NCBI GenBank assembly: GCA_963814735.1
Contig: CAWFEC010000002.1
Span: forward strand, 132,048-196,047
Direction: 5' to 3'
DNA length: 64,000 bases
Source of the DNA: an uncultured Acidobacteriota bacterium
GTDB lineage: Bacteria; Acidobacteriota; Terriglobia; Acidiferrales; UBA7541
Shown: positions 1 through 64,000 of the stretch, piece after piece
Layout of the letters: every line of letters starts with the position of its first letter
How positions within the stretch are numbered: position 1 is the stretch's first letter
Notes under the pieces: generated by a model
The model's input: only the letters and a program-made list of their open reading frames with translations
The model's database searches: none
Told to the model about the DNA's origin: nothing
Program-made: the position numbers and the translations under genes

Positions 1-2
1 CC

Positions 3-284
3 GTCCGCTGGAACGATGGAACGAGTTGGCCGGTAAAGTCGGGCCACGGCTGCATCGCCTGCGCCTCGCACCGTTTTTGGGACACGAAATCGCCTTTCTA
101 CAAGCGCTTGCCGTCGGTGCCCGGATTTGGAGTGGACGTCACTGCAGCCGAAATTGGATGGGTTGGCACCGGGGTGGTTGCCGCGGCGATGGTCGCCCAA
201 GTGGCCGGTAATTTTGTGCGCGACAGAATTCGGCCGAAAACAGCGGAGAAGGCCGACGAACCGAAAGATTCTCGCGGAGAGTAG
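3..284 (+). CDS. hupS: [NiFe]-hydrogenase small subunit, C-terminal fragment (5' end lies outside the window)
   Basis: Absent from the ORF track because it has no start in the window. Frame 3 reads ...WPVKSGHGCIACASHRFWDTKSPFYKRLP...GWVGTGVVAAAMVAQVAG...RGE and ends at TAG 282-284. It shows the H-x-C-I-x-C distal-cluster motif, the FWD..PFY signature and a hydrophobic C-terminal anchor. AGGAGG at 283-288 serves the next gene. Confidence 0.8.
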   Translation, partial: VRWNDGTSWPVKSGHGCIACASHRFWDTKSPFYKRLPSVPGFGVDVTAAEIGWVGTGVVAAAMVAQVAGNFVRDRIRPKTAEKADEPKDSRGE

Positions 285-293
285 GAGGAATCC

Positions 294-2003
294 ATGGCGC
301 GGATTGTGGTCGATCCGGTCACCCGAATCGAAGGGCATCTTCGCATCGAAGCGCAAGTCGAAGGCGGGATGATTTCGGACGCGTGGAGTTCCGGGACGAT
401 GTTCCGGGGAATCGAACTGATCTTGCGCGGACGTGATCCACGGGAAGCGTGGATCTGGGCGCAGCGCATTTGCGGCGTCTGTACGATGGTTCACGCGCTC
501 GCTTCCGTCAACGCGGTGGAAGACGCACTGGGCATCGAAGTTCCGGAAAACGCGCGCCTCGTCCGCAACATCATCGCTTCGACGCAAACGATCCAGGATC
601 ACGTTGTCCACTTCTACCATCTCCATGCACTCGATTGGGTGGACGTGGTCTCCGCGCTAAAAGCGGACCCAGCGAAAACATCGCAGCTCGCGCAATCGAT
701 CTCCGATTGGCCGATGTCGAGCGCGAAGTATTTCAAGGGCGTGCAGGATCGCGTCGCTGCGCTGGTTGCGAGCAGACAGCTCAGCCTCTTCGGAGCGGGT
801 TACTGGGGACACCCCGCCTACCATCTGCCACCCGAAGCGAACCTCATGGCCGTCGCGCATTATCTGGAAGCGCTGACTTTCCAGAAAGAGTTCATCCGCA
901 TCCATGCGGTTCTTGGCGGCAAGAATCCTCACTTGCAGACATTCCTGGTCGGCGGCATGGCGACCTCGATCGATCCGAACGAGCCGAACGCGACGATCAA
1001 TCCCGAACGAATCGATTTCCTGCTGGAAGTGGCCAAGTCGGCGGGCGATTTCGTCAGCCAAGTCTATATTCCCGACGTTCTGGCAGTGGCGGGGTTCTAT
1101 AGGGACTGGTTCGGACTCGGGTCGGGCGTGGGCAACTACATGTCTTATGGTGGCTACCCGCAAGGATCCATCAAAGATCCGGGGGATTTCTTTCTGCCCC
1201 GGGGCATCATCCTGAATCGTGATCTATCAAAGGTGCACCCGGTGGACCCGGCAAACGTCACGGAATATGTGGCGCGTTCCTGGTACGACTACTCAGGCGG
1301 AGACCAGGTAGCAAAGCATCCCTACGAAGGAGAGACCAATCCGAAGTATTCGGGACCAACGCCTCCCTACGACTTCCTCCAAGTGGATCAGAAGTACTCC
1401 TGGCTGAAGGCTCCGCGCTATCAAGATCAATCGATGGAGGTTGGGCCGCTGGCACGAATGCTGGTTGCCTATGCGTCAGGTCAGCAGGACGTCAAGGCGC
1501 TGGTCGATGCCACACTCGCCAAGCTGAAGGCGCCCGCCACTGCGCTGTTTTCGACTCTGGGACGCGTTGCCGCGCGCGCTCTGGAAACACAACTTCTCGC
1601 AGACCGCCTCGTCAGCTGGATCGAGCAGCTTCGAGAGAATATGGCGAGCGGTAACGTGCGTATCCACAACGGGGAGAAGTGGGACCCGAGCACGTGGCCC
1701 GATACCGCCCGCGGTTTTGGCTTTTTCGAGGCACCGCGCGGATCACTGGGACACTGGGTTGAGATCGAAGACAAAGCCATCAAGAACTATCAGGCGGTTG
1801 TCCCGTCCACGTGGAATGCAGGACCGCGAGATGCCCACGGCCAGCGGGGACCTTATGAAGCGGCGCTTCTCAAGACGCCCGTGGCCGACCCGGAACGCCC
1901 GCTGGAAATTTTGCGTACCGTCCACTCCTTTGATCCGTGCCTGGCGTGCGCCGTTCACGTGGTGGACGCCACCGGTCAATTGAAGGCTCGCGCGAAGGCC
2001 TGA
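294..2003 (+). CDS. hupL: [NiFe]-hydrogenase large subunit (group 1, membrane-bound uptake type)
   Basis: 569 aa. N-terminal RIEGH and RICGVCTMVHALAS (CxxC Ni ligands); C-terminal HSFDPCLACAVH motif. Both ligand positions are Cys, so this is not a NiFeSe enzyme. Confidence 0.95.
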   Translation: MARIVVDPVTRIEGHLRIEAQVEGGMISDAWSSGTMFRGIELILRGRDPREAWIWAQRICGVCTMVHALASVNAVEDALGIEVPENARLVRNIIASTQTIQDHVVHFYHLHALDWVDVVSALKADPAKTSQLAQSISDWPMSSAKYFKGVQDRVAALVASRQLSLFGAGYWGHPAYHLPPEANLMAVAHYLEALTFQKEFIRIHAVLGGKNPHLQTFLVGGMATSIDPNEPNATINPERIDFLLEVAKSAGDFVSQVYIPDVLAVAGFYRDWFGLGSGVGNYMSYGGYPQGSIKDPGDFFLPRGIILNRDLSKVHPVDPANVTEYVARSWYDYSGGDQVAKHPYEGETNPKYSGPTPPYDFLQVDQKYSWLKAPRYQDQSMEVGPLARMLVAYASGQQDVKALVDATLAKLKAPATALFSTLGRVAARALETQLLADRLVSWIEQLRENMASGNVRIHNGEKWDPSTWPDTARGFGFFEAPRGSLGHWVEIEDKAIKNYQAVVPSTWNAGPRDAHGQRGPYEAALLKTPVADPERPLEILRTVHSFDPCLACAVHVVDATGQLKARAKA

Positions 2004-2020
2004 GCCAGGGGAAATCGCCC

Positions 2021-2827
2021 GTGAGAAAAACGAAGCGTCACTGGGGACTCGAAGTCGACTGGAGAAAGCCCACCCACAAACAGGTCAGGGTGTACGTCTG
2101 GGAATGGCCCGTGCGAGTCGCGCACTGGATCATCGTTACCACGATCCTCTCGCTGTCGATCACGGGCTATTATATGCATTCTCCGTACATCATTCCGCAC
2201 GGAAGAACTGCCTGGGTGATGGGAACGATGCGCTTCGTTCATGTCCTTTCCGGCTTCGCATTTCTTTGCGCGATCCTCATCCGCGTCGCCTGGATGTTTA
2301 TTGGCAACCGGTGGTCGGGCTGGGACCAACTGATTCCCACCACGAAAAAGCGGTGGGAGGATTTCGTCGAAACGTGCCGGTATTACGGCTTCATGAGTTG
2401 GTCGCCGAGGCCCCATATCGGCCACAACGCTCTGGCGGGTGCCGCGTACGCCGCGGTCTTCGGGATGGGGATCGTGGAGATCATCACTGGACTCACGCTC
2501 TACTCGCAGGTTCTCGGCAATAAGGTGCTCAGCTTTTTTGTCGGCTGGATTCCTCACGTTGTGGACATCCAGTGGCTGCGCGAGATTCATTTCATCCTGA
2601 TGTTCTGCTTCTGGATGTTTTTTATTCACCATCTCTACACCGCGATTCTCGTCTCGATCGAGGAGGAGAACGGCGTAATGGAGAGCATCTTCAGCGGATA
2701 CAAATTCATCCCGGAACACGAGTTGCAGGAAGCGCTCGCCGAAGAAGACGAAGCGGATTTGCAGGAGCGAGCGAAAGAGGACCGCGCGATCCCCGCCGGC
2801 GGCCGGAGTACCCGCTCGAGAGCGTGA
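2021..2827 (+). CDS. hupC: Ni/Fe-hydrogenase b-type cytochrome subunit
   Basis: The WPVRVAHWIIV...ITGYYMH...HVLSGFAF pattern and 4 predicted TM segments match HyaC/HupC. The track ORF starts at 1937 inside hupL; the in-frame GTG at 2021, just after the hupL stop, is the more plausible start. Confidence 0.8.
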   Translation: MRKTKRHWGLEVDWRKPTHKQVRVYVWEWPVRVAHWIIVTTILSLSITGYYMHSPYIIPHGRTAWVMGTMRFVHVLSGFAFLCAILIRVAWMFIGNRWSGWDQLIPTTKKRWEDFVETCRYYGFMSWSPRPHIGHNALAGAAYAAVFGMGIVEIITGLTLYSQVLGNKVLSFFVGWIPHVVDIQWLREIHFILMFCFWMFFIHHLYTAILVSIEEENGVMESIFSGYKFIPEHELQEALAEEDEADLQERAKEDRAIPAGGRSTRSRA

Positions 2828-2828
2828 C

Positions 2829-3386
2829 ATGGAAGAGTTGCTGTCCTCGAATACGGTGGTGATAGGAGTCGGCAACACGATCCTCTCGGATGAGGGCGTA
2901 GGTGTGCATGCCGCAAGGCTGCTGCAAAGCGATCCCCGTGTGCCAGCAGGGGTCGCGATTCTGGACGGGGGGACGATCGGGCTCGAATTGGTCCCCTACG
3001 CCTGCGATGCGTCCTACCTTCTGCTTCTCGATGCGATGAACTCGGGCCAAGCGCCCGGAACGCTCGCCCGGATGACTGGCAATGAGTTGCTGGCTACGAA
3101 GACAGGCCGCAGCGCTCACCAACTGGGCGTTGCCGACTTGATTGCGGCCCTCGCCCTCGTATCGACGCGGCCTCAAGATATCGTTGTGCTGGGCGTGCAG
3201 CCAGCGAACACGGATTGGGGCACGTCGTTGTCTCCCGCTGTCGAGGCCGCCCTCGTACCCTTGGTGGATGCCGCTTTAGCCCAGCTCCAACTGTGGAGAC
3301 AATCTGGCCCGGAACCTGCCGCGTCGCCGCTGCCCGCGCAATCTTTGCAGCGAAGAGTCGATTCCTGCCGAGAGGGGGGCTTGTAA
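2829..3386 (+). CDS. hupD: hydrogenase maturation endopeptidase (HyaD/HupD/HybD family)
   Basis: VVIGVGNTILSDEGVGVHAA...ILDGGTIGLELV...LLLLDAM...HQLGVADLI matches the hydrogenase large-subunit C-terminal protease family. The start abuts the hupC stop. Confidence 0.85.
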   Translation: MEELLSSNTVVIGVGNTILSDEGVGVHAARLLQSDPRVPAGVAILDGGTIGLELVPYACDASYLLLLDAMNSGQAPGTLARMTGNELLATKTGRSAHQLGVADLIAALALVSTRPQDIVVLGVQPANTDWGTSLSPAVEAALVPLVDAALAQLQLWRQSGPEPAASPLPAQSLQRRVDSCREGGL

Positions 3387-3387
3387 C

Positions 3388-3648
3388 GTGTGCCTTGCGA
3401 TACCCGGAATGATCGTCAGCAGCCAAGTGAACAACGGAATTCGGAGCGGCCGCGTTCAGTTCGGCGGCATCACGCGGGAAACCTGCCTCGATTTTGTTCC
3501 CGAGGCCGCGGTGGGAGATTACGTGATCGTGCACGTAGGATTTGCAATCAGCCGCGTGGACCGCGAAGAGGCGGAGCGGAGTTACGAACTGCTCGAATCG
3601 ATGGGCTTGCTCAAGGGCGAATTAGCGTCGGATTTGGAAGATTCGTAG
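3388..3648 (+). CDS. hypC: hydrogenase assembly chaperone HypC/HupF
   Basis: A GTG start gives [10 protein letters not shown]..., the invariant N-terminal Cys2 motif. 86 aa. Confidence 0.9.
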
Positions 3649-3658
3649 GCACAAACAT

Positions 3659-4768
3659 ATGAAGTATCTCGACGAATATCGGGATGAGAAAATTGCCCGC
3701 GGAATCGTGGCCCATCTGGCCCGGCGCGTCACCCGACCCTGGGTGCTGATGGAAATTTGCGGCGGGCAGACCCATACGCTGATGCGCTACGGCATCGACG
3801 AAATGCTGCCGGGTGGGATCGAACTGGTTCACGGGCCGGGCTGCCCAGTTTGCGTAACCCCTCTCGAGATGATCGACAAAGCGATCGAGATTGCTTCGCA
3901 GCCCGACGTGACTCTGATTTCTTACGGCGACATGTTGCGCGTGCCGGGCTCTCGTACCGACCTGTTCCACGTGAAGGCACAGGGCGGGGACGTGCGGGTG
4001 GTCTATTCGCCCACCGAGGCGGTCAAGTTCGCCCGGGCAAATCCAGGGCGTAAGGTGGTTTTCTTTGCAGTTGGATTTGAAACCACCGCGCCGGCGAATG
4101 CCATGGCCGTGTGGCAGGCGAAGCGGCAGGGGCTGACGAATTTCTCGATGCTCGCGTCTCATGTTCTCGTGCCGCCCGCCATTCGCGCGCTTCTTGGTTC
4201 GCCACGGAATCGCGTGCAGGGTTTCATCGGCCCGGGGCACGTTTGTACGGTGATGGGCTATCGCGAATACGACGATATCGTCCGGGAATTTCACGTGCCC
4301 ATCGTCGTGGGCGGATTCGAGCCGCTCGATCTGCTAGAAGCGATTTTGATGCTCGTGACGCAACTCGAGGAAGGCCGCGCGCAGGTCGAGAACCAATACG
4401 TCCGATCCGTCACTTACGAAGGCAATCAGCTCGCGCGCAAAATATTGGCGGAGGTATTCGAGGTTTGCGATCGGAAATGGAGGGGCATCGGCGGAATTCC
4501 AGAGAGTGGCCTGAGCCTTCGGGAAGAATACGCCGCATTCGATGCGGATCGCGTGTTTGGGACCGAAGGAGTGACCGCGGAGGAGCCCGCGGAGTGCATC
4601 AGCGCCGAGGTGCTGCAAGGATTGAAGAAGCCGACCGATTGCACTGCTTTCGGGACGCGTTGCACGCCGGAGAATCCGCTGGGCGCGCCGATGGTTTCCT
4701 CCGAGGGCGCCTGCGCCGCCTACTACCGATATCGCCGGCACGCGATGGCGGCAAAGGGGAGCAACTGA
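3659..4768 (+). CDS. hypD: hydrogenase maturation protein HypD
   Basis: MKYLDEYRD start and the GPGCPVCV motif; 369 aa. The stop overlaps the hypE start (TGATG). Confidence 0.95.
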
Positions 4769-5829
4769 TGTCGCGCGGCACGAAGGTCGACGTGGCGCTG
4801 AGCTGCCCGGTTCCGATTGCATCCACGGAGTCGGTCTTGCTGGGCCATGGAAGCGGCGGCCGCATGAGCGGGGATCTGCTGCGGAACATTCTCCTCCCGG
4901 CCTTGCAAAATCCGGTGCTCGGACGGCTGGACGATCAAGCCATCATCGAGGTAGGCGGCTCGCGGATTGCATTTACGACCGATTCCTTTGTGGTGAAGCC
5001 GCTGTTTTTCCCCGGCGGAGACATCGGAACGCTCGCAGTCAACGGCACCGTGAACGATCTGGCGATGGGCGGCGCCGAGCCGCTTTTTCTGAGCCTCGCG
5101 TTGATTCTGGAGGAAGGCTTCCCGCTCGATACGCTGCGCCAGGTGATGGAATCCATTCGCGTGACTGCGGCCATCGCGCGCGTGGTGGTCGTCACCGGAG
5201 ATACGAAAGTCGTCGAAAAGGGAAGCGGTGACGGGCTGTTCGTGAACACTTCGGGAATCGGCCTGGTTACGCCCGGCGTGGGCCTTTCGGCCGACCAGGC
5301 GCGTCCGGGCGATTGTGTGCTGCTCAGCGGTACGATTGGCGATCACGGGATCACGATTCTTTCGCAGCGCGAAGGACTCGAATTCGAAAGCGCGATCGCG
5401 AGCGATACGGCGGCCTTGCATACGCTTGTGGCCGGCATGCTGCGCGCGAGCCCGAAGATTCGTTGCCTGCGCGACCCGACCCGCGGCGGACTCTCGAGTT
5501 CGCTGAATGAGATTGCGGCCCGCTCGCGCGTGGGGATTGAACTCGAAGAGAGCGCGATTCCGATTCGCGACGAAGTGCAGGGCGCGTGCGAGATGCTGGG
5601 GCTCGATCCGCTGTACGTCGCAAATGAAGGCAAGCTCGTGGCGATTGTTGATCCGGGGGCAGCCGACGTCATCCTCGAAGCAATGCAGCGCCATCCGCTG
5701 GGGCGCGACGCACGGCTCATCGGAAGAGTGACGGATTGCCACGCGGAAATGGTCACCATGCGGACGCGGCTCGGAACCTCGCGGATCGTCGATCTCCTCT
5801 CTGGCGATCAATTGCCGCGCATCTGCTGA
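4768..5829 (+). CDS. hypE: hydrogenase maturation carbamoyl dehydratase HypE
   Basis: AIR-synthase-like sequence ending in the conserved C-terminal PRIC. The track ORF (4111..) is a 5' over-extension; ATG 4768 overlaps the hypD stop. Confidence 0.95.
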   Translation: MSRGTKVDVALSCPVPIASTESVLLGHGSGGRMSGDLLRNILLPALQNPVLGRLDDQAIIEVGGSRIAFTTDSFVVKPLFFPGGDIGTLAVNGTVNDLAMGGAEPLFLSLALILEEGFPLDTLRQVMESIRVTAAIARVVVVTGDTKVVEKGSGDGLFVNTSGIGLVTPGVGLSADQARPGDCVLLSGTIGDHGITILSQREGLEFESAIASDTAALHTLVAGMLRASPKIRCLRDPTRGGLSSSLNEIAARSRVGIELEESAIPIRDEVQGACEMLGLDPLYVANEGKLVAIVDPGAADVILEAMQRHPLGRDARLIGRVTDCHAEMVTMRTRLGTSRIVDLLSGDQLPRIC

Positions 5830-5850
5830 GGCCCGGCCGGGACCTGCCCG

Positions 5851-6216
5851 ATGCACGAAATGGGAATCGCCAATTCGGTGCTCGACGTGATTCGAAAGGA
5901 AACGCTTCGCTTCCCGAATGGCCACATCCACAAAGTCGGCGTTCGGATCGGCGAACTCGCGGGCGTTGATCCGGATGCGATGAGCTTCTGTTTTGAAGCC
6001 CTCGTGCGCGGAACGGAACTCGAGCCGCTCGCGCTCGAAATCGAATACTGCCCTCGACGCTATCAATGCCGCGCCTGCGGGCATTCGTACGCCGCGTCGC
6101 GAGATGATTTCGCGTGTCCCGAATGCGGCAAGCTGGATTCGCAGTTCCTCGGAGGCGATGAACTCGAGCTCGCCTATATGGAGGTCGAAGATGGAGCGCG
6201 TGTCGCTGGAGCGTAA
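5851..6216 (+). CDS. hypA: hydrogenase nickel insertion protein HypA
   Basis: MHEMGIANSVL N-terminus (MHE Ni site) and a zinc site CRACG...CPECG. 121 aa. Confidence 0.9.
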   Translation: MHEMGIANSVLDVIRKETLRFPNGHIHKVGVRIGELAGVDPDAMSFCFEALVRGTELEPLALEIEYCPRRYQCRACGHSYAASRDDFACPECGKLDSQFLGGDELELAYMEVEDGARVAGA

Positions 6217-6865
6217 AGTTCTTAACGAAAACGACTTGATTGCCGCCCGTTTGCGGGCGCGGTTTGCCGAACACGATATCCTGTGCCTCAACCTGATCAG
6301 CTCGCCCGGCTCCGGTAAGACCAGCCTTCTCGAGCGCACTCTGGAAAGCTTTGGCCGCGGCGAGCGCGTGGCTGTGCTTACGGGAGACATTCAGACGGAA
6401 AATGACGCGAAACGCCTGGCGCGATTTGGATTTCCGGTGAAACAAATCACAACGGGCGGCACGTGCCATCTCGACGCTCGCATGATCGAAAAGGCGCTTC
6501 TCGACTGGCGCCTCGAAGATATCGGCCTGTTGCTGATCGAAAACGTAGGCAACCTCGTGTGTCCGTCCAGCTACGATTTAGGCGAGGCCGCCAAGATCGT
6601 GGTTCTCAGCGTCGCCGAGGGTGAGGACAAGCCGCTTAAATATCCCTCGATTTTTTTCAAGTCGGAACTTCTGGTCCTCAACAAGACCGACCTCTTGCCG
6701 CACGTGCCGTTCGATATCGCCGCCGCCGAAGAAAACGCGCGGCGCGTTCACCGGGATATGAACATCATTCGAACCTCCTGCGTCACGCGCGAGGGGATTG
6801 CGGAGTGGGTTGCCTGGCTCGAGCGCAAGCGCGAAAGGACGCGTGTGTCCGCCGCCGCATCCTGA
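6191..6865 (+). CDS. hypB: hydrogenase nickel-incorporation GTPase HypB
   Basis: P-loop SSPGSGKTSLLE and NKTDL G4 motif. The start was chosen at ATG 6191 (MERVSLERKVL...), which overlaps the hypA end by 26 nt. The track start at 5993 is an over-extension. Confidence 0.88.
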   Translation: MERVSLERKVLNENDLIAARLRARFAEHDILCLNLISSPGSGKTSLLERTLESFGRGERVAVLTGDIQTENDAKRLARFGFPVKQITTGGTCHLDARMIEKALLDWRLEDIGLLLIENVGNLVCPSSYDLGEAAKIVVLSVAEGEDKPLKYPSIFFKSELLVLNKTDLLPHVPFDIAAAEENARRVHRDMNIIRTSCVTREGIAEWVAWLERKRERTRVSAAAS

Positions 6866-6871
6866 CATGCC

Positions 6872-9202
6872 ATGCAAGTCCGCAAGGAAATCCACGTTTC
6901 GGGATTGGTACAGGGAGTGGGATTCCGGCCATACGTCTACAGGCTCGCGACGGACCGGAACCTCCGCGGCAACATCAGCAACACGCCGGCGGGAGTGACG
7001 ATCGAAATTCAGGGCCCGCCGGAGGCGGTCGAAGACTTCGTCTCGCGCCTCCCCGGAGAGGCGCCGGCCCTCGCGCAGATTACTCGCGTGATCGTTCGCG
7101 AGATGCCGTGCCAGCCGGATCAATCGTTTGAAATTCTGGCCAGCCACACCGGCGATCACGCCAGCGCACTGATTTCCCCGGACGTGGCCGTCTGCGACGA
7201 TTGCCTTCGCGAGCTGCTGGACCCTCACGACCGGCGGTATCTCTATCCCTTCATTAATTGCACGAACTGCGGCCCGCGCTTTACGATCGTGCGCGACATT
7301 CCATACGACCGGCCGAGGACTTCGATGTCGGCGTTCCCGATGTGCGAGAAATGCCGTGCCGAATACGACGACCCTCGAAACCGCCGCTTCCACGCCCAGC
7401 CGAATGCGTGTTGGGAGTGCGGTCCTCATCTCGAAATCTGGAATTTCCAGGGCCATCGGATCGAAACATCCGATCCTATCAGCGCGGCTGTCGAGTGCCT
7501 GCGATCGGGCGAAATCCTTGCGGTAAAGGGACTCGGTGGCTTCCACCTCGCAGTGGATGCCACGAACCCAACGGCGGTGGAGCGATTGCGCCAGCGCAAG
7601 CGGCGCATCGAAAAGCCGTTTGCCGTGATGGTGCGCAATCTGGAGGCCGCCCGCCGATTCTGCCACGTCGATGCCGAAATGGAGCACCTCCTAAGCAGCC
7701 GGCAGCGGCCCATTGTGCTGCTGGCGTGGAAGAAAGCTGCTGCAATCGCCGAGAACCTAGCGCCGAACCAGGGTGATCTCGGAGTCTTCCTGCCGTACAC
7801 ACCCCTGCATCACTTGCTTTTTTCCCTCAGCGACTTCCCGGCATTGGTTATGACCAGCGGGAACCTGAGCGAGGAGCCCATTGCGATCGACAATCGCGAG
7901 GCCGTGGAACGCTTGGGCGGCATCGCCGATCTTTTTCTGATGCACAACCGCGAAATTCTGCTTCGCTGCGATGATTCGGTTGTTCGCCATTCGGCCGGAG
8001 GAACACGGCAGATTCGCCGGTCGCGAGGTTACGTGCCGTCTCCCGTGCGATTGCACCGGGAGATTCCACAGATTCTTGCGGTCGGCGGCGAACTAAAGAA
8101 TACGATCTGTCTCACGCGCGGGAACCTTGCATTCCTGAGCCAGCACATTGGAGATCTCGAAAACGTTGAGAGCTTCGATTTTTTTCGCGATGCGATCGCG
8201 CAGTTTTCGAAGATTCTCGAAGTCGAGCCGGAAATTGTGGCCTACGATCTTCATCCGGATTATCTGTCTACAAAATGGGCTCTGCAGCAGAAAGACGTGC
8301 GTCTCGCCGGCGTGCAGCATCATCACGCTCATATAGCGGCGTGCATGGCGGAAAACAATCTCGAGGGACGCGTGATTGGCCTGGCCCTCGACGGCGCCGG
8401 TTACGGCGCGGATGGGCATATCTGGGGCGGCGAAGTGTTGCTCGCGGATTTCGCAGGTTTCGAGCGCGTGGCGCATTTTGCTTATGCTCCGCTTCCGGGA
8501 GGCGCGGCCGCCATTCGTGAGCCTTGGCGCATGGCGGTGAGCCATCTGATGCGAGCGTTCGGCGAAGATTTCTTGAACCTGGACATTCCCTTCGTGCGAG
8601 GACTCGATCGCGGCAAGACAGAGCTCGTGATGCACATGATCGCGCGAGAAGTGAATTGTCCATTGACCTCAAGTTGCGGACGCCTATTCGACGCCGTGGC
8701 GGCGCTACTCGGCATTCGCCAAGAAGTGACTTACGAAGCGCAGGCTGCCATTGAACTCGAAATGTCGGCGCGGCCCTCAGCCGAAACCGCTGCTTATCCA
8801 TTCGCCATGCGTGCCCAGGACGGGCGATGGCAGATCGATGCGTCGCCGCTGTTTGCCGCCATCGTCGAAGATCTTCGCCGGAACGTGTGCGCGGCAACGA
8901 TCAGCCGCCGATTTCACAACGGCCTTGTCGAAACGCTCGTGCGCGTCGCGTCTCTGTTGCGCGGGGAATCCTCGATCAATCGGATCTGTTTAAGCGGTGG
9001 TACGTTCAATAACATGCTTGTGTTCGAGCCTTTAGTTCGCAGGCTGGAATCAGAGCGCTTTGAAGTTTTCACTCATTCCGAGGTTCCCGCGGGCGACGGC
9101 GGCCTGAGCCTGGGGCAGGCGCTGGTGGCAGCACACATCGCGCCAACTGAAGGCAAAACATCGGGGCTCGCCGGGATTCAATCGGGCGTTCGTTTTGGGT
9201 AA
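6872..9202 (+). CDS. hypF: carbamoyltransferase HypF
   Basis: 776 aa. Acylphosphatase-like N-terminus, two CxxC-x18-CxxC zinc fingers (CDDCLRE...CTNCGPRF and CEKCRAE...CWECGP), and YrdC-like and Kae1-like regions. Confidence 0.95.
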   Translation: MQVRKEIHVSGLVQGVGFRPYVYRLATDRNLRGNISNTPAGVTIEIQGPPEAVEDFVSRLPGEAPALAQITRVIVREMPCQPDQSFEILASHTGDHASALISPDVAVCDDCLRELLDPHDRRYLYPFINCTNCGPRFTIVRDIPYDRPRTSMSAFPMCEKCRAEYDDPRNRRFHAQPNACWECGPHLEIWNFQGHRIETSDPISAAVECLRSGEILAVKGLGGFHLAVDATNPTAVERLRQRKRRIEKPFAVMVRNLEAARRFCHVDAEMEHLLSSRQRPIVLLAWKKAAAIAENLAPNQGDLGVFLPYTPLHHLLFSLSDFPALVMTSGNLSEEPIAIDNREAVERLGGIADLFLMHNREILLRCDDSVVRHSAGGTRQIRRSRGYVPSPVRLHREIPQILAVGGELKNTICLTRGNLAFLSQHIGDLENVESFDFFRDAIAQFSKILEVEPEIVAYDLHPDYLSTKWALQQKDVRLAGVQHHHAHIAACMAENNLEGRVIGLALDGAGYGADGHIWGGEVLLADFAGFERVAHFAYAPLPGGAAAIREPWRMAVSHLMRAFGEDFLNLDIPFVRGLDRGKTELVMHMIAREVNCPLTSSCGRLFDAVAALLGIRQEVTYEAQAAIELEMSARPSAETAAYPFAMRAQDGRWQIDASPLFAAIVEDLRRNVCAATISRRFHNGLVETLVRVASLLRGESSINRICLSGGTFNNMLVFEPLVRRLESERFEVFTHSEVPAGDGGLSLGQALVAAHIAPTEGKTSGLAGIQSGVRFG

Positions 9203-9783
9203 GCGAAGAGAGTGGTCCCCGGCGGCAGCGGGCCGTGCGCGGGAAGATCGTCGAATGTGATTGCAATCTGCGGTGCCTCGACGACGGCCGCCGAGTCGCC
9301 GGCAAAAAGAGACAGCGGAATAACATCGGCCATAGCTCGATACCCTGCTGGCGATGGATGCAGGTGATCCCCCGAATCGAATGCCGGAAGCAGCCGGTCC
9401 GGGTGCTCAGGATCGCGCATCGCCTTATCGAAATCGATTACTGCGTCGAAATGGCCTGGATCGCGAATCCACTGATTGATCGCTTGCCGGTCTGCTTCGC
9501 TGGCCGGACCGGGGTGATAAAACTCGGAGCCAACGAACGGCATGATCGTCGCCCCAATGAGCTCGATGCCGTGCGTATGACTTTTCGTGATGATCTGCTG
9601 GTATGCGACGAGGACACGGTGAACGAGCGCGTCGTGCTCTGACTGCGACACCTCGCCATCGTGCGTCAGCATGCCGATGTCGTTGATTCCTTCGAGCACG
9701 ATCAAGTAACCGGCGCCTGTCTGCGCGAGCACGTCGTGATCGAACCGGGCGGAGGCGTTCGGACCGAGTCCATCGAGAAGCAA
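9178..9783 (-). pseudogene. SGNH/GDSL hydrolase, N-terminally truncated remnant
   Basis: Block III (LEGINDIG) and block V (DSGDHLHPS) are present. Block II (GIGGNRLLLDG) is only partly inside the ORF, which opens right after an in-frame TAA. No block I GDS motif is found in any frame upstream, where the CE15 gene begins. The 3' end overlaps the hypF 3' end by 25 nt. Confidence 0.55.
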
Positions 9784-9933
9784 GCGGTTTCCGCCAATCC
9801 CATGTCTACGCGATGGCTCTTAATACATCGAAGTCTGCACCTTGAAGGGCTCGATTGAACGCGATATGTTCGGGGCGCTTATTTGCGACCGCCATTGCCC
9901 GGAAACTTACGGCGCTGTGGCCAAGGAGAATTC

Positions 9934-11373
9934 GTGCTAAGCGAGCGAACGATTCGGTGGCCATCGCGTTCGATCTTATTTGCCCTTATTGTAATTGCCG
10001 GGTGGCTTGCTTGCGGCGCCGATTTTGCACAATCTCCGGACAAGCGCGCGCTTCCTGCGCCAGTGCAGCTCACAGCGGAACAAGATCACCAGAGGATGAT
10101 GAATCTGCTGCACATCACTTCGCTCCGCCGGGCCCGGGACGCGAATCCCGCCTCGCCGTACGCGGCGAATTCCGACGAGTCCAAGGCCAACCCGTACCCG
10201 AAACTGCCGGACCCGCTGAGACTGAACAACGGAAAGAAGGTGACGTCGGCGAAGATGTGGTGGACGAAACGGCGTCCCGAGATTGTCGAGGACTTCGATC
10301 GAGAAGTGTATGGGCGCGTGCCGAAGGACACTCCGAAAGTGAATTGGGAAGTGGCGGACACAACGCGCGAAACGATCGGTGGCGTGCCGGTGGTTACGAA
10401 GAAGCTTGTAGGGCACGTAGATAACTCGTCGTATCCGCTGATCACTGTGGACATTCAGGCGACGCTCACGACGCCCGCGAATGCCGCGGGGCCCGTGCCG
10501 GTGATGATCGATTTCGGATTCGATCAGGCGTTCATGGCCCGGCTGCGCGCGCAAATGGAGGCTCGCGGACAAAAGTTTCCAGCTCCTCCACCCGGTCCTA
10601 CATGGCAGGAGCAAGTGCTGGCCAAGGGTTGGGGCTACGCGATTCTCGTTCCGACGAGCTATCAGGCGGACAACGGCGCCGGCTTGACTCAGGGAATCAT
10701 CGGCCTGTGCAACAAGGGGCAGCCTCGCAAGCCGGATGATTGGGGAGCTTTGCGAGCGTGGGCATGGGGTGCGAGCCGCCTGCTCGATTACTTTGAGACC
10801 GACCCGAGCGTAGACGCCAAGCGAGTCGGCATCGAGGGGCTGTCGCGCTACGGGAAGGCGACGCTCGTGACGATGGCTTACGACCAGCGGTTCGCGATTG
10901 CGCTGGTTGGCTCGTCGGGGGCGGGCGGAGCCAAACTCTTCCGGCGCAATTTCGGCGAGGCCGTGGAAAACCTGGCAGCCACCGGTGAATACCACTGGAT
11001 GGCCGGAAATTTCCTGAAGTTTGCTGGGCCGCTGAACGCGAGCGATCTTCCGGTGGATGCGCACGAACTCATCGCGATGGCCGCGCCGCGGCCCGTGTTT
11101 ATCAGCTGCGGCTCACCTCTTGTCGAGGGCACGTGGGTGGACGACAAGGGTCAATTCATGGCCGAAGTGGCAGCCGGGCCGGTATACGAACTTCTCGGAA
11201 AACGAGGATTGGGAGTGACGGAGATGCCGCCGATCGGCACTGCCTTGATCGACGGCGACCTGGCGTTTCGCCAGCATGAAGGTCCGCACACGGATTTGCC
11301 GAATTGGCCGGCGTTCTTGGAATTTGCATCGCGCTACATGAGCGAGCCGCACTCGGCGCGTGCGGCCAATTAG
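9934..11373 (+). CDS. secreted glucuronoyl esterase-like alpha/beta hydrolase (CE15 family-like)
   Basis: The G-L-S-R-Y-G-K motif matches the CE15 G-C-S-R-x-G-K nucleophile signature. Signal-peptide-like N-terminus from GTG 9934 (VLSERTIRWPSRSILFALIVIAGWLACG), preceded by AAGGAG at 9923-9928. Confidence 0.7.
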   Translation: MLSERTIRWPSRSILFALIVIAGWLACGADFAQSPDKRALPAPVQLTAEQDHQRMMNLLHITSLRRARDANPASPYAANSDESKANPYPKLPDPLRLNNGKKVTSAKMWWTKRRPEIVEDFDREVYGRVPKDTPKVNWEVADTTRETIGGVPVVTKKLVGHVDNSSYPLITVDIQATLTTPANAAGPVPVMIDFGFDQAFMARLRAQMEARGQKFPAPPPGPTWQEQVLAKGWGYAILVPTSYQADNGAGLTQGIIGLCNKGQPRKPDDWGALRAWAWGASRLLDYFETDPSVDAKRVGIEGLSRYGKATLVTMAYDQRFAIALVGSSGAGGAKLFRRNFGEAVENLAATGEYHWMAGNFLKFAGPLNASDLPVDAHELIAMAAPRPVFISCGSPLVEGTWVDDKGQFMAEVAAGPVYELLGKRGLGVTEMPPIGTALIDGDLAFRQHEGPHTDLPNWPAFLEFASRYMSEPHSARAAN

Positions 11374-11424
11374 AATTGGCGCTTGAAATCTAGACGCTGC
11401 CGGAACACGGTTCGTTCTGCGGCG

Positions 11425-11946
11425 TTAGGGCGTCGAAAGAAGATCGGCCTTGCCGGTTTCGAGGTCGACGGGAAACGATACGTGTTCCTGGACGATCAGC
11501 CATTTCCCCTTGATTTTGCGGAATACGTCGGTGACGCGCACCACTGCGTTCAGCGAGGAGCCGTCTTTGCGCGTGAATGTGCTTGATTGGATGTCGTGAC
11601 CGTAGGCTACTGGGCCGACGACCGTAATGTCTATATCCGACACTGTGGTCTTCGCCGGACCGGGGAAAGCGGAAAGAAGCCCTTCCCAATCTCGCTTATA
11701 GGCGTCCCAACTGGGATATTCGCGCGGAGGGACGGCGTCGAAAACGAATAGGGCCTTCCCGCGGGCGTAGCAGGACATGATCCCGTCGACATTCCGGCTG
11801 TTGAAGGCATCGCCATACGCCGTTATGAGCGCCTCGATCTCGTCCTTGTCGCTCGTCGGCGGAGCTTGAGCACGCACGCGAACTAAAACGCCCGACAGCA
11901 CAACCGCCAGAATCAAGAGTCCTACCAAAGCTGCGGATTTCTTCAT
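11425..11946 (-). CDS. secreted SnoaL/NTF2-like (DUF4440-like) protein
   Basis: Signal peptide MKKSAALVGLLILAVVLSG. IEALITAYGDAFNSRNVDGIMSCY...GKWLIVQEHVS is typical of the NTF2-like fold. AAGGAAA RBS. Confidence 0.6.
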   Translation of the reverse strand: MKKSAALVGLLILAVVLSGVLVRVRAQAPPTSDKDEIEALITAYGDAFNSRNVDGIMSCYARGKALFVFDAVPPREYPSWDAYKRDWEGLLSAFPGPAKTTVSDIDITVVGPVAYGHDIQSSTFTRKDGSSLNAVVRVTDVFRKIKGKWLIVQEHVSFPVDLETGKADLLSTP

Positions 11947-12243
11947 CTGTGAGTTTCCTTTATGGGCTGCGTTCAGGCTTCAGCCATCTACGCTCATCCT
12001 GGCACGAGCGTTTTCGCGAGGATAAAAGCCTCACGCTTCCACCAGCCGGATATCGCGACAGACGCGGAACAGAATGGGGTCTCGGCAGAAAGGAAACGCG
12101 CTTCGTGCCCAAGCCGCAGGATGTCGAGAGGGCGAGATTCCTTCCAGAGGCTGAGTGGGTGCCAAAAATTGCATTCCCGGCCGCTGACGAGCCCGCATAG
12201 ATTCATGTCCGTGCGCGCCACGTCCTCGTGCGGCCGGGATCGG

Positions 12244-14037
12244 CTATCGCCACTTGTCTATCGACGCGCTGCCGAAGTAGCTGAAGTCTCCGCCGGCCCA
12301 GTACGTGTTTGTTTCCCCGCCCAGCACGATTATTTCGATGGAGGACTTGGGGTTGGGATCGGGCGGCGCGCCAAAACGGCCTCGCCGATAGAAGCGTTGG
12401 AAAGGAAGATCGGCGTCGCCCATCTTCAGGTACGAGGCGTAGGGTTCGACGCCCGCCTGCGCTTGCTTTAGGTCGTTCTGGTGCGTGTCCCAGTATAGCC
12501 ACGCCGGTGTCTTCGTGTTCTTCGACCAGTAGTCGCTTAACTCTTCCTTCGAGTTGAATCCCTTTTCCTTTGCCTCGCGGGCCACGGTTGGATCGAGCAG
12601 CAGCGTGGCGGCGCTGGTGCCGAACGAGAAGAAATGCGTCAGCCAGTTGTTGATCAGTTCGTGGTAGGGCATCTTGGGGAACCATGCGACGTTGTTCAGG
12701 CTCCAGCCGCTGAAGATGCTGACGACGCTTTCCTCGGGTTTGAAGCCCTTTTGCACGTGGAACGGCTTCCAGCCGTCTGGCAGCTTGTTTTCCGTTTCCG
12801 CGATGCACAAGTTGTTGTAATTGAAGTTGGATCCCAGGGTGCCCAGGTAGGTGAGTCCGGCCACGCCACAGCCGCCGAGGTTTTTCGAAAGGATCGTCCA
12901 CGCGCGGCCAATCACAGCATTGGGTTCGGCGAAGGGGCCCATCGCGCCGATGCCGTAGTTCATCTTGATTTGGTCGGAAATAGGACCGTTCAGCATCACC
13001 ATCCGGGTGAAGGATGACGTCGAGCTGAAAAGCGACGGCTGTCCGGTCGATGCGATCGCCAAGATGGCGGGCAGGTGTTCGGGACTCGCGCCAGCCATGA
13101 CGGCATTGATGGCAACGTGCCTGACGGTGAACGTCCACGAAGCCTGCGCGCCGCGGGCGGCGCTCAACGTGCCGATCACTTCATCCGGCTTGTGGCTCGT
13201 GCCCTTCAGCATCGCCTCGACCTTTTCCTCGGTGGGAAGGATGATGGGCATGAAATCGGTGTAGTTGTTGTCGCAATACAGGCGCTGCAGCTCATCCGGA
13301 GTGCCCGAGTACATGGGCGGGCCGACGTCGGGAGTGACGGTGCCGGTCTTCTTCTCGTCCGCCGTCAAGGGAGTCGTCAGGGCGGAAATGATTTCCGGCA
13401 TCAGCGGCTTGTTTGTAACCGGATCGTTGCCCAAGAGGACCTGGTACATCTCCGCGTCGGTTTTGTTGGTCATCGGGTGAGGCAGGAAGCAAATGCGCTC
13501 GTCAGGCATGCCACGGCCAGCCGCATTCGACCTCGCAAGATCCTTGAAGGCGATCGTGACCAAGGGAGCGGTGGGGAGACCCATTTTCTCAACTTGTGCG
13601 CAGTGACCGACGGTCGCTGGTGTGCAGGTGCTTCAATGCCCATACGCCATGATCATGGCGTTGCCGTTCGCTTTCATTTCCGCCGTCAGCTTGGGGTCGT
13701 CATCGAAATACGACCCGGCTTTCAGTCGGTACACGGTCTTGACGCTCGGCATGTTCTTCGAGAACCAGATCGCGATTTGATTCAGGAAGCGATCGGCTCC
13801 GGCGAAGCCGTCTGAGACGAGGTAGATGGTTTTTCCGTCGAGCGTGGTCAGGCGCGGGGCCATCGGAATTAGCTGAACCCCGGGCGGCACACCCTTGGGA
13901 TTGAACGTCTCGAGTTTCGCCGGCCCCGCTGAGGTCTTCGCTTTTTTCGCTGGTTCGGCGAGCGTTGGAGACGACCCGGCCAAAATAGCCGAGGAAACGC
14001 CAATCAGCGACAGTAGCTTTCTTCGATTAATCTTCAT
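12244..14037 (-). CDS. candidate Tat-exported selenoprotein (597 aa if UGA 13633-13635 is decoded as Sec): UxxC module fused to a domain of unknown function
   Basis: Track ORFs 13633..14037 and 12244..13584 share one frame, separated by a single TGA plus 16 sense codons. The junction reads ...MIMAYGH-U-STCTPATVGHCAQVEKMGLPTAPLVTIAF.... Twin-arginine signal MKINRRKLLSLIGVSSAILAGSSPTLA. See findings. Confidence 0.6.
13597..13635 (-). other. in-frame UGA (13633-13635) plus downstream SECIS-like hairpin (13597-13626)
   Basis: Manual fold of the mRNA: UGC/GCA outer stem, CAG/CUG and GACC/GGUC inner stems, apical GUC loop. The loop G-U lies about 22-24 nt after the UGA, comparable to the spacing in E. 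coli fdhF. Not verified with a covariance model. Confidence 0.4.
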
Positions 14038-14153
14038 CTTTTTTCCCCCACAGTCTTGCGTCAGACGGCTATCAGTACCTGCGACACATTACTACACCTG
14101 ACGCACATTTAGACTGCCGCTCATCGAATTCGGTTACACATCCGAAACCCTGT

Positions 14154-15923
14154 CTATGGCAACGCGAACACGTAGATCGCGTTGCTCCCGGTCGTCGGCG
14201 TATGCATGTCGGGTATCTCGTTGGCCAGCTCCGGAACTTTGAGATTGTAGCCCGTCATCACGCAGACGTATTCCTTGCCGTTCACCCCATACGTGATCGT
14301 GCTCACCGAGACGTTGCCGCCGAGAATCGATTCCCAAAGTTTCTTGCCGGTTCGCGCATCGAAGGCGCTGAATCGTCGGCTCATGTCCCCGTGAAACACG
14401 AGACCCCCCGCTGTGGTGACCACGGAAGCCGTGCTCGGGGCGCGGCCCTCGTCGAAACGCACCATGTCGCCGGTCGAGAGATTAATCTTCGCCAGGCCGG
14501 CGAGTTTGTTGGGATCGGACCCGGGCCGCGGAATCACTTTCCACGAGCCGCGTATGCCGGGAGCGGCCGTGGTGAGATCGCGGCAATTATCGACGTACGG
14601 CACGTAGAGAGAATTCGTGAGCGGGTCATACGACGTGGGCCAATAGCTGCGCGTGTTCCAGAAGCAAATGATGTGGTGCTCGCCCGGCTTCTTGGTGACG
14701 ATGTCCCAGTTCAACGTGGTTTGCCCTGTCTTCACGTTGACGCTCGCGAGGTTGAAATTCGGGTCGTCGTAAGGAAAGGGCATGGCCCAGAGAAATTTGC
14801 CGTTGTTCCGATCCAGGGCAAAAACCGAGCCGCCTTCGGAAACCATCACCGCCATATCGTGCTTCGATCCGCGCGGAACATCGGGATTGATCCACTTCAC
14901 GGCTTTCGGATCGGGATCGAAGGGTTCGTTCACCAACGTGCGCTCGTGCGTGTGATCCGTGTCCCAGTCGTCGCCCGGCAGATGCTGGTAATACCAGATC
15001 AGCCGTCCCGTCTTCGGATCGAGCGCCAGCGTGCAATTGCTGTAGAGGTCTGCGGGCGAAGTCCGCGCGGTGCCATCAGGATTGCCGCCGTGCCGCAGAA
15101 TGCGCTGATCGGGCATGGGATTCGCCACGCCCCAGTAGATCACGTTGCGCGCAGGGTCGAAGCTCCCCGGCAATCCCCATGTGGATGCCGTATCCTGCGA
15201 GTTGTCACCGCCTCCCCATGAGGAATATCCGGGATCATCGGGTCCAGCGACGTTGTAAAAGCGCCAAACTTTTTCGCCCGTTTCGGCGTTGTCCGCCTCG
15301 ATGAAGCAAGTATCGCGGCCGTGGCCGCAGGTGCCCCCGGATACGACGTTGCCGTCGATCACCAGTGGGCCCGACGTATTGGCCGTCTGCGTCTTGAAGG
15401 TCTCCCAGCGGACTTTTCCGGTGCGCGCGTCGAGCGCGACCACGTAGCCATCGGGCGCCGTGAAATAAACCATGTCTTCATAAATCGCGAGACACTTGGA
15501 TCTTTCTGTGGAGCCGATCTGCGGATTCTTGTACTCGCGCTTGTATTCCCAGATGAGGTCGCCGGTGGTGGCATCGAGCGCGTCGACCATGCCCCCCGGC
15601 GCGATCACGTACATCACGCCGTCATGCACGATCGGAATCGTCTCGGTGACGCCATCCGGAAGGCTGCGCACCCACGCCATGCGAAGCTGGCCCACGTTTT
15701 TCGTGTTGATCTGCGAAAGCGGGCTGTAGCGCCACGCATCGTACGTGCGGCTATACATCAGCCAGTCGTCCGGGCTGGGATGCAGCAGCATTTCGTTTGT
15801 GACGGGTTTGTAGTTCTCGACTTGCCTGTACTCGACCGGCTTATTGTCCAAGGTCTGCCCAAACGCGGGCACGACGATCCCCGCGAAGCATAGGCACACA
15901 GCAAGAGTCCGGATCCGAACCAT
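14154..15923 (-). CDS. PQQ-dependent dehydrogenase (quinoprotein alcohol/methanol dehydrogenase family), periplasmic
   Basis: About 589 aa from ATG 15923 (MVRIRTLAVCLCFAGIVVPAFG signal peptide). N-terminal LLHPSPDDWLMYSRTYDAWRYSPLSQI and repeated W-containing propeller motifs are characteristic of the family. GGGGGAAC RBS. Confidence 0.85.
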   Translation of the reverse strand: MVRIRTLAVCLCFAGIVVPAFGQTLDNKPVEYRQVENYKPVTNEMLLHPSPDDWLMYSRTYDAWRYSPLSQINTKNVGQLRMAWVRSLPDGVTETIPIVHDGVMYVIAPGGMVDALDATTGDLIWEYKREYKNPQIGSTERSKCLAIYEDMVYFTAPDGYVVALDARTGKVRWETFKTQTANTSGPLVIDGNVVSGGTCGHGRDTCFIEADNAETGEKVWRFYNVAGPDDPGYSSWGGGDNSQDTASTWGLPGSFDPARNVIYWGVANPMPDQRILRHGGNPDGTARTSPADLYSNCTLALDPKTGRLIWYYQHLPGDDWDTDHTHERTLVNEPFDPDPKAVKWINPDVPRGSKHDMAVMVSEGGSVFALDRNNGKFLWAMPFPYDDPNFNLASVNVKTGQTTLNWDIVTKKPGEHHIICFWNTRSYWPTSYDPLTNSLYVPYVDNCRDLTTAAPGIRGSWKVIPRPGSDPNKLAGLAKINLSTGDMVRFDEGRAPSTASVVTTAGGLVFHGDMSRRFSAFDARTGKKLWESILGGNVSVSTITYGVNGKEYVCVMTGYNLKVPELANEIPDMHTPTTGSNAIYVFALP

Positions 15924-16107
15924 ACGATGTTCCCCCGAGCCCAGTGGCCGAAATAAGCGCGCGCACAAGAACCGGGGGCATCCTACAGCAGGTCGCGGTA
16001 CGCCTCAATAGCCAGATCGCCGTGATCTAAAAATATTCCCCGTGGTTGCTTGCGGGGACGGGAAGTAATCTAATTCTCAGTGTAGAAGGATTTCAGGAGG
16101 AGCGATC

Positions 16108-16296
16108 ATGGCAAAGTATGGCAAAGCAGCCAGCAAGAGCGTCGAACGGGCGCTGCGTCTTGAGAAGAGTGGCAAATTGAAGTCCGGGAAGGGCGGAAAA
16201 GGCGGCAAGGTGACGAGCCGCAAGCAGGCAATCGCGATCGGACTTTCGGAAGCGCGCAAAAGAGGCGCGAAGGTTCCCAAGAAGAAATCCCGCTAG
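16108..16296 (+). CDS. small basic protein (DUF6496-like, KGG-rich)
   Basis: 62 aa, with AGGAGG 7 nt upstream. SRKQAIAIGLSEARKRGAKVPKK resembles a widespread small conserved protein family. Confidence 0.55.
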   Translation: MAKYGKAASKSVERALRLEKSGKLKSGKGGKGGKVTSRKQAIAIGLSEARKRGAKVPKKKSR

Positions 16297-16532
16297 TTGC
16301 GTTTGCTTCGTTGTCGCGACGAAGCACGACCGCGAGCGTATGACGACGCCCATCGTGTCGATATCGTGTGATTCCGCGCGGCGCGGGCTCCCGGTTCACC
16401 CTGTGAAAGAGCGCCGAAACCGCCTTCTTGCCGTTCGCCGGAATACGCTAAGATAAAAGCTGCGAGCATTTTGCGCGCTGCTCGCTCCACTTCGGATCTT
16501 GGAACGCGTCCACTCAGGGAGGAAACGACGCG

Positions 16533-18560
16533 ATGAATGGCCAGAAGCACTCACGAATCGCCGAGCCGGACAGTGGCCACCCGGAACGTGTCACGATCAC
16601 CAGTGTCTCACCGGCGTTGGACGGGGGCCGCTATCCGATCAAGCGCATCATCGGCGACGAAGTCAAAGTGAGCGCCAACGTCTTCGCGGACGGCCACGAA
16701 GTTCTCGGAGCTGTCCTACTCCATCGCACCGACAGGCAAACCCTATGGAACGAAGTTCCGATGGCAGCGCTCGAGAACGATCGATGGGAAGCCAGCTTTC
16801 GCGTTTCGTCGATTGGCGAGCACGTCTACACCGTTCAGGCCTGGATCGACCCTTTCAGGACGTGGCGCCGCGACATGATCAAGCGTGTCGAGGCAGGGCA
16901 ACAGGCTTCGGTCGATTTGCTGATTGGCGCAGGTCTGATCGCGTGGGCCGCCGAGCGCGCTTTGGGCGCTGAAAGCAAGGAACTCCGCACGCATGCCGAT
17001 TCAGTGCGCGCGAATGCCGAGCGCGATCTTGGTTATGCCGCCGAGCAGGCGCTCGACGAGCGGGTGGCGCAGCTGATGGATCGATATCCCGACAGGCGCC
17101 ATGGCAGCACCTATGACAAGCCTCTCCGCGTCGTGGTCGATCGAGAAAAAGCGCGCTTCAGCAGCTGGTACGAGATGTTTCCGCGCTCTTGTTCTCCGAA
17201 ACCCGGCCGGCACGGTACGTTTCGAGACTGCGTTGCGCGCTTGCCTTACGTTGCCGAAATGGGATTTGACGTCCTGTACCTCCCGCCCATTCATCCGATC
17301 GGCTGCGTCCATCGCAAAGGAAAAAACAACGGCACCGTCGCGGCCCCCGACGACCCCGGCAGCCCGTGGGCGATTGGCTCGCGCGACGGCGGCCACAAGT
17401 CGATCCTCCGCGAGCTCGGCACGATCGAGGATTTTCGCGCGCTCGTGCAGGCCACGCGCCAGCAGGGAATGGAAGTTGCGCTCGATATCGCCTTCCAGTG
17501 CGCGCCCGATCATCCTTATGTTCGCGAGCATCCCGAGTGGTTTCACATTCGCCCCGACGGGACGGTCCAATACGCCGAGAATCCGCCAAAGAAATATGAA
17601 GACATCGTTCCAATCAATTTCGATACGGAACAGTGGCGCGAACTTTGGGCCGAGCTGAAAGACATTGTCCTCTTCTGGATCGGCCACGGCGTCCGCATAT
17701 TCCGCGTCGATAATCCGCACACGAAGCCATTTCCCTTCTGGGAGTGGCTGATCTCGGAAATCAAGCGCGACTATCCGGATGTTTTATTCCTGGCGGAGGC
17801 ATTCACGCGGCCCAAGGTGATGTATGAGCTCGCGAAGCGCGGATTCTCACAGTCCTACACCTATTTTGCGTGGCGCAACACGCCCTGGGAATTGACCGAA
17901 TACTTCACCGAGCTGACGCAAACGGAGGTCAGCGAGTTTTTTCGTCCGAATCTCTGGCCCAACACGCCCGACATCCTTACGGAAAATCTGCAATTGGGTG
18001 GACGCCCCGCGTTCATGGCGCGCGCAGTTCTGGCCGGCACGCTCGGCGCGAGCTACGGAATGTATGGTCCTGCCTTTGAGCTGTGCGAGAACCGGCCGAT
18101 CTACGCGGGAAGCGAAGAGTATCTGGATTCGGAAAAATATCAGATTCGGAATTGGGACATCGCGCGTCCCGACAGCCTGAAGGATTGGATCGCCCGGATC
18201 AACCGGGCCCGCCGCGAAAACCCGTGCCTGCAGAGCGACGCAGGGCTGAGATTTCATTCCATCGATAACGACAATTTCATCGCCTATTCGAAATCGACCG
18301 AGGATCGCTCGTCGCTGATCGTCGTTGTCGTGAATCTGAATCCGTACCAAAAGCACAACGGCTGGGTTACGCTGCCGCTCGAAGCCCTCGGCCTGTCGGA
18401 GCATCAGCCATACCAGATGCACGATCTTCTCAGCGACGCGCGCTACATCTGGCAGGGCTCGCGCAATTACGTGGAGCTCGATCCGGCCGCGGCGCCGGCG
18501 CATATTTTCCGCGTTCGTCGGCACGTCCGCTCCGAGCAGGATTTCGATTATTTCGAATAG
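16533..18560 (+). CDS. glgE: alpha-1,4-glucan:maltose-1-phosphate maltosyltransferase
   Basis: 675 aa. N-terminal GGRYPIKRIIGDEV (DUF3416 domain) followed by a GH13 catalytic region (FRVDNPHTKP, FLAEAFTRP). Confidence 0.9.
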   Translation: MNGQKHSRIAEPDSGHPERVTITSVSPALDGGRYPIKRIIGDEVKVSANVFADGHEVLGAVLLHRTDRQTLWNEVPMAALENDRWEASFRVSSIGEHVYTVQAWIDPFRTWRRDMIKRVEAGQQASVDLLIGAGLIAWAAERALGAESKELRTHADSVRANAERDLGYAAEQALDERVAQLMDRYPDRRHGSTYDKPLRVVVDREKARFSSWYEMFPRSCSPKPGRHGTFRDCVARLPYVAEMGFDVLYLPPIHPIGCVHRKGKNNGTVAAPDDPGSPWAIGSRDGGHKSILRELGTIEDFRALVQATRQQGMEVALDIAFQCAPDHPYVREHPEWFHIRPDGTVQYAENPPKKYEDIVPINFDTEQWRELWAELKDIVLFWIGHGVRIFRVDNPHTKPFPFWEWLISEIKRDYPDVLFLAEAFTRPKVMYELAKRGFSQSYTYFAWRNTPWELTEYFTELTQTEVSEFFRPNLWPNTPDILTENLQLGGRPAFMARAVLAGTLGASYGMYGPAFELCENRPIYAGSEEYLDSEKYQIRNWDIARPDSLKDWIARINRARRENPCLQSDAGLRFHSIDNDNFIAYSKSTEDRSSLIVVVVNLNPYQKHNGWVTLPLEALGLSEHQPYQMHDLLSDARYIWQGSRNYVELDPAAAPAHIFRVRRHVRSEQDFDYFE

Positions 18561-18605
18561 CACCCGAGCCGCAGGATCGGTGCGGATAGGATTTAGGATC
18601 GAGCG

Positions 18606-20240
18606 ATGCAGAGTAATCCCCTCTGGTACAAGGACGCCGTCATTTACGAGCTGCACGTGCGCGCCTTCTACGATAGCGATGGCGACGGCGCCGGCGAATT
18701 CAAGGGGCTCACCTACAAGCTCGATTATCTGAAGGATCTCGGAGTCAGCGCGGTCTGGCTGCTGCCGTTCTATCCTTCTCCATGGCGCGACGATGGCTAC
18801 GACATCTCCGATTACACGGGCATTCATCCCGCCTACGGCACGCTCGATGATTTCAAGGCGTTCCTCGAAGAAGCTCATCGCCGCGACATCCGCGTGATCA
18901 CCGAGCTGGTCTTGAACCACACTTCCGATCAGCACCCGTGGTTTCAGCAGGCGCGCAGTTCGCGGGACAATCCAAAGCGCGATTGGTACGTCTGGAGCGA
19001 AACGCCCGATCGCTACAAGGACGCCCGAATCATATTCACCGATACCGAGCAATCCAATTGGGCGTGGGACATGTCGTCGAAGTCCTACTACTGGCATCGC
19101 TTCTTCAGCCATCAGCCCGATCTCAACTACGACAATCCTGCCGTTCGCGAAGAGATGTGGAACGTAATGAAGTTTTGGCTCGACATGGGCGTCGATGGCC
19201 TCCGCCTCGATGCCGTCCCTTACCTCGTCGAGCGCGACAAGACCTCCTGCGAGAATTTGCCAGAGACTCACGAAGTGCTGAAGTTTCTCCGCCACCGCCT
19301 GGATGAGAATTTTCCTGACAAAATGTTTCTCGCGGAGGCCAATCAGTGGCCCCAGGACGTTCGCGCTTACTTCGGGAATGACGACGAGTGCCACATGGCG
19401 TTTCATTTTCCGCTGATGCCGCGCATGTTCATGGCGATCAAACTGGAAGACCGCAAGCCCCTGGTGGACGTGCTGCAGCGCACGCCCGCGATTCCCGCCG
19501 CGTGCCAGTGGGGCATTTTTCTTCGAAATCACGACGAACTCACCCTCGAGATGGTCACGATGGACGAGCGCGATTACATGTATGACGAGTTTGCCAAAGA
19601 CGCGCGCGCCAAGCTGAATATCGGCATTCGCCGGCGCCTCGCTCCGCTGATGGAGAACGACCGCCGCCGCATCGAACTTCTCAACGGCCTCTTGATGTCT
19701 CTGCCCGGCACGCCGATCATCTACTATGGCGACGAAATCGGCATGGGCGACAACATCTATCTCGGCGATCGCAACGGCGTGCGCACCCCGATGCAATGGA
19801 ACGGCGGATGGAATGCCGGCTTCTCCGGCGCCGATCCCGAGCGTCTCTATGCGGCGCTGATCTCGAATCCCCTGTACGGCTATCAGGTCGTGAACGTGGA
19901 ATCGCAGCGGCGTTCCGAGCATTCGCTGCTCTCATGGATGAAGCAACTGATCCGCGTCCGCAAATCGACGCGCGTCTTCAGCCGCGGCACGATGGAGATG
20001 CTGCATCCGCTCAATCACCGCGTGCTGGCCTTCGTGCGCGAGTTCGAGGGCGCGAAGATTCTGGTGGTGAGCAATCTATCGAGCCAGGCCCAGGCCGCCG
20101 AACTGGACCTGCAGCGCTGGAAGGGAACCGTGCCCATCGAAATGTTCGGGGGCAATCCCTTTCCGCGCATAGGAGACTTGCCTTACCTGCTGACGCTCGG
20201 GCCGTATCACTTTTACTGGTTTCGCTTGCGTCAGCTTTGA
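18606..20240 (+). CDS. treS: trehalose synthase / maltose alpha-D-glucosyltransferase
   Basis: [22 protein letters not shown]...[10 protein letters not shown]...FLAEANQWP...[10 protein letters not shown] are GH13 TreS signatures. 544 aa. Confidence 0.9.
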
Positions 20241-20318
20241 TCTTGACTCGCGCGACCGATGCGAATAGATGAAGAGAAGTGGCCGCCACAAACTAACTAG
20301 CAATGGCGAGGACGTAAG

Positions 20319-21601
20319 TTGGCTGAAACCGCGCAACTCTCGGACGAATTCATCCGGCAGCTCTCGGCTGTCGGCGAGGTGGACGTCCTCGTCGGAATCC
20401 CCACCTTCAATAATAAGGACACGATCGAACGCGTCGTGCGCGCCGTGCAGATCGGCCTCACCAAGTATTTTCACCGGGACCGCTGCGTCCTGATCAATCC
20501 GGATGGCGGTTCCACCGACGGCACGCCGGAAATATTCAAGAACGCTTCTGTCAGCGATTTCGAGATTATGCTCACTTCGAATCCGCTGCGCACGTTTCAC
20601 CGCGTGAGCGCGCCTTATCACGGCATTCCCGGCAAGGAAACGGCGCTGCGCACGCTATTTGTCGCGGCGGACCTGCTGCGCGCGAAGGCCTGTGCGATTT
20701 TGTCGCCGGCTTCGCTGAGCGTCACGCCGGAATGGGTCGAGAGTCTCGTTCGGCCGGTGTATCGCGAAAACTTTGATTTTGTAGCGCCGCTCTATCAGCG
20801 CCAGAAATTCGATGGATTGCTCGTCAAAGGCTTGCTCTCGCCGGTGATTCGCGCCGCCTACGGTGCTCGAATCCGGGAGCCGATCGCGAGCGACCTCGGT
20901 CTTTCGGGCAAACTGGCTCGCCATTTCCTCGAGCAAAATATCTGGGATCAGGATATGACGGCGTTCGGCCTCGAAATCTGGATGACGACGACGGCCATCG
21001 TCGACGGCTTCAAAATCTCCGAGGCATTCCTCGGGCCCAGAATTCAGCCGACGCCCCAATTCGGCCAGGATTTGCCCGGCACCATCCGCCAGGTGGTCGG
21101 GGCGCTCTTCAAATGCCTCGAGATGCACGAATCCTATTGGCTCCAGCGCACGGGCTCGGAGAGCCTTCCGACGTTCGGCTTTCAGTACGACGTCGCGCTT
21201 GAGCCGCTCAAACTCAGCACGAAGACGATTCTCGATAATTTCCGCTCCAACATCGATCAGCTCGTCCCTGTTCTCGAATCGATCCTCACGCCGGCCACGC
21301 TCGTGGATATCCGCAAAATGATTGACTTGCCGGACAAGCAGTTCCGCTGCTCCGACGAGCTCTGGGTGAAAACGATCTATGAATTTGCCGCTGCCTATCA
21401 CCATTCGGTGATCAATCGCGACCATCTTCTTCAGGCGCTGACGCCGCTTTATAGGGCCCGCGTGAGTTCGTTCATACTGGAAAACACAAAGCGCCCGCCG
21501 CGAAGCTGGACCAAAGAGTGGAGGAATTGGGACAGGAATTCGAGCGCCAGAAGCCCTATCTAATCGACCGCTGGAGCGCCAAAGCCGGAGGTGAGCGATG
21601 A
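20319..21601 (+). pseudogene. GT2-like glycosyltransferase, apparent single-nt frameshift near 21470-21495
   Basis: N-terminal VDVLVGIPTFNNKDTIERVV...NPDGGSTDGT has the GT-A fold pattern. The annotated frame ends in low-complexity ...RPPRSWTKEWRNWDRNSSARSPI. The neighbouring frame instead reads ...KAPAAKLDQRVEELGQEFERQKPYLIDRWSAKAGGER and stops at TGA 21599-21601, overlapping the next ATG (ATGA). Confidence 0.6.
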
Positions 21602-22318
21602 AGGATGTGGTTCTTCGAAGTCTCCACGAGACGTTCGGGAAGTTTGGCGACATGCTGCTGCAATTCCTGCCTCACCTGCTCGTGATGCTCATTATTTTCG
21701 TGCTGGGCTGGTTCGTCGCGATCATCCTGAAGTTCGTAACGCGCCGCATCTTCGCGCTCGTGAGGCTCAGCAAGCTCTCGAAGGACGCGGGACTCAGCCA
21801 GATTCTCTCGAAGGCGGATCTTCCTCCGGCGGGCGAGCTTTTCAGCAGCCTCGTTTTCTGGGTCGTCTGGTTTGCATTTCTGCTGATCGGAGTCGATGCC
21901 CTGGGCGTTCCGGAGTTGCAGCAGGAAGTCGGGAAATTCTTTCTGTTTCTGCCCCAGATTTTCGTCGCCCTGCTTGTGCTTTTCGGCGGCTTGCTCGCGG
22001 CCAACTTTTTCTCGCGCGCCGCTCTGCTGGCAGCGGTCAACGCGAATCTGCCGTCCGCGCGGGTCATCAGCGGATTTGTCCGGTTCATCATCATTTTGCT
22101 CACCGTCGCGATGGCTCTCGAACAGATCGCTCTTGCGCGCAGCACCGTCCTGATCACGTTCGCCATCGCCTTTCGGCGCGATCATGCTGGCGCTCGCGAT
22201 TGCTTTTGGAAGCGGCGGGCGGGACGCCGCGCACCGCATGCTCGACAGGATGTTTCCGCCGTCCGAGCCCAAGAAAGAAGAAGAGCGAGCTAAGCAGGAA
22301 GAGATTTCCCCTCTGTGA
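21598..22318 (+). pseudogene. conserved TM-helix repeat membrane protein (mechanosensitive-channel-related), apparent +1 frameshift near 22174
   Basis: Multiple TM segments. After ...LITFAIAF the annotated frame becomes RRDHAGARDCFWKRRAGRR. Skipping c22174 gives GAIMLALAIAFGSGGRDAAHRMLDRMFPPSEPKKEEERAKQEEISPL, ending at TGA 22316-22318. Confidence 0.6.
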
Positions 22319-22339
22319 GCGTGAAGTGCCGGGCTCGGT

Positions 22340-23958
22340 ATGGATGACGAAGCGATGAGCGCCCCTTCCCGATCGACAGTCTGGATGCGCTTGCAGAACG
22401 AACTGCAGCGGGCACTTCCCGATTTTATAAGGGCTCGCAGGTGGTTCGGCGGCAAGACGCGCACTATCCGGTCGGTCGAAATCGCGGACGTGATTCCGAT
22501 TCCGAACCCGGCCGTGGCGGCCGCAATCGTTGTCGCTCGCGTGAACTATCTCGAAGGCCCGAGCGATACGTATACCGTGCCGCTTCTCGAAGAAGCCCCC
22601 GGCGGGGCTCAGCCGAGCGAGCGACGACAACATGCGGATTCGCGTCCGCGACGCTGATGGCATGGAACACATCTTTTCGGACGCGCTCTCGAATAGAAGC
22701 CATCCTGGAAGCATTTTTCGATGCCATTCGCGAGGCGCGCCGTTTGTCGGGTGCGGTCGGGCGAGTTGGTTGGCGTCCCCGAGCGTTCCCTCGAACGGCT
22801 GCGAATCGCAGCAGCCGGAAAACTCGAGCCCTCGCCTCATGAAAGCCGAGCAGAGCAACAGCTCGGTGCTCTACGGGCGAGCATTCGTTCTGAAGTTTTT
22901 CCGGCATCTGGAAATGGGAGTCAATCCAGACCTTGAGCTTGGCCGCTTTTTATCCGAAAGGGCGGGCTTTCGGAATATTCCGCCGGTCTGCGGGCGCCTT
23001 CGAATACAGAACGGGAAATGGCGAGCCCGCCACAATGGCGATCTTGCAGGGCTTCGTCGCGAATCACGGCGACGCGTGGGAGCACACGCTGGAAGCTCTC
23101 TCGAGCTATTACGATCGAGTCGCGAGCGAAAGTGTCTCAGGGCCGAGCGCAAGATCAGCCAGTTCCCACGCGGACCTCTTGGGAGATTACGCGGGCGAGG
23201 CTGCGCTCCTCGGCCGGCGCACGGCGGAGATGCACGGCGCGCTCGCCTCGGATCGCAGTGATGCTGGTTTTGCGCCGGAAGCATTTTCTGCGGGCCTGCA
23301 GCGCGAAATATCCGAATCCATGATCAGCCTCGCTCGTGAGACGTTCGGCATGCTTCGCCTGCGCGCGCCGGATTTGCCTGAGCATCCACGAGCCGCGGCC
23401 ACCAGCACGCTCGCTTCGGAGAAAACGCTGATCGACCGTTTTCGTTCGCTCGCGGTCAGAAAGCTCACCGCCTTGCGCACGCGCATACACGGCGACCTTC
23501 ATCTCGGCCAGGTTCTTTTCACTGGCGAAGATTTTATGTTCATCGACTTTGAGGGCGAACCCGCGCGCACGCTCGCCGAGCGCCGCGAAAAGCATTCTCC
23601 TCTTCGCGACGTGGCCGGAATGGTGCGGTCGTTCCACTATGCGGCTTACGCGGCGCTGTTTCGCCGCGCGGGCAGCGCCGGCGCGCAATCGGACGAATCG
23701 CGGTCGCTCGTCCCATTCGCAAACGCATGGTATCGCGTCGCTTCGGGCGAATACCTGCGCGCGTATTTCGATACGGCCACAGCGTCGAGCGCCAATTTCC
23801 TTCCCGCCGATCCCGCTGAGCGCGAATTCGTTTTAAATTTCTGGCTCCTCGGCAAAGCCATCTACGAACTCAAATACGAGCTCAATCATCGCTTGGATTG
23901 GGTCGCGATCCCGCTCGAGGGAATCGTCATGCTCCTCCGAACGCCCGCCGCCACGTGA
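22340..23958 (+). pseudogene. mak: maltokinase (maltose 1-phosphate-forming, Pep2/Mak), interrupted by about 5 +1 frameshifts between 22610 and 23000
   Basis: Protein-like segments follow each other in successive frames: ...WFGGKTRTIRSVEI...TYTVPLLEE (frame 2), RIRVRDADGMEHIFSDAL (frame 0), EAILEAFFDAIREARRLSGAVG (frame 1), ELVGVPERSLERLRIAAAGKLEPS (frame 2), LMKAEQSNSSVLYGRAFVLKFFRHLEMGVNPDLELGRFL (frame 0), FEYRTGNGEPATMAILQGFVANHGDAW... to the stop at 23958 (frame 1). The EQSN-S motif and the kinase region HGDLHLGQVL..DFEGEP are present. Confidence 0.7.
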
Positions 23959-25796
23959 GCGTGGGCGCAAAGGCCGATCTCGGCTGCACGCACGTCAGTG
24001 GTGACCGGTACGAGTTCCTGGTGTGGGCGCCTCGCGCCGAAAAGGTTGAAGTCCACATCGTCTCGCCCACCGAGCGATTCATCGAGATGCAGCCCAAGGC
24101 GCGCGGCTATCATCGCGCCGTCGCTGATGGCATGAAGCCGGGCGATCGCTACTTCTATAGGCTCAATGGCGACATCGACCGCCCCGATCCGGCATCGCGC
24201 CTTCAGCCGGACATTCACGGGCCGTCGGAAATCCTCGATCTGCGATTTGATTGGCGCGATGCATCGTGGAAAGGCTTATCGCTCGAAAAGTATGTTCTCT
24301 ACGAGCTGCACGTCGGCACGTTCACGCCCGAAGGCACGCTCGACGCGATCATCCCGCGGCTCGGCGACCTGAAGGATCTCGGTATCACGTCGATCGAACT
24401 GATGCCGCTCGCCCAATTTCCCGGCGCGCGCAACTGGGGCTACGACGGCGTGTATCCGTACGCCGTCCACACAGCCTATGGCGGCCCGCTCGCGCTGAAA
24501 CGGTTGGTGGACGCCTGCCATCAGCACGGCCTCGCCGTCACTCTCGATGTCGTCTACAACCACCTCGGCCCGGAAGGGAACTACCTCTCGTCGTTTGGCC
24601 CGTATTTCACCGACCATTACAAAACGCCCTGGGGCGATGCGCTCAATTTCGATTTGCAGTTGAGCGATGAGGTGTGCCGCTATTTCATCGACAACGCCCT
24701 GTATTGGATCACCGAATTTCACATCGACGCGCTGCGTCTCGACGCCGTCCACGCCATCATCGATTCTTCCGCGCGCCCGTTCGTCGAGCAACTTGCACTT
24801 GCTGTCCACGATAGAGCGCGCGAACTCGATCGCAAGGTGCAGGTGATCGCCGAGAGCGATCGAAATGACTCGCGTATCGTTCGCGATCTCGAAAAAGGCG
24901 GCTGGGGTCTCGATGGCACGTGGAGCGACGACATCCATCACGCCGTCCACGCGCTTCTCACCGGCGAGCAGAACGGCTACTACGCCGATTTCAGCGGCAT
25001 TGCGCGGCTGGCCACGGTCCTTCGCGAAGGCTTCGTCTATTCAGGTCAGTACTCCAAATATCGCCGGCGAAGCCATGGGAATTCCGCGCGCGATTTGCCC
25101 GGCAAGCGCTTCGTCGTCTTCTCGCAGAATCACGATCAGGTCGGCAACCGCATGCGCGGTGAACGCCTCTCCTCGCTCGTTTCGTTCGAGAGCCTCAAAC
25201 TCGCGGCGGGCACGATCCTTCTCAGCCCGTTCGTGCCTTTGATTTTCATGGGCGAAGAATACGGCGAGAAGGCGCCGTTCCTCTATTTCGTCAGCCATTC
25301 CGATCCGGACCTGATCGAAGCCGTACGCAAGGGCCGCGCCGACGAATTCCGCGCGTTCCGCTGGGAGGGCGAGCCGCTCGATCCGCAGAGCGAAGAGACC
25401 TTCGCGCGATGCAAGCTGCACTGGGGCGAACGCAACAACGGCGAGCACGGCGCCCTGCGCGCGTTCTACAAGGAACTCCTGCGCCTGCGCCGCGAAGTCC
25501 CCGCTCTCGCGAGCCTCGAAATGCAGAGCCTTCGCGCCGTTGCCGGCGAGGATTGCGGGGTCCTTTTTGTCCGCCGCCCGCACGAACGCGGCGACGCAGT
25601 CGTCGCGCTTCACTTCGGCGCGGAGCCGGCGCGCGTGGCGTTTCCGTTCGCGCGCGGCGCGTGGAACAAGCTGATCGATTCCGCCGAAGAGCGCTGGTCG
25701 GGCCCGGGGAGCCCTGCCCCGGTCGCAATCGATTCGCAGGGCGAAGTTTCCTTGGTGCTAGGTCCGAAATCCTTCGCGGTCTACGCGAAGTCGTAA
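23955..25796 (+). CDS. treZ: malto-oligosyltrehalose trehalohydrolase
   Basis: YEFLVWAPRAEKVEV (CBM48), YELHVGTFTPEGT, GITSIELMP, DVVYNHLGPEGNY, LRLDAVHAI, SQNHDQVGNR. The GTG 23955 start overlaps the mak stop (GTGA). Confidence 0.85.
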   Translation: MSVGAKADLGCTHVSGDRYEFLVWAPRAEKVEVHIVSPTERFIEMQPKARGYHRAVADGMKPGDRYFYRLNGDIDRPDPASRLQPDIHGPSEILDLRFDWRDASWKGLSLEKYVLYELHVGTFTPEGTLDAIIPRLGDLKDLGITSIELMPLAQFPGARNWGYDGVYPYAVHTAYGGPLALKRLVDACHQHGLAVTLDVVYNHLGPEGNYLSSFGPYFTDHYKTPWGDALNFDLQLSDEVCRYFIDNALYWITEFHIDALRLDAVHAIIDSSARPFVEQLALAVHDRARELDRKVQVIAESDRNDSRIVRDLEKGGWGLDGTWSDDIHHAVHALLTGEQNGYYADFSGIARLATVLREGFVYSGQYSKYRRRSHGNSARDLPGKRFVVFSQNHDQVGNRMRGERLSSLVSFESLKLAAGTILLSPFVPLIFMGEEYGEKAPFLYFVSHSDPDLIEAVRKGRADEFRAFRWEGEPLDPQSEETFARCKLHWGERNNGEHGALRAFYKELLRLRREVPALASLEMQSLRAVAGEDCGVLFVRRPHERGDAVVALHFGAEPARVAFPFARGAWNKLIDSAEERWSGPGSPAPVAIDSQGEVSLVLGPKSFAVYAKS

Positions 25797-25807
25797 CGAA
25801 CGCTGCG

Positions 25808-26089
25808 CTATCGGCCGAGCCTGCGCTTGATCTCGCGCTCGAATTGCGGAAAATAGCGCCCGATCAGCGACAAGTCGAATCGGGCTAAAATCAATTCCTT
25901 CGCCTCGTTTTCCAGCAGAAATTCAAATGAGCGCCGCACAAGTTCCTGCGGTTCAGCCTTGCCTTTCGCGAGCCGTTCGTAATCCTCACCCTTCAGCGTC
26001 ACGCGGTGCGACGTCTCCGTCTTGCCTTCGATCACGCGCACGCGAAAATCGCCTTCGCCGATCTGCTCGACTTCAATCTTCGCGGCCAT
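25808..26089 (-). CDS. conserved hypothetical protein (93 aa)
   Basis: Clean ORF. The pattern ...HRVTLKGEDYERL...ELVRRSFEFLLENE....ILARFDLSLIGRYFPQFEREI resembles a small conserved family seen in Actinobacteria and other soil bacteria. Confidence 0.55.
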   Translation of the reverse strand: MAAKIEVEQIGEGDFRVRVIEGKTETSHRVTLKGEDYERLAKGKAEPQELVRRSFEFLLENEAKELILARFDLSLIGRYFPQFEREIKRRLGR

Positions 26090-26192
26090 TCTCCCAGCCT
26101 ACTTTTTTCGCCCGCCGAATTCCATAGCGCGGTTGCGGTCGCGCAGGCGTTTTGGTATAGATGCGGCGCACGCTTTTTCGAACGGGGGAACC

Positions 26193-27185
26193 ATGGCCAG
26201 AAAACTGTTCTTAGCAGGCGTGTTTGCCATTTTGATCTGCGGATTTGTCGCGCTTCGATCTGCCAAACCGACGCTGGCCGCCGCCGCGCCCGTTCCCGCC
26301 GCGGCGAGTGACTGCGATCGCGCATGCCTCAACGGTTTCGTCGACAAGTTTCTCGCCGCCCTTGTGGCGCACGACCCGTCGAAGCTCCCCCACACGCCCG
26401 ATCTGAGGTATTCCGAAAACAATGTGATGCTCCAGCCCGGCGACGGCCTCTGGGCCACCGCGGACGGAATCGGTTCCTACAAAATTTACATCGACGATCC
26501 CGAGGCCGGCGAAGTCGGCTACTACGGCATCGTGAGCGAAGACACGCATCCGAGCATCTTCGGCATGCGCATGAAAGTGGTGCACCAGAAAGTTTCGGAG
26601 ATCGAGGTCGTCGTCGCTCGCCGCGACCAGCCGAACAGCCCTTTCGGCAACCCGGATAACCTGAAGGAGAAGCCGGTCTTTTCCGAAGACATTCCCGCGG
26701 ACAAACGCCTTTCCCGCGCGAAGCTGATCTCCATCGCCGACTCCTACTTCTCCACGATCCAGCAGAACTCGGGAAAAATCTACGCGCCGTTCGCCAGCGA
26801 TTGCCAGCGTGTAGAAAACGGCATGATCACGGCCAACAATCCCGACGGCACCGGAGTCGCCAAGCAGGGTTGCGAGGAGCAATTGAACAAGGGCCTGCTG
26901 ATCTTCGTCACGCGCTGCCGCGATCGCCGCTTCGTGGTTGTCGACCAGCAGAAGGGCCTCGTGCTAGTCAACGGTTTCTTCGATCATGCCGGCGTGATCA
27001 CACACTACAAATTGACCGACGGAACGCCGCACACCGTCGCGCCGCCATTCGACCGGCCCTATTCGTTCAACATGTTCGAGCTATTCAAGGTCAATGAAGA
27101 CGGCAAAATCCGCCAGATCGAGGCCGTAATCCTGACGGTGCCGTACCACATGCCGACGCCCTGGCCTCCCACGCCGATGAAATAG
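26193..27185 (+). CDS. secreted protein of unknown function, tandem paralogue A
   Basis: ATG 26193 gives MARKLFLAGVFAILICGFVALRSA (signal peptide). Conserved CDRACLNGFVDKFLAALVAHDPSKLP and a C-terminal ...FKVNEDGKIRQIEAV (NTF2-like ending). The track start at 26022 is an over-extension. Confidence 0.6.
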   Translation: MARKLFLAGVFAILICGFVALRSAKPTLAAAAPVPAAASDCDRACLNGFVDKFLAALVAHDPSKLPHTPDLRYSENNVMLQPGDGLWATADGIGSYKIYIDDPEAGEVGYYGIVSEDTHPSIFGMRMKVVHQKVSEIEVVVARRDQPNSPFGNPDNLKEKPVFSEDIPADKRLSRAKLISIADSYFSTIQQNSGKIYAPFASDCQRVENGMITANNPDGTGVAKQGCEEQLNKGLLIFVTRCRDRRFVVVDQQKGLVLVNGFFDHAGVITHYKLTDGTPHTVAPPFDRPYSFNMFELFKVNEDGKIRQIEAVILTVPYHMPTPWPPTPMK

Positions 27186-27231
27186 TTGCTTCGGCACGCC
27201 GGTTCGCGCCGAAGCGAAGATTGGGGGAATC

Positions 27232-28206
27232 ATGCGCACAGTAAGAATCAGTTTCGTCTGCGCGTTTATGCTTGTCATGATCGCCGCGCGGCCCGCCGTG
27301 GCTCAATCGTCGGCTGCGATCCCGCAGGATTACGATCCGAATTTCAATTACGATTGCGGCCGCGCCTGCCTCGACGGCTACGTCGATCAGTATCTCGCCG
27401 CGCTCGTCGCTCACGATCCCTCGCGCCTTCCTCTCGCGCGCCAGGTCAAGTTCACTGAGAACGGCCAGGAGCTCAAGCCTGGCGACGGTCTGTGGGGCAC
27501 GGCCACCGGCATCGGCAACTACAAAATCTACGCCGACGATCCGCAGGCGGGTGAAGTCATGTTCATGGGCACCATGCTCGAAAATGGCGCACCGATCATC
27601 TTCAATCTCCGCCTGAAGGTCGAGCTTCGCCGCATCACCGAAATCGAAACCCTTGTCGCGCGCAAGGAAGCCGGCAGCCTGGCTCGCCCCGAGAATCTCG
27701 TCACGCCCAATCCGCTTTTCGCCGAAACGGTCCCGGCCTCCGAGCGCCGCTCGCGCCAAAATATGATCGCCATCGCCAACAGCTATTTCAGCGCCATCGA
27801 AAAGGGCCACGCCTCCTACGTCCCCTTCGACAAGGACTGCAATCGCATCGAAAGCGGCGTGCAGACCACCAACAACAAGCAGCTCGCGACCGGTCCAGAT
27901 TCCGTTCTCGGCCTCGGCTGTGCGGATCAGCTTAAAACCCGCAACTTCCAGCCGGACACGCTGATTCGCGACCGCCGATTCGCGGTGATTGACGAAGAGC
28001 GTGGCCTCGTTTTCGTCCTCGGCTTCTTCGACCACGACGCCACGCTGCGATCCTACACGCTCGCCGATGGCCGCACGGTGAAGCAAACCCGCACCGCCCC
28101 TTGGACCTGGGAGATCGCCGAAATGTTCAAGATTCAGGATGGAAAGATCATGCGTGTCGAAGCCATCGTCAACACCTGCCCCTACGGGATGAAATCCGGC
28201 TGGTAA
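27232..28206 (+). CDS. secreted protein of unknown function, tandem paralogue B
   Basis: Signal peptide MRTVRISFVCAFMLVMIAARPAVA. Collinear with paralogue A (CGRACLDGYVDQYLAALVAHDPSRLP, PGDGLWGTATGIGNYKIY, DRRFAVIDEERGLV, FKIQDGKIMRVEAIV), and four Cys positions are conserved. Confidence 0.6.
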   Translation: MRTVRISFVCAFMLVMIAARPAVAQSSAAIPQDYDPNFNYDCGRACLDGYVDQYLAALVAHDPSRLPLARQVKFTENGQELKPGDGLWGTATGIGNYKIYADDPQAGEVMFMGTMLENGAPIIFNLRLKVELRRITEIETLVARKEAGSLARPENLVTPNPLFAETVPASERRSRQNMIAIANSYFSAIEKGHASYVPFDKDCNRIESGVQTTNNKQLATGPDSVLGLGCADQLKTRNFQPDTLIRDRRFAVIDEERGLVFVLGFFDHDATLRSYTLADGRTVKQTRTAPWTWEIAEMFKIQDGKIMRVEAIVNTCPYGMKSGW

Positions 28207-28243
28207 TTGGCACAAGCGTCACCATAACAAGAAAATTCTCACT

Positions 28244-28259
28244 TGTGACGCCCATCACA
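28244..28259. promoter_or_regulatory. perfect CRP/FNR-family palindrome TGTGA-N6-TCACA upstream of actA
   Basis: TGTGACGCCCATCACA read directly from the sequence. Its centre is about 97 nt upstream of the proposed actA start. Confidence 0.4.
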
Positions 28260-28348
28260 CGCCTGAAATGATGGTTTACACGCGTCACGGCGGCATGTAG
28301 TATGTCCCGTTCGCATGCAGATTTTTATTCGACGAGGATAATTTTTCG

Positions 28349-28960
28349 TTGTTTCCGCACTCTTTCAATCGGTGGGTTCGCCTTGCAATTGTGAGTGGGG
28401 TGATCGTTCTTGGCTGCTCCGTTTTCGAATGGAGGCTCCACGCCCAGGAGCAATCCGCTTCTCCAGCGCCAAGCGACGAAGTCTTCACCACGGCACACCG
28501 CACCGTTCTCGCAGCGATTCGCGAATACCTCGGCATTCTTCCGACGCCGGTCCAGCCGATCGCCTTTACGCACAAAGTGCACCTCGCGAATGGTTTACAG
28601 TGTGTGAACTGCCACACGGGCGTGGATCAAGGTCCCGACGCGCGCATTCCCAGCGTCAATTTCTGCATGAACTGCCATCGGGTGATTGCCACGGACAAGC
28701 CCGAGATCAAAAAAGTCGCCGCGTATTTCGCGCGCGGCGAGGACATTCCCTGGCAGCGCGTCTATGGCTTCGAGCCTTCCGCGCACGTGAAGTTCAATCA
28801 CGCGCCGCATATTCGCGCGGGCATCGATTGCAAGGAATGCCACGGTGACATGACGACGCAAACGGTCGCCGAGCGCAAAGTCAACTTCACGATGGGCCTA
28901 TGCATTCAGTGTCACAAGCAGCACAAAGCATCGATTGATTGCGTCACATGTCACTACTAG
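28349..28960 (+). CDS. actA: Alternative Complex III-like pentahaem cytochrome c subunit
   Basis: Five CxxCH motifs (CVNCH, CMNCH, CKECH, CIQCH, CVTCH) and an N-terminal TM helix. It directly precedes the Mo-oxidoreductase/FeS/NrfD genes. TTG start with GAGGA 9 nt upstream; the start is uncertain. Confidence 0.8.
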   Translation: MFPHSFNRWVRLAIVSGVIVLGCSVFEWRLHAQEQSASPAPSDEVFTTAHRTVLAAIREYLGILPTPVQPIAFTHKVHLANGLQCVNCHTGVDQGPDARIPSVNFCMNCHRVIATDKPEIKKVAAYFARGEDIPWQRVYGFEPSAHVKFNHAPHIRAGIDCKECHGDMTTQTVAERKVNFTMGLCIQCHKQHKASIDCVTCHY

Positions 28961-28982
28961 TTTTGCTGTGGGATGTTTAGGG

Positions 28983-29002
28983 GGTCGGAGCTTCAGCTCC
29001 GA
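28983..29002 (+). other. perfect 8-bp stem-loop between actA and actB1
   Basis: GTCGGAGC-TTCA-GCTCCGAC, 23 nt after the actA stop. No U tract follows, so this is more likely an intercistronic RNA structure than a terminator. Confidence 0.3.
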
Positions 29003-29055
29003 CATACGGTTGCTGGGAGCACTTGGGCTTTAGCCCCTGAGGACAACAGGTTTTC

Positions 29056-31302
29056 ATGGAACGTCGCGACTTCTTGAAAATTTCGGCGATCGGAACGGCC
29101 TCAGCGGCGCTCGAAGGCTGCGGTAATCCCGATCACCAGCTGATCCGGTTCATTCCGGAAGAGGACATGCTTCCCGGCATCGCCACCTGGAAGCCGAGCA
29201 TCTGCACGCAATGTCCCGCGGGTTGCGGCCTGCTCGTCCGCGTAATGCAGGGCGAAGCCGAAGTGATTCGCCACGGCCAGCTCGGCCTGATTAAGATGGG
29301 CCTCGCGAAAAAGCTCGAGGGCAACCCGAATCACCCGATCAATCAGGGAAAGCTCTGCCCCCGCGGCCAGACCGGCCTGCAGGTCACGTATCATCCCGAC
29401 CGCATCCACACCCCACTTCAGCGCACCGGACCCCGCGGCTCCGGCCAATTCAAGGAAATCGCCTGGGATGACGCGATCAAGCAGCTCATCGCGCAATTGA
29501 GCCCGCTGAAAGAAAGCAAGCAAGCGAGCGGGCTTGCCGTCCTCACGTCTCCACTTCGAGGACATCGAAAGAATATCGTTGAGGGCTTCGCTGCATCTTT
29601 CCAGCATTCCTCGGTCGGCGAGTTTGCGTTTTTCGATGATGCGGTTGTCCGGGCAGCCAATGCGGCGAGTTTCAATCAAGCAGCGCTCCCGACAGCAGAC
29701 CTGGCGCAATCGAACTACTTGATTTCGTTCGGCGCGGATTTTCTTGGGACCTGGAATTCGCCGGTGGCGCAGTCAATCGGCTATGGCGTGATGCGCCAGG
29801 GACGATCGGGCCAGCGCGGGAAGTTCGTGCACGTCGAGCCGCGCCTTTCGCAGACCGCGGCAAATGCCGACGAATGGATCCCCTGCAAGCCGGGAACCGA
29901 AGGCGTGTTCGCGCTGAGCCTCGCGCATGTGATTCTGCGCGAGAAGCTGCGTCCCGCCGTCTCCGTAGCCGCAATCGAGGGCTGGTCGGAGGGATTGCCG
30001 GATTACGCGCCAGAGAAAGTCGCGGACCAGATTGGCGTCCCGGCGGCCAAGCTTACGCGCATCGCGCATGAAGTGGCGGCGAACGCGCCCGCACTCGCGC
30101 TGGCGGGCGGTTCGGCGGCCGCGCAAACGAACGGGCGATTCACCGCGCTTGCCGTGAACGTCTTGAACACGCTGCTGGGCAGCGTAGGGAAACCGGGAGG
30201 GATTCTCTTTAGCGCCGCGGCAAAGCCCGAACCCGGGAAGGCTGCCGTTTCGCCGTTCGATGCTTTCCTTCGGCAAATCCAGTCGGCGTCAGACGCGACA
30301 AAGGCGCTCCTTCTATTCAACGCGAATCCGGCGTTCGCTACGCCGCAGAGTTCCGGCGTCCGCGAAGCTTTCGAAAAGATCCCTTTCATCGCAAGCTTCG
30401 GAAGTTTCATCGACGAAACGAGCATCCTCGCCGACCTGATTCTTCCCGATCATTCGCCGCTCGAATCGTGGCTGGATGACGCGCCACCCTCCGGCAGCAC
30501 GCGCATGGTCGCGAGCCTCGCGGCGCCCGCGATGAGCCCGTTGCACAACACGCGTGCGATGCCCGATGTGCTTCTCGATATCGCGCAGCAGCTCGGCGGC
30601 GATCTCGCCAAAGCGCTGCCGTGGAAGACCTACGACGAGGCCCTCAAGGCTGCATTCGAAGGATTCCGCCAGCAAAAAGGTTCGGTTACGGCTACCGATC
30701 CCGACGATTTCTGGCAAAAGGTTCAGGATCAAGGCGGCTGGTGGAGCGCGGAAGAAAGGCCGCTTCCCGTGAGTGCGGGCAAATTAGCAGGTGGCCCCGC
30801 GAAAAATGTTGCTCCGCAGTTCGACGGCGATCCGGCGCAATTTCCACTCCACCTGCTGCCGTACGCTTCGCAGATGTGGTACGACGGCTCGCTCGCCAAC
30901 CTCCCGTGGATGCAGGAAGCGCCCGACCCAATCTCGAGCGTGATGTGGGGCTCGTGGGTCGAGATCAACACGCAAACGGCGGCCAAACTCGGCATCGCGC
31001 AAGGAGATCTCCTCGAAGTGGCATCGCAGCACGGCACGCTCCAAGCTCCGGCATTCGTGACGCCCGGGATCGCGCCGGATTGCGTCGCCATGCCCGTTGG
31101 CCAGGGGCACACGAATTTCACGCGCTATGCAAAGGATCGTGGCGCGAATCCGATCTCGATTCTCGCGCCGCTCACCGACTCGGAGACAGGCTCGCTCGCG
31201 TGGGCCGCGACCCGCGTCAAGATTTCGCGTATCGGCAAGGGCAACATGGTTCTGTTCGGTGGCAGCCTCAGCGAAACGCCGCCCGATACGCACCACCGAT
31301 AG
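29056..31302 (+). CDS. actB: ACIII-like molybdopterin-oxidoreductase-family subunit (ActB1), Tat signal
   Basis: MERRDFLKISAIGTASAALEGCG twin-arginine signal with a lipobox-like LEGC. N-terminal CTQCPAGCGLLV FeS motif. 748 aa of MopB-family sequence. Confidence 0.85.
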   Translation: MERRDFLKISAIGTASAALEGCGNPDHQLIRFIPEEDMLPGIATWKPSICTQCPAGCGLLVRVMQGEAEVIRHGQLGLIKMGLAKKLEGNPNHPINQGKLCPRGQTGLQVTYHPDRIHTPLQRTGPRGSGQFKEIAWDDAIKQLIAQLSPLKESKQASGLAVLTSPLRGHRKNIVEGFAASFQHSSVGEFAFFDDAVVRAANAASFNQAALPTADLAQSNYLISFGADFLGTWNSPVAQSIGYGVMRQGRSGQRGKFVHVEPRLSQTAANADEWIPCKPGTEGVFALSLAHVILREKLRPAVSVAAIEGWSEGLPDYAPEKVADQIGVPAAKLTRIAHEVAANAPALALAGGSAAAQTNGRFTALAVNVLNTLLGSVGKPGGILFSAAAKPEPGKAAVSPFDAFLRQIQSASDATKALLLFNANPAFATPQSSGVREAFEKIPFIASFGSFIDETSILADLILPDHSPLESWLDDAPPSGSTRMVASLAAPAMSPLHNTRAMPDVLLDIAQQLGGDLAKALPWKTYDEALKAAFEGFRQQKGSVTATDPDDFWQKVQDQGGWWSAEERPLPVSAGKLAGGPAKNVAPQFDGDPAQFPLHLLPYASQMWYDGSLANLPWMQEAPDPISSVMWGSWVEINTQTAAKLGIAQGDLLEVASQHGTLQAPAFVTPGIAPDCVAMPVGQGHTNFTRYAKDRGANPISILAPLTDSETGSLAWAATRVKISRIGKGNMVLFGGSLSETPPDTHHR

Positions 31303-31315
31303 AAAGGCACAACTG

Positions 31316-32023
31316 ATGTCTCATCAATGGGGCATGGTGATCGATCTCGACCGCTGCACGGGCTGCGAGGCCTGCGTCGTCGCTTGCCACGCGGAAAATA
31401 ATATCTCGACGGTCGGCGAAGATCAGGCCGCCATCGGGCGTGCCAAGCACTGGATTCGCGTCGAGCGCTACTACGAAGGCGAGTTCCCGGACGTGAAGGC
31501 GAAATTCATGCCCGTCCTGTGCCAGCAGTGCGATGCCGCTCCGTGCGAGCCAGTCTGCCCCACGTATGCCAGTTATCACACGCAGGAGGGCCTGAACGGC
31601 CAGGTCTACAACCGCTGCATCGGGACGCGCTATTGCGCGAACGCCTGCCCGTACACGGTCCGCTTCTTCAATTTCTACAATCCGGTGTGGGACAAGCCGC
31701 TGCAGCTGCAGCTCAATCCGGACGTTTCCATCCGCTCGGTCGGCGTGATGGAAAAATGCACGTTCTGCATCCAGCGCATCAAGGCGGGCGAAATCCAGGC
31801 CGAAGCCGAGAAGCGCGAGGTAAGGGACGGCGAAATTCAGCCCGCGTGCGTGCAATCGTGCCCCACGCGAGCCATGGTTTTCGGAGATTTGAACGATCCC
31901 CATAGCGAGGTTTCGCGGATGGCGCGCTCGAATCGCGCCACCAAGCTTCTCGCCGAATTGGGGACATTGCCGAAGGTAACGTACCTTCAACGGGACTCAG
32001 CGAATGCCAGCGAGAACGCCTGA
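31316..32023 (+). CDS. actB: ACIII-like 4Fe-4S ferredoxin-type subunit (ActB2)
   Basis: MSHQWGMVIDLDRCTGCEACVVACHAEN, CQQCDAAPCEPVCP, CIGTRYCANACP and CTFCIQR cluster motifs. ATG 31316; the track start at 31097 is an over-extension. Confidence 0.85.
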   Translation: MSHQWGMVIDLDRCTGCEACVVACHAENNISTVGEDQAAIGRAKHWIRVERYYEGEFPDVKAKFMPVLCQQCDAAPCEPVCPTYASYHTQEGLNGQVYNRCIGTRYCANACPYTVRFFNFYNPVWDKPLQLQLNPDVSIRSVGVMEKCTFCIQRIKAGEIQAEAEKREVRDGEIQPACVQSCPTRAMVFGDLNDPHSEVSRMARSNRATKLLAELGTLPKVTYLQRDSANASENA

Positions 32024-33362
32024 ACAGATCAACGAAGACTTGATGCGCCCGCTGTCGGGCGTTTCGGCACGCTATCTGGTGATCCTCGCTTTCTTCGCGG
32101 CGATCGTGCTGGCCGGCTTCTTCGCGTACGGTTGGCAGGTGAATCATGGGATCGGAGCCACGGGCCTGCGCCGCCCGGTATTTTGGGGCTTCTACATCAC
32201 CAATTTCGTTTTCTGGATCGGCTTGAGCCATGCCGGGACGCTGATCTCTGCCATTCTACGCCTCGCCAACGCCACGTGGCGCCGTCCGGTCACTCGCTGC
32301 GCGGAAGTCATCACGGTCTTCGCGCTCTCGATCGGCGCGATGTTCCCGATCGTCCACCTTGGCCGGCCATGGCTATTCTTCTGGCTCGTGCCGTATCCGA
32401 GCGAGCGCGGCATTTGGCCGAACATCCGCTCGCCTTTGCTCTGGGACTTCTTCGCCATCAGCACCTACCTGCTCGGAAGCGGGACGTTCCTTCTTCTGCC
32501 GATTCTGCCGGACCTCGCGTTGGTCCGCGACCGCTCGACAGGCTTGCGCAAGAAGATCTACACGGTGCTCGCGATTGGATGGCGCGGCACGCCGCGACAG
32601 TGGCATCGTCTTGAAAAAGCCATGTCGATCATGGCCATCGCCGTGATCCCGGTAGCCGTGTCGGTGCACAGCATCGTCTCCTGGGACTTTGCCATGGCGC
32701 CCGTGCCCATGTGGCACTCGACGATCTTCGCGCCTTACTTCGTTGCCGGCGCCATTTTCAGCGGCATCGCCGCGCTCATCATTGCCATGGCGTTGCTGCG
32801 CAAGTTCTTGCACCTCGAGGAATATTTGCTCCGCATGCACTTCGAGAACCTGGGAAAGCTTCTGCTGGTGATGAGCCTCCTCTGGGTCTACTTCGTGTTC
32901 TCCGAGCGCCTCACCAACTGGTACGGCAACGCGCCCTCGGAAATGGCCGTTTTCTGGCTCACTCAGACGGGCCGTTATTCGCCCCTTTTCTGGACGATGG
33001 TCGCCTGCAATTTCATCATCCCGTTCCCGTTCCTGGCCATCAAGAAGCTCCGCACGATCACCGGCTGCGTGATCGCTTCAACCACCGTCGTGATTGGCAT
33101 GTGGCTCGAACGTTTCCTGATCATCGTGCCGTCGCTCTCGCACAAGTATCTCCCGTATTCCTGGGCCACGAACTTCTACAAGCCCTCGTGGGTCGAAATC
33201 ACCATCACTGCGGCGACGTTCGCGGCGATGGTGGTGCTCTACATGCTGTTCTCGAAGTTCATCCCGATCATTTCGGTTTGGGAACTCAAGTGGGGCCAGC
33301 ACACAGAGGAGGTTCGCGATCCTGTGCTCTCGCGAGCGGATGAAGAGGAGGCCACCGCCTAG
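32004..33362 (+). CDS. actC: ACIII-like NrfD/PsrC-family quinol-interacting membrane subunit
   Basis: 452 aa, about 10 TM helices. FWGFYITNFVFWIGLSHAGTLISAILRL is typical of NrfD-like proteins. Overlaps the actB2 end by 20 nt. Confidence 0.85.
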   Translation: MPARTPEQINEDLMRPLSGVSARYLVILAFFAAIVLAGFFAYGWQVNHGIGATGLRRPVFWGFYITNFVFWIGLSHAGTLISAILRLANATWRRPVTRCAEVITVFALSIGAMFPIVHLGRPWLFFWLVPYPSERGIWPNIRSPLLWDFFAISTYLLGSGTFLLLPILPDLALVRDRSTGLRKKIYTVLAIGWRGTPRQWHRLEKAMSIMAIAVIPVAVSVHSIVSWDFAMAPVPMWHSTIFAPYFVAGAIFSGIAALIIAMALLRKFLHLEEYLLRMHFENLGKLLLVMSLLWVYFVFSERLTNWYGNAPSEMAVFWLTQTGRYSPLFWTMVACNFIIPFPFLAIKKLRTITGCVIASTTVVIGMWLERFLIIVPSLSHKYLPYSWATNFYKPSWVEITITAATFAAMVVLYMLFSKFIPIISVWELKWGQHTEEVRDPVLSRADEEEATA

Positions 33363-33893
33363 ATGTCTCAGGTAAACAGCATCTACGGTCTCTTTCCCGG
33401 CCCGCACTCGGCGGAGCGGGGCATGAACGCTCTGCGCGATGCGGGCGTCCCCGCCGACAAGATTGTAGTGATGGCGTCGGAACCTTTCGAGGAGTATTCC
33501 TTCGCGCAGGGCGATCGATCCACCAAAATGGGGTGGATCGCGGTCGGCGGAGGCATCTGCGGCGGTTTCGCCGGCTTCTCGCTGGCGTATTTCGTGCAGA
33601 CCGCCTATCCGCTGGTCACGGGAGGCATGCCGATCGTGGCGCCCTGGCCCACCGGCATCGTTACCTATGAACTCACGATGATGGCGGCGGTTCTGACGAC
33701 CGTAATCGCGCTCCTCATCGGCTCGCGGATCCCCGACTGGAGCGACAAGCTCTACGATTCCGAAATTTCCTATGGCAAAGTCTTGATCGGCGTCGTCGAT
33801 CCATCCGACGAATCTCGTGCCAGCCTCGAAGAGCGCTTGCGTCGCGCCGGCGCCGAAAAGATCAAGGCCACCGGCCGCTTCGCCTCCCACTGA
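33363..33893 (+). CDS. actD: ACIII-like membrane subunit ActD (DUF3341)
   Basis: The start abuts the actC stop. IYGLFPGPHSAERGMNALRDAGVPADKIVVMASEP followed by two TM helices matches ActD. Confidence 0.75.
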   Translation: MSQVNSIYGLFPGPHSAERGMNALRDAGVPADKIVVMASEPFEEYSFAQGDRSTKMGWIAVGGGICGGFAGFSLAYFVQTAYPLVTGGMPIVAPWPTGIVTYELTMMAAVLTTVIALLIGSRIPDWSDKLYDSEISYGKVLIGVVDPSDESRASLEERLRRAGAEKIKATGRFASH

Positions 33894-33945
33894 CCTTGCT
33901 CCTCCGCACCTTCAGATCTGTTTCCTTACGGCACCGTGATGCTTC

Positions 33946-33983
33946 TGTGACACTTCCCACATTTTTACGTGACGCACGTCACA
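33946..33983. promoter_or_regulatory. two adjacent CRP/FNR-type palindromes upstream of the cytochrome-porin gene
   Basis: TGTGACACTTCCCACA (33946-33961, one mismatch to TGTGA-N6-TCACA) and CGTGACGCACGTCACA (33968-33983, one mismatch). The centre of the second is about 92 nt upstream of ATG 34067. Confidence 0.35.
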
Positions 33984-34066
33984 GCCTTGATGAACACTCC
34001 TCAGAGATATTCGCTTAGACCGAGGGCACGTTTCGTCGCCGTCCGGTAGCGAGGAGAGAACGTCCT

Positions 34067-35440
34067 ATGCGATCAAGAATTGGTATTCCCCTTTGGATGT
34101 GTGGCGTTTTGATCGCCGCAATCCTGGGCGGGGCAGGTGAAGCGTCGGCCGTGCCGAGTTACGCCCGGCAAACCGGATTGCCTTGCAGTTCGTGCCACAC
34201 GACCATTCCGGAGCTGACGCCGTTCGGCAGATCCTTCAAGCTGAACGGGTACACGATGAACAGCTTGAAGCAGATCTCGGAGCAGGGAGGCGGAAGCAAG
34301 TCCGGTTTGAATCTGAGTTCGTACCTGCCGCTTTCCGCGTTCGTTCAGTTCTCGAACACGGTTGTGCAGAAGCCCCAGCCCAATGCGCAGAACGGGAACT
34401 ACGAGTTTCCGCAATCGGCCAGCATTTTCCTAGCGGGCGCTTTTTCAAAACACGTTGGCGGATTCGTGCAGGTCACCTACGACGCCCAGGGTGATCACTT
34501 CAGTTGGGACAATACGGACGTCCGCTATGCGAACACCGGCTCAATCGGCGGGAAGAGTGTTGTCTATGGCTTTACGCTCGACAACAACCCCGGCGTCGAG
34601 GATTTGTGGAACAGCACGCCGGCCTGGGGTTTCCCGTGGGTCTCGACCGATGTTGCGCCTTCACCTTCGGCGGCTACAATCGTTGACGGCACGCTCGCTC
34701 AGGATGTGGCCGGCGTCGGTGCGTATACCATGCTGGACGACCACCTCTACCTGGACTTCACCGTCTATCGCTCCGAGCATATCGGCGGGAGCCAGCCGAA
34801 TCCTGGTGTGGATCCCACTGGCGCACCCTTCTCCTACAACATACACGGACTCGCGCCCTATTGGCGGGCAGCCTGGCAGCAAACAGCCGGGAACAATTAC
34901 TTCATGATTGGCACCTACGGCATGCACATCGCCTCGTCGCCGGGAGCCGTCGCCATCACCAGTCTGCAGGACTTCTACACGGACGCGGCGGTCGACGCAC
35001 AATACGAGCGCGTCTTGCCTTCGTTCCACAACGACATCATCACCATCCACAGCACCTACATCCACGAGAGTTCCGATTTGTACGCCACGTATGACGCCGA
35101 GGGCGCTTCTCAGGTGCATCACAATCTCCAAACCTTCAAGATCGATGGCGTCTACCACTTCGGAAACAAATACTCAGCCACGATCGCCGGGTTTGACACC
35201 TGGGGAACCGCCGATCCGTTGCTGTTCCCGCAAGCGGACGTCACCGGGAGCGCCAATGGAGACCCCAAGAGCAACGGCTACATCGCCGGCTTCTCCTACT
35301 GGCCGGTGCAGAACCTTCAGCTCGGCTTGCAGTACACCGGCTACCTGCATTTCAATGGTGCGAAGACGAATTACGATGGCGCCGATCGAAATGCCAACGG
35401 GAACAATTCCTTGTACATGGTCGTCTGGATCGTGTTCTGA
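34067..35440 (+). CDS. fused monohaem cytochrome c / outer-membrane beta-barrel protein (Cyc2-like architecture)
   Basis: Signal peptide ...GAGEASA/VPSY. A single CSSCH sits about 10 residues into the mature protein. About 400 aa follow with alternating-hydrophobic strand patterns (YLDFTVYRS, YFMIGTYGMHIAS, FKIDGVYHFGNKYSATIAGF, IAGFSYWPVQNLQLGLQYTGY) and a terminal ...YMVVWIVF (C-terminal Phe, OMP signature). Confidence 0.6.
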   Translation: MRSRIGIPLWMCGVLIAAILGGAGEASAVPSYARQTGLPCSSCHTTIPELTPFGRSFKLNGYTMNSLKQISEQGGGSKSGLNLSSYLPLSAFVQFSNTVVQKPQPNAQNGNYEFPQSASIFLAGAFSKHVGGFVQVTYDAQGDHFSWDNTDVRYANTGSIGGKSVVYGFTLDNNPGVEDLWNSTPAWGFPWVSTDVAPSPSAATIVDGTLAQDVAGVGAYTMLDDHLYLDFTVYRSEHIGGSQPNPGVDPTGAPFSYNIHGLAPYWRAAWQQTAGNNYFMIGTYGMHIASSPGAVAITSLQDFYTDAAVDAQYERVLPSFHNDIITIHSTYIHESSDLYATYDAEGASQVHHNLQTFKIDGVYHFGNKYSATIAGFDTWGTADPLLFPQADVTGSANGDPKSNGYIAGFSYWPVQNLQLGLQYTGYLHFNGAKTNYDGADRNANGNNSLYMVVWIVF

Positions 35441-35499
35441 TGCGCGCAGGAGAAGAAATGACAGGGCGAAGAGCGACTGCAGGACGAGAGGCTTCCACT

Positions 35500-36237
35500 A
35501 TGAAAATGAATGACTCACGCTTCATCGCAACCGCGATCTTCGGTGTGGTTCTGTTGGGGTTGTCCGTCGGCGTCTCGGGACGGCTTTCGGCCGGCGCACA
35601 GGCCTCAGCCGGCGGTACGATCGAAGGCACGATCCACTTTGAAGGAACGCCGCTCAGACGAGCCAAGCTCGACATGGGCGCGGATCCCTACTGTGCCGGC
35701 GCGCATTCGGAACCGGTGCTCGCACAGGACGGCGCCGTCAACAGCAACGGCACGCTTCCCAACGCGTTCATCTACATCAAGGACGTTCCGGGAACGTTTC
35801 CGCCGCCCTCGCAAGCCGTCGTTCTCGACCAGAAGGGGTGCATGTACGAACCGCACGTGCTGGGCCTCATGGCCAATCAGCCGTTGCGGATCGTATCGAG
35901 TGACCCCACGACTCACAACATCCATCCACTATGCAAGATCAACAAAGAATGGAATCAATCGCAGCCGCCCGGCGCTCCTCCGCTGATCCATAAGTTCGCT
36001 CGCCCCGAAATCATGATTCCGGTGCACTGCAACCAGCACCCCTGGATGAGCGCCTACATCGGGGTAACCAGCAATCCGTTCTACGCCGTCACCGGCACCG
36101 AGGGGACGTTCACGATCAAGGGTGTTCCTCCGGGCGAATATACGTTGACGACCTGGACAGCGACCTTTGGCACCCAGGAGCAAAAGGTGACAGTCAGCGC
36201 GGGTGAAACCGCCCACGCCAACTTCACCTTCAAATAG
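35500..36237 (+). CDS. secreted cupredoxin-like protein with C-terminal carboxypeptidase-regulatory-like beta-sandwich
   Basis: Signal/TM segment MKMNDSRFIATAIFGVVLLGLSV. SSDPTTHNIH plus HCNQHPWM gives a His...Cys-x2-His-x2-Met pattern like type-1 Cu ligands. The C-terminal GTFTIKGVPPGEYTLTTW resembles a CarboxypepD_reg fold. The ATG 35500 start is uncertain. Confidence 0.55.
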   Translation: MKMNDSRFIATAIFGVVLLGLSVGVSGRLSAGAQASAGGTIEGTIHFEGTPLRRAKLDMGADPYCAGAHSEPVLAQDGAVNSNGTLPNAFIYIKDVPGTFPPPSQAVVLDQKGCMYEPHVLGLMANQPLRIVSSDPTTHNIHPLCKINKEWNQSQPPGAPPLIHKFARPEIMIPVHCNQHPWMSAYIGVTSNPFYAVTGTEGTFTIKGVPPGEYTLTTWTATFGTQEQKVTVSAGETAHANFTFK

Positions 36238-36334
36238 GCGGCTTGGCTTGTAAGTGTTTTCTCGGGGTGTGTAAGGGGTGGTCGAACGCGTTATCACGCA
36301 AATCGGCCGCCCCTTTCTTCGTCCGGGAGAATTT

Positions 36335-37942
36335 CTAGGGCAACATCCACGTCACCCAATAGGCTTGCGCGTAGGCGAGCACGCCGACCAGCGTCGCGAA
36401 AACGATGCTGTGCCAGAAGGTCGACCGCAGCACTTTTCCTTCCTGCGCGATCAATCCTACCGTTGTAACTCCGACCGCAATGTTCTGCGGCGAAATCATC
36501 TTGCTCGTCACTGCGCCCGAGGAATTCGTCGCCGCCATCAGCACGGGGCTCAGATGAAGCTGATGCGCGGCTGCCACTTGCAGATTGCCGAAGAGCACGT
36601 TGCTCGCGGTGTCGCTTCCGCTCAGAAAGCACGCCACCCAGCCGAGGTAGCTGCTCAGAAACGGGAAGATATGCCCCGCGTGCGCCGCCGCTGCTCCGAG
36701 CGTGTACGCCATCCCCGAATAATTGTAAAGGTACGCCAAGCCGACGATCACGATCACGGTGAGCCCGGGAAGCCAAAGCTGGCGCAGTGTCATCCATCCA
36801 CATTTCGCGAAGACGCTCAGCCGCGCTCGAAAACACAGCGCGGTGAGCGCGGTGGCCGTCAGCGCTGCCGTCCCAGCCGCGAGTGGCTGGAACGTGTAGA
36901 GCGCTGAGTATGGCTGATTGTAGAGCGTGATCAGCACTCCTTTGTGCAGGTGAGGAATCGCGAACACGACCTGCCCGATCGGAGTCAGCTTCAGGTACGA
37001 CCACAGCACGACAACTCCCGCCAGGAGTATCCACGGGAGCCACGCTAGAAACGCGGCGCCGAACGAAAGCTTTTCGCCCCGTTGCTCTTGCGGCTCGTCC
37101 ACAACCGCGCCCGGTTTCCATATCTTGAGAAAACCTACGGTCGCCGCGATCGAGGCCGTCGCGGCGACGATATCCGGAGTGTACGGCCCCCAAAAATTCG
37201 AGACGAAAAACTGGGCCGCCGCGAAACTACCGCCCGCGACAAGCGCCGCGGGCCACGTCCGCTTCAGCCCTTTCCATCCAGCCACAACGCACGCCAGATA
37301 AAACGGAATGAGGAACGACATCAAGGGGAGCTGCCGCCCGACCATCGACGAAAGCTTTTGCAGATCGAGGCCCGTCACGCCCGCGAGCGCCACGATCGGA
37401 ATTCCCAGCGCACCGAACGCGACCGGCGCCGTATCCGCGATCAGCGAAACGACGATTGCACGCCGCGCGTCGAATCCGAGCCCAACCAAGAGAAACGCCG
37501 TCACCGCGACTGGCGCGCCGAACCCAGCCGCGCCCTCAAGGAGCGCACCGAAGCAGAACGCGACCACGATCGCCTGAATGCACGGATCGTTTGAAACGTG
37601 GCGTTCCATCCAGTGCCGCAACAGATCGAATTTTCCCGTCGCGACCGTGAGGTTATAGAGCCACAGCGCGCAAAAGACGATCCACATGATCGGCCAGGCC
37701 GCGTACACGCAGCCGAACACCGTGCTCCACGCGACCAGCACGAACGGCATATGCCATATGAAGATCGCGAGCGCGCCCGCCGCCGCGAGCCCGCATACCG
37801 ACGCGAGCAGGCTGCTCGTTCGCAGAATTCCCATCAGTGCGAGGACGATGGCGAGCGGCACTGCCGCCACGAGCGCGGACATGGCGAGCGAATGCACGGG
37901 CGCGAGCGGCTGCGGCCACATGGCGGCGAACGCAAGGATCAT
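36335..37942 (-). CDS. lctP: L-lactate/glycolate permease (LctP family)
   Basis: 535 aa, polytopic. The WLYNLTVATGKFDLL and FGALLEGAAGFGAPVAVTAFLLVGLGF motifs are typical of LctP. An alternative start is M8 (37921). Confidence 0.85.
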   Translation of the reverse strand: MILAFAAMWPQPLAPVHSLAMSALVAAVPLAIVLALMGILRTSSLLASVCGLAAAGALAIFIWHMPFVLVAWSTVFGCVYAAWPIMWIVFCALWLYNLTVATGKFDLLRHWMERHVSNDPCIQAIVVAFCFGALLEGAAGFGAPVAVTAFLLVGLGFDARRAIVVSLIADTAPVAFGALGIPIVALAGVTGLDLQKLSSMVGRQLPLMSFLIPFYLACVVAGWKGLKRTWPAALVAGGSFAAAQFFVSNFWGPYTPDIVAATASIAATVGFLKIWKPGAVVDEPQEQRGEKLSFGAAFLAWLPWILLAGVVVLWSYLKLTPIGQVVFAIPHLHKGVLITLYNQPYSALYTFQPLAAGTAALTATALTALCFRARLSVFAKCGWMTLRQLWLPGLTVIVIVGLAYLYNYSGMAYTLGAAAAHAGHIFPFLSSYLGWVACFLSGSDTASNVLFGNLQVAAAHQLHLSPVLMAATNSSGAVTSKMISPQNIAVGVTTVGLIAQEGKVLRSTFWHSIVFATLVGVLAYAQAYWVTWMLP

Positions 37943-38060
37943 CGGTGATCTCCGGGACGGGCAGCTGCTGCAAAACGCGCCCGGATTCTACTACTGAATG
38001 ACGCCGCGACAGGCAACTTGCTTTGTTGCGGATCGATCGGGATACAGACGATGGGAGGAA

Positions 38061-38137
38061 TGGCGCGCCCGGAGGGAATTGAACCCCCAACCCTCTGCTT
38101 CGAAGGCAGATGCTCTATCCAATTGAGCTACGGGCGC
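38061..38137 (-). tRNA. tRNA-Arg (anticodon UCG), CCA encoded
   Basis: The reverse complement GCGCCCGTAGCTCAATTGGATAGAGCATCTGCCTTCGAAGCAGAGGGTTGGGGGTTCAATTCCCTCCGGGCGCGCCA folds as a cloverleaf. It has a 7-bp acceptor stem, the anticodon loop CUUCGAA and a GGTTCAATTCC T-arm. Confidence 0.9.
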
Positions 38138-38420
38138 TCTGGAGGATGGGTCATTTTAGCGCGAGACACAGAGACATTCAGTAACAGATTCCGGGCGCGC
38201 CATTTCTTTTTCGGCGTCATTTTGGCCTTCGAAGAGCTGCCGCAGCCGTGTCGATTAGACATGGTGCCCGTTGTTTGTTTGCAGCGAGTTACGGACGTTT
38301 CTAATCGCCAAATGTCGATTAGAAAACCGTGAGTAGTGAGTGGTGATTGGTGAGTAGTGGCGCTGCGCGACAAGCGGCTTCGAGGGTAAGGCCACAGCAA
38401 TTCACCGCTCCCTTCGCTAT

Positions 38421-38460
38421 GGACTCAGGGCAGAGAGACGCAGAGTGCGCAGAGAAGCCG
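38421..38460 (-). repeat. copy of the dispersed TTCTCTG-YG-N-R-CTC-YG intergenic repeat (inverted orientation)
   Basis: The reverse complement CGGCTTCTCTGCGCACTCTGCGTCTCTCTG matches the cores at 41651-41700, 47884-47928 and 51948-51993. Confidence 0.4.
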
Positions 38461-38853
38461 ACGACGGCAGTATTGTGCGACCCGTGTTTTGCAATGGCCG
38501 AGAAAGCCTCACCCAGAGACAGTGGGGTGAGCCACATAGTCAAGAGTTTCCCGAGTGGCGGGCCCTTTTATCCATCCTAATTTTCAAAGAGCATTCGACC
38601 CTCGTCCAGAGGGCGGGCGACTTTCGTCGTCTCAGTCATGATGGCAGATCGGGGCGTGCGCGTCACTTGTCCGCGAGTACAGGGTTGGTCCAGCGTCCGC
38701 GGCCGGTGCATTCGGATCGAAACAGGTCATTACTGCGCGACGGGAGCTGCGACCGCCGCTGCGACGCTCGCTGCGTTAAGCGAGACCTGCTATCGGGCTA
38801 CAGAGTGATGGTTTTTCAGTGCTTACAATCCTAAGCATTTTTAATTTCCTTCC

Positions 38854-39144
38854 ATGCTAGCTACAGAATCGAGCAACATACGCGGTGCCCTAGCGGAAGA
38901 CAGGGAGTTCATCCAAGCCGGGATCATGGGAACGCTGGAGCCTATGAACGAACCACATAACGAAGCGCTTCCATACGACGAGTTGACGCAGCCCCCCACG
39001 CACCCGGGCACCCCGGATTCCTTTCCGGCTGTGCGCGAGCCTATCCCATCAGCCCGGCTCGCAACGATCGCGATCGCTCTAATTCTTTGGGGCGTCTCGA
39101 TGGCTTGCATTTTCGCGATCGCACGAGCGAACGGCTGGTGGTAG
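38854..39144 (+). CDS. hypothetical protein with C-terminal TM helix
   Basis: ORF only. It lies in an AT-richer region, carries the C-terminal hydrophobic segment LATIAIALILWGVSMACIFAIA, and resembles nothing I recognise. Confidence 0.3.
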   Translation: MLATESSNIRGALAEDREFIQAGIMGTLEPMNEPHNEALPYDELTQPPTHPGTPDSFPAVREPIPSARLATIAIALILWGVSMACIFAIARANGWW

Positions 39145-39182
39145 CGGTTGGGGTCAATCCACACGACTCAGGGAGTGTTTCC

Positions 39183-39404
39183 ATGATGATGCTGAAAGAG
39201 CAAGTCTATCGTTGTCAAAATAAGCAGTGCGGCGCCGAAATCGTGATTGCGAAAGACTCCATCGAAGGCGGCTCGACTCCAAGGTGCTGCTGTGGGGCAC
39301 AGATGAAGAGGCCCTATACCAAGCCGACCCTTACGCGAATGGAACCCGCAGCAGAGCGAATCGAGCCTTTCAAGCCGGAGCTCGGAAAAGCGGCGAGCGG
39401 ATGA
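39183..39404 (+). CDS. small Cys-rich metal-ribbon protein (desulforedoxin-like C-x4-C ... C-C-C pattern)
   Basis: 73 aa from ATG 39183. VYRCQNKQCGAEIVIAKDS...PRCCCGAQMKRPY resembles the Dx-type YKC..CG..V.V.....LVCCG..M layout. GGGAG upstream. Confidence 0.45.
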   Translation: MMMLKEQVYRCQNKQCGAEIVIAKDSIEGGSTPRCCCGAQMKRPYTKPTLTRMEPAAERIEPFKPELGKAASG

Positions 39405-39667
39405 CGGCCATCGGCCAATAGCCGCCTGCAAATGCGGCGGGCTCCAGCGGATTCGATCCGCGATCGAATCCGGGGCTGATCGCTTTAACATCTGTATTGA
39501 TGCCGTCGATATCCACCGTGTAATCATTGGCATAGACCATGCGCGTAAAGTGAATGTGCAAGCTGCTGATGTCCGAGCTATCCGGCACTTACACGGCGAA
39601 AGTCTCCGCGCGTTCTCATACGTATGGAACTCCGATTTGAGCCGGTGATTGGCCTGGAGCGGCGCTT

Positions 39668-41629
39668 CTACGAAATTCGCCTGCGGAGGTGGAGGACGCG
39701 CGACGGTGGATTCCCGGCGTAGAGTTCGTCGACGAGCCCGCTACGATGGTCGAGGATGGCGCGCTGGTTGAGCGAGCCTTTGTCGGTGATTTCGCCGTGA
39801 TCGAGCGCGGGCGGCTCGTCGAGAAGGATGGCGCGCTCGATGCGATTCGATGCGCCGGTTGATTGCGCGGCGAAAGATTCGAGTAGCTCGGTGAAAACGC
39901 GCGCGACGTTTTCGTGCTGCAAGATTTCAGCGGCTTCCGGGGTTGAAACCCCGGAAGAAACAGAGCCGCTGACGGCGGGGCTGAAGCCCCGCCCTTCCAT
40001 TTTTTGCGCTAGGGCGCGGCATGCATCGAGATCGGGGACGACGAGCATGGAGAGGAAATCGCGGTCGTGCCCGGCGATCACCACGTCGCGGACGTACGGC
40101 GCGAAATGGTGGATGACGCGCGTGCGCAGCGGGCCGACGTTGACCCATGTGCCCGACGCCATCTTAAAATCTTCGGCGAAGCGCCCGTCGAAGATGAGTC
40201 CCTTGTTGATGTCGTTCGGATCGACGAAGCGCACTGCGTCGCCGAAGCGGTAGTAACCCTCCTCGTCAAACGCGGCGCGCGTGAGCTTCGGATTGCGCCA
40301 GTAGCCGGGAGTGACGCTCGGCCCTTTGACGCGCGCCTCGATTTTCGCGCCGATCGGCACCAATTTCAGCTCGACGCCCGGTACTGGAATGCCGATCACG
40401 CCGGTAAGCTCGGAGTCGCGTGTCCACTGGATCGCCATCGGGGAGGTTTCGGTGGCGCCGAGGCCGGTGCACATCAGGATGCGCTCGCCGATCGTCTCGC
40501 GCGCGAGGTCGCGGTAGGCCTGCCAGAGCGGCTGCGCCATTCCCGCGGCCGCGTAGAACATGAATTGCAGCCGGCTGAAGAATTTTTCGCGCAGCGCTCG
40601 ATCGGCGCGCAGATGGACCAGAAGCTCTTCGTAGCCCTTGGGCACGTTGAAATAGATTGTGGGCGCGATTTCGCGCAGATTCGCGATGGTGGCGGCGACT
40701 CCCGCAGCCGTGGCCTTGCCTTCGTCGATATGGAATGTGCCGCCATTGTAGAGCGCCATGCCGATGTTGTGGTTGCCGCCCGCCGTGTGATTCCACGGCA
40801 GCCAATCGAGGATCACCGGCGGCTCGTCCGCGAGAAAGCGAAACTCCTGCAAAATCATCTGCTGGTTGCTGCAGATCATACGGTGTGTGTTGATCACGGC
40901 CTTCGGGATGTCGGTCGAACCGGAGGAAAAAAGAAATTTCGCGATGTCGTCGGGCTGGACCGCGGCGTGCGCCGCATCCACGGCGGCGGTAGGCGCAGTC
41001 GCCGCGAGCGTTTCGAATAAGGTCGCCCGTCGCCAGTCGATGGGCTCGGCGCCGAAAATGACTTCGGTGTCGCGATCGACCACCGCTTCAAGCGCGCGCC
41101 GGTAGCGCGTCCCGCTCGCCACAAAAACCGCGCCCGGCGTGAGCACGCTCATCACGTGCCGCAGCTTGCCGAAATCGGTGGAGACGAGCGCGTAGGCAGG
41201 CGCAATCGACGCCGTCGGCACGCCGACGTGCTGCCCCGCAAGCATCAGCAGCAAATGCTCGAAATTGTTTTCGGAGAGTATGGCGAGCGGATGCTCGGTG
41301 GTGAGGTTGCGCTCGAGTAGCGCTTGCCCGATTCGGCGCACGCGTTCGAGCGTCTCGGCATAGGTCATCGAGCGCCACGCGCCATCCGCCCCGCGCTTCG
41401 CAACGAACACGCGATCCGGCGCGCGCCGCGCCCATTCGACCAATCGCTCGGTGATGACGCGCGGGTACGCCTCCAGCGGCTCGTCGCCGCGAATGATGTA
41501 AGTGCCGTCCGCCCGCCGCTCCATCGTCGCGCCCGAAGTGCGCACGTGCACCGCGCGAATGCGGTCGTCGGTGTTCGAATGCGCGGATGCCTGTATCGGT
41601 GTCGTCATCGCTGGCGTCGATGTTTCCAC
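39668..41629 (-). CDS. feruloyl-CoA synthase-like AMP-dependent acyl-CoA synthetase
   Basis: 653 aa. The N-terminal pattern ...RRADGTYIIRGDEPLEAYPRVITERLVEWARRAPDRVFVAKR...WRSMTYAE is typical of the long feruloyl-CoA synthase family. AMP-binding motifs FSSGSTDIPKAV and TGDAVRF-like are present. Confidence 0.8.
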   Translation of the reverse strand: METSTPAMTTPIQASAHSNTDDRIRAVHVRTSGATMERRADGTYIIRGDEPLEAYPRVITERLVEWARRAPDRVFVAKRGADGAWRSMTYAETLERVRRIGQALLERNLTTEHPLAILSENNFEHLLLMLAGQHVGVPTASIAPAYALVSTDFGKLRHVMSVLTPGAVFVASGTRYRRALEAVVDRDTEVIFGAEPIDWRRATLFETLAATAPTAAVDAAHAAVQPDDIAKFLFSSGSTDIPKAVINTHRMICSNQQMILQEFRFLADEPPVILDWLPWNHTAGGNHNIGMALYNGGTFHIDEGKATAAGVAATIANLREIAPTIYFNVPKGYEELLVHLRADRALREKFFSRLQFMFYAAAGMAQPLWQAYRDLARETIGERILMCTGLGATETSPMAIQWTRDSELTGVIGIPVPGVELKLVPIGAKIEARVKGPSVTPGYWRNPKLTRAAFDEEGYYRFGDAVRFVDPNDINKGLIFDGRFAEDFKMASGTWVNVGPLRTRVIHHFAPYVRDVVIAGHDRDFLSMLVVPDLDACRALAQKMEGRGFSPAVSGSVSSGVSTPEAAEILQHENVARVFTELLESFAAQSTGASNRIERAILLDEPPALDHGEITDKGSLNQRAILDHRSGLVDELYAGNPPSRVLHLRRRIS

Positions 41630-41650
41630 ATTATACGTTGTGCGCCGACG

Positions 41651-41700
41651 TTTCTCTGTGCACTCCGTGCCTTCTCTGTGAGCTCTGTGTTTCGTTGGGC
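41651..41700 (+). repeat. dispersed TTCTCTGTG-type intergenic repeat (two tandem cores)
   Basis: TTTCTCTGTGCACTCCGTGCCTTCTCTGTGAGCTCTGTGTTTCGTTGGGC lies in the divergent intergenic region between the fcs-like and dioxygenase genes. Confidence 0.45.
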
Positions 41701-41873
41701 GATCAAAGCTGCCCTGCGGTCAAACGACACCACTATCCTCACTCTTACGCCGAGTTGACATCGCCGCTCGCACATCCTAACTTAATTAATTCGAGTTTAC
41801 GCATGGGGCTTGCTGGTAGGCGATCGCCCGCGCTCGGGCGATCGTCGGTAGCTATTCGACCCCGGAGGAATGT

Positions 41874-42839
41874 ATGCAAAGCGAACCGATCATGGATTTG
41901 GCGCATTTAGCGCATCTGGAGTTGCTCACTCCGAAGCCCGAGGAAAGCCTGCGATTTTTCGTCGATGTGATGGGCATGACGGAATCGGGCCGCGAAGGCG
42001 ATTCGGTCTACCTGCGCGCCTATGACGACTACGAGCGCCACACGCTGAAGCTGACCGCTTCGAAATTGCCGGGTATGGGACACGTCGCGTACCGCGCGCG
42101 CAGCCCGCAGGCGCTCGAGCGGCGCGTCGCGGCGCTGAAAGGCTCGGGCTTCGATATTGGCTGGACCAAGGGCGACCTCGCGCATGGCCCCGCGTTCCTG
42201 TGCCAGGATCCGGACGGCCACAAGATCGAGCTGTACTACGAGACGCAATGGTATGAGGCGCCGCCCGAGCTGAAGCCGGCGCTGAAGAATCAGGCGCAGC
42301 GCTTTCCCGCGCGCGGCATGAATGTCCGCCGGCTCGATCATTGGAACGGCCTCGCGGTCGACATCAAAGCGAACCGCGAATTTTTCGAGAATTACCTCGG
42401 CTTCCGGCTGACGGAGCAGATTGTCCTCAGCAGCGGCAAGGAAGCGGCGATGTGGATGACTGTCACGAACAAGAGCTACGATTTTGCATACACGGCCGAC
42501 CACACCGGCACGAAAGGCCGCTTTCACCACGTCACTTATGCGGTGAACAGCCGCGAAGAGGTGCTGATCGCGGCGGATATCGCGTTGGAGAATGGAGTTC
42601 CCATCGAAACGGGGCCGCACAAACACGCGATTCAGCAGACATTTTTCCTGTACCTGTACGAGCCGGGCGGCAACCGCGTGGAAGTCGCCAATGCCGGCGC
42701 GCGCCTGATTCTCGCGCCGGACTGGAAACCGATTCGCTGGAGCGAGGCCGAACGCAAGAAGGGCCAGGCCTGGGGACTCAAGACCATCGAATCGTTTCAC
42801 ACCTACGGCACGCCTCCCGTGGAGACGGTCACCAAGTGA
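41874..42839 (+). CDS. type I extradiol ring-cleavage dioxygenase (catechol 2,3-dioxygenase-like, VOC superfamily)
   Basis: 321 aa, two VOC modules. HLELLTPKPEESLRFFVDVMGM, HVAYRA, HHVTYAV and PGGNRVE (metal-ligand His/His/Glu context) are typical of XylE-like enzymes. Confidence 0.85.
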   Translation: MQSEPIMDLAHLAHLELLTPKPEESLRFFVDVMGMTESGREGDSVYLRAYDDYERHTLKLTASKLPGMGHVAYRARSPQALERRVAALKGSGFDIGWTKGDLAHGPAFLCQDPDGHKIELYYETQWYEAPPELKPALKNQAQRFPARGMNVRRLDHWNGLAVDIKANREFFENYLGFRLTEQIVLSSGKEAAMWMTVTNKSYDFAYTADHTGTKGRFHHVTYAVNSREEVLIAADIALENGVPIETGPHKHAIQQTFFLYLYEPGGNRVEVANAGARLILAPDWKPIRWSEAERKKGQAWGLKTIESFHTYGTPPVETVTK

Positions 42840-42849
42840 TGACGCGCGA

Positions 42850-43578
42850 GTGAAAATGGCTCTTCCGCATCTGCTATTGCTTCCCGGCTTGGCGTGCGAT
42901 GCAGAGGTGTGGAAGCACCAGGCGCGCGCGCTGCGCGAAATCACCGGCGTGCAGGTGGCGGACTACGGCGCGAGTGATTCGATTCAGGAAATGGCGCGCG
43001 TGGCGATCGAGCGCGCCCCGGAACGCTTTGCGCTGGCGGGCCATTCGATGGGCGGCCGCGTCGCGATGGAAGTTTTTCGCAGCGCGCCGGATCGCATTCA
43101 GGGTCTCGCACTCCTCGATACGGCCTACAAGCCGTTGCAGCCCGGCGAAGCGGGCGAGCGCGAAAAGGCCGAGCGCGCCGGATATGTGCAGATCGCGCGC
43201 ACGCAAGGGATGCGGGCCATGGCGCGTACGTGGCTGCAAAAGATGGTTCACCCATCGCGCCTCGCGGATGCGCCGCTGATCGAATCGATCGTCGAGATGT
43301 TGGCGCGGAAGTCTCCCGAGATATTTGCCGGCCAGATCAAAGCGCTGCTGGGCCGGCCGGACGCGACTCCGTCGCTGGCGGCCGCGCATTGTCCCACGCT
43401 CGTGCTCTGCGGCCGCGAAGACGCATGGAGCGTGCTCGACGTGCATCGCGATATGGCCGCGCGCATGCCCAATGCGCGCCTCGCCATCATCGAAAATTGC
43501 GGCCACATGGCGACGATGGAGCGCCCCGAAGCCGTCACCGCCGCGCTCGTTGAGTGGTTCTCGGGCTTGTCCGATTGA
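42850..43578 (+). CDS. alpha/beta-fold hydrolase
   Basis: GHSMGG nucleophile elbow and a C-terminal ENCGHMATMERPE (catalytic His). Its size and position fit a meta-cleavage-product or lactone hydrolase. The start may be GTG 42850 or ATG 42856. Confidence 0.8.
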   Translation: MKMALPHLLLLPGLACDAEVWKHQARALREITGVQVADYGASDSIQEMARVAIERAPERFALAGHSMGGRVAMEVFRSAPDRIQGLALLDTAYKPLQPGEAGEREKAERAGYVQIARTQGMRAMARTWLQKMVHPSRLADAPLIESIVEMLARKSPEIFAGQIKALLGRPDATPSLAAAHCPTLVLCGREDAWSVLDVHRDMAARMPNARLAIIENCGHMATMERPEAVTAALVEWFSGLSD

Positions 43579-43642
43579 CGTCACCCGGCAGCTTTTCTAG
43601 AATCGCCAGCCGGGAATAGAAAGGATTTAAACTAGCCGCGAC

Positions 43643-44647
43643 ATGATCATCGACTCTCACCAACACTTCGTTCGTCTCGCCAAACATCCGGAAGTCGAAG
43701 GCTTTCGCACGGCGCAGCTTGCCGGGAAAAATCTCGATATTCCTAAGATTTCCGATGCGGATGTCACAAAGAGCCTCGAGCAGGTCGTCAGCTTGATGGA
43801 CTCGCGCAAAATCGACGTCGCGTTCGCCTCTCCCCGCGCGAAAGCCATGGCCACTCACGAAGGCACTCCGGAACAGAACGCCATCTGGGCCGATCTCAAC
43901 AACGGCCTTATCATTCGCGCCTGCCAGTTGACGCCCGGCCGCTTTGCGCCGGTCGGCATGCTCGGCCAACATCCCTCGTGTCCGTCCGAGCAGGTTGCGA
44001 AACAGATCGAGCGCTGGACCAAGGAAGGTTTTATCGCATTCAATTTTGATCCCGACGGCACCGGCGGCCGCTGGCAGAACCAGCCCTTCACCGGAAAGCA
44101 CAATTATCCGGTCTTCGAAGCGGCCCAGGCGCTCGATGTGCCGCTCGTGCTGCACGGCAGCGAATCCATCAATAAGAATTTCCCGCACACGGCCGTCCAA
44201 TATCTGGTCGCCGATATTACGGGCTTCGTCCAACTTATGATGGCCAAGGATCTGTTCCGGGATTTTCCGCGTCTGCGATTTCTGATCCCGCATGGCGGCG
44301 GCGCATTGCCGTGCCAGATCGGGCGCTGGAGGGCGATCGCGAAGTACAACAGCTGGGCCAGCCCGGACGAGATTCTCGGCAACGGCAATGTTTTCGTCGA
44401 TACCTGCGTGTACAACGATCTCAACATGCGGATGCTATTCGACGCTGTCCCGCTCGAGAGCATCCTGTTCGGCTCGGAGTGCGACGGTGCGTTCCCTGGC
44501 GTGGTGAACGACGAGACGCACGATCATTACGACAATACGCGGCGCTATGTGGACGATTCGAAGCTCAACGCCGCCGACAAGGCCCGGATTTATGCCGCCA
44601 ACGCGCGGCGCGTGTATCCCCGTGCGAGCCGCTGGATTCAAGCGTAG
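43643..44647 (+). CDS. ligJ: amidohydrolase-2 family hydratase, 4-oxalomesaconate hydratase (LigJ)-like
   Basis: MIIDSHQHF, FPRLRFLIPHGGGALPCQIGRWR, NVFVDTCVY, ILFGSE and DNTRRYVD match my recollection of LigJ. Confidence 0.7.
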   Translation: MIIDSHQHFVRLAKHPEVEGFRTAQLAGKNLDIPKISDADVTKSLEQVVSLMDSRKIDVAFASPRAKAMATHEGTPEQNAIWADLNNGLIIRACQLTPGRFAPVGMLGQHPSCPSEQVAKQIERWTKEGFIAFNFDPDGTGGRWQNQPFTGKHNYPVFEAAQALDVPLVLHGSESINKNFPHTAVQYLVADITGFVQLMMAKDLFRDFPRLRFLIPHGGGALPCQIGRWRAIAKYNSWASPDEILGNGNVFVDTCVYNDLNMRMLFDAVPLESILFGSECDGAFPGVVNDETHDHYDNTRRYVDDSKLNAADKARIYAANARRVYPRASRWIQA

Positions 44648-44666
44648 CGGAGTCTAGGAGAACTTC

Positions 44667-45344
44667 ATGAGCAAACCGGTCGTAGTGCGAAATATCGAGC
44701 AACCCGCGGAAGACGCCGTTGCCGCGCTCGAAAAATACGGTGTCTCGACGGTGCACGAAGCGCAAGGGCGCATCGGCCTGCTGGCAAGTTACATGCGGCC
44801 GATTTATCCCGGCGCGGCAATAGCAGGCGCGGCGGTCACCGTCTCGCTGCCGCCGGGCGACAACCTGATGATCCACGTGGCGGTCGAAGTCTGCCGCAAG
44901 GGCAATATCCTGGTGGTGGCGCCGACCTCGTATTGCACCGACGGCTATTTCGGCGAGCTGCTGGCCACGTCACTGCGCGCGCACGGCGTGAAAGGTTTGA
45001 TCATCGAGGCAGGCGTCCGCGATGTGGCTCCGCTCACGGCGATGAAGTTCCCGGTCTGGAGCCGCGCGATCCACTCGCAGGGCACGGTGAAGGCGACGCT
45101 TGGCTCGGTGAACGTCCCAATCGTATGCGCGGGCGCGGCGATCGATCCCGGCGACGTGATCGTTGCCGACGACGACGGCGTCGTAGTGGTGAAGCGCGCG
45201 GACGCCGCGAAAGTGGCGGCAGCCTCCGAGCAGCGCGTAAAAAAGGAAGACGTCACGCGCGAAAAGCTGGCGCGCGGCGAACTCGGCCTCGATATGTATG
45301 GCTTGCGCGCGAAGCTCGCCGAGCTGGGCCTAGAATATCGATAG
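44667..45344 (+). CDS. ligK: 4-carboxy-4-hydroxy-2-oxoadipate aldolase / oxaloacetate decarboxylase (RraA-fold, LigK/GalC-like)
   Basis: 225 aa. [11 protein letters not shown]...GDNLMIHVA...[11 protein letters not shown]...[10 protein letters not shown]...FPVWSR are class II HMG/CHA aldolase signatures. Confidence 0.85.
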
Positions 45345-45428
45345 GAACGCCCGTAGCGCCGGTTTACCCTGAGAGATATGGAAGGGCGTCCCGCCGGCTC
45401 CGCGCCTTTGCTTTTGAAGTTCCGGGTG

Positions 45429-45455
45429 CCCTATCCTCGGTTTGTGAGGGTGGGG
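45429..45455 (+). terminator. repeat-borne hairpin (10-bp stem, loop GGTTTGT) followed by TTTTA, downstream of the ligK-like gene
   Basis: CCCTATCCTC-GGTTTGT-GAGGGTGGGG then TTTTA. It is part of a roughly 50-nt repeat that is also present at 55454-55500. Confidence 0.5.
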
Positions 45456-45471
45456 TTTTAGAGATAGCCTC

Positions 45472-46422
45472 ATGGCTCACGAACCCTTTCGACGGATCGC
45501 ACTCGTCGGCTTCGGCGAAGCCGGCGGAATCCTCGGCCACGACCTCGCGCAGCAGGGAATCGAAGTCTCGTTTTTCGACATTCTGCTCCGATCGACGAAA
45601 GCGCGCCCGGCGATGCTCGCGAAGGCGCAGGCCTTCGGCGTTCACGCCGCAGAAACGCTGCGCGAATGCCTGCGCGATGCCGAACTCGTGATCTCCGCAG
45701 TCACGGCCTCCTCAGCAGCGAGCGTCGCGAAGGAAGCCGCGTCGCTCCTCAAACCGGGGCAGATTTTCCTCGACATCAATTCCGTCTCGCCCGAAACGAA
45801 ACGCCAAGAAGCGCGCCACTTCGAGAAGAGCAAGGGGCACTTCGTCGAAGCAGCAGTGATGGCGCCCGTTCCGCCGCAGCGGATCAAGGTCCCCATGCTG
45901 CTCGGAGGAAAGTGCGCAGCCGAACTCGCGCCGCGCTTGCAGGCGACGGGGATGAATGCCACCGCGGTGAGCGATCGAATCGGAGTCGCATCCGCGATCA
46001 AAATGTGCCGCAGCGTGATGATCAAAGGGCTCGAAGCGCTCGCGATCGAAAGCCTGTTCGCGGCGCGCCGCTACGGCGCCGAAGACGCCGTCCTCGCCTC
46101 GCTCGACGCGACCTATCCCTCGATGGGGTGGAAGGCGAAGCTGCCCGACTACCTCATCAGCCGCGTCGCCGAACACGGCCGCCGCCGCGCCGCCGAGATG
46201 CGCGAAGCCGCGCTCGCTGTCGCGGATGTGGGAATGGATCCGCTCTTAGCGGAGAGAACCGCCAAGCGCCACGATTGGCTGGTCGATGAGATTGCCGCGC
46301 GAGGACTGAGCCTCGAGGCGGCAGGATTCGGCGAGGCGTTTTCCTGGCGTGCACTCGCCGACGCGCTCGCAGCTCGCACGAAGTCTCATGCTGCCCAACG
46401 AAGAAGGCGGAAGAAGTCATAG
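45472..46422 (+). CDS. NAD(P)-binding oxidoreductase (6-PGDH-type N-domain, DUF1932-like C-domain)
   Basis: IALVGFGEAGGILGHDL dinucleotide-binding motif. 316 aa; its length and C-terminus are consistent with beta-hydroxyacid-dehydrogenase-like proteins. Confidence 0.65.
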   Translation: MAHEPFRRIALVGFGEAGGILGHDLAQQGIEVSFFDILLRSTKARPAMLAKAQAFGVHAAETLRECLRDAELVISAVTASSAASVAKEAASLLKPGQIFLDINSVSPETKRQEARHFEKSKGHFVEAAVMAPVPPQRIKVPMLLGGKCAAELAPRLQATGMNATAVSDRIGVASAIKMCRSVMIKGLEALAIESLFAARRYGAEDAVLASLDATYPSMGWKAKLPDYLISRVAEHGRRRAAEMREAALAVADVGMDPLLAERTAKRHDWLVDEIAARGLSLEAAGFGEAFSWRALADALAARTKSHAAQRRRRKKS

Positions 46423-46443
46423 CGTCAGCAACCGACGCTTGGA

Positions 46444-46902
46444 ATGATCATGACAAAAAATGAAATACTGATCGACCTATCTGAATCGGACATGACGAAG
46501 TTTGGAAAAGAGGATTTTGAGCGGCAATCTCCGCCTCAGAAGGTTTTCTCCGCTATCTGGCAGGTCGAATCGGAAGTCAATAACGGAGGCTTTTTGCAGT
46601 ACTTCTCGAACGGCGCCGAATCTGCGCCGTTCGTCGTCAAGGCACTTGAAACAATCGAGGCTCCCAAGACTGCGAATATCTGCAGCCGTGCGATCGTTGA
46701 GGCTTTTCCTCATGGATTGCCGCAAACCGCGCAGGCTATTGGTTCTGAAGCAGCCGAGCTTTCCCATGGAACTGTTGAGAAGCTGGAATCCTTAGATACA
46801 GAGTTCCTCTCATATCCGCACAATCTGACGGACCTTCTTTTTGCCTATGTGGAGGCACATCCAGAGGAGTTCGGCGCGGTCCCCAAACCAGAAGACGATT
46901 AG
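46444..46902 (+). CDS. DMP19/DUF4375-family protein (immunity-protein-like)
   Basis: The VESEVNNGGFLQYFSNG motif is typical of DUF4375. The gene is visibly AT-richer than its neighbours. Confidence 0.6.
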   Translation: MIMTKNEILIDLSESDMTKFGKEDFERQSPPQKVFSAIWQVESEVNNGGFLQYFSNGAESAPFVVKALETIEAPKTANICSRAIVEAFPHGLPQTAQAIGSEAAELSHGTVEKLESLDTEFLSYPHNLTDLLFAYVEAHPEEFGAVPKPEDD

Positions 46903-46969
46903 CGCCGACGCAAAATGTCTCGGCCCCCGGGAACTGGGTGCATATCATGTTTGTTGCCAGCACCTCTGG

Positions 46970-47770
46970 TTAAAAGAAAAAGAATCGCTTCCGCCGGCCG
47001 GTTCGTATTCCTCGCACGGCTTCTTCATCCATGCCCGCGCCTTCGGGCAGCTCCGGCACCCACAGCAGCGGGCGTCCTTCGAACGCCGCCAGCGGATTAT
47101 CGATCAGCAGCGCTCGCGCCACGTCTTCTCCGCGCGTCTTCGCCACCATGTCGAAGGTTTCCCTCAGCCGCAGCGGCCGGGTTGTGATGTTGTGCGCGTC
47201 GCTCGCGATGAAATGGACGGCATTTGCGTTGAGCCACTCTTCGGCCATCGCTTGCGCCGCCTCGCCCCATTTGCCGAGCAACGATTGCGCCGTGATCTGC
47301 GCGTAGCAGCCCTGGTTCAGCCATTGGTAGAGCCGTTCGGGCTGCGAACGGATCAGCGGATTGCGCTCAGGATGCGTGATGATCGGCCGCAAACCCGCCA
47401 ATTGCAATTCATGCAGCGCCTGGTCGAGCGACGGCGGAATCGAATAATCCGCAAACTCGACGAGCAGGTATTTCTTCTGATTCAGCGTAAACCGCCATGC
47501 ATCGCGCCGGATATCCTGCAAATTCTCGAAGCTCAGATGAAAATCGCATCCAGTGGCGAAAATGATCCGGCCCTCGAATCGCGACTGCAACTCATCGCGC
47601 CGCTGCCGGATCGCGTCCGGCAGAAACGGCCACGCGGGGCTGGCGTGCGGCGTGGCGATAATGTGCGTCACGCCGTCTTCGATGGCCATTTCGGCCATTC
47701 CACAAGCAATCTCCATCGATTCCGCGCCGTCGTCGAGATTGGGAAGAATGTGGCAGTGAATATCGACCAT
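46970..47770 (-). CDS. PHP-family protein-tyrosine phosphatase (CpsB/CapC/YwqE-like)
   Basis: MVDIHCHILPNLDDGAESMEIA...THIIATPH...ASDAHN are the metal-binding motifs of CpsB-type phosphatases. Confidence 0.8.
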   Translation of the reverse strand: MVDIHCHILPNLDDGAESMEIACGMAEMAIEDGVTHIIATPHASPAWPFLPDAIRQRRDELQSRFEGRIIFATGCDFHLSFENLQDIRRDAWRFTLNQKKYLLVEFADYSIPPSLDQALHELQLAGLRPIITHPERNPLIRSQPERLYQWLNQGCYAQITAQSLLGKWGEAAQAMAEEWLNANAVHFIASDAHNITTRPLRLRETFDMVAKTRGEDVARALLIDNPLAAFEGRPLLWVPELPEGAGMDEEAVRGIRTGRRKRFFFF

Positions 47771-47883
47771 TTAAAACAGCATAGCGCAGCCGAAATGCGA
47801 TCACAACGCCGGTCCTGCGGCGTAGTCGTGTCATTTTCGTCTGGTGCGCATTCATCGCACCCGCGGTTCGGAGATCCCCGGGG

Positions 47884-47928
47884 CCTCCGTGCTCTCAGCG
47901 GTTCTCTGTGCACTCTGTGCTTAGCTGG
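47884..47928 (+). repeat. dispersed TTCTCTGTG-type intergenic repeat
   Basis: CCTCCGTGCTCTCAGCGGTTCTCTGTGCACTCTGTGCTTAGCTGG aligns closely by eye with 51948-51993. Confidence 0.5.
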
Positions 47929-48075
47929 TGTCCGATTCCTTGTAGCAACGAGTGGCGCCACGCCTCCGGCCCTCCTCAGACTGCGCGCTTCCTGCTATTC
48001 TCTTGCTTCGCAGTGTCGACCTCTTGTTTGGCTTCAGACGTGTTCGGCCCGGATAATCCGGCCCGAAGCAAATCC

Positions 48076-49458
48076 ATGCAAACTCGGGAGGAAGGGGACG
48101 GGGTGGCAACGGAGCGCAAGCCGGAGTTTTTCGCTGGGAAGGACGGGCACGTTGGAATCATCGGGTGCGGCTACGTGGGCCTGCCGCTCGCGCTGCGCTT
48201 CGCGGACGTGGGCCACCGAGTCACGGGGTTCGACCTCGATAAATCCAAGGTCGACAAGCTCAACGCCGGCCAGTCCTACATCCAGCACATCTCGGCCGAT
48301 AGAATTCGCGCACACGTCGAGGGAAAACGCTTCGACGCCACCACGGATTTTTCGCGGCTCAAGCAAGTAGATGCGGTGCTGATCTGCGTGCCCACTCCGC
48401 TCGACGAGCGCCGCGAGCCCGACCTCACATACGTGGCCGATACGACCAAAGCGATCGCCCCGAACCTCCAGCGCAACCATCTGATCGTCCTCGAGAGCAC
48501 CACGTATCCTGGCACCACCGAAGAGCTAGTCCTCCCGATCCTCGAGGCGACCGGCCTGAAATGTCCGATCGCGCGCGGCCCGGCCGCCGAAAACATCGCC
48601 ACCGACTTCTATCTCGCTTTTTCGCCCGAGCGCGAGGACCCCGGCAACAAGCAATACGGCCTGGCGCAGATTCCCAAGGTCGTCGGCGGAATCAATCCTC
48701 CGAGCGGCCGGGCAGCGGCCGGCCTCTACGCGCAGATTGTTTCCAAGGTCGTGCCGGTCAGCTCGACGCGCGCCGCCGAAATGGCCAAGCTGCTCGAAAA
48801 CATCTTCCGCTGCGTGAATATCGCGCTGGTCAACGAACTGAAGCAGCTCTGCCTCCGCATGGACCTCGACGTTTGGGAAGTGATCGACAGCGCCGCAACC
48901 AAGCCATTCGGCTTCATGCCTTTCTATCCCGGCCCGGGGCTGGGCGGGCACTGCATTCCCGTCGACCCGTATTACCTGTCGTGGAAGGCGCGGGAATACG
49001 ATTTCGCCACTCGCTTCATCGAACTGGCGGGCGAAATCAATACCGAGATGCCCTACCATGTCGTCAACGCCGTTGCGGGCGCGCTCAACGACCGCCAAAA
49101 GAGCATCAAGGGCTCGAAAATCCTGCTGCTCGGCGTGGCCTACAAGAAAGATGTCGATGACCTGCGCGAATCGCCCTCGCTAAAGCTGCTCGAGCTGCTC
49201 ACCGCCCGCGGCGCCGCCATCGACTACAACGACCCCTATTTCCCGGCCCTTCACAAGATGCGCCACTACGATTTCTCGGACAAACGCTCGGTCGAGCTGA
49301 CGCCTGCGAATCTCGGCGCCTACGACTGCGTCCTGATCGCCACCGATCATTCCAGCTACGATTACGATGCGATCGTAAAGCACGCCCGGCTGGTGGTCGA
49401 TACCCGTAATGCCACTCGCCGCGTCAAAGAGGCGCCCGAAAAGGTCGTCCACTGCTGA
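48076..49458 (+). CDS. nucleotide-sugar dehydrogenase (UDP-N-acetyl-D-mannosamine/glucosamine dehydrogenase-like)
   Basis: VGIIGCGYVGLPLALRFA NAD motif, catalytic-region GLGGHCIPVDPYY, and a C-terminal UDP-binding domain. ATG 48076; the track start at 47908 is an over-extension. Confidence 0.85.
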   Translation: MQTREEGDGVATERKPEFFAGKDGHVGIIGCGYVGLPLALRFADVGHRVTGFDLDKSKVDKLNAGQSYIQHISADRIRAHVEGKRFDATTDFSRLKQVDAVLICVPTPLDERREPDLTYVADTTKAIAPNLQRNHLIVLESTTYPGTTEELVLPILEATGLKCPIARGPAAENIATDFYLAFSPEREDPGNKQYGLAQIPKVVGGINPPSGRAAAGLYAQIVSKVVPVSSTRAAEMAKLLENIFRCVNIALVNELKQLCLRMDLDVWEVIDSAATKPFGFMPFYPGPGLGGHCIPVDPYYLSWKAREYDFATRFIELAGEINTEMPYHVVNAVAGALNDRQKSIKGSKILLLGVAYKKDVDDLRESPSLKLLELLTARGAAIDYNDPYFPALHKMRHYDFSDKRSVELTPANLGAYDCVLIATDHSSYDYDAIVKHARLVVDTRNATRRVKEAPEKVVHC

Positions 49459-49551
49459 GGCCGCGCCCTCCAGGCTTGAGGTTAACTGTGAGGTGCCAAT
49501 GGGACCAACGTACTATTGCCACGTTAATACAATAGCCCTAGCGTACTATAC

Positions 49552-49932
49552 ATGGACGCACAGACCGTCTCGCGCCAGGATAAGCAAGCCGTGACCGTGG
49601 AAGCCAGCCGCCGCCGCAGCATGCGGGTGCTGCTGAGCGTGCCGATTCGGGTCACAGGCAAAACCGCCGCCAACGAGGACTTCGAGGAGCAGACACGCAC
49701 CCTCGTGGTGAATGCGCATGGCGCCCTGATTTCCCTGCAGGCTCCCATCGCTGCCAATCAGCGTCTTACCGTCGAGCACAAAGCCACCAACGAATCGCGC
49801 GAATGCCGCGTGGTGCATGTGGGAACGCAGGCGGCCGGGAAAATACAGGTCGGAATCGAGTTCGTGAAGCCGTCGGGCGCATTCTGGCAAATCGATTTTC
49901 CTCCGGACGACTGGGTGGTCCCGGAAAGTTGA
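49552..49932 (+). CDS. PilZ-domain-like protein (putative c-di-GMP receptor)
   Basis: 126 aa. The RRRSMR (RxxxR) element is followed about 30 residues later by TLVVNAHGALISL. This resembles single-domain PilZ proteins, but the second motif is not a canonical DxSxxG. Confidence 0.5.
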   Translation: MDAQTVSRQDKQAVTVEASRRRSMRVLLSVPIRVTGKTAANEDFEEQTRTLVVNAHGALISLQAPIAANQRLTVEHKATNESRECRVVHVGTQAAGKIQVGIEFVKPSGAFWQIDFPPDDWVVPES

Positions 49933-49968
49933 GCGCATTTCGCCGCCCGAAGAGACATCTCCGAGAAA

Positions 49969-50793
49969 TTACTGCGATGATGAAGTAAGTTCGGCGCGCA
50001 AGTTTCCGAACGGAAGCTGCGCCTGCATCAGGACTGGTGTGCGCGCGGCGTCGTTCGCAATCCATACGATCACGTGGACGCCCGCCACCGGCTTCTGGTG
50101 CTGGAATAGATCGATCGCGATTCGCGACGTGGAAAAAGTGCCCGCGGCGATTGCCACGCTGTCGTCCGTGGTTTCGCGCTTGGCCGTGGCTTCGTACAGG
50201 TCGTGCCCATCGTAGACGGTTCCTAGGAATTCCGGCGTGCGCTCCCAATCGACGTGGCGCAGCTCGTAGAGCGTGCCCAGCGGATCGCGCGTGCCCGCCA
50301 GCACCACGATGCTCGGCCCAGGCCCGCGCGATGGCACACCCGGCGCCGTGAAATGGAATACTTGATCCTCGATTTTGCCGAGCTCATCGAGATGCGTTTC
50401 GTACTGCCGGGATGCGAGCGTCGATTGATCGGCGTAGGAATCGAACTGGTCGTCGACTGAAAACAGCTCGCGGACGGGGTTGAGCGTGTGCGCCAGCGCG
50501 CGGAAATGCCACGTCGAGTAACCGAAAAGGTCGCGCTGCTCGGGGACGGTCAATTGGACCGAGGCCGCATTCGAGAATGCCGACCACGACACGCGGTAAT
50601 TCAGCGTCTCGCCCGTGCGAAACGGCATCGCAACCGGCTCCATCGCCGCGGGCGGATCGGCCTTCGACCTGATCGCCTTGTGGTGCGCCGTTTTCTGAGC
50701 GCTCGCCGTCGCCGCCGGCAGCAATAGCGCACCGGCTGCCACAAATATCGCGGCGATCGGGCCGCGTCTCCTCCAATTTCCGTGTGCCCTCAT
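49969..50793 (-). CDS. secreted DUF3108-like protein
   Basis: A signal peptide, then FRTGETLNYRVSWSAFSNAASVQLTV. Its length and beta-rich pattern resemble DUF3108. Confidence 0.5.
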   Translation of the reverse strand: MRAHGNWRRRGPIAAIFVAAGALLLPAATASAQKTAHHKAIRSKADPPAAMEPVAMPFRTGETLNYRVSWSAFSNAASVQLTVPEQRDLFGYSTWHFRALAHTLNPVRELFSVDDQFDSYADQSTLASRQYETHLDELGKIEDQVFHFTAPGVPSRGPGPSIVVLAGTRDPLGTLYELRHVDWERTPEFLGTVYDGHDLYEATAKRETTDDSVAIAAGTFSTSRIAIDLFQHQKPVAGVHVIVWIANDAARTPVLMQAQLPFGNLRAELTSSSQ

Positions 50794-50990
50794 CTTCCTT
50801 TAGCTGTGATTCTCCTTTGCCCGAAAGTGTTGCGCCGCGTGCAACGGCGCTTGCCGCATATCAGCTGTCGGGCTATATTCAAGCGTACCCGAAAACGCGC
50901 AGCAGGGTCACCTCGTCCCGGGAGTCTCCAAAGCTCGTTGAGATTGGGACATCTTGCTTCGGCGCCCCTTCCGCACAGGAGTTTCACCAT

Positions 50991-51932
50991 TTGCGCTATC
51001 TCGTGACAGGTGGTGCGGGTTTTATCGGTTCCAACGTCGTGGACGAGCTCGTGCGGCGCGGCCATTCCGTCGTGGTGCTCGACGATCTTTCGAGCGGCAG
51101 CGAAGAGAATCTGGCGGGCGTCCGCTCGAAGATCGAATTGCGGATCGGCAGCATTATCGATCTCGCGAAGGTGCAATCGGCCTGCGTCGGCGCCGACTAC
51201 GTGATCCATCTCGCCGCGCGCACCTCGGTGCCGAAATCGGTGAAAGATCCCCTCGAAACGAATCACGTGAATATCGACGGCACGCTCAACGTGCTCGTCG
51301 CCGCCCGCGACGCCAAAGTGCGCAGGTTCGTCTACGCGGCATCATCGTCCGCATACGGCGAGACGCCGACGCTGCCGAAAATCGAGTCGATGCAGCCCGA
51401 GCCGATTTCGCCCTACGGTGTCACGAAATTCGTCGGCGAGCTTTACGCGCAGGTTTTCGGCCGCGTCTACGGCCTCGAAAACGCGTCGGTGCGCTATTTC
51501 AACGTATTCGGGCCGCGCCAGGACCCGACGTCGCAGTATTCGGGCGTCCTCTCGCGCTTCATGCTGGCGGTGCTCAAGAGCGAGCCGCTGGTAATTTACG
51601 GCGATGGCGAGCAATCGCGCGACTTTACCTTTATCGATAACATTGTCGACGAGACGCTGCGCGCCTGCGAGGCGCCCGGCGCCTCGGGCAAGGTCTTCAA
51701 CGGCGGCACCGGCGCGCGCATCACTCTGAACCAGGTCGTAAAGCTCCTCGAAAAAATCACGGGCAAAAAGCTTCCGGTGACGTATGACCCGCCTCGCGAC
51801 GGCGATATCCGCGATTCGCAGGCCGACGTTTCGCTCGCGCGCAAAATCCTCGGCTACGACCCGCGCGTCCTCTTCGAGGAAGGCCTGCAGCGCACCTGGG
51901 ACTGGTACAAAGCCGCCTACGGCAAGCAGTAA
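50991..51932 (+). CDS. NAD-dependent sugar-nucleotide epimerase/dehydratase (SDR, WbpP/TviC-like)
   Basis: YLVTGGAGFIGSNVVDEL, the catalytic YGVTK (YxxxK), and RYFNVFGPRQDP. A TTG 50991 start with AGGAG 8 nt upstream is proposed; the track start at 50784 is an over-extension. Confidence 0.85.
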   Translation: MRYLVTGGAGFIGSNVVDELVRRGHSVVVLDDLSSGSEENLAGVRSKIELRIGSIIDLAKVQSACVGADYVIHLAARTSVPKSVKDPLETNHVNIDGTLNVLVAARDAKVRRFVYAASSSAYGETPTLPKIESMQPEPISPYGVTKFVGELYAQVFGRVYGLENASVRYFNVFGPRQDPTSQYSGVLSRFMLAVLKSEPLVIYGDGEQSRDFTFIDNIVDETLRACEAPGASGKVFNGGTGARITLNQVVKLLEKITGKKLPVTYDPPRDGDIRDSQADVSLARKILGYDPRVLFEEGLQRTWDWYKAAYGKQ

Positions 51933-51947
51933 CGCTCGCCCCAGGCG

Positions 51948-51993
51948 CCTCCGTGTACTCAGTGCTTCTCTGCGTGCTCTGTGTTTAGATGGG
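51948..51993 (+). repeat. dispersed TTCTCTGTG-type intergenic repeat
   Basis: CCTCCGTGTACTCAGTGCTTCTCTGCGTGCTCTGTGTTTAGATGGG begins 16 nt after the epimerase stop. Confidence 0.5.
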
Positions 51994-52121
51994 CGTTCGA
52001 GTCCGCGCCGACGGTCGATTGAAACATCGGACGGCCAGTTGCCGCGCACACGCGAGGCGTCTATCATGGGTAACTGCGCCGTGCGGCTGGCGGCGATCTG
52101 AGCCTGCGGCGAAAGGAAATC

Positions 52122-53195
52122 ATGGCGAGTGAAGCGGCGGTGATCGAGGCGTTGCGCGGGGTCATGGACCCCGAGCTGCACAAGGACATCGTCACTCTAG
52201 GCATGGCGAAAAATATCCAGGTGAACGATGGCTCCGTATCGCTGCTCGTCACCTTGACCACCCCCGCGTGCCCGCTGAAAGACACGATCGAAAAAGACGT
52301 CCGCGCCGCGCTCGCAAAAGTTCCGGGTGTCAGCTCGGTCGAGGTGAAATTCGATGCTTCGGTCCCGCCGGGGAAACGTTTGCAAGACAAAGCCCCAATC
52401 GAAGGCGTGAAGAATTTGGTCGCGGTCGCCAGCGGCAAGGGCGGCGTCGGCAAAACGACGGTCGCCGTAAACCTCGCAATCGCCCTGAAAAATATGGGCG
52501 CGACGGTCGGCCTGCTCGACGCTGATATCTACGGCCCCAACGTCCCGGTGATGCTCGGCACGCTCGAGCAGCCGCGCGCTCTCGACGAACGCACCATCAT
52601 CCCCGTGCAGGCGCACGGCGTGAAAATGATTTCGATGGGTCTGCTCAATCCGGGCGATAAGCCGCTTGTCTGGCGCGGCCCGATGCTGCACAGCGTGATG
52701 CAGCAATTCCTGCGCAGCGTGCGTTGGGGCCAGCTCGACTATCTGATCGTCGACTTGCCGCCGGGCACAGGTGATGTTCAGCTCAGCCTGATGCAAAGCG
52801 TCTCCGTCAGCGGCGCGGTCGTCGTTACGACGCCGTCGGTCGTCGCGCTCGCCGATGTGCGCAAGGCCGTCGAAATGTTCCGCCAGGTGAATGTCGAGAT
52901 TCTCGGCGTCGTCGAAAATATGAGCTATTTCGCCTGCCCGCACTGCCAGGGACACATCGATGTTTTCGGGCACGGCGAAGGCGAAAAGATGGCGCAGACC
53001 TTCGGCCTGCCATTCCTCGGCGAAATCGAGATCGATCCCAAGATTCGCATCGGCGGCGATACGGGGAAGCCGGTCGCGTCGCTCGGGCAAGAGGCGCCGG
53101 GCGCGAAGAGCATCTACGCGATGGCGCGCAACGTCGCAGCCCGACTCTCGGTCGTGAATTTGACGGCCTCGGCCCCGGTCGTCCAGATTCTGTAG
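52122..53195 (+). CDS. apbC: Mrp/ApbC/NBP35-family iron-sulfur cluster carrier ATPase
   Basis: N-terminal DUF59-like region (VMDPELHKDIVTLGM), deviant Walker A ASGKGGVGKTT, and the CPHC cluster-ligand motif. Confidence 0.9.
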   Translation: MASEAAVIEALRGVMDPELHKDIVTLGMAKNIQVNDGSVSLLVTLTTPACPLKDTIEKDVRAALAKVPGVSSVEVKFDASVPPGKRLQDKAPIEGVKNLVAVASGKGGVGKTTVAVNLAIALKNMGATVGLLDADIYGPNVPVMLGTLEQPRALDERTIIPVQAHGVKMISMGLLNPGDKPLVWRGPMLHSVMQQFLRSVRWGQLDYLIVDLPPGTGDVQLSLMQSVSVSGAVVVTTPSVVALADVRKAVEMFRQVNVEILGVVENMSYFACPHCQGHIDVFGHGEGEKMAQTFGLPFLGEIEIDPKIRIGGDTGKPVASLGQEAPGAKSIYAMARNVAARLSVVNLTASAPVVQIL

Positions 53196-53325
53196 CGCGT
53201 TTCATGCTGCCGGGTGGCACAGACAATCCTGTCTGTGCTCCTGTGCCGTTTAGCGGCTGAGTTTTCAATCGCGGGTATCGAAGTGGCACAGCAATTTACG
53301 ATTCCACCCGGAGACACGAACCCAC

Positions 53326-55452
53326 ATGAGCGAACTCGTTCAATTCACCACGGACAAAGACATCGCCATCATCACGATCAATAATCCGCCGGTTAACGCG
53401 CTCAGTCGCGGAGTCCCGGAAGGAATCGAAGCTGCCATCGCGCGGATCAACAGCGACGACTCGATCAAGGCCGCCGTGCTGATCGGCGGCGGCAAGACAT
53501 TCATCGCCGGCGCCGACATCAACATGTTCGTCGAAATGACCTCAGGCAAGGGCGGCAAAATCGACCTGCTGCCCACGCTGCTGAAAATCGAAGATTGCCG
53601 CAAGCCGGTGGTTGTCGCGCTGCACGGCAATGCGCTCGGCGGCGGCCTTGAAGTCGCGCAGGCCTGCCACTATCGCCTGATCGCTCCGGGCACTCGCGTG
53701 GGACAGCCGGAAGTGAATCTCGGGATCATTCCCGGCGCGGGTGGCACGCAGCGTTTGCCGCGCCTCGCAGGCATCGCGAAAGCGGTCGAGATGTGCACCA
53801 CGGGCAAGCCGGTAACGGCCGCCGAGGCGCTCGAAGCCGGAATCGTCGACAAGATCGTCGAAGGCGATCTGCTCGCTGGCGCAATCGCATTTGCCCGCGA
53901 AATCGCCGCCAAGCCGGTCCGCAAGACGCGCGAGCGCACCGAGAAACTCGGCACGCCCGAGCAAAATGCTCCGGTCTTCGCCGCTGCCCGAGAAAACGTC
54001 CGCAAGAAGCAGCGCGGCCTCCCCGCGCCGCTCGCGGCCATCGACGCAATCGAAGCCGCCACCAAGCTTCCCTTCGACAAAGGCTGCCTCGAAGAGGCGC
54101 GCCTCTTCGATACCTGCCTCTACACCGACGAATCGAAAGCCCTGATCCACGTATTTTTCGCCGAGCGCGAAGTGTCGAGAGTCCCGGACATCCCGAAAGA
54201 CCTGCCGCTGATTCCGGTGAATTCCGTCGCGATTGTCGGCGCGGGCACGATGGGAAGCGGCATCTCGATGGTCTGCGCCAACGCGGGCATTCCCGTGGTG
54301 CTGAAAGATTCGGATCAAGCCGCGCTCGATCGCGGCCTCGCCAACATCCGCAAAAATTACGCCACCTCCGTAAAGCGCGGCCGCTTCACGCAGCAGCAAG
54401 TCGACGAACGGATGGCGCTGATCAAGCCCACGCTCAGCTACGCCGATTTCGCCAACGCGGACATGGTGATCGAGGCCGTCTTCGAGACGATGCCCGTCAA
54501 GAAAGAAGTCTTCGCCGAGCTCGATCGCGTCTGCAAGCGGGGCGCGATTCTTTCGAGCAACACCTCCACGCTGAATATCGACGAGATCGCCGCCACCACC
54601 TCGCGCCCCGAAGCCGTGATCGGCATGCACTTCTTCAGCCCGGCCAACGTGATGCGCCTGCTCGAGATCGTGCGCGGCCGGAAGACCGGCAAGGACGTGA
54701 TCGCCACCTGCATGCAGCTCTCGAAAAAAATCGGCAAAATCGGCGTGCTCGTCGGCAATTGCCGCGGCTTCGTCGGCAACCGCATGTTTCTCCCCTACAT
54801 TCGCGAGGCGCAATTCCTTGTGGAAGAAGGCGCCACGCCCGAAGCGGTCGACGCCGCGCTCACCAATTGGGGAATGGCGATGGGGCCGCTGGCCGTCGGA
54901 GATCTCGGCGGACTCGACATCTCCTATCGCATCCGCAAGGAGTATCGGCACCTCGAAAAGCCCGGCACGCGCCAGCCCTATGTCGAGGATCGTCTCGTCG
55001 AGATGGGCCGCCTCGGCCAGAAAACCGGCGCGGGCTGGTACAAATATGATGCCGATCGCCGCGCGTCATCCGATCCCGAGGTCGCCGAGCTCGTCCGCAA
55101 GTGGAGAGCGGACGCCGGCACGCCGCAGCGCCAGATTTCGTCCGAGGAAATCGTCGAGCGTTGCGTCTATTGGCTGATCAACGAAGGCGCGCGCATCCTC
55201 GAGGAAGGCTACGCGCTGCGTGCCGGCGATATCGACACGATCTACGTGAATGGCTACGGCTTCCCGGCTTTCCGCGGCGGCCCCATGTGGTACGCGGGCG
55301 CCGTGGGACTCAAGAAAATCTACGACCGCGTCTCCGAATTTCACCGCCAGCATGGCCAAATCTGGGAACCCGCGCCCTTGCTCAAGCAACTCGCCGAGTC
55401 CGGCAAGACTTTCGCCGACTTCCAGCGCGAAAGCGTCCACGCCGCCGACTAG
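53326..55452 (+). CDS. multifunctional enoyl-CoA hydratase / 3-hydroxyacyl-CoA dehydrogenase (FadB/FadJ type)
   Basis: 708 aa. Crotonase N-domain (ITINNPPVNAL, ALHGNALGGGLE) plus a 3HCDH NAD domain (VAIVGAGTMGSGI). Confidence 0.9.
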   Translation: MSELVQFTTDKDIAIITINNPPVNALSRGVPEGIEAAIARINSDDSIKAAVLIGGGKTFIAGADINMFVEMTSGKGGKIDLLPTLLKIEDCRKPVVVALHGNALGGGLEVAQACHYRLIAPGTRVGQPEVNLGIIPGAGGTQRLPRLAGIAKAVEMCTTGKPVTAAEALEAGIVDKIVEGDLLAGAIAFAREIAAKPVRKTRERTEKLGTPEQNAPVFAAARENVRKKQRGLPAPLAAIDAIEAATKLPFDKGCLEEARLFDTCLYTDESKALIHVFFAEREVSRVPDIPKDLPLIPVNSVAIVGAGTMGSGISMVCANAGIPVVLKDSDQAALDRGLANIRKNYATSVKRGRFTQQQVDERMALIKPTLSYADFANADMVIEAVFETMPVKKEVFAELDRVCKRGAILSSNTSTLNIDEIAATTSRPEAVIGMHFFSPANVMRLLEIVRGRKTGKDVIATCMQLSKKIGKIGVLVGNCRGFVGNRMFLPYIREAQFLVEEGATPEAVDAALTNWGMAMGPLAVGDLGGLDISYRIRKEYRHLEKPGTRQPYVEDRLVEMGRLGQKTGAGWYKYDADRRASSDPEVAELVRKWRADAGTPQRQISSEEIVERCVYWLINEGARILEEGYALRAGDIDTIYVNGYGFPAFRGGPMWYAGAVGLKKIYDRVSEFHRQHGQIWEPAPLLKQLAESGKTFADFQRESVHAAD

Positions 55453-55473
55453 CCGCCTTTGATTTTCCGGGTG

Positions 55474-55500
55474 CCCCATCCTCGGTTTGTGAGGGTGGGG
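55474..55500 (+). terminator. second copy of the repeat-borne hairpin, between the convergent fadB-like and maoC-like genes
   Basis: CCCCATCCTC-GGTTTGT-GAGGGTGGGG. A T-rich stretch (CTCTTTTTCC) follows 9 nt later. Confidence 0.45.
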
Positions 55501-55521
55501 CCTTCGGCTCTTTTTCCAGCG

Positions 55522-55983
55522 CTACACGTAAAACCGCATAACCCACTCAGCCACGCAGCAAGGCTTCGCAGCATTCTCTCCCTCGACCGTCACCACCACT
55601 TCCGCCTCGACGCAATCCGCAAGTTCCTTCAACGCCTTCAGCGCGACTCGCGCGCGAATCCTCGAATCCGCCGGCACCGCAGCAGGGAACCGCACGCGAT
55701 TCAATCCGTAATTCACACTCATGCGCACGCCGCGCACCTGAAACGCCTGCTTCGCAAGATGGCCGATCAGCGATAGCGTCAGAAAGCCGTGCGCAATCGT
55801 CGTGCCGTAGGGCGATTCGCGCGCCGCGCGCTCGCGATCCTCGTGGATCCACTGGTGATCCTCAGTCGTTGCCGCAAATTGACTGATACGTTCTTGCGTC
55901 ACCAAAAACCAATCCGATACCCCAAGCTCGCGCCCGACGAATTCCTTCAGTGCCTGCGGCGATTCCAGAATGAGAGGCGGCAT
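55522..55983 (-). CDS. MaoC-like (R)-specific enoyl-CoA hydratase / dehydratase
   Basis: 153 aa. The DHQWIHEDRERAARESPYGTTIAHGFLTLSL hot-dog motif. Confidence 0.85.
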   Translation of the reverse strand: MPPLILESPQALKEFVGRELGVSDWFLVTQERISQFAATTEDHQWIHEDRERAARESPYGTTIAHGFLTLSLIGHLAKQAFQVRGVRMSVNYGLNRVRFPAAVPADSRIRARVALKALKELADCVEAEVVVTVEGENAAKPCCVAEWVMRFYV

Positions 55984-55986
55984 GGG

Positions 55987-56889
55987 CTATTTCTTCGGCG
56001 TCACGCCAAAAGCATCCGATTGGAATTCAAGCGACGCCGGAAAATGCTGCGCGAAGTAGGTCCAGTCGTGCGCGCCGGGATAGAGGTGGAATTCGTGCGG
56101 GATGCGCCGCGAAACGAGCAGTTCATGAAACGCCTGCGCTCCCACGTTGAAGCCGTAGCTATCCTCCGTCCCGCAGTCGAAATAGATCTTCAGTCCAACG
56201 GGCCGCGGCCCGTTGCGCACGATCGTAAACGGATTCTCACGCTCCCAAAAGGCGCGGCCAAACGGCACTCCGAAAGCCGATCCCAGCAGGCGTGCCAGAA
56301 TATTCGAGTCACCGGCGGCCGCCATCTCGATGTTCGGCAGCCTGGCGATCAGCGCGGGGCTGTTCGCGCTCACGGCGGCAAACGTTTGCGGAAAAAGCAG
56401 TCCGAGCCGCAGCGCGCCGTAGCCTCCCATCGAAATTCCCGCAATGCCCCGCGAATGCCGCCCGGCGCGAATGCGGTAGAGGCTCTCGATGTACGGCAGG
56501 AATTCGCGCATCAGGAAATCCTGGTACCGCACTTTCCCGTCGCGCGAATTGATGAAAAATGTCCGGCCTCCCGCCGGCGCCGCAATCACAAACTCTCCCA
56601 TCTGCTTCTGGTCCCACAAATCCTGAATCAGGTCCCAGCCGCCTGAATTGAGCAGGGTCTGCTCGTTCTCGCCGATCCCGTGCAGGAAATAGAGAACGGG
56701 ATACCGCCGCGCTTTGTCAGCATCGTAGCTCGGCGGCAGCAGCACGCAGTAGGGAACCGCCCGGCGCAAAATTTTGCTCGGAACCGAATTGCACTCCGCG
56801 CGTCCCGCCGCATGCGCGGGGCCGGCAAAGAAAAGCCACGCGAGCGCGAACAGAAATCCAGCGAGCGCGAGCCCGCCGCGCCTATTCAT
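55987..56889 (-). CDS. secreted esterase (esterase D / putative esterase PF00756-like)
   Basis: Signal peptide, YPVLYFLHG, and the GISMGGYGAL nucleophile elbow. The ATG 56889 start overlaps the permease stop by 8 nt. Confidence 0.75.
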   Translation of the reverse strand: MNRRGGLALAGFLFALAWLFFAGPAHAAGRAECNSVPSKILRRAVPYCVLLPPSYDADKARRYPVLYFLHGIGENEQTLLNSGGWDLIQDLWDQKQMGEFVIAAPAGGRTFFINSRDGKVRYQDFLMREFLPYIESLYRIRAGRHSRGIAGISMGGYGALRLGLLFPQTFAAVSANSPALIARLPNIEMAAAGDSNILARLLGSAFGVPFGRAFWERENPFTIVRNGPRPVGLKIYFDCGTEDSYGFNVGAQAFHELLVSRRIPHEFHLYPGAHDWTYFAQHFPASLEFQSDAFGVTPKK

Positions 56890-58240
56890 ACCGCAGCGCC
56901 TCAACCGGATTCAGCTTCGCCGCGCGCGACGCCGGATAAATCCCCGCCGCCAGGCTCACCGCAACCGAAAACGCAATCGCCGCCGCCACCATCCACCACG
57001 GCACGGCGGCTATCGTGATCGCCGGCAATTGCTGCCGCGTCAAATAAATGTCGGTGCCAAAGTTCAGCGCCCGCCCGATCAGCCATCCGATTGCTACGCC
57101 CAGCACGCCGCCGAGCAGGCCCATGGCGGCCGCCTCGGCGAAGAAAAGCCTTTGCACGTCGCGGTCGGCCGCCCCCAAAGCTTTCAGCACGCCGATTTCG
57201 CGGCGGCGCTCGAGGATCGCCATCACCAGCGTATTGATGATCCCGAGCGAAGCCACCACAAGCGCCAGGCTCCCGAAAATCAAAAGCAGCAGGTCGAACA
57301 CGGTGAAAACCAGCCGCAGATTCCGCGTCGCATCCAGTAGCGAAAACGCGCTGAAGCCCATCTTCTTGATGGCATCTTCCGCGGCTTTCACGTCGACCGC
57401 GTCCTTCACGCGCACGGTCAGGTTGTCGTACGTTTTCTTCGTCGATGCCGTCGTGTCGCGGATCAGATCGCGCAAGTCGTTCGTCTGCGTGGCCTGCAGC
57501 TGTTCCGCAAGCTGCAGCGGGATCAACAGCCGTCCCCGCCCGAATGTCCCGAGCCCGGCCGACGGTTCCGTCGTCACGATGCCGACCACGCGCAGCTTCT
57601 CCTCATGCGGCACAATGGAAAATCCGCCCCCGCCCGAATCTCCGCCGCCGCCGGTTGCAGGCAGCGGCGTCCGTTCCGCATAGCGCAGCACGAGATCTTT
57701 TCCGAGCAACGAATACGGCTGGTCCGAAAGTTGCTTTGCCAGGTCGATCTGCAAAATCGCCTCGCTCGCGTCCGGCCCCGAAAAGAAATGTCCCTGCATC
57801 CCGTCAAACGACCCGCCGTCGCGATCCGATTCCGGTATTCCCGCCACGATCGTCGGATAGGGATTTCCGTTGTAGTGAATCTCGGTCGGAAAACGAATCT
57901 CCGGATACACCTCGATCACGTTGCGCAGCGCCCGAATCTCGCTCCGTGCGCTGTCGTCGAGCGGCACAATAGGCGTCGCCGCTGCGGCAGCCTCGGCGGG
58001 ATTCGCGCGTCTGGGCCCTCCGAAGCCGGTGAAATTCGTCCGCGGAGTCACGATGATGGCGTTGAATAGCCCGGAGTGCGAGAGGCTGTCGCTCGCCAGA
58101 TTCTGCAATCCCACTCCGAGCGAGAGCATCGCCACCAGCGACGCCACTCCGACCCCGATTCCAAGCGTCGTCAGCGAATTGCGAAAAATCGCCTCGCGCA
58201 GGTTGCGCGCGGCCAGATCCACCAGATCGCGTGTCTTCAC
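56882..58240 (-). CDS. ABC transporter permease (MacB/FtsX family)
   Basis: 452 aa. An N-terminal TM helix, a large periplasmic domain, and a C-terminal FtsX 3-TM bundle ([16 protein letters not shown]). Confidence 0.85.
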
Positions 58241-58995
58241 GCGCGCACTCCGTCGTTCGTGATTTTGCCGTCGCCCATCAGGATCATTCGATGCGCGAAG
58301 CGCTCGGCGCGCGGCTGCTCGTGCGTCACCATGACGATCGTCATGCCCAGCGTCTCGTTGATCTCGCGCAGCAGCAGCATGATCTCGTCTCCGGTCGCGC
58401 TGTCGAGATTCCCGGTCGGCTCGTCCGCGAGCAAAATCGTCGGCCGGTTCACCAGCGCGCGCGCCAACGCCGCCCGCTGCTGTTCGCCGCCCGAAAGCTC
58501 GGTGGGACGGTGCGTGAGCCGCGCGCTCAGCCGCACCCGATCGACCGCCTCTCGCACCCGCGCCGTCCGTTCGCCGCGCTCCACCTCGGCCAGCCGCAGC
58601 GGCAGCTCCACATTTTCCTCCAGTGTCATCCGCGGCAGCAGATTGAACGATTGAAAGACGATCCCGATCGTATGGCTGCGGTGCCGCGCCAGTTCGTCGG
58701 AACTCATCTCGGCGAGATTCCGCTCATGCGCGAAAATCGCCCCTGAAGTGGGCCGGTCGAGCCCAGCCATCAAATTCAGCAATGTCGATTTGCCCGAGCC
58801 GGAACTCCCCAGCAGCGCCACGAACTCGCCGGCGGCGACGCTCATCGTCACGTCATCGACGGCGCGCACCAGCGCGTCGCCCATGGGATAGTGCCGCACC
58901 AGATGCTCCGTGCGGATGGCAGCCTTGCCGTTCCGCTCGGCGGCTCCGGATGCGCCTTGCGAAGCGCTGATATTCGGCGAAGTCATGACCCTCAA
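58237..58995 (-). CDS. ABC transporter ATP-binding protein (MacB/LolD-like)
   Basis: Walker [10 protein letters not shown], signature LSGGEQQR and Walker B ILLADEPT. The stop overlaps the permease start (ATGA). Confidence 0.9.
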
Positions 58996-59151
58996 TCTTA
59001 CTACGCGCGCGGCCTGCGCAATGTTGCTCCGAAAGCGCTTTCTATCCCTGAAGGGCTCACGCCCGATTCGGGTATAATCGCGCGTCTGGATTCACGAGGC
59101 CTCCGGCTCGCACTCCGGATCCTCCAACTCGATCGACGCACGCGGAGAACC

Positions 59152-60135
59152 ATGGCAATTTTGGTCACAGGTGGCGCAGGCTACATCGGGGGCGTGACCG
59201 CCGAACGCCTAAAAGCCAAGGGGGAGCCTATCGTCGTCCTGGACGATCTTTTCCGGGGCCACCGCGCCTCGGTCGATCCGGATGTGCCGTTTTATCAGGG
59301 CCGCGTGGGCGATCGCGCGCTCGTCACGCGCATCCTCAAGGAACACAAAATCGAGGAGTGCGTTCATTTCGCGGCGCTCGCCTATGTGGGCGAATCCGTC
59401 GGCCAGCCGGCGCGCTATTTCGAGAACAACGTCGAGCAGGGCATCGCGTTCCTGAACACGCTGATGGACGCGGGCGTCCGCCGCATCGTCTTTTCATCCA
59501 CGTGCGCCACCTATGGCGAAGTGGAGAAAGTCCCGATCGCCGAGACGACTCCGCAGTGGCCCGCAAATCCCTACGGCTGGTCGAAGCTCATGATGGAACG
59601 CATCCTCGCGTCCTACGATCACACCTATGGTTTCAGGTTCATCGCGCTTCGTTATTTCAACGCCGCGGGCGCCACGGAAGCTCGAGGCGAGCATCACGAA
59701 CCCGAATCGCATCTCGTCCCCAATGTGCTTGCGGCCGCGCTCGGCGAAAAAGCCGAGGTCACCGTTTTTGGCACGGACTATCCCACGCCCGATGGCACCG
59801 CGATTCGCGATTACGTCCACGTCATCGATCTAGCCGAAGCGCACATTTCCGCGCTCGAGTATCTGCGCCGGGGCGGCAAGTCCGATTTCATTAATCTCGG
59901 CACGGGCCAGGGCTATTCCGTTCTCGAAGTCATCGAAACGGCCCGCAAAGTCACGGGCCAGCCGATTCCCGTGCGCACCGCAGGCCGCCGCCCGGGCGAC
60001 CCTCCGAAACTCGTCGCCGACGCGGCGAAAGCCCAGAAGGTGTTGCGCTGGAAAGCCGTGCAATCCGACTTGCCGCGGATTCTCAAGTCTCAATGGGAAT
60101 GGCGCAAGAAGCACCCAAAGGGCTATTCGGACTAG
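59152..60135 (+). CDS. galE: UDP-glucose 4-epimerase
   Basis: MAILVTGGAGYIGG, the YGWSK catalytic motif, LRYFNAAGA and DGTAIRDYVHV. ATG 59152; the track start at 58891 is an over-extension. Confidence 0.9.
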   Translation: MAILVTGGAGYIGGVTAERLKAKGEPIVVLDDLFRGHRASVDPDVPFYQGRVGDRALVTRILKEHKIEECVHFAALAYVGESVGQPARYFENNVEQGIAFLNTLMDAGVRRIVFSSTCATYGEVEKVPIAETTPQWPANPYGWSKLMMERILASYDHTYGFRFIALRYFNAAGATEARGEHHEPESHLVPNVLAAALGEKAEVTVFGTDYPTPDGTAIRDYVHVIDLAEAHISALEYLRRGGKSDFINLGTGQGYSVLEVIETARKVTGQPIPVRTAGRRPGDPPKLVADAAKAQKVLRWKAVQSDLPRILKSQWEWRKKHPKGYSD

Positions 60136-60311
60136 CGGTCGAATCTATGCTGCGCGAGTTGTGGGCTTCGACGAATCCTCGCTTGTGTATAATGCGTATG
60201 GGTTTGGGACAACGATTAATTAGCGATACCAACGAAAAATTTAAGTCTTTTACCGACAAGACGGTGCCCGTGGTGTGAGTGAACGAACCCGGGCGTCTGC
60301 CTGCCAAGGAA

Positions 60312-61775
60312 ATGGCGGTTCCGATGCGACGACCATTCACCCAGCGATTCGCAGTTGTCCTCTTGCTGTTTTGCGTTACTCCAATCACTGTGTTTGCGCG
60401 GACGCTGGCCGGCACGGCGCCGCACGCCCTCGTAGCCCTGATCGCGCCGCAGATTCATGTCGACCGGCTTGCAGCCGTCGAGCAGGCCGTTGCGGAGGCA
60501 AAGGGCTCCGCCGACAACTCGTGGATGCTCACAAGTTCGGCCCTGGTGCTCTTCATGACAGGCCCCGGTCTCGCTCTCTTCTACGGTGGCTTGGTGCGCA
60601 AGAAGAACGTCCTCGGCACCATGATGCAGAGTTTCGCCATGATGGCCGTCATCACCGTGATCTGGGCGATTGTCGGCTACAGCCTGGCCTTCGGCCCAGG
60701 AAACAGTTTCATCGGCGGCTTCCATCACCTGTTCCTATGGGGCGTCAGTTCACAGCCGGACCCCTCCTATTCGGCCACCATCCCCGCCGAGACCTACATG
60801 ATCTTCCAGTTGATGTTCGCCATCATCACTCCGGCGCTTATCACCGGAGCTTTTGCCGAGCGCATGAAGTTCAGCGCGATGCTGCTGTTCCTCACGCTCT
60901 GGTCGTTGTTCGTCTACTGCCCGATGGCGCACATGGTTTGGGGCAAAGGCGGGCTGCTCAACGCCTCGCTCGGCGGCCGTTTCCCCACCCTCGACTTCGC
61001 GGGCGGCACCGTCGTCCACGTTACCTCGGGCGTCTCGGCGCTGGTTTGCGCGCTCTACCTCGGAAAGCGGCTCGGATATCCAAAGCAGTCGATGCCGCCG
61101 CATAGCGTTGTGATTAGTTTCATCGGCGCTTGCATGTTATGGGTCGGGTGGTTTGGTTTCAACGCGGGCAGCGCCCTATCGGCGGGGAGCTTGGCAACCA
61201 GCGCATTTGTCGCTACTCACTTCGGCGCCGCCGCCGCCGCGATTGGATGGACTGCGGCGGAATGGATGCGCCGCGGCAGGCCGAGCGCCCTCGGGGCGAT
61301 TTCAGGAGCGGTCGCCGGTCTCGTTGCCATCACTCCGGCCTCGGGATTCGTCGGCCCGATGTCCGCTCTGGCGATCGGGCTAATCGCCGGCGCCGTCTGC
61401 TTCTGGATGACGTCTTCGCTGAAGACGCGGTTCGGCTATGACGATTCGCTTGACGCTTTTGGCGTGCATGGAGCAGGAGGAACAGTCGGCGCATTGTTAA
61501 CCGGCATCTTTGCCTCGAGCGTCATCAATCCGATTTTCAAGGACGCGAACGGCAACGCTCTGCCTTCCGGCGCGATCCAGGGAAATTTTCACCAGGTCTT
61601 GAATCAATTGATCGGGGTCGCGATCGCCTGGGCTATCGCGATCGTGGGCACCCTGATCATCCTTAAAATCGTTGATCTGGTGATCGGCCTGCGTGTTTCC
61701 GAGGAAGAGGAATCGCAGGGTCTCGATCTCACTCAGCACGGCGAAGAAGGCTACTTTTGGGAGACATCCGCGTAG
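60312..61775 (+). CDS. amt: ammonium transporter
   Basis: Amt/MEP signatures (DFAGGTVVHVTSG, FGFNAGS, DDSLDAFGVHGAGG). The start may be ATG 60312, or GTG 60279 as in the track. Confidence 0.9.
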   Translation: MAVPMRRPFTQRFAVVLLLFCVTPITVFARTLAGTAPHALVALIAPQIHVDRLAAVEQAVAEAKGSADNSWMLTSSALVLFMTGPGLALFYGGLVRKKNVLGTMMQSFAMMAVITVIWAIVGYSLAFGPGNSFIGGFHHLFLWGVSSQPDPSYSATIPAETYMIFQLMFAIITPALITGAFAERMKFSAMLLFLTLWSLFVYCPMAHMVWGKGGLLNASLGGRFPTLDFAGGTVVHVTSGVSALVCALYLGKRLGYPKQSMPPHSVVISFIGACMLWVGWFGFNAGSALSAGSLATSAFVATHFGAAAAAIGWTAAEWMRRGRPSALGAISGAVAGLVAITPASGFVGPMSALAIGLIAGAVCFWMTSSLKTRFGYDDSLDAFGVHGAGGTVGALLTGIFASSVINPIFKDANGNALPSGAIQGNFHQVLNQLIGVAIAWAIAIVGTLIILKIVDLVIGLRVSEEEESQGLDLTQHGEEGYFWETSA

Positions 61776-61845
61776 CCAGCCGGTGGATTTAGGCGTAATC
61801 TCTTTCGGGTCGCTTTGGGCGTAAGGAAGGCTGAGGCGGAGAACG

Positions 61846-62184
61846 ATGACAAAAGTCGAAGCGATTATTCAGACGTCGAAACTCGATCCAGTGAAGGATG
61901 CACTTCACGAAATCGGCGTGGAAGGCATGACGGTCCTCGAGGCGCGCGGGCACGGACGTCAGAAGGGCCATACCGAGTTCTACCGCGGCCGAGAATATAC
62001 CGTCGATCTGATCCCTAAGATCAAGCTCGAGATGGTTCTGGCGGACGACATGGTCGAGAAGGCCGTCCAAGCCATTATCACGGCCGCCCGCACAGGAAAG
62101 ATCGGTGATGGTAAGATTTTTCTTTCCAAGGTGGACGATGCCATCCGCATTCGAAACGACGAGCGCGGCGAGACTGCGCTCTAA
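61846..62184 (+). CDS. glnK: nitrogen regulatory protein P-II
   Basis: 112 aa. MTKVEAII..., T-loop GRQKGHTEFYRGREY (Tyr51), and TGKIGDGKIF. Immediately downstream of amt. Confidence 0.95.
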   Translation: MTKVEAIIQTSKLDPVKDALHEIGVEGMTVLEARGHGRQKGHTEFYRGREYTVDLIPKIKLEMVLADDMVEKAVQAIITAARTGKIGDGKIFLSKVDDAIRIRNDERGETAL

Positions 62185-62272
62185 GGGGATGGCTGAGCCG
62201 CATGATCCAGGCAACCGGCAATGAGACCATCGCAGCGAGCCCGGCGCGCGATCAGGATTCGATTAGATACCG

Positions 62273-64000
62273 ATGTCTACAAAGCCCACTTTCGCAACCG
62301 AACTCCGCGACGAGTACGCGGCGGGTTCGGCGCGCCTGCAAAGAGAATTCGCCTCGAGCGGTGACGGCCGCGCCGCAGTCGAAGGCCGCACCGCCCTTGT
62401 AGAGTCCATCGCATCCCGTCTTTGGAAAGAACTCGTCTCGCCCGCCCCCGATGGCCCCCAGAACTTTGCGCTTCTCGCCCTTGGCGGTTTCGGGCGTCGC
62501 TGGCTTTTCCCCCACTCCGATATCGACATCCTTTTCCTCCATTCCGATAGCGGGACCGGCCGGGAACTCAAGGATCGCATCCGGAAATTTTCGCAGGAAA
62601 TGTGGGATATACGGCTCAAGTTGAGCCCCGCCACGCGCTCCCTGGCCGAATGCGAGAAATTCGACTCGAACAACGTCGAATTCGCGATCTCGCTCCTCGA
62701 TTGCCGCTATCTCGCCGGCGATCGCGCCCTCTTCACCCGCTTGCACGGCCAGGCGATTCCGAAACTCGTCTCGCGCGAATCGCGCTCCATCGTGCAACGC
62801 CTCACCGATCTCACGCACGCCCGCTACAATAAATTCGGCAACACCGTCTTTCATCTCGAGCCCAACGTCAAAGACGGCCCCGGCGGGCTGCGCGATTACA
62901 ACCTCGCGCACTGGCTCGCGCTCATCGCCGCGATCGAGGAAAAGTCCGGCTGGCCTGACGAAGCCGAGCTTCTGCCGGCCTGGCTTCGCCCGCGTTTCGA
63001 AACCGCCCTCCATTTTCTGATGTCCATCCGGTGTTTTCTGCATTTCCGCCATGGCCGCGACGACAACACGCTCGCCTGGGCCGCTCAGGATGAAGCCGCC
63101 GCTCGCACCATCGGCGTTCCGGACGCAGACTCGCTCACCGCTTCGGATTGGATGCGTATCTATTACGGCCACGCACGCCTGATCCACCGCGTCGCGGCGC
63201 AGCTCCTCGAGGAGTTTCCCGCCGCGCGCCCGTCGCTCTATCGCCAGTTTCAGAATTTGCGCTCGCGTCTCTCCAATGCCGAATTCGCCGTCGTGGACGG
63301 AAGAATTTTTCTCCAGCGTGAGGAGTCGCTCAAGGATCCCGAACTGCCGCTCCGCATGTTCCGCTTCATGGCTCGCCACGGCTTGAGCCTCAGCTCGGCC
63401 ACCGAGCATCAATTGGAGGAAATCCTGCCGTCGCTCGCCAAGGATCCGCCCAAGGGCGTGGCCGCGTGGCACTACCTGCAGGAAATCCTGCTGGCTCCGC
63501 ACGCCGCCGAGGCCCTGCGCGCCATGCATTCGCTGGGTCTGCTCGGTTTGCTCGTGCCGGAATTCAAGAGCATCGATTCGCTCGTGATTCGCGACTATTC
63601 GCACCGCTTCACCGTCGACGAACACACGTTCGTCGCCATCGAAAATCTCCACGATCTGCGAAAATCGCAGTCGAAATGGGACCAGCGCTACGCGGAGCTC
63701 CTCGACGAAGTCGAGCAGCCCGATCTGCTCTACCTTGCACTCCTGCTCCACGACACCGGTAAGGGTGCCGAATCAGATAGTCACGTTTCTGCGAGCGTCG
63801 AGTTCGCCAGAACCTGCCTGGAGCGCCTCGATCTCGATCCACCCGATCGCGAGACCGTTCTCTTCCTGATCGAGCGCCATCTCGAAATCAGCAACTTGCT
63901 CCGCCGCGATATTTTCGATCCCGGTACCGTCCGCCTGGCTGCCGAAAGGATGGGCACGCCCGAGCAGTTGAAGATGCTCTGCCTTCTCACCTACGCCGAT
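62273..64000 (+). CDS. glnD: [protein-PII] uridylyltransferase/uridylyl-removing enzyme, 5' portion (continues beyond the window)
   Basis: Not in the track because no stop falls within the window. ATG 62273 opens a frame running to position 64000. It reads MSTKPTFATELRDEY..., with the nucleotidyltransferase motif LALGGFGRRWLFPHSDIDILF and the HD domain HRFTVDEHTF...LLLHDTGKG. Confidence 0.85.
   Translation, partial: MSTKPTFATELRDEYAAGSARLQREFASSGDGRAAVEGRTALVESIASRLWKELVSPAPDGPQNFALLALGGFGRRWLFPHSDIDILFLHSDSGTGRELKDRIRKFSQEMWDIRLKLSPATRSLAECEKFDSNNVEFAISLLDCRYLAGDRALFTRLHGQAIPKLVSRESRSIVQRLTDLTHARYNKFGNTVFHLEPNVKDGPGGLRDYNLAHWLALIAAIEEKSGWPDEAELLPAWLRPRFETALHFLMSIRCFLHFRHGRDDNTLAWAAQDEAAARTIGVPDADSLTASDWMRIYYGHARLIHRVAAQLLEEFPAARPSLYRQFQNLRSRLSNAEFAVVDGRIFLQREESLKDPELPLRMFRFMARHGLSLSSATEHQLEEILPSLAKDPPKGVAAWHYLQEILLAPHAAEALRAMHSLGLLGLLVPEFKSIDSLVIRDYSHRFTVDEHTFVAIENLHDLRKSQSKWDQRYAELLDEVEQPDLLYLALLLHDTGKGAESDSHVSASVEFARTCLERLDLDPPDRETVLFLIERHLEISNLLRRDIFDPGTVRLAAERMGTPEQLKMLCLLTYAD

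Follow-up and report, generated by a model that had tools for sequence, protein, structure and literature searches.

A predicted long-form UGSC-family selenoprotein gene, read through an in-frame UGA and routinely mis-annotated as two genes

The sequence indicates that positions 12244-14037 on the minus strand of the window, the 64,000-nucleotide stretch of acidobacterial DNA analysed here, are one gene, whose product is a selenoprotein of 597 residues, the long, two-domain form of the UGSC family. The gene is real but ordinary: its family is a known one, and such genes are routinely mis-annotated as pairs. We regard the overall explanation set out below, which combines a single UGSC selenoprotein gene, a SECIS element and a proposed mechanism, as very likely to be correct. 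The gene has the following features.

12244..14037, minus strand: complete gene for the predicted long-form UGSC selenoprotein; 597 codons, Sec at codon 135, TAG at 12244-12246.
14044..14049, minus strand: Shine-Dalgarno-like GGGGGA, read directly, 6-12 nt 5' of the true start ATG at 14035-14037.
13957..14037, minus strand: predicted Tat signal peptide MKINRRKLLSLIGVSSAILAGSSPTLA, residues 1-27, with predicted cleavage before EP.
13441..13902, minus strand: UGSC module, an alpha/beta domain, residues 46-199 (PF24696).
13633..13635, minus strand: UGA codon 135, predicted to be read as Sec and to open the U-S-T-C motif (from homologous junctions and a Pfam UGSC match that spans the TGA).
13624..13626, minus strand: codon of Cys138, the presumed resolving Cys of U-x-x-C (Cys at +3 in 101 of 106 distinct junctions).
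12247..13320, minus strand: conserved C-terminal domain, residues ~240-597 (invariant columns, confident model).

Translated on the minus strand, 12244-14037 has 598 codons, with the TGA of codon 135 (13635-13633) as its sole internal stop and TAG as its terminator. The ORF listing gives two minus-strand ORFs in a common frame, 13633..14037 with 134 aa and 12244..13584 with 446 aa; the gap between them consists of the TGA and 16 sense codons, reading STCTPATVGHCAQVEK. The frame, the TGA position and the 16 codons given in the preliminary description, which had joined the two ORFs through one in-frame UGA, were thus all reproduced by translation. Read through, the junction peptide is ...AMIMAYGH-U-STC-TPATVGHC..., with U-S-T-C as the redox-type U-x-x-C motif that had been proposed. 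A weak, GAG-type ribosome-binding site had been noted at the start of the downstream ORF, and indeed we found GAG alone at the internal ATG at 13584, which is an ordinary conserved Met (EKMG) in Cys-form homologues.

Homologues ran continuously across the junction, and both Cys and TGA were found aligned to position 135. Among about 112 homologous junctions, from Acidobacteriota, Proteobacteria, Chloroflexota, Actinomycetota, Desulfobacterota and other phyla, the aligned codon was TGA in 100, TGC in 9 and TGT in 1. The Cys-form homologues are continuous proteins of 578-615 aa that can be aligned end to end, with the site reading MAIGH-C-STCTPATVGHC. At orthologous loci, the TGA and its flanking peptide were kept in 9 out of 9 junctions. 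The 16 "intergenic" codons were conserved as protein across all relatives, and the G-L-P-T and P-H-P blocks were near-invariant. A selenoprotein gene is marked by an in-frame UGA that homologues match with Cys or UGA, and by conserved coding sequence to either side of it. Both features were found here, and on this basis we conclude, from the compared sequences, that translation does not end at the UGA of codon 135. The proposal that it is read through as Sec agrees with the presence of Cys in full-length homologues and of TGA in about 90% of relatives.

Unbiased enumeration returned, as the best local hairpin, the same stem-loop that the preliminary description had placed 3' of the UGA, at the same spacing, and a hairpin of this kind, with GU in its apical loop, occurs in most Sec-form relatives.

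13597..13626, minus strand: SECIS-type hairpin, nt 10-39 from the U of the UGA.
13612-13615 paired with 13605-13608, minus strand: inner stem of the hairpin.
13609-13611, minus strand: apical loop G-U-C (G25-U26-C27).
13617-13619 paired with 13601-13603, and 13624-13626 paired with 13597-13599, minus strand: outer pairs of the hairpin.

The window hairpin, with an energy of -8.3 kcal/mol, is not significant when taken alone (25 out of 100 dinucleotide shuffles folded equally well), nor was single-sequence folding of a 66-nt stretch (z-score +0.44). Rfam searches of the whole window at gathering threshold, and of 13540-13660 at E <= 10, returned no SECIS or other relevant family. The case for the reality of the window hairpin is a comparative one. 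In 90 out of 96 Sec forms, against 2 out of 10 Cys forms, the apical loop contained a GU that lay 20-25 nt from the U of the UGA, and the median hairpin energy was -11.75 kcal/mol for Sec forms versus -6.6 kcal/mol for Cys forms (p = 5e-4). The covariation score of the hairpin was 0.314, compared with 0.170 in shuffles, and none of 500 shuffles (0/500) reached 0.314; double-sided compensatory cells numbered 84, against 34 expected, and slid registers gave lower scores than the hairpin register. Stem codons, the rare CCA and GGT included, were identical in 20 out of 20 Sec genes of the window's clade, in which non-stem synonymous sites vary; in Cys forms, CCA and GGT were replaced by CCC and GGC. 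At the level of the family and the clade, then, we observed a 3' stem-loop with an apical G/U at a fixed distance and under selection. In its position, GU apical loop, covariation and frozen synonymous sites, the candidate element agrees with what a bacterial SECIS should show.

The selA, selB, selD and tRNA-Sec genes were not found within the 64-kb window, so we infer the Sec capacity of the source genome from its relatives. At one related locus (L046), the genes for UGSC-long, SelD, a TrxR-like protein, SelA, SelB and tRNA-Sec are consecutive, and the arrangement is similar at two others (L061 and L076). A syntenic relative (L002) carries a Tat-signal FdhA with an in-frame TGA at QARV-U-HGPTV, 4 kb from the orthologue of the window gene. 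Elsewhere in the window, TGA is a normal stop: it ends 6 out of the 13 other genes validated by Pfam, among them that for HypE, which closes with its canonical PRIC. Another pair of ORFs joined by a TGA, on the plus strand at 5827 (RIC-U-GPAG), was rejected as a candidate, being the normal HypE stop followed by HypA.

The resemblance to UGSC proteins pointed out in the preliminary description turned out to be a true Pfam match: PF24696 (Pfam UGSC) covered residues 46-199, across the TGA, with 86.8 bits against a cut-off of 25, and matched 65 out of 65 relatives scanned. NF041046, the NCBIfam "UGSC family (seleno)protein" equivalog and a single-domain model of ~147 positions, gave 68.2 bits, below its cut-off of 125, and 58-78 bits for long-form relatives; this score below the cut-off indicates that the long form is not a canonical ~150-aa UGSC protein. 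The literal U/C-G-S-C motif is absent from the window protein, which has U-S-T-C instead; U-G-S-C occurs in 50 of 106 junctions. The UGSC-containing protein has been known as a selenoprotein family with a UxxC motif since 2007-2008 (PMC1976440, PMC2398784) and is still covered in reviews up to 2026 (PMC13188914). In environmental data it ranks among the bacterial selenoprotein families of highest abundance, with 255 Sec versus 21 Cys forms in the GOS data (PMC2398784), and that study also reports a UGSC/Unknown_1 fusion (PMC2398784). The two-domain form is common, with more than 599 matches in species-representative genomes and 3,043 representatives at 50% clustering. NCBI already applies the name "UGSC family (seleno)protein" to near-identical fragments in the 90%-identity cluster to which this gene belongs, and the downstream piece falls in a 90% cluster of 237 members. 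The original observation was thus right, but calling the protein a candidate "undescribed" selenoprotein was wrong, because the UGSC family has been known since 2007 and has Pfam and NCBIfam models; nor can it be said that such a protein "would be new", with the two-domain form widespread and the NCBI label already on members of the 90% cluster.

We made an AlphaFold2 model of P0012, a natural Cys form that is 64% identical to the window protein. In this model (pLDDT 85.9), position 135 lies between beta-strand 127-133 and helix 138-151. Partial Foldseek matches were flavodoxin/Rossmann-like (PTS IIB, TIR, SIS, B12-binding), all of them weak, and no thioredoxin-fold protein was among the best 50 matches; the "Trx-like fold" suggested for UGSC in 2008 (PMC2398784) is not borne out by the present model. 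A likeness to GrdB/PrdB had also been suggested, and it does recur at the Sec region, although below family thresholds. The sole non-UGSC HMM matches to recur, weakly and in 3-9 out of 65 relatives, were PrdB, GrdB, GrdF and GrdH, each aligned at the Sec region, with PrdB in 9 relatives and GrdB in 4 (best E 0.0027); for the window protein, TIGR01917, TIGR01918 and TIGR04483 gave E = 0.1 and 12 bits versus a cut-off of 300. The partners GrdA, GrdC, GrdD, GrdE and PrdA were not found near the window gene.

For the C-terminal ~350-400 aa, to which the preliminary description could give no family name, Pfam, PDB sequence and fold searches gave no significant match. A permissive scan of 65 members yielded no recurrent Pfam family, sequence profiles yielded no PDB relative, and Foldseek against the PDB with the full-length and C-domain models yielded nothing at E < 1e-3 (best E 0.013, probability 0.12). 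Class I fumarate hydratase and the "Toblerone-fold" cyclic amide hydrolase were rejected as relatives of this domain (probability <= 0.15, judged noise), and no informative fusion partner was found among unusual C-domain architectures. The domain model is confident (pLDDT 87.6, pTM 0.88). Invariant positions are T260-D261, P264, P268, A309-G316 (VAINAVMAG), S339, S342, N350-G351-P352, R378, W380, E414, E416 and D594; H282 and H427 are also counted among the invariant C-domain residues. The 3,043 representatives of this domain at 50% clustering come from 1.84 billion proteins, and in the literature searched we did not find the ~360-aa domain described.

At the N terminus, we read directly N-R-R-K-L-L-S (RR-x-L-L), an h-region and a T-L-A c-region. 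The twin-arginine signal that had been claimed accords with this layout of MKINRRKLLSLIGVSSAILAGSSPTLA/EP and with the RR kept in ~33 homologous copies, mostly from Acidobacteriota. Tat HMMs gave no significant match for the window protein and weak matches in 1 out of 65 relatives each, and the signal region had low pLDDT in the P0012 model. The 597-residue selenoprotein is probably exported to the periplasm. One neighbouring gene lies directly upstream.

14154..15968, minus strand: PQQ-dependent dehydrogenase beta-propeller (PF01011, 185.6 bits), with an N-terminal signal-like sequence.

The 116-nt gap between this gene and the selenoprotein gene holds no promoter-like or terminator-like site, and the two are probably co-transcribed. 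A PQQ dehydrogenase gene adjoins the Tat-form gene in 13 acidobacterial loci. The selenoprotein and the PQQ dehydrogenase are linked by gene neighbourhood alone, and in Acidobacteriota only. A role for the selenoprotein in servicing a vicinal Cys-Cys disulfide of the PQQ dehydrogenase was considered and discarded, as that enzyme has no adjacent Cys pair. Other window neighbours encode a SnoaL-like protein, GlgE and esterases. Signal-less UGSC-long forms are adjoined by a TrxR-like flavoprotein gene in 25 loci; ABC peptide transporters and SDRs also occur among the neighbours. Neither this pairing with a thioredoxin-reductase-like flavoprotein nor the Tat-signal, PQQ-dehydrogenase-linked acidobacterial UGSC form was found in the literature searched.

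Following established bacterial Sec decoding, we propose that SelB carrying Sec-tRNA(Sec) would bind the hairpin and insert Sec at UGA 135; where selenium or SelB is in short supply, the product would be a fragment of 134 residues and not the full protein. The N-terminal RR signal is predicted to route the folded protein via Tat to the periplasm. In the model, Sec135 and Cys138 would lie where a strand gives way to a helix, within an alpha/beta module that appears remotely related to the Sec part of GrdB/PrdB, and the model and motif suggest a cycle between selenol/thiol and selenenylsulfide. Conservation points to the 360-residue C-domain as the supplier of the substrate site. The periplasmic selenoprotein may work with the probably co-transcribed PQQ-dependent dehydrogenase, and in signal-less relatives from other phyla the adjoining TrxR-like flavoprotein would be the probable NAD(P)H-linked reductant. 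More tentatively, the long form may constitute an undescribed two-domain selenoenzyme class, in which a GrdB/PrdB-like Sec module and a ~360-residue catalytic domain with a fold absent from the PDB reduce a small molecule. It would do so in the periplasm of Acidobacteriota, after Tat export and with the PQQ dehydrogenase, and in the cytoplasm of aerobic Proteobacteria, Chloroflexota and Actinomycetota, with a dedicated TrxR-like flavoprotein; in some genomes, a selD-selA-selB-selC island would be organised around the long form. We consider this extended reading possible rather than probable.

It may also be, although we doubt it, that the protein is a selenoprotein in which U-x-x-C serves to relay or carry redox equivalents, much as thioredoxin, DsbA or GrdA do, and is not the catalytic nucleophile of a substrate reductase. 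Electrons would then pass to or from the PQQ dehydrogenase or the C-domain, or the protein would protect against periplasmic oxidative damage. Most bacterial UxxC selenoproteins are indeed thiol-oxidoreductase-like (PMC2398784, PMC13188914), the partner genes encode redox enzymes, and a substrate-activating pyruvoyl subunit of the GrdE/PrdA type was not found nearby. However, the module is not thioredoxin-like in the model, its fold matches being flavodoxin/Rossmann-like, and its sole remote sequence relatives are the substrate-reducing selenoprotein B enzymes. The module is, moreover, permanently fused to a large domain that is highly conserved and contains many polar residues without variation, which suggests an enzyme active site.

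It is very improbable that the TGA is a genuine stop and that two proteins are made, an exported fragment of 134 aa and, from the ATG at 13584, a cytoplasmic protein of 446 aa. Gene callers and NCBI, JGI and ENA records do list the two pieces separately, the window hairpin is insignificant alone and the window contains no Sec machinery; but protein-level conservation extends through the 16 gap codons, a single Pfam domain runs across the stop, Cys replaces it in continuous homologues, the ATG at 13584 is an ordinary conserved Met with a poor ribosome-binding site, and the stem synonymous sites are frozen in TGA forms only. Even harder to credit is a reading of UGA by a non-Sec route, whether through a reassigned code or through near-cognate suppression that inserts Trp, Cys or Gly. 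UGA is reassigned in some bacterial lineages, and the lack of Sec machinery in the window would fit, yet TGA terminates 6 of the 13 other Pfam-validated window genes, the aligned residue in homologues is Cys, the analogue of Sec, a SelB-type hairpin is present, and relatives are clustered with selA, selB, selD and tRNA-Sec. Although one in-frame stop in one sequence looks like a sequencing or assembly error or the mark of a recently inactivated pseudogene, such an origin is next to impossible for a TGA that recurs in ~100 genes assembled independently from a wide range of samples and phyla, with 237 members in the 90% cluster of the downstream piece and strong protein-level conservation of both halves.

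Public records still split the long-form gene, read here as a single selenoprotein gene, in two: one piece is listed as a "hypothetical protein" and the other, truncated, as a "UGSC family (seleno)protein". Given about 3,000 cluster representatives of the C-domain, thousands of selenoproteins are thus mis-called. Testable handles on UGSC function are provided by the fusion to a conserved C-domain, the dedicated TrxR-like partner, the place inside selenium-utilisation gene islands and the Tat/PQQ-dehydrogenase variant in soil Acidobacteriota. The UGSC context does not make the window's own gene surprising.

The window protein shares with the UGSC family (Zhang and Gladyshev 2007-2008) the U/C-x-x-C motif and a SECIS directly downstream, and Sec outnumbers Cys in both data sets (100 vs 10 here, 255 vs 21 in GOS; PMC2398784). 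Unlike the canonical UGSC protein, it adds a ~400-aa extension, which holds the conserved C-terminal domain, and a predicted Tat-type signal. The UGSC-family hairpin, like the E. coli fdhF SECIS, starts ~10-11 nt past the UGA and has its apical G-U at nt 22-26, and the majority loop, GGUC, resembles the fdhF loop, in which G23 and U24 are essential. By contrast, the hairpin of the window's clade is shorter and weaker than that of fdhF, and its 3-nt GUC loop sits 3-4 nt downstream of the majority register. The combination predicted for the window gene, a twin-arginine signal with an in-frame UGA and a SECIS, is also seen in Tat-exported selenoenzymes such as the periplasmic formate dehydrogenase FdnG/FdhA; however, the window protein lacks molybdopterin and Fe-S domains, has no known cofactor to account for a dependence on Tat, and has its Sec in UxxC, not as a metal ligand. 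With selenoprotein B (GrdB, GrdF, GrdH, PrdB), from the reductases for glycine, sarcosine, betaine and D-proline, the window protein has in common a U-x-x-C at the equivalent place of an alpha/beta module, and just as grd operons carry a thioredoxin-reductase-type flavoprotein, so the signal-less UGSC relatives are associated with one. The C-terminal domain differs from that of the selenoprotein B reductases, and whereas the Grd/Prd complexes are cytoplasmic and belong to anaerobes, the window form is predicted to be periplasmic.

Positions 12244-14037, read on the minus strand, give 598 codons that end in TAG and are interrupted once, by TGA 13635-13633 at codon 135. As the preliminary description had reported, the mechanical ORF list places two ORFs here in one frame, joined only by this TGA and the 16 codons leading to the downstream ATG (STCTPATVGHCAQVEK).

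13633..14037, minus strand: upstream ORF, 134 aa
12244..13584, minus strand: downstream ORF, 446 aa, same frame
13597-13626, minus strand: SECIS-type hairpin, nt 10-39 from the U of the UGA, loop G25-U26-C27
14154-15968, minus strand: PQQ-dependent dehydrogenase, upstream neighbor, gap 116 nt

Read through, the junction peptide is AMIMAYGH-U-STC-TPATVGHC, with the U-x-x-C motif noted earlier. A Shine-Dalgarno-like run (GGGGGA) lies upstream of the true start; the internal ATG is preceded by GAG only, in agreement with the weak ribosome-binding site first described for the downstream ORF. TGA serves as the normal terminator of 6 of the window's 13 other genes validated by Pfam, so the standard genetic code applies and UGA is recoded only at this site.

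For Pfam and NCBIfam scans, we used the read-through translation with U replaced by C. The Pfam UGSC family (PF24696) matched residues 46-199 at 86.8 bits (cut-off 25), so the UGSC domain crosses the TGA; the NCBIfam UGSC equivalog (NF041046, 147 positions) scored 68 bits, under its cut-off of 125. Searching 5.8 billion proteins returned two classes of homologue: continuous proteins of 578-615 aa with 100% query coverage, some named 'UGSC family (seleno)protein' by NCBI, and ~446-aa pieces with 75% query coverage. In the alignment, the continuous homologues have Cys exactly at codon 135 (MAIGH-C-STCTPATVGHC), which bears out the proposed read-through. All orthologous contigs carry a ~134-aa UGSC ORF followed by a ~446-aa ORF, with the TGA and flanking peptide kept in 9 out of 9 junctions (the window's own included). 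A one-genome-per-species scan gave more than 599 loci, and the 80 kept represent, among other phyla, Acidobacteriota, Desulfobacterota, Chloroflexota, and Actinomycetota, as well as Alpha-, Beta-, and Gammaproteobacteria, Verrucomicrobiota, Latescibacterota, and others; the closest is from an Acidobacteriota MAG (85% identity). TGA is the dominant state in this long form of the family (UGSC-long), being found in 100 of about 112 aligned junctions, the others having TGC (9), TGT (1), or neither TGA nor a Cys codon (3). The +3 Cys was present in 101 out of 106 distinct junctions, among which U-S-T-C was the commonest motif.

Tandem or clustered long-form paralogues are common in Acidobacteriota (relatives' loci L004 7737-11341 and L005 702-4306; three copies each in L009 and L013), and of the L013 copies, which share one 6-kb contig, two are Cys forms and the third is a Sec form. 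Three TGA paralogues of a Chloroflexia MAG (L081 1310, 3094, and 13204) have motifs without the resolving Cys (U-S-N-A, U-S-G-A, and U-T-G-A), which would mean different chemistry at the Sec site; Trp precedes the TGA (GVAW-U), and the conserved C-terminal domain (C-domain) still follows in at least two. A distant signal-less subclade has GQLDTC at the Sec site; in proteins P0075, P0086, P0104, P0112, and P0120 and in L024 6283, both Sec and Cys are lost there (GQLDTC or GQLDTN), L024 6283 having the Leu codon CTA. Several members have a ~33-residue insertion early in the C-domain. If UxxC is catalytic, this subclade would be inactive or work differently.

The stem-loop at 13597-13626 singled out in the preliminary description proved to be the best local hairpin. 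Alone it is unremarkable: its energy (-8.3 kcal/mol) was equalled by 25 out of 100 shuffles, the 66-nt stretch had a folding z-score of +0.44, and Rfam gave no match. The comparative evidence is strong. The apical loop contains GU in 90 out of 96 Sec forms versus 2 out of 10 Cys forms and starts 20-25 nt from the U of the UGA in Sec forms, whereas its position is scattered in Cys forms; median best-hairpin energies were -11.75 and -6.6 kcal/mol, respectively (p = 5e-4). Scored for covariation over 95 distinct Sec junctions in an unselected alignment, the majority helix reached 0.314 versus 0.170 in shuffles (0 out of 500 as high), with 84 double-sided changes against 34 expected. Slid registers scored at most 0.184, and the window-clade register behaved similarly to the majority helix. 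Among 20 distinct Sec genes with the common peptide TPATVGHC, the stem codons (CCA GCG ACC ... GGT CAC TGC) were identical in 20 out of 20, with free variation at codons outside the stem and at the wobble base of the loop. CCA and GGT are rare in this gene, yet invariant in the stem; the two Cys forms that have this peptide carry CCC and GGC instead, which breaks stem pairs. In its GGUC sequence and in where its GU lies, the majority loop resembles the E. coli fdhF SECIS, and by established Sec biology the hairpin would be read by SelB with Sec-tRNA(Sec). These results show that 12244-14037 holds one gene whose UGA is recoded site-specifically, with support from a selected hairpin; the gene product is very probably a selenoprotein of the UGSC family.

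The preliminary description was therefore right about site-specific Sec recoding and the UGSC resemblance, but not in calling the selenoprotein undescribed. In 2007, a 'UGSC-containing protein' was described among selenoproteins (PMC1976440). A 2008 study ranked UGSC, with its UxxC motif, as one of the most abundant families of ocean metagenomes, counting 255 Sec versus 21 Cys forms and noting a fusion called 'UGSC/Unknown_1' (PMC2398784); later surveys and reviews list it with its function still uncharacterised (PMC5029168, PMC9312934, PMC13188914). Public databases list the window's two ORFs in just this split form, on a contig of 372 kb, and in the same 90% cluster the C-terminal piece is named 'UGSC family (seleno)protein' and the N-terminal piece 'hypothetical protein'. 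Because the family has been published since 2007 and cluster members are already named, what was found is a known family, correctly re-discovered in a form that annotation routinely gets wrong. A full-text literature search found no functional study of UGSC, and we found no descriptions of the C-domain as such, the Tat/PQQ variant, the TrxR-like partnership, or the selenium-island placement.

Genes for tRNA-Sec, SelA, SelB, and SelD were not found in the 64-kb window, a span too short to be informative. Relatives' loci carry the following:

L046 6001-13362; L061 1520-7629; L076 13300-13396 (proteobacterial MAGs): selenium-utilisation island with UGSC-long
L002 14700-17879, plus strand: Tat-signal formate dehydrogenase alpha subunit, in-frame TGA (QARV-U-HGPTV)

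The gene order in L046 is UGSC-long, SelD, TrxR-like flavoprotein, SelA, SelB, tRNA-Sec; in L061 this arrangement is mirrored, and tRNA-Sec is also present in L076. This position inside a complete island suggests that UGSC-long is a principal selenoprotein of these aerobes. L002 is a syntenic acidobacterial relative whose UGSC-long orthologue is 83% identical and lies ~4 kb from the formate dehydrogenase gene, which has a downstream hairpin of -23.8 kcal/mol, is split by gene callers (194 + 848 aa), and has Fe-S, cytochrome b, and FdhE genes after it. Separately, a Psr/ACIII-like cluster encodes a Tat-signal molybdopterin oxidoreductase, with Fe-S, NrfD, and ActD genes after it; the oxidoreductase is a single ORF of 763 aa in L002 (4058-6349, minus strand) but is split into 495 + 256 aa in L001 (3451-5752, minus strand). 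Since the frame breaks at a TGA with a TAG shortly after, the split resembles a frameshift or an error of assembly more than a Sec codon. A 748-aa ORF in the window (29056-31302, plus strand), distantly similar (24-28% identity) to the L002 molybdopterin formate dehydrogenase, has no in-frame TGA.

The 116-nt gap between the PQQ dehydrogenase and selenoprotein genes contains no promoter-like or terminator-like site, and the pairing recurs in 13 acidobacterial loci. The family shows a dichotomy: about 33 UGSC-long copies, mostly from Acidobacteriota, have an RR signal, with a PQQ neighbor in 13, whereas signal-less copies from other phyla adjoin a ~309-aa thioredoxin-reductase-type flavoprotein in 25 cases and sometimes lie near SDRs (9 loci) or peptide-type ABC transporter genes (10 loci). 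The other neighbors are carbohydrate-related or miscellaneous, and a standard [NiFe]-hydrogenase and maturation cluster lies at 294-9202 (plus strand).

9178-9783, minus strand: GDSL esterase
9883-11373, plus strand: glucuronyl-esterase-like protein
11425-11946, minus strand: SnoaL-like protein
16533-18560, plus strand: GlgE maltosyltransferase, synteny common to L004 only
294-2003, plus strand: [NiFe]-hydrogenase large subunit
1937-2827, plus strand: cytochrome b
2829-3386, plus strand: HycI-type protease
3659-4768, plus strand: HypD
within 4111-5829, plus strand: HypE
5830-6216, plus strand: HypA
5993-6865, plus strand: HypB
6872-9202, plus strand: HypF

A second TGA-joined ORF pair in this cluster (5827-5829, plus strand; PRIC-TGA-GPAGTCPMH) was a false positive as a Sec candidate: the TGA is the normal HypE stop at the C-terminal PRIC motif, with HypA directly after.

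We modelled the natural Cys form P0012 (597 aa, 64% identical) with AlphaFold2, and the model is confident (pLDDT 85.9, pTM 0.85; disorder limited to the signal peptide). Strand 127-133 and helix 138-151 flank position 135. Foldseek searches of the PDB found nothing at E < 1e-3; partial matches were to flavodoxin/Rossmann-like domains, with no thioredoxin folds among the top 50, which leaves the 'likely Trx-like fold' proposed in 2008 (PMC2398784) unsupported. For the C-domain (window residues 240-597; confident stand-alone model, pLDDT 87.6, pTM 0.88), neither sequence nor fold comparison yielded a PDB relative (best E 0.013, probability 0.12), and no Pfam family matches. Many of its polar residues are invariant, and it has 3,043 representatives at 50% clustering among 1.84 billion proteins. 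It also follows paralogues with a literal U-G-S-C motif and sometimes occurs twice in one protein without the UGSC module, so it can exist apart from the selenoprotein module; P0208, P0216, P0228, and P0231 (709-741 aa) have two C-domain stretches and no UGSC module or other Pfam domain.

Sequence and neighborhood make periplasmic Tat export somewhat probable, after which the protein may cooperate with the PQQ dehydrogenase. The motif, the model, and remote homology suggest that a redox couple of Sec135 and Cys138 sits at the N-terminal end of a helix, as it does in selenoprotein B reductases, and that the fused C-domain supplies the substrate site. That the protein reduces a substrate in the manner of GrdB, rather than acting as a redox relay, is a tentative suggestion. 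Besides UGSC, the only recurrent HMM matches among 65 relatives were PrdB (9), GrdB (4, best E 0.0027), GrdF (4), and GrdH (3), all aligning at the Sec region; UGSC-long is thus a remote relative of the GrdB/PrdB selenoprotein B proteins rather than a member.

Follow-up and report, generated by a model that had tools for sequence, protein, structure and literature searches.

A predicted Cyc2-family porin-cytochrome gene and its electron-transfer neighbours in an uncultured acidobacterium

Here, a 64-kb stretch of acidobacterial DNA (the window) was examined around a gene that had been read, in an initial annotation, as encoding a fused cytochrome-porin of the Cyc2 type. The features that bear on this reading are given below with their positions in the window; no strand is assigned to the two palindromes.

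28244..28259, no strand: second copy of the Crp/Fnr-type palindrome, TGTGACGCCCATCACA, in the promoter region of the Qrc/ACIII-like operon
28349..28960, + strand: pentahaem cytochrome c, QrcA/ActA-like (PF14522, PF14537; five CxxCH motifs; NF041781 QrcA 72 bits, cut-off 180)
29056..31302, + strand: Tat-exported molybdopterin-family subunit, QrcB/ActB1-like (PF00384, PF04879, PF01568, TAT signal; NF041783 QrcB 338 bits, cut-off 440)
31316..32023, + strand: 4Fe-4S subunit, QrcC/ActB2/DsrO-like (Fer4 families; NF041782 QrcC 247 bits, cut-off 400; ATG at 31316)
32004..33362, + strand: NrfD-family quinone-interacting membrane subunit, ActC/QrcD-like (PF03916, E 6e-29)
33363..33893, + strand: ActD subunit of alternative complex III (PF11821, E 1.2e-23, 84 bits, cut-off 25.7)
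33969..33982, no strand: Crp/Fnr-type palindrome, GTGACGCACGTCAC, 98 nt upstream of the Cyc2-like start
34067..35440, + strand: predicted Cyc2-family fused monohaem cytochrome c and 16-strand porin (457 aa, ATG start)
34067..34150, + strand: Sec signal peptide, residues 1-28, cleavage after A-S-A as read from the sequence
34148..34216, + strand: Cyc2 signature A28-V-P-S-Y-A-R-Q-T36, GLP, C40-S-S-C-H44, TTI, P48-E-L50 (motif of Keffer et al. 2021)
34331..35437, + strand: predicted beta-barrel porin domain, residues ~89-457, with an invariant terminal Phe (AlphaFold2/DSSP strands, Foldseek, full-length alignments)
35500..36237, + strand: periplasmic type-1 cupredoxin with a CarboxypepD_reg beta-sandwich (245 aa; start uncertain, at 35440, 35458 or 35500)

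The open reading frame at 34067-35440, which is preceded by a Shine-Dalgarno sequence (GAGGAG) 8-14 nt 5' of its ATG, encodes a protein that reads MRSRIGIPLWMCGVLIAAILGGAGEASA and then VPSYARQTGLPCSSCHTTIPELTPFGR...YMVVWIVF. The signal peptide, single CSSCH motif and C-terminal aromatic residue previously described for it were all present. Residues 1-28 comprise a basic n-region, a hydrophobic core and the A-S-A site, judged by eye rather than with a dedicated predictor, and were aligned by hhalign with the signal peptides of Zetaproteobacterial Cyc2 proteins at the same position. The only CxxCH motif (C40-H44) lies 12 residues past the predicted cleavage site, and C12, within the signal peptide, is the sole cysteine outside CSSCH. 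The AlphaFold2 model of the protein, which is of low confidence (mean pLDDT 57.5 and pTM 0.64, from a 29-sequence alignment), contains 16 beta-strands between residues 89 and 456 as assigned by DSSP. Foldseek matched this model to the 16-stranded porins OmpF, OmpC, OmpU and OprO (4rjw) with E values of ~1e-8 and a probability of 1.0, in keeping with the barrel proposed in the initial annotation. Searches of Pfam, NCBIfam and PDB sequences with the protein, either as a single sequence or as a profile, returned zero matches, and the Cyc2-like subfamily is without a curated model in these libraries.

The relationship of the protein to the Cyc2 family of fused cytochrome-porins (Keffer et al. 2021; McAllister et al. 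2020) was then assessed, first against the signature of Keffer et al. (2021), in which AXPXFAR[Q/K][T/Y] precedes CXXCH, which is followed by PXL, the first of these motifs being described as unique to Cyc2. The 457-aa protein carries AVPSYARQT, with Tyr replacing the Phe that is present in most homologues, and a gap of 3 residues separates the motif from the haem-binding Cys, as in Mariprofundus ferrooxydans Cyc2. The P-x-[FYW] element two residues before the ARQT core is less constant, a regular expression for it matching only 48/120 homologues, with the position of the Pro variable within the acidobacterial family. PXL is represented by P48-E-L50, which begins 3 residues past His44 rather than at the published spacing of 4 and is kept in 116/120 close homologues. 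Cyc2 proteins are further defined as having no fewer than 365 aa and a beta-barrel porin of ~16 strands at the C-terminus, and the protein has 457 aa and 16 modelled strands. BLASTP against M. ferrooxydans Cyc2 (P0271) gave an E value of 4e-13 over residues 26-135; P0271 was taken as bona fide Cyc2 on the basis that it contains the published Cyc2PV-1 peptides, the Cyc2PV-1 query having been rebuilt from the peptides of Table S1 of Keffer et al. Alignment with hhalign to a profile of 26 Zetaproteobacterial Cyc2 proteins gave a probability of 99.1 % and an E value of 1.6e-18, confined to the N-terminal ~130 residues. When the barrels alone were compared with those of Zetaproteobacterial Cyc2, no similarity was found beyond residue ~140 (hhalign probability 0.9 %), and homology to Cluster 1 is therefore demonstrable for the N-terminal third only.

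The haem motif was found in 119/120 close full-length homologues and in 124/127 representatives of 50 %-identity clusters, F457 is invariant among homologues, and the CxxCH motif and C-terminal aromatic are both conserved well beyond chance. Across 29 homologues, residues S31, R34, Q35, T36, C40, C43, H44, E49 and L50 show no variation. The barrel is also unusually conserved for a porin, with a mean column identity of 64 %, and its His, Trp, Asp and Asn residues are in many cases invariant. The conserved haem motif, the signature, the porin-like model and the similarity to Mariprofundus Cyc2 make it very probable that the protein belongs to the Cyc2 family, as the initial annotation had proposed from its domain plan, and none of the findings named there as counting against a Cyc2-like reading was made.

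Full-length homologues with 29-40 % identity (E down to 4e-86) were found in Burkholderiales and Acidiphilium, where they adjoin genes for c-type cytochromes or HiPIP; the barrel aligns over its full length with those of the Caballeronia and Acidiphilium homologues, and in Acidiphilium cryptum JF-5 and A. multivorum the homologue is plasmid-borne. The family was found in at least 575 species-level genomes, the majority of which are from Terriglobia (the cultured Acidipila rosea DSM 103428 included), and its hosts also include the non-iron-oxidising heterotrophs Ralstonia, Caballeronia and Methylocystis. Peat, palsa, acid soils and mine drainage are rich in it. The system had been described as uncharacterised in this lineage, but the name Ca. 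Acidoferrales was given for predicted iron cycling and Fe(III)-reduction potential (PMC7980381), and FeGenie surveys already report cyc2 in Acidobacteriota MAGs (PMC13594681).

The downstream gene, which starts 59 nt after the Cyc2-like gene, was noted initially as encoding a cupredoxin, and proved to encode a bona fide type-1 protein. All 40 homologues compared retain its copper ligands (H139, C177, H180 and M183), and its ligand loop, C-N-x-H-P-W-M, is short, as in amicyanin. The best PDB matches of its AlphaFold2 model (pLDDT 85, pTM 0.79) were amicyanin, plastocyanin and pseudoazurin, with target-normalised TM-scores of 0.6-0.72. PF13620 identified the CarboxypepD_reg domain; neither the window protein nor five long homologues matched the cupredoxin families PF00127 and PF13473, even at E values up to 5, whereas shorter homologues exceed the PF00127 cut-off (28 bits for L072 and 33 bits for L048), and many homologues carry the JGI label 'plastocyanin'.

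Upstream of the Cyc2-like gene lies the operon that had been termed ACIII-like. Its pentahaem cytochrome, molybdopterin-like, 4Fe-4S and NrfD-type subunits and ActD are shared with Chloroflexus ACIII or Desulfovibrio Qrc. It departs from the full ActABCDEF set of ACIII in that two genes make up the B subunit, which is split as in Qrc, and that there is one NrfD-like subunit; a second NrfD-like gene (ActF) and the monohaem ActE were not found in the window operon. It departs from Qrc in the presence of ActD, which Qrc lacks, and although the best NCBIfam matches are to Qrc, all fall under the equivalog cut-offs. On its gene content the upstream module is best described as a Qrc/ACIII hybrid. 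The electron acceptor of ACIII in Chloroflexus is a cupredoxin. Two upstream DUF8021-like genes were considered as parts of the module and set aside, being present alongside it only in the closest relatives.

The neighbourhood had also been described as hydrogenase-bearing. The NiFe hydrogenase gene (294-2003) and the hyp maturation genes, which extend to 9202, are ~25-32 kb from the Cyc2-like gene, and the interval between the hyp genes and the module is occupied, on both strands, by genes for an esterase, a PQQ dehydrogenase, a glycosyltransferase and an amylase. With this gap and its unrelated genes the hydrogenase appears unlinked, and it is placed outside the module.

The palindromes suggest a connection between the operon and the Cyc2-like gene. 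The pattern GTGAYN4RTCAC occurs twice in the window, against an expectation of 0.19, and 0/100 shuffled sequences contained two matches; one site is upstream of the Qrc/ACIII-like operon, where it sits between two promoter-like hexamer pairs, and the other is upstream of the Cyc2-like gene. The same box is found 5' of the Cyc2-like gene, or of the operon that contains it, in ~35/86 related loci, and the two-box arrangement recurs in loci L005 and L006. In 8/80 loci a Crp/Fnr regulator that bears an N-terminal Cys motif is encoded within 2.5 kb of the gene, directly upstream in those examined. The palindrome common to both units supports a putative link between the Qrc/ACIII-like operon and the Cyc2-like gene, and the box and the FNR-like regulator together suggest growth conditions to try.

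Gene order was compared across 80 species-level loci, with partner assignments confirmed by Pfam. The cupredoxin gene is directly downstream of the Cyc2-like gene in 43 of these loci and somewhere in the flanks in 53, genes for a Rieske protein and cytochrome b lie downstream in 34, and a small cytochrome c adjoins the gene in 19. Oxidase genes rarely adjoin it, although locus L016 has the order coxB-coxA-cyc2L-cup, which resembles the rus operon. In some relatives the Rieske/cytochrome b operon includes a GltD-like NAD(P)-binding subunit. The Qrc/ACIII-like module was found in only 4 of the 80 other species, and an obligatory partnership was rejected on this count; of the initial description, then, the presence of the module upstream and the box it has in common with the Cyc2-like gene stand, whereas its identity is that of a hybrid and its adjacency is uncommon. 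At least one electron-transfer partner is encoded on the same strand in 75 of the 80 loci, which agrees with the electron-exchange module and nearby carriers envisaged at the outset.

The arrangement recalls that of Acidithiobacillus ferrooxidans, in which Cyc2 is described as a fused outer-membrane monohaem cytochrome-porin that passes electrons to the periplasmic type-1 cupredoxin rusticyanin and thence to an oxidase, or uphill to bc1; the same three component types are present in the window. A similarity network in the literature joins A. ferrooxidans Cyc2 to the Burkholderiales and Acidiphilium homologues, which are themselves full-length relatives of the window protein. However, the window cupredoxin differs from rusticyanin in its amicyanin-like C-x2-H-x2-M loop and in being joined to a CarboxypepD_reg domain, and its gene is directly 3' of the cytochrome-porin gene, whereas in the A. 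ferrooxidans rus operon (cyc2-cyc1-cup-coxBACD-rus) the two are seven genes apart. The window is also without cyc1 or cox genes, has the Qrc/ACIII-like complex in place of bc1, and is of a type hosted by soil heterotrophs as opposed to obligate acidophilic lithotrophs.

Cyc2PV-1 of M. ferrooxydans, a Cluster 1 protein, shares with the window protein a signal peptide, the signature, identical CxxCH spacing, PxL, a single haem, a 16-strand model and structural matches of the OprO type, OprO being the structural homologue reported for Cyc2PV-1 (Keffer et al. 2021). The two differ in the PxL offset from the haem motif (3 residues in the window protein and 4 in Cyc2PV-1) and in their barrels, which are without detectable sequence similarity, homology being confined to ~130 N-terminal residues. 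The terminal Phe of the window protein contrasts with Zetaproteobacterial Cyc2, which mostly lacks a terminal aromatic residue and is partnered by Cyc1-type cytochromes, bc1 and cbb3, while ACIII appears dispensable in Zetaproteobacteria. Cyt572 of Leptospirillum is likewise described as a Cyc2-family outer-membrane monohaem cytochrome, and a published similarity network places a dense cluster of Acidobacteria and Nitrospira homologues beside it, but it differs in its unusual haem, its very long branch and its partner, which is cytochrome 579 rather than a cupredoxin. MtrCAB, MtoAB and PioAB also carry electrons through the outer membrane, towards iron or away from it; these comprise separate proteins, with a 26-strand barrel around a decahaem cytochrome, and can reach solid minerals, whereas the window protein is a single polypeptide with one haem and a predicted 16-strand barrel. 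From its sequence and context, then, the window gene is considered a new member of the Cyc2 family within a putative trans-envelope electron-transfer module.

It seems likely that this module conducts electrons across the outer membrane and is wired into the respiratory chain. We infer the outer-membrane location, the iron substrate, the role of the cupredoxin as direct partner and the direction of flow from the comparisons above. In such a scheme the N-terminal ~35 mature residues would carry one c-type haem on a 16-strand outer-membrane porin, the Cyc2-like protein and the cupredoxin forming a two-protein conduit. The species entering the pore and exchanging electrons with the haem would be small, soluble and redox-active, most likely Fe2+, and the haem would in turn exchange electrons with the periplasmic type-1 copper protein. 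The cupredoxin would connect to the inner-membrane chain, in the window lineage via the apparently co-regulated, quinone-interacting Qrc/ACIII-like complex, and in most relatives via a Rieske/cytochrome b complex or sometimes a haem-copper oxidase. An FNR-like Crp/Fnr regulator probably governs expression by acting at the TGTGA-N6-TCACA box, i.e. in response to oxygen or redox state. The explanation as a whole, namely a Cyc2-family porin-cytochrome and cupredoxin conduit to the respiratory chain that probably handles iron, with a lean towards inward flow, is held with evenly balanced confidence. Counting against it are the lack of sequence similarity to Cluster 1 barrels past residue ~140, the low confidence of the barrel model, and the doubt that Keffer et al. 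attach to what Cyc2 homologues outside Cluster 1 do.

The direction of flow is the least secure element of this explanation, and Fe(II) oxidation is put forward tentatively, at somewhat short of an even chance. Inward flow might serve as a supplementary energy source, or for detoxification, under low oxygen in acid soil. The lean towards it follows from the fact that every characterised family member oxidises Fe(II), there being three such members with biochemical data (Keffer et al. 2021), and from the reach of a 16-strand, one-haem pore, which extends only to small soluble ions such as Fe2+. Against inward flow, the hosts resemble heterotrophs (the window carries a lactate permease, glycoside hydrolases and beta-oxidation genes) and the adjoining partners are mostly quinol-oxidising complexes, bc-type or ACIII-like, rather than oxidases. 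We know of no report of an Fe(II)-oxidising isolate of the Acidobacteriaceae. In addition, Acidobacteria use menaquinone, from which it follows that reverse electron flow from Fe(II) would be very steep. Finally, the cultivated Acidobacteriaceae that a review names are known for micro-aerobic Fe(III) reduction (PMC8790237).

Flow in the opposite sense is considered possible but unlikely: electrons would pass from menaquinol, via the Qrc/ACIII-like or Rieske/cytochrome b complex, to the cupredoxin or a cytochrome c, and thence via the Cyc2-like haem to an extracellular acceptor of high potential, either soluble Fe(III) or some other. In that case the module would act, with the same doubtful standing, as an FNR-controlled terminal ferric reductase in heterotrophic acidophiles, that is, soil and peat Terriglobia and perhaps Acidiphilium. 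Consistent with this, neighbouring complexes are mainly quinol:carrier oxidoreductases (Rieske/cytochrome b in 34/80 loci, and Qrc/ACIII-like in 4/80 together with the window lineage) and oxidases are seldom adjacent. The canonical direction of ACIII, in which electrons are passed to a cupredoxin (auracyanin), counts in the same sense, and the Crp/Fnr-type box and neighbouring FNR-like regulators with their N-terminal Cys motif fit induction when oxygen is limiting. Micro-aerobic Fe(III) reduction is known in Acidobacterium capsulatum and Acidicapsa species, the Cyc2/rusticyanin/bc1 pathway of A. ferrooxidans has been proposed to run backwards with Cyc2 as terminal ferric reductase, and aerobic dissimilatory Fe(III) reduction is on record for Acidiphilium species (all PMC8790237), a genus in which full-length homologues reside on plasmids; the predicted Fe(III) reduction for which Ca. 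Acidoferrales was named (PMC7980381) points the same way. However, the uniform activity of the three characterised members weighs against a reductase, and most Fe(III) in soil of pH 4-6 is either insoluble or complexed by bulky organic ligands, in which forms, following the argument of Keffer et al., it should not fit a 16-strand pore plugged by the haem domain. The gene behind coxBA in L016, which is rus-operon-like, and the GltD-like subunit in the Rieske/cytochrome b operon of some relatives, which is more typical of lithotrophs, also sit poorly with outward flow.

The distinction between inward and outward flow matters because Terriglobia are among the most abundant soil bacteria and the cassette occurs in at least 575 species-level genomes. 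If it exchanges electrons with iron, a large part of what acid soil and peat can do in iron cycling would reside in supposed plain heterotrophs, and the direction of flow decides how metagenomic 'cyc2' counts are to be read. Should the flow be outward, a mechanism would have been found for micro-aerobic Fe(III) reduction in Acidobacteriaceae, and metagenomic 'cyc2' matches would not be readable as iron oxidation. With a cultured carrier in Acidipila rosea, a defined cupredoxin partner and a predicted Crp/Fnr signal, Cyc2 function beyond the neutrophilic iron oxidisers becomes testable.

Returning to the conduit itself, its substrate might conceivably be another small redox-active solute than iron, for example Mn(II) or Cu(I), a humic or quinone shuttle in its reduced form, or a reduced compound of sulfur or nitrogen, although this is judged improbable. 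Keffer et al. allow that Cyc2 may have further functions, regarding the function of homologues outside Cluster 1 as uncertain and much of Clusters 2 and 3 as unverified. The occurrence of the family in very many heterotrophs that do not oxidise iron is compatible with another substrate, as is the conservation of the barrel, with its invariant His, Trp, Asp and Asn residues, which hints at a specific binding site. Nothing positive favours any particular alternative, however, the habitats in which the family abounds are iron-rich, and Fe(II) is its only demonstrated substrate. Very improbable, lastly, is a protein that is mainly a solute porin, whether a channel for anions or phosphate of the OprO/OprP type or a pore for iron uptake, with the haem domain as a redox-sensitive plug or sensor, since the diffusion porins among the structural matches, including the phosphate/pyrophosphate porin OprO, have to be set against an invariant covalent haem site and dedicated cupredoxin that are hard to square with a passive channel, and against the same-strand electron-transfer partners of 75/80 loci. 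A phosphate porin had been considered from the divergent pstSCAB-phoU genes beside the Cyc2-like gene in loci L001-L003, but these genes lie on the opposite strand and belong to one lineage only.

The open reading frame at 34067-35440 (+), for which a signal peptide, a single haem motif and an aromatic C-terminus had been proposed in the initial annotation, proved to be a genuine gene with each of these features. It begins with ATG, is preceded by a GAGGAG ribosome-binding site and encodes a protein of 457 aa, the Sec-type signal peptide of which ends in A-S-A at residue 28. The sole CSSCH motif occupies residues 40-44, the only other cysteine lying within the signal peptide, and the protein terminates in ...YMVVWIVF. 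Alignment of 29 sequences revealed that the terminal Phe, the CxxCH and many barrel positions are invariant, and the motif is kept in 119/120 and 124/127 fetched full-length homologues, establishing one conserved haem site. Searches of Pfam, NCBIfam and PDB sequences returned zero matches, and the protein falls outside every curated family of those libraries. Relatives are numerous: the protein has hits in more than 5,400 clusters formed at 90 % identity, its profile matches 4,579 representatives of 50 %-identity clusters (639 below 1e-30), and a relative is found in at least 575 species-level genomes. The nearest (98 %) are from 'Candidatus Acidiferrales' MAGs, and the best 80 species carrying the gene belong almost without exception to Terriglobia and come from metagenomes of peat, palsa and acid soil, with the addition of a cultured carrier, Acidipila rosea DSM 103428.

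By definition, Cyc2 has a signal peptide and a single CXXCH, closely preceded by AXPXFAR[Q/K][T/Y] and closely followed by PXL, together with a porin of 16 strands that structurally resembles OprO/OprP (Keffer et al. 2021). The corresponding region of the window protein reads A-V-P-S-Y-A-R-Q-T-GLP-CSSCH-TTI-P-E-L, in which the Tyr is Phe in most homologues. A reference query assembled from peptides of Cyc2PV-1, the Cyc2 of Mariprofundus ferrooxydans (Table S1 of Keffer et al. 2021), retrieved M. ferrooxydans proteins containing these peptides exactly or nearly exactly, and BLASTP aligned residues 26-135 of the window protein with one of them (E = 4e-13). Profile-profile comparison of 29 acidobacterial with 26 Zetaproteobacterial sequences gave 99.1 % probability (E = 1.6e-18, 131 columns). 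Sequence likeness to Zetaproteobacterial Cyc2 ends beyond the first two strands, and the barrel parts alone showed no detectable similarity in the same type of comparison, in line with the weak conservation known for porin domains of Cyc2 (Keffer et al. 2021). The porin-like fold is established as a prediction: AlphaFold2, run with the 29-sequence alignment, yielded a 16-stranded model of low confidence (pLDDT 57.5, pTM 0.64), the Foldseek matches of which were OmpF, OmpC, OmpU and OprO (4rjw), the last being the reported structural homologue of Cyc2PV-1 also. Since every sequence-level defining feature tested was found, it is very probable that the window protein belongs to the Cyc2 family.

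The cupredoxin suggested by the initial annotation as a neighbour is also real, and lies as follows.

35500-36237, + strand, cupredoxin gene, start at 35500 most likely

A signal peptide opens the product and CarboxypepD_reg matches its C-terminus; the product itself gave no cupredoxin Pfam match. Shorter members of its family pass the PF00127 cut-off, and many homologues carry the JGI label 'plastocyanin'. His139, Cys177, His180 and Met183 are invariant in 40 homologues and form an amicyanin-like C-x2-H-x2-M copper loop, and amicyanin, plastocyanin and pseudoazurin are the best PDB matches of a good AF2 model (pLDDT 85). Together with the PF00127 passes and the labels, these data indicate that the product is a type-1 cupredoxin. 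Of the CarboxypepD_reg profile, only the final two thirds are matched, and the cupredoxin part is preceded by a strand at residues 39-47; this layout suggests that the cupredoxin domain is nested within a CarboxypepD_reg beta-sandwich. Two further invariant cysteines, C65 and C114, may form a disulfide. Locus L004, from a related genome, has two paralogous cupredoxin-CarboxypepD_reg genes on one contig (11498-12259 and 20294-21076), one following the Cyc2-like gene and the other flanked by a Rieske/cytochrome b/multihaem cluster on one side and by COX2 on the other, which suggests that proteins of this family serve Acidobacteria as general periplasmic carriers.

The flanks of 80 species-level loci were scored by searching ORFs with the window proteins and Pfam-verified neighbours.

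Neighbours of the Cyc2-like gene among the scored loci
Cupredoxin directly downstream: 43/80 loci
Cupredoxin anywhere in the flanks: 53/80 loci
Rieske plus cytochrome b, often carrying fused c-type domains, up to 4.5 kb downstream: 34/80 loci
Directly downstream cupredoxin and Rieske/cytochrome b together: 19/80 loci
Small class-I cytochrome c directly downstream: 12/80 loci
Small class-I cytochrome c directly upstream: 7/80 loci
Adjoining Qrc/ACIII-like module: 4/80 loci
At least one scored electron-transfer partner: 75/80 loci

These counts establish a cupredoxin as the encoded partner and synteny with respiratory complexes, and because of them the conserved unit is the Cyc2-like protein plus a soluble carrier, usually beside a complex-III-type enzyme. 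Eight loci (L048, 569-9269; L069, 333-9317; L038, L055, L057, L064, L068 and L084) share a long operon encoding, in order, cupredoxin, a GltD-like NAD(P)-binding FAD/FeS flavoprotein (~650 aa), Rieske protein, split cytochrome b, an octahaem cytochrome c (~700 aa), cytochrome c and the Cyc2-like protein. Similar complexes, in which Rieske/cytochrome b is combined with an NAD(P) oxidoreductase subunit, have been proposed for anammox bacteria. In a Terriglobia MAG (L016, 5030-10128), coxB-coxA lie directly upstream of the Cyc2-like and cupredoxin genes on one strand, an arrangement reminiscent of the Acidithiobacillus rus operon.

In the window, the third component is a lineage-specific variant, an ACIII-like complex.

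28349-33893, Qrc/ACIII-like operon of five subunits: pentahaem cytochrome, Tat-exported molybdopterin-family protein, 4Fe-4S protein, NrfD-type membrane protein and ActD

The module proposed initially as ACIII-like stands as a Qrc/ACIII hybrid: ActD, an ACIII hallmark, is present, whereas the operon lacks ActE, ActF and a fused ActB, and the best NCBIfam matches are QrcA, QrcB and QrcC, all under cut-off. Among the four loci with such a module it is upstream of the Cyc2-like gene in two, and downstream in two; the window's nearest relatives (L005, L006) have it upstream, like the window. Just 5' of the operon are two paralogous genes of unknown function (26022-27185 and 27232-28206), kept in these closest relatives only, for which a Pfam search gave no match; the L005 homologues carry the precomputed label PF26061 (DUF8021).

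The hydrogenase, earlier taken to be part of the neighbourhood, is ~25-32 kb from the Cyc2-like gene and unrelated to it. Its large subunit (294-2003; PF00374, E 1.6e-232) is followed by maturation genes at 4111-9202 (AIR-synthase-like hypE, a HypB-type GTPase gene and hypF), and the small subunit would lie beyond the left window edge. A PQQ-dependent dehydrogenase (14154-15968, -) and an L-lactate permease (36335-37942, -) point to a heterotrophic host; a scan of ~50 window ORFs showed no carbon-fixation genes.

The Cyc2-like gene and the Qrc/ACIII-like operon share a regulatory box. The former is preceded, at a distance of 98 nt, by the palindrome GTGACGCACGTCAC (33969-33982), and a second copy, TGTGACGCCCATCACA (28244-28259), is in the promoter region of the operon; both fit the Crp/Fnr-type pattern TGTGA[CT]-N4-[AG]TCACA. 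Exactly two GTGAY-N4-RTCAC sites occur in the 64-kb window, against 0.19 expected, and 0/100 shuffles reached two. The same box precedes the Cyc2-like gene or its operon in ~35/86 related loci (among L004-L087), against a chance rate roughly estimated at 5e-4 for each region of 260 nt. In 8/80 loci a regulator of the Crp/Fnr family, its N-terminus bearing an FNR-like Cys motif, is encoded within 2.5 kb, and directly upstream in those inspected, which include L051 (6983-7705), L017, L031 and L066, where cNMP_binding and HTH_Crp_2 domains accompany an N-terminal C-x2-C-x8-C reminiscent of the FNR iron-sulfur cluster site. The rarity of the shared palindrome, its recurrence and the nearby regulators argue for co-regulation of both units in the window, judged from sequence, probably by oxygen or redox state, and the palindrome resembles a conserved regulon signal. 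Neither the interval from actD to the Cyc2-like gene nor that from the latter to the cupredoxin gene yielded an intrinsic terminator.

Such a module had been presented as, to the annotator's knowledge, uncharacterised in this lineage, which holds in part. A literature search found no paper on the conserved Cyc2-like/cupredoxin-CarboxypepD_reg cassette, on an association of the cassette with operons of the Rieske/cytochrome b or ACIII-like kind, or on its Crp/Fnr box, whereas FeGenie-based surveys had already flagged Cyc2 homologues in Acidobacteriota (PMC13594681), and Ca. Acidoferrales, the order of the closest database relatives, was named for predicted iron cycling, Cyc2 being absent from the main text (PMC7980381). 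The window protein is a new, uncharacterised member of the Cyc2 family, and the arrangement of known component types is partly new.

The Cyc2-like protein would be located in the outer membrane, with a small soluble ion, most likely Fe2+, reaching the haem via the pore; haem and cupredoxin would exchange electrons, and the cupredoxin might pass them to the quinone pool via the Qrc/ACIII-like complex, or to an oxidase. Fe(II) oxidation is a plausible, tentatively held direction, favoured by the Fe(II)-oxidising activity of all characterised Cyc2-family members, the rusticyanin-like partner, a pore admitting small soluble ions only and the cox-linked operon of L016. Fe(III) reduction is somewhat unlikely, and draws on the heterotrophic hosts, the predominance of quinol-oxidising complexes among the neighbours and the FNR-like regulation. 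Also in favour of reduction, micro-aerobic Fe(III) reduction is documented in Acidobacteriaceae, reverse running of Cyc2 and rusticyanin has been proposed for A. ferrooxidans, and Acidiphilium, which has homologues, includes species listed as reducing Fe(III) aerobically (PMC8790237). A conduit for a substrate other than iron is improbable, and a non-respiratory porin more improbable still.

Searching plasmids by tblastn revealed that several Proteobacteria, namely Caballeronia, Ralstonia, Paraburkholderia, Methylocystis and Polymorphobacter, as well as Acidiphilium cryptum JF-5 and A. multivorum, carry full-length homologues (29-40 % identity; lowest E-value 4e-86), and these adjoin c-type cytochrome or HiPIP genes. 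A published similarity network joined A. ferrooxidans Cyc2 to such Burkholderiales and Acidiphilium homologues, and Leptospirillum Cyt572 to acidobacterial ones. The hits to CP084173.1, deposited as Acidithiobacillus ferrooxidans, and to NC_009469.1 (A. cryptum JF-5 pACRY03) are equal in identity, E-value, bit score and query range; the two organisms may share a plasmid, or the A. ferrooxidans culture may have been contaminated with Acidiphilium.
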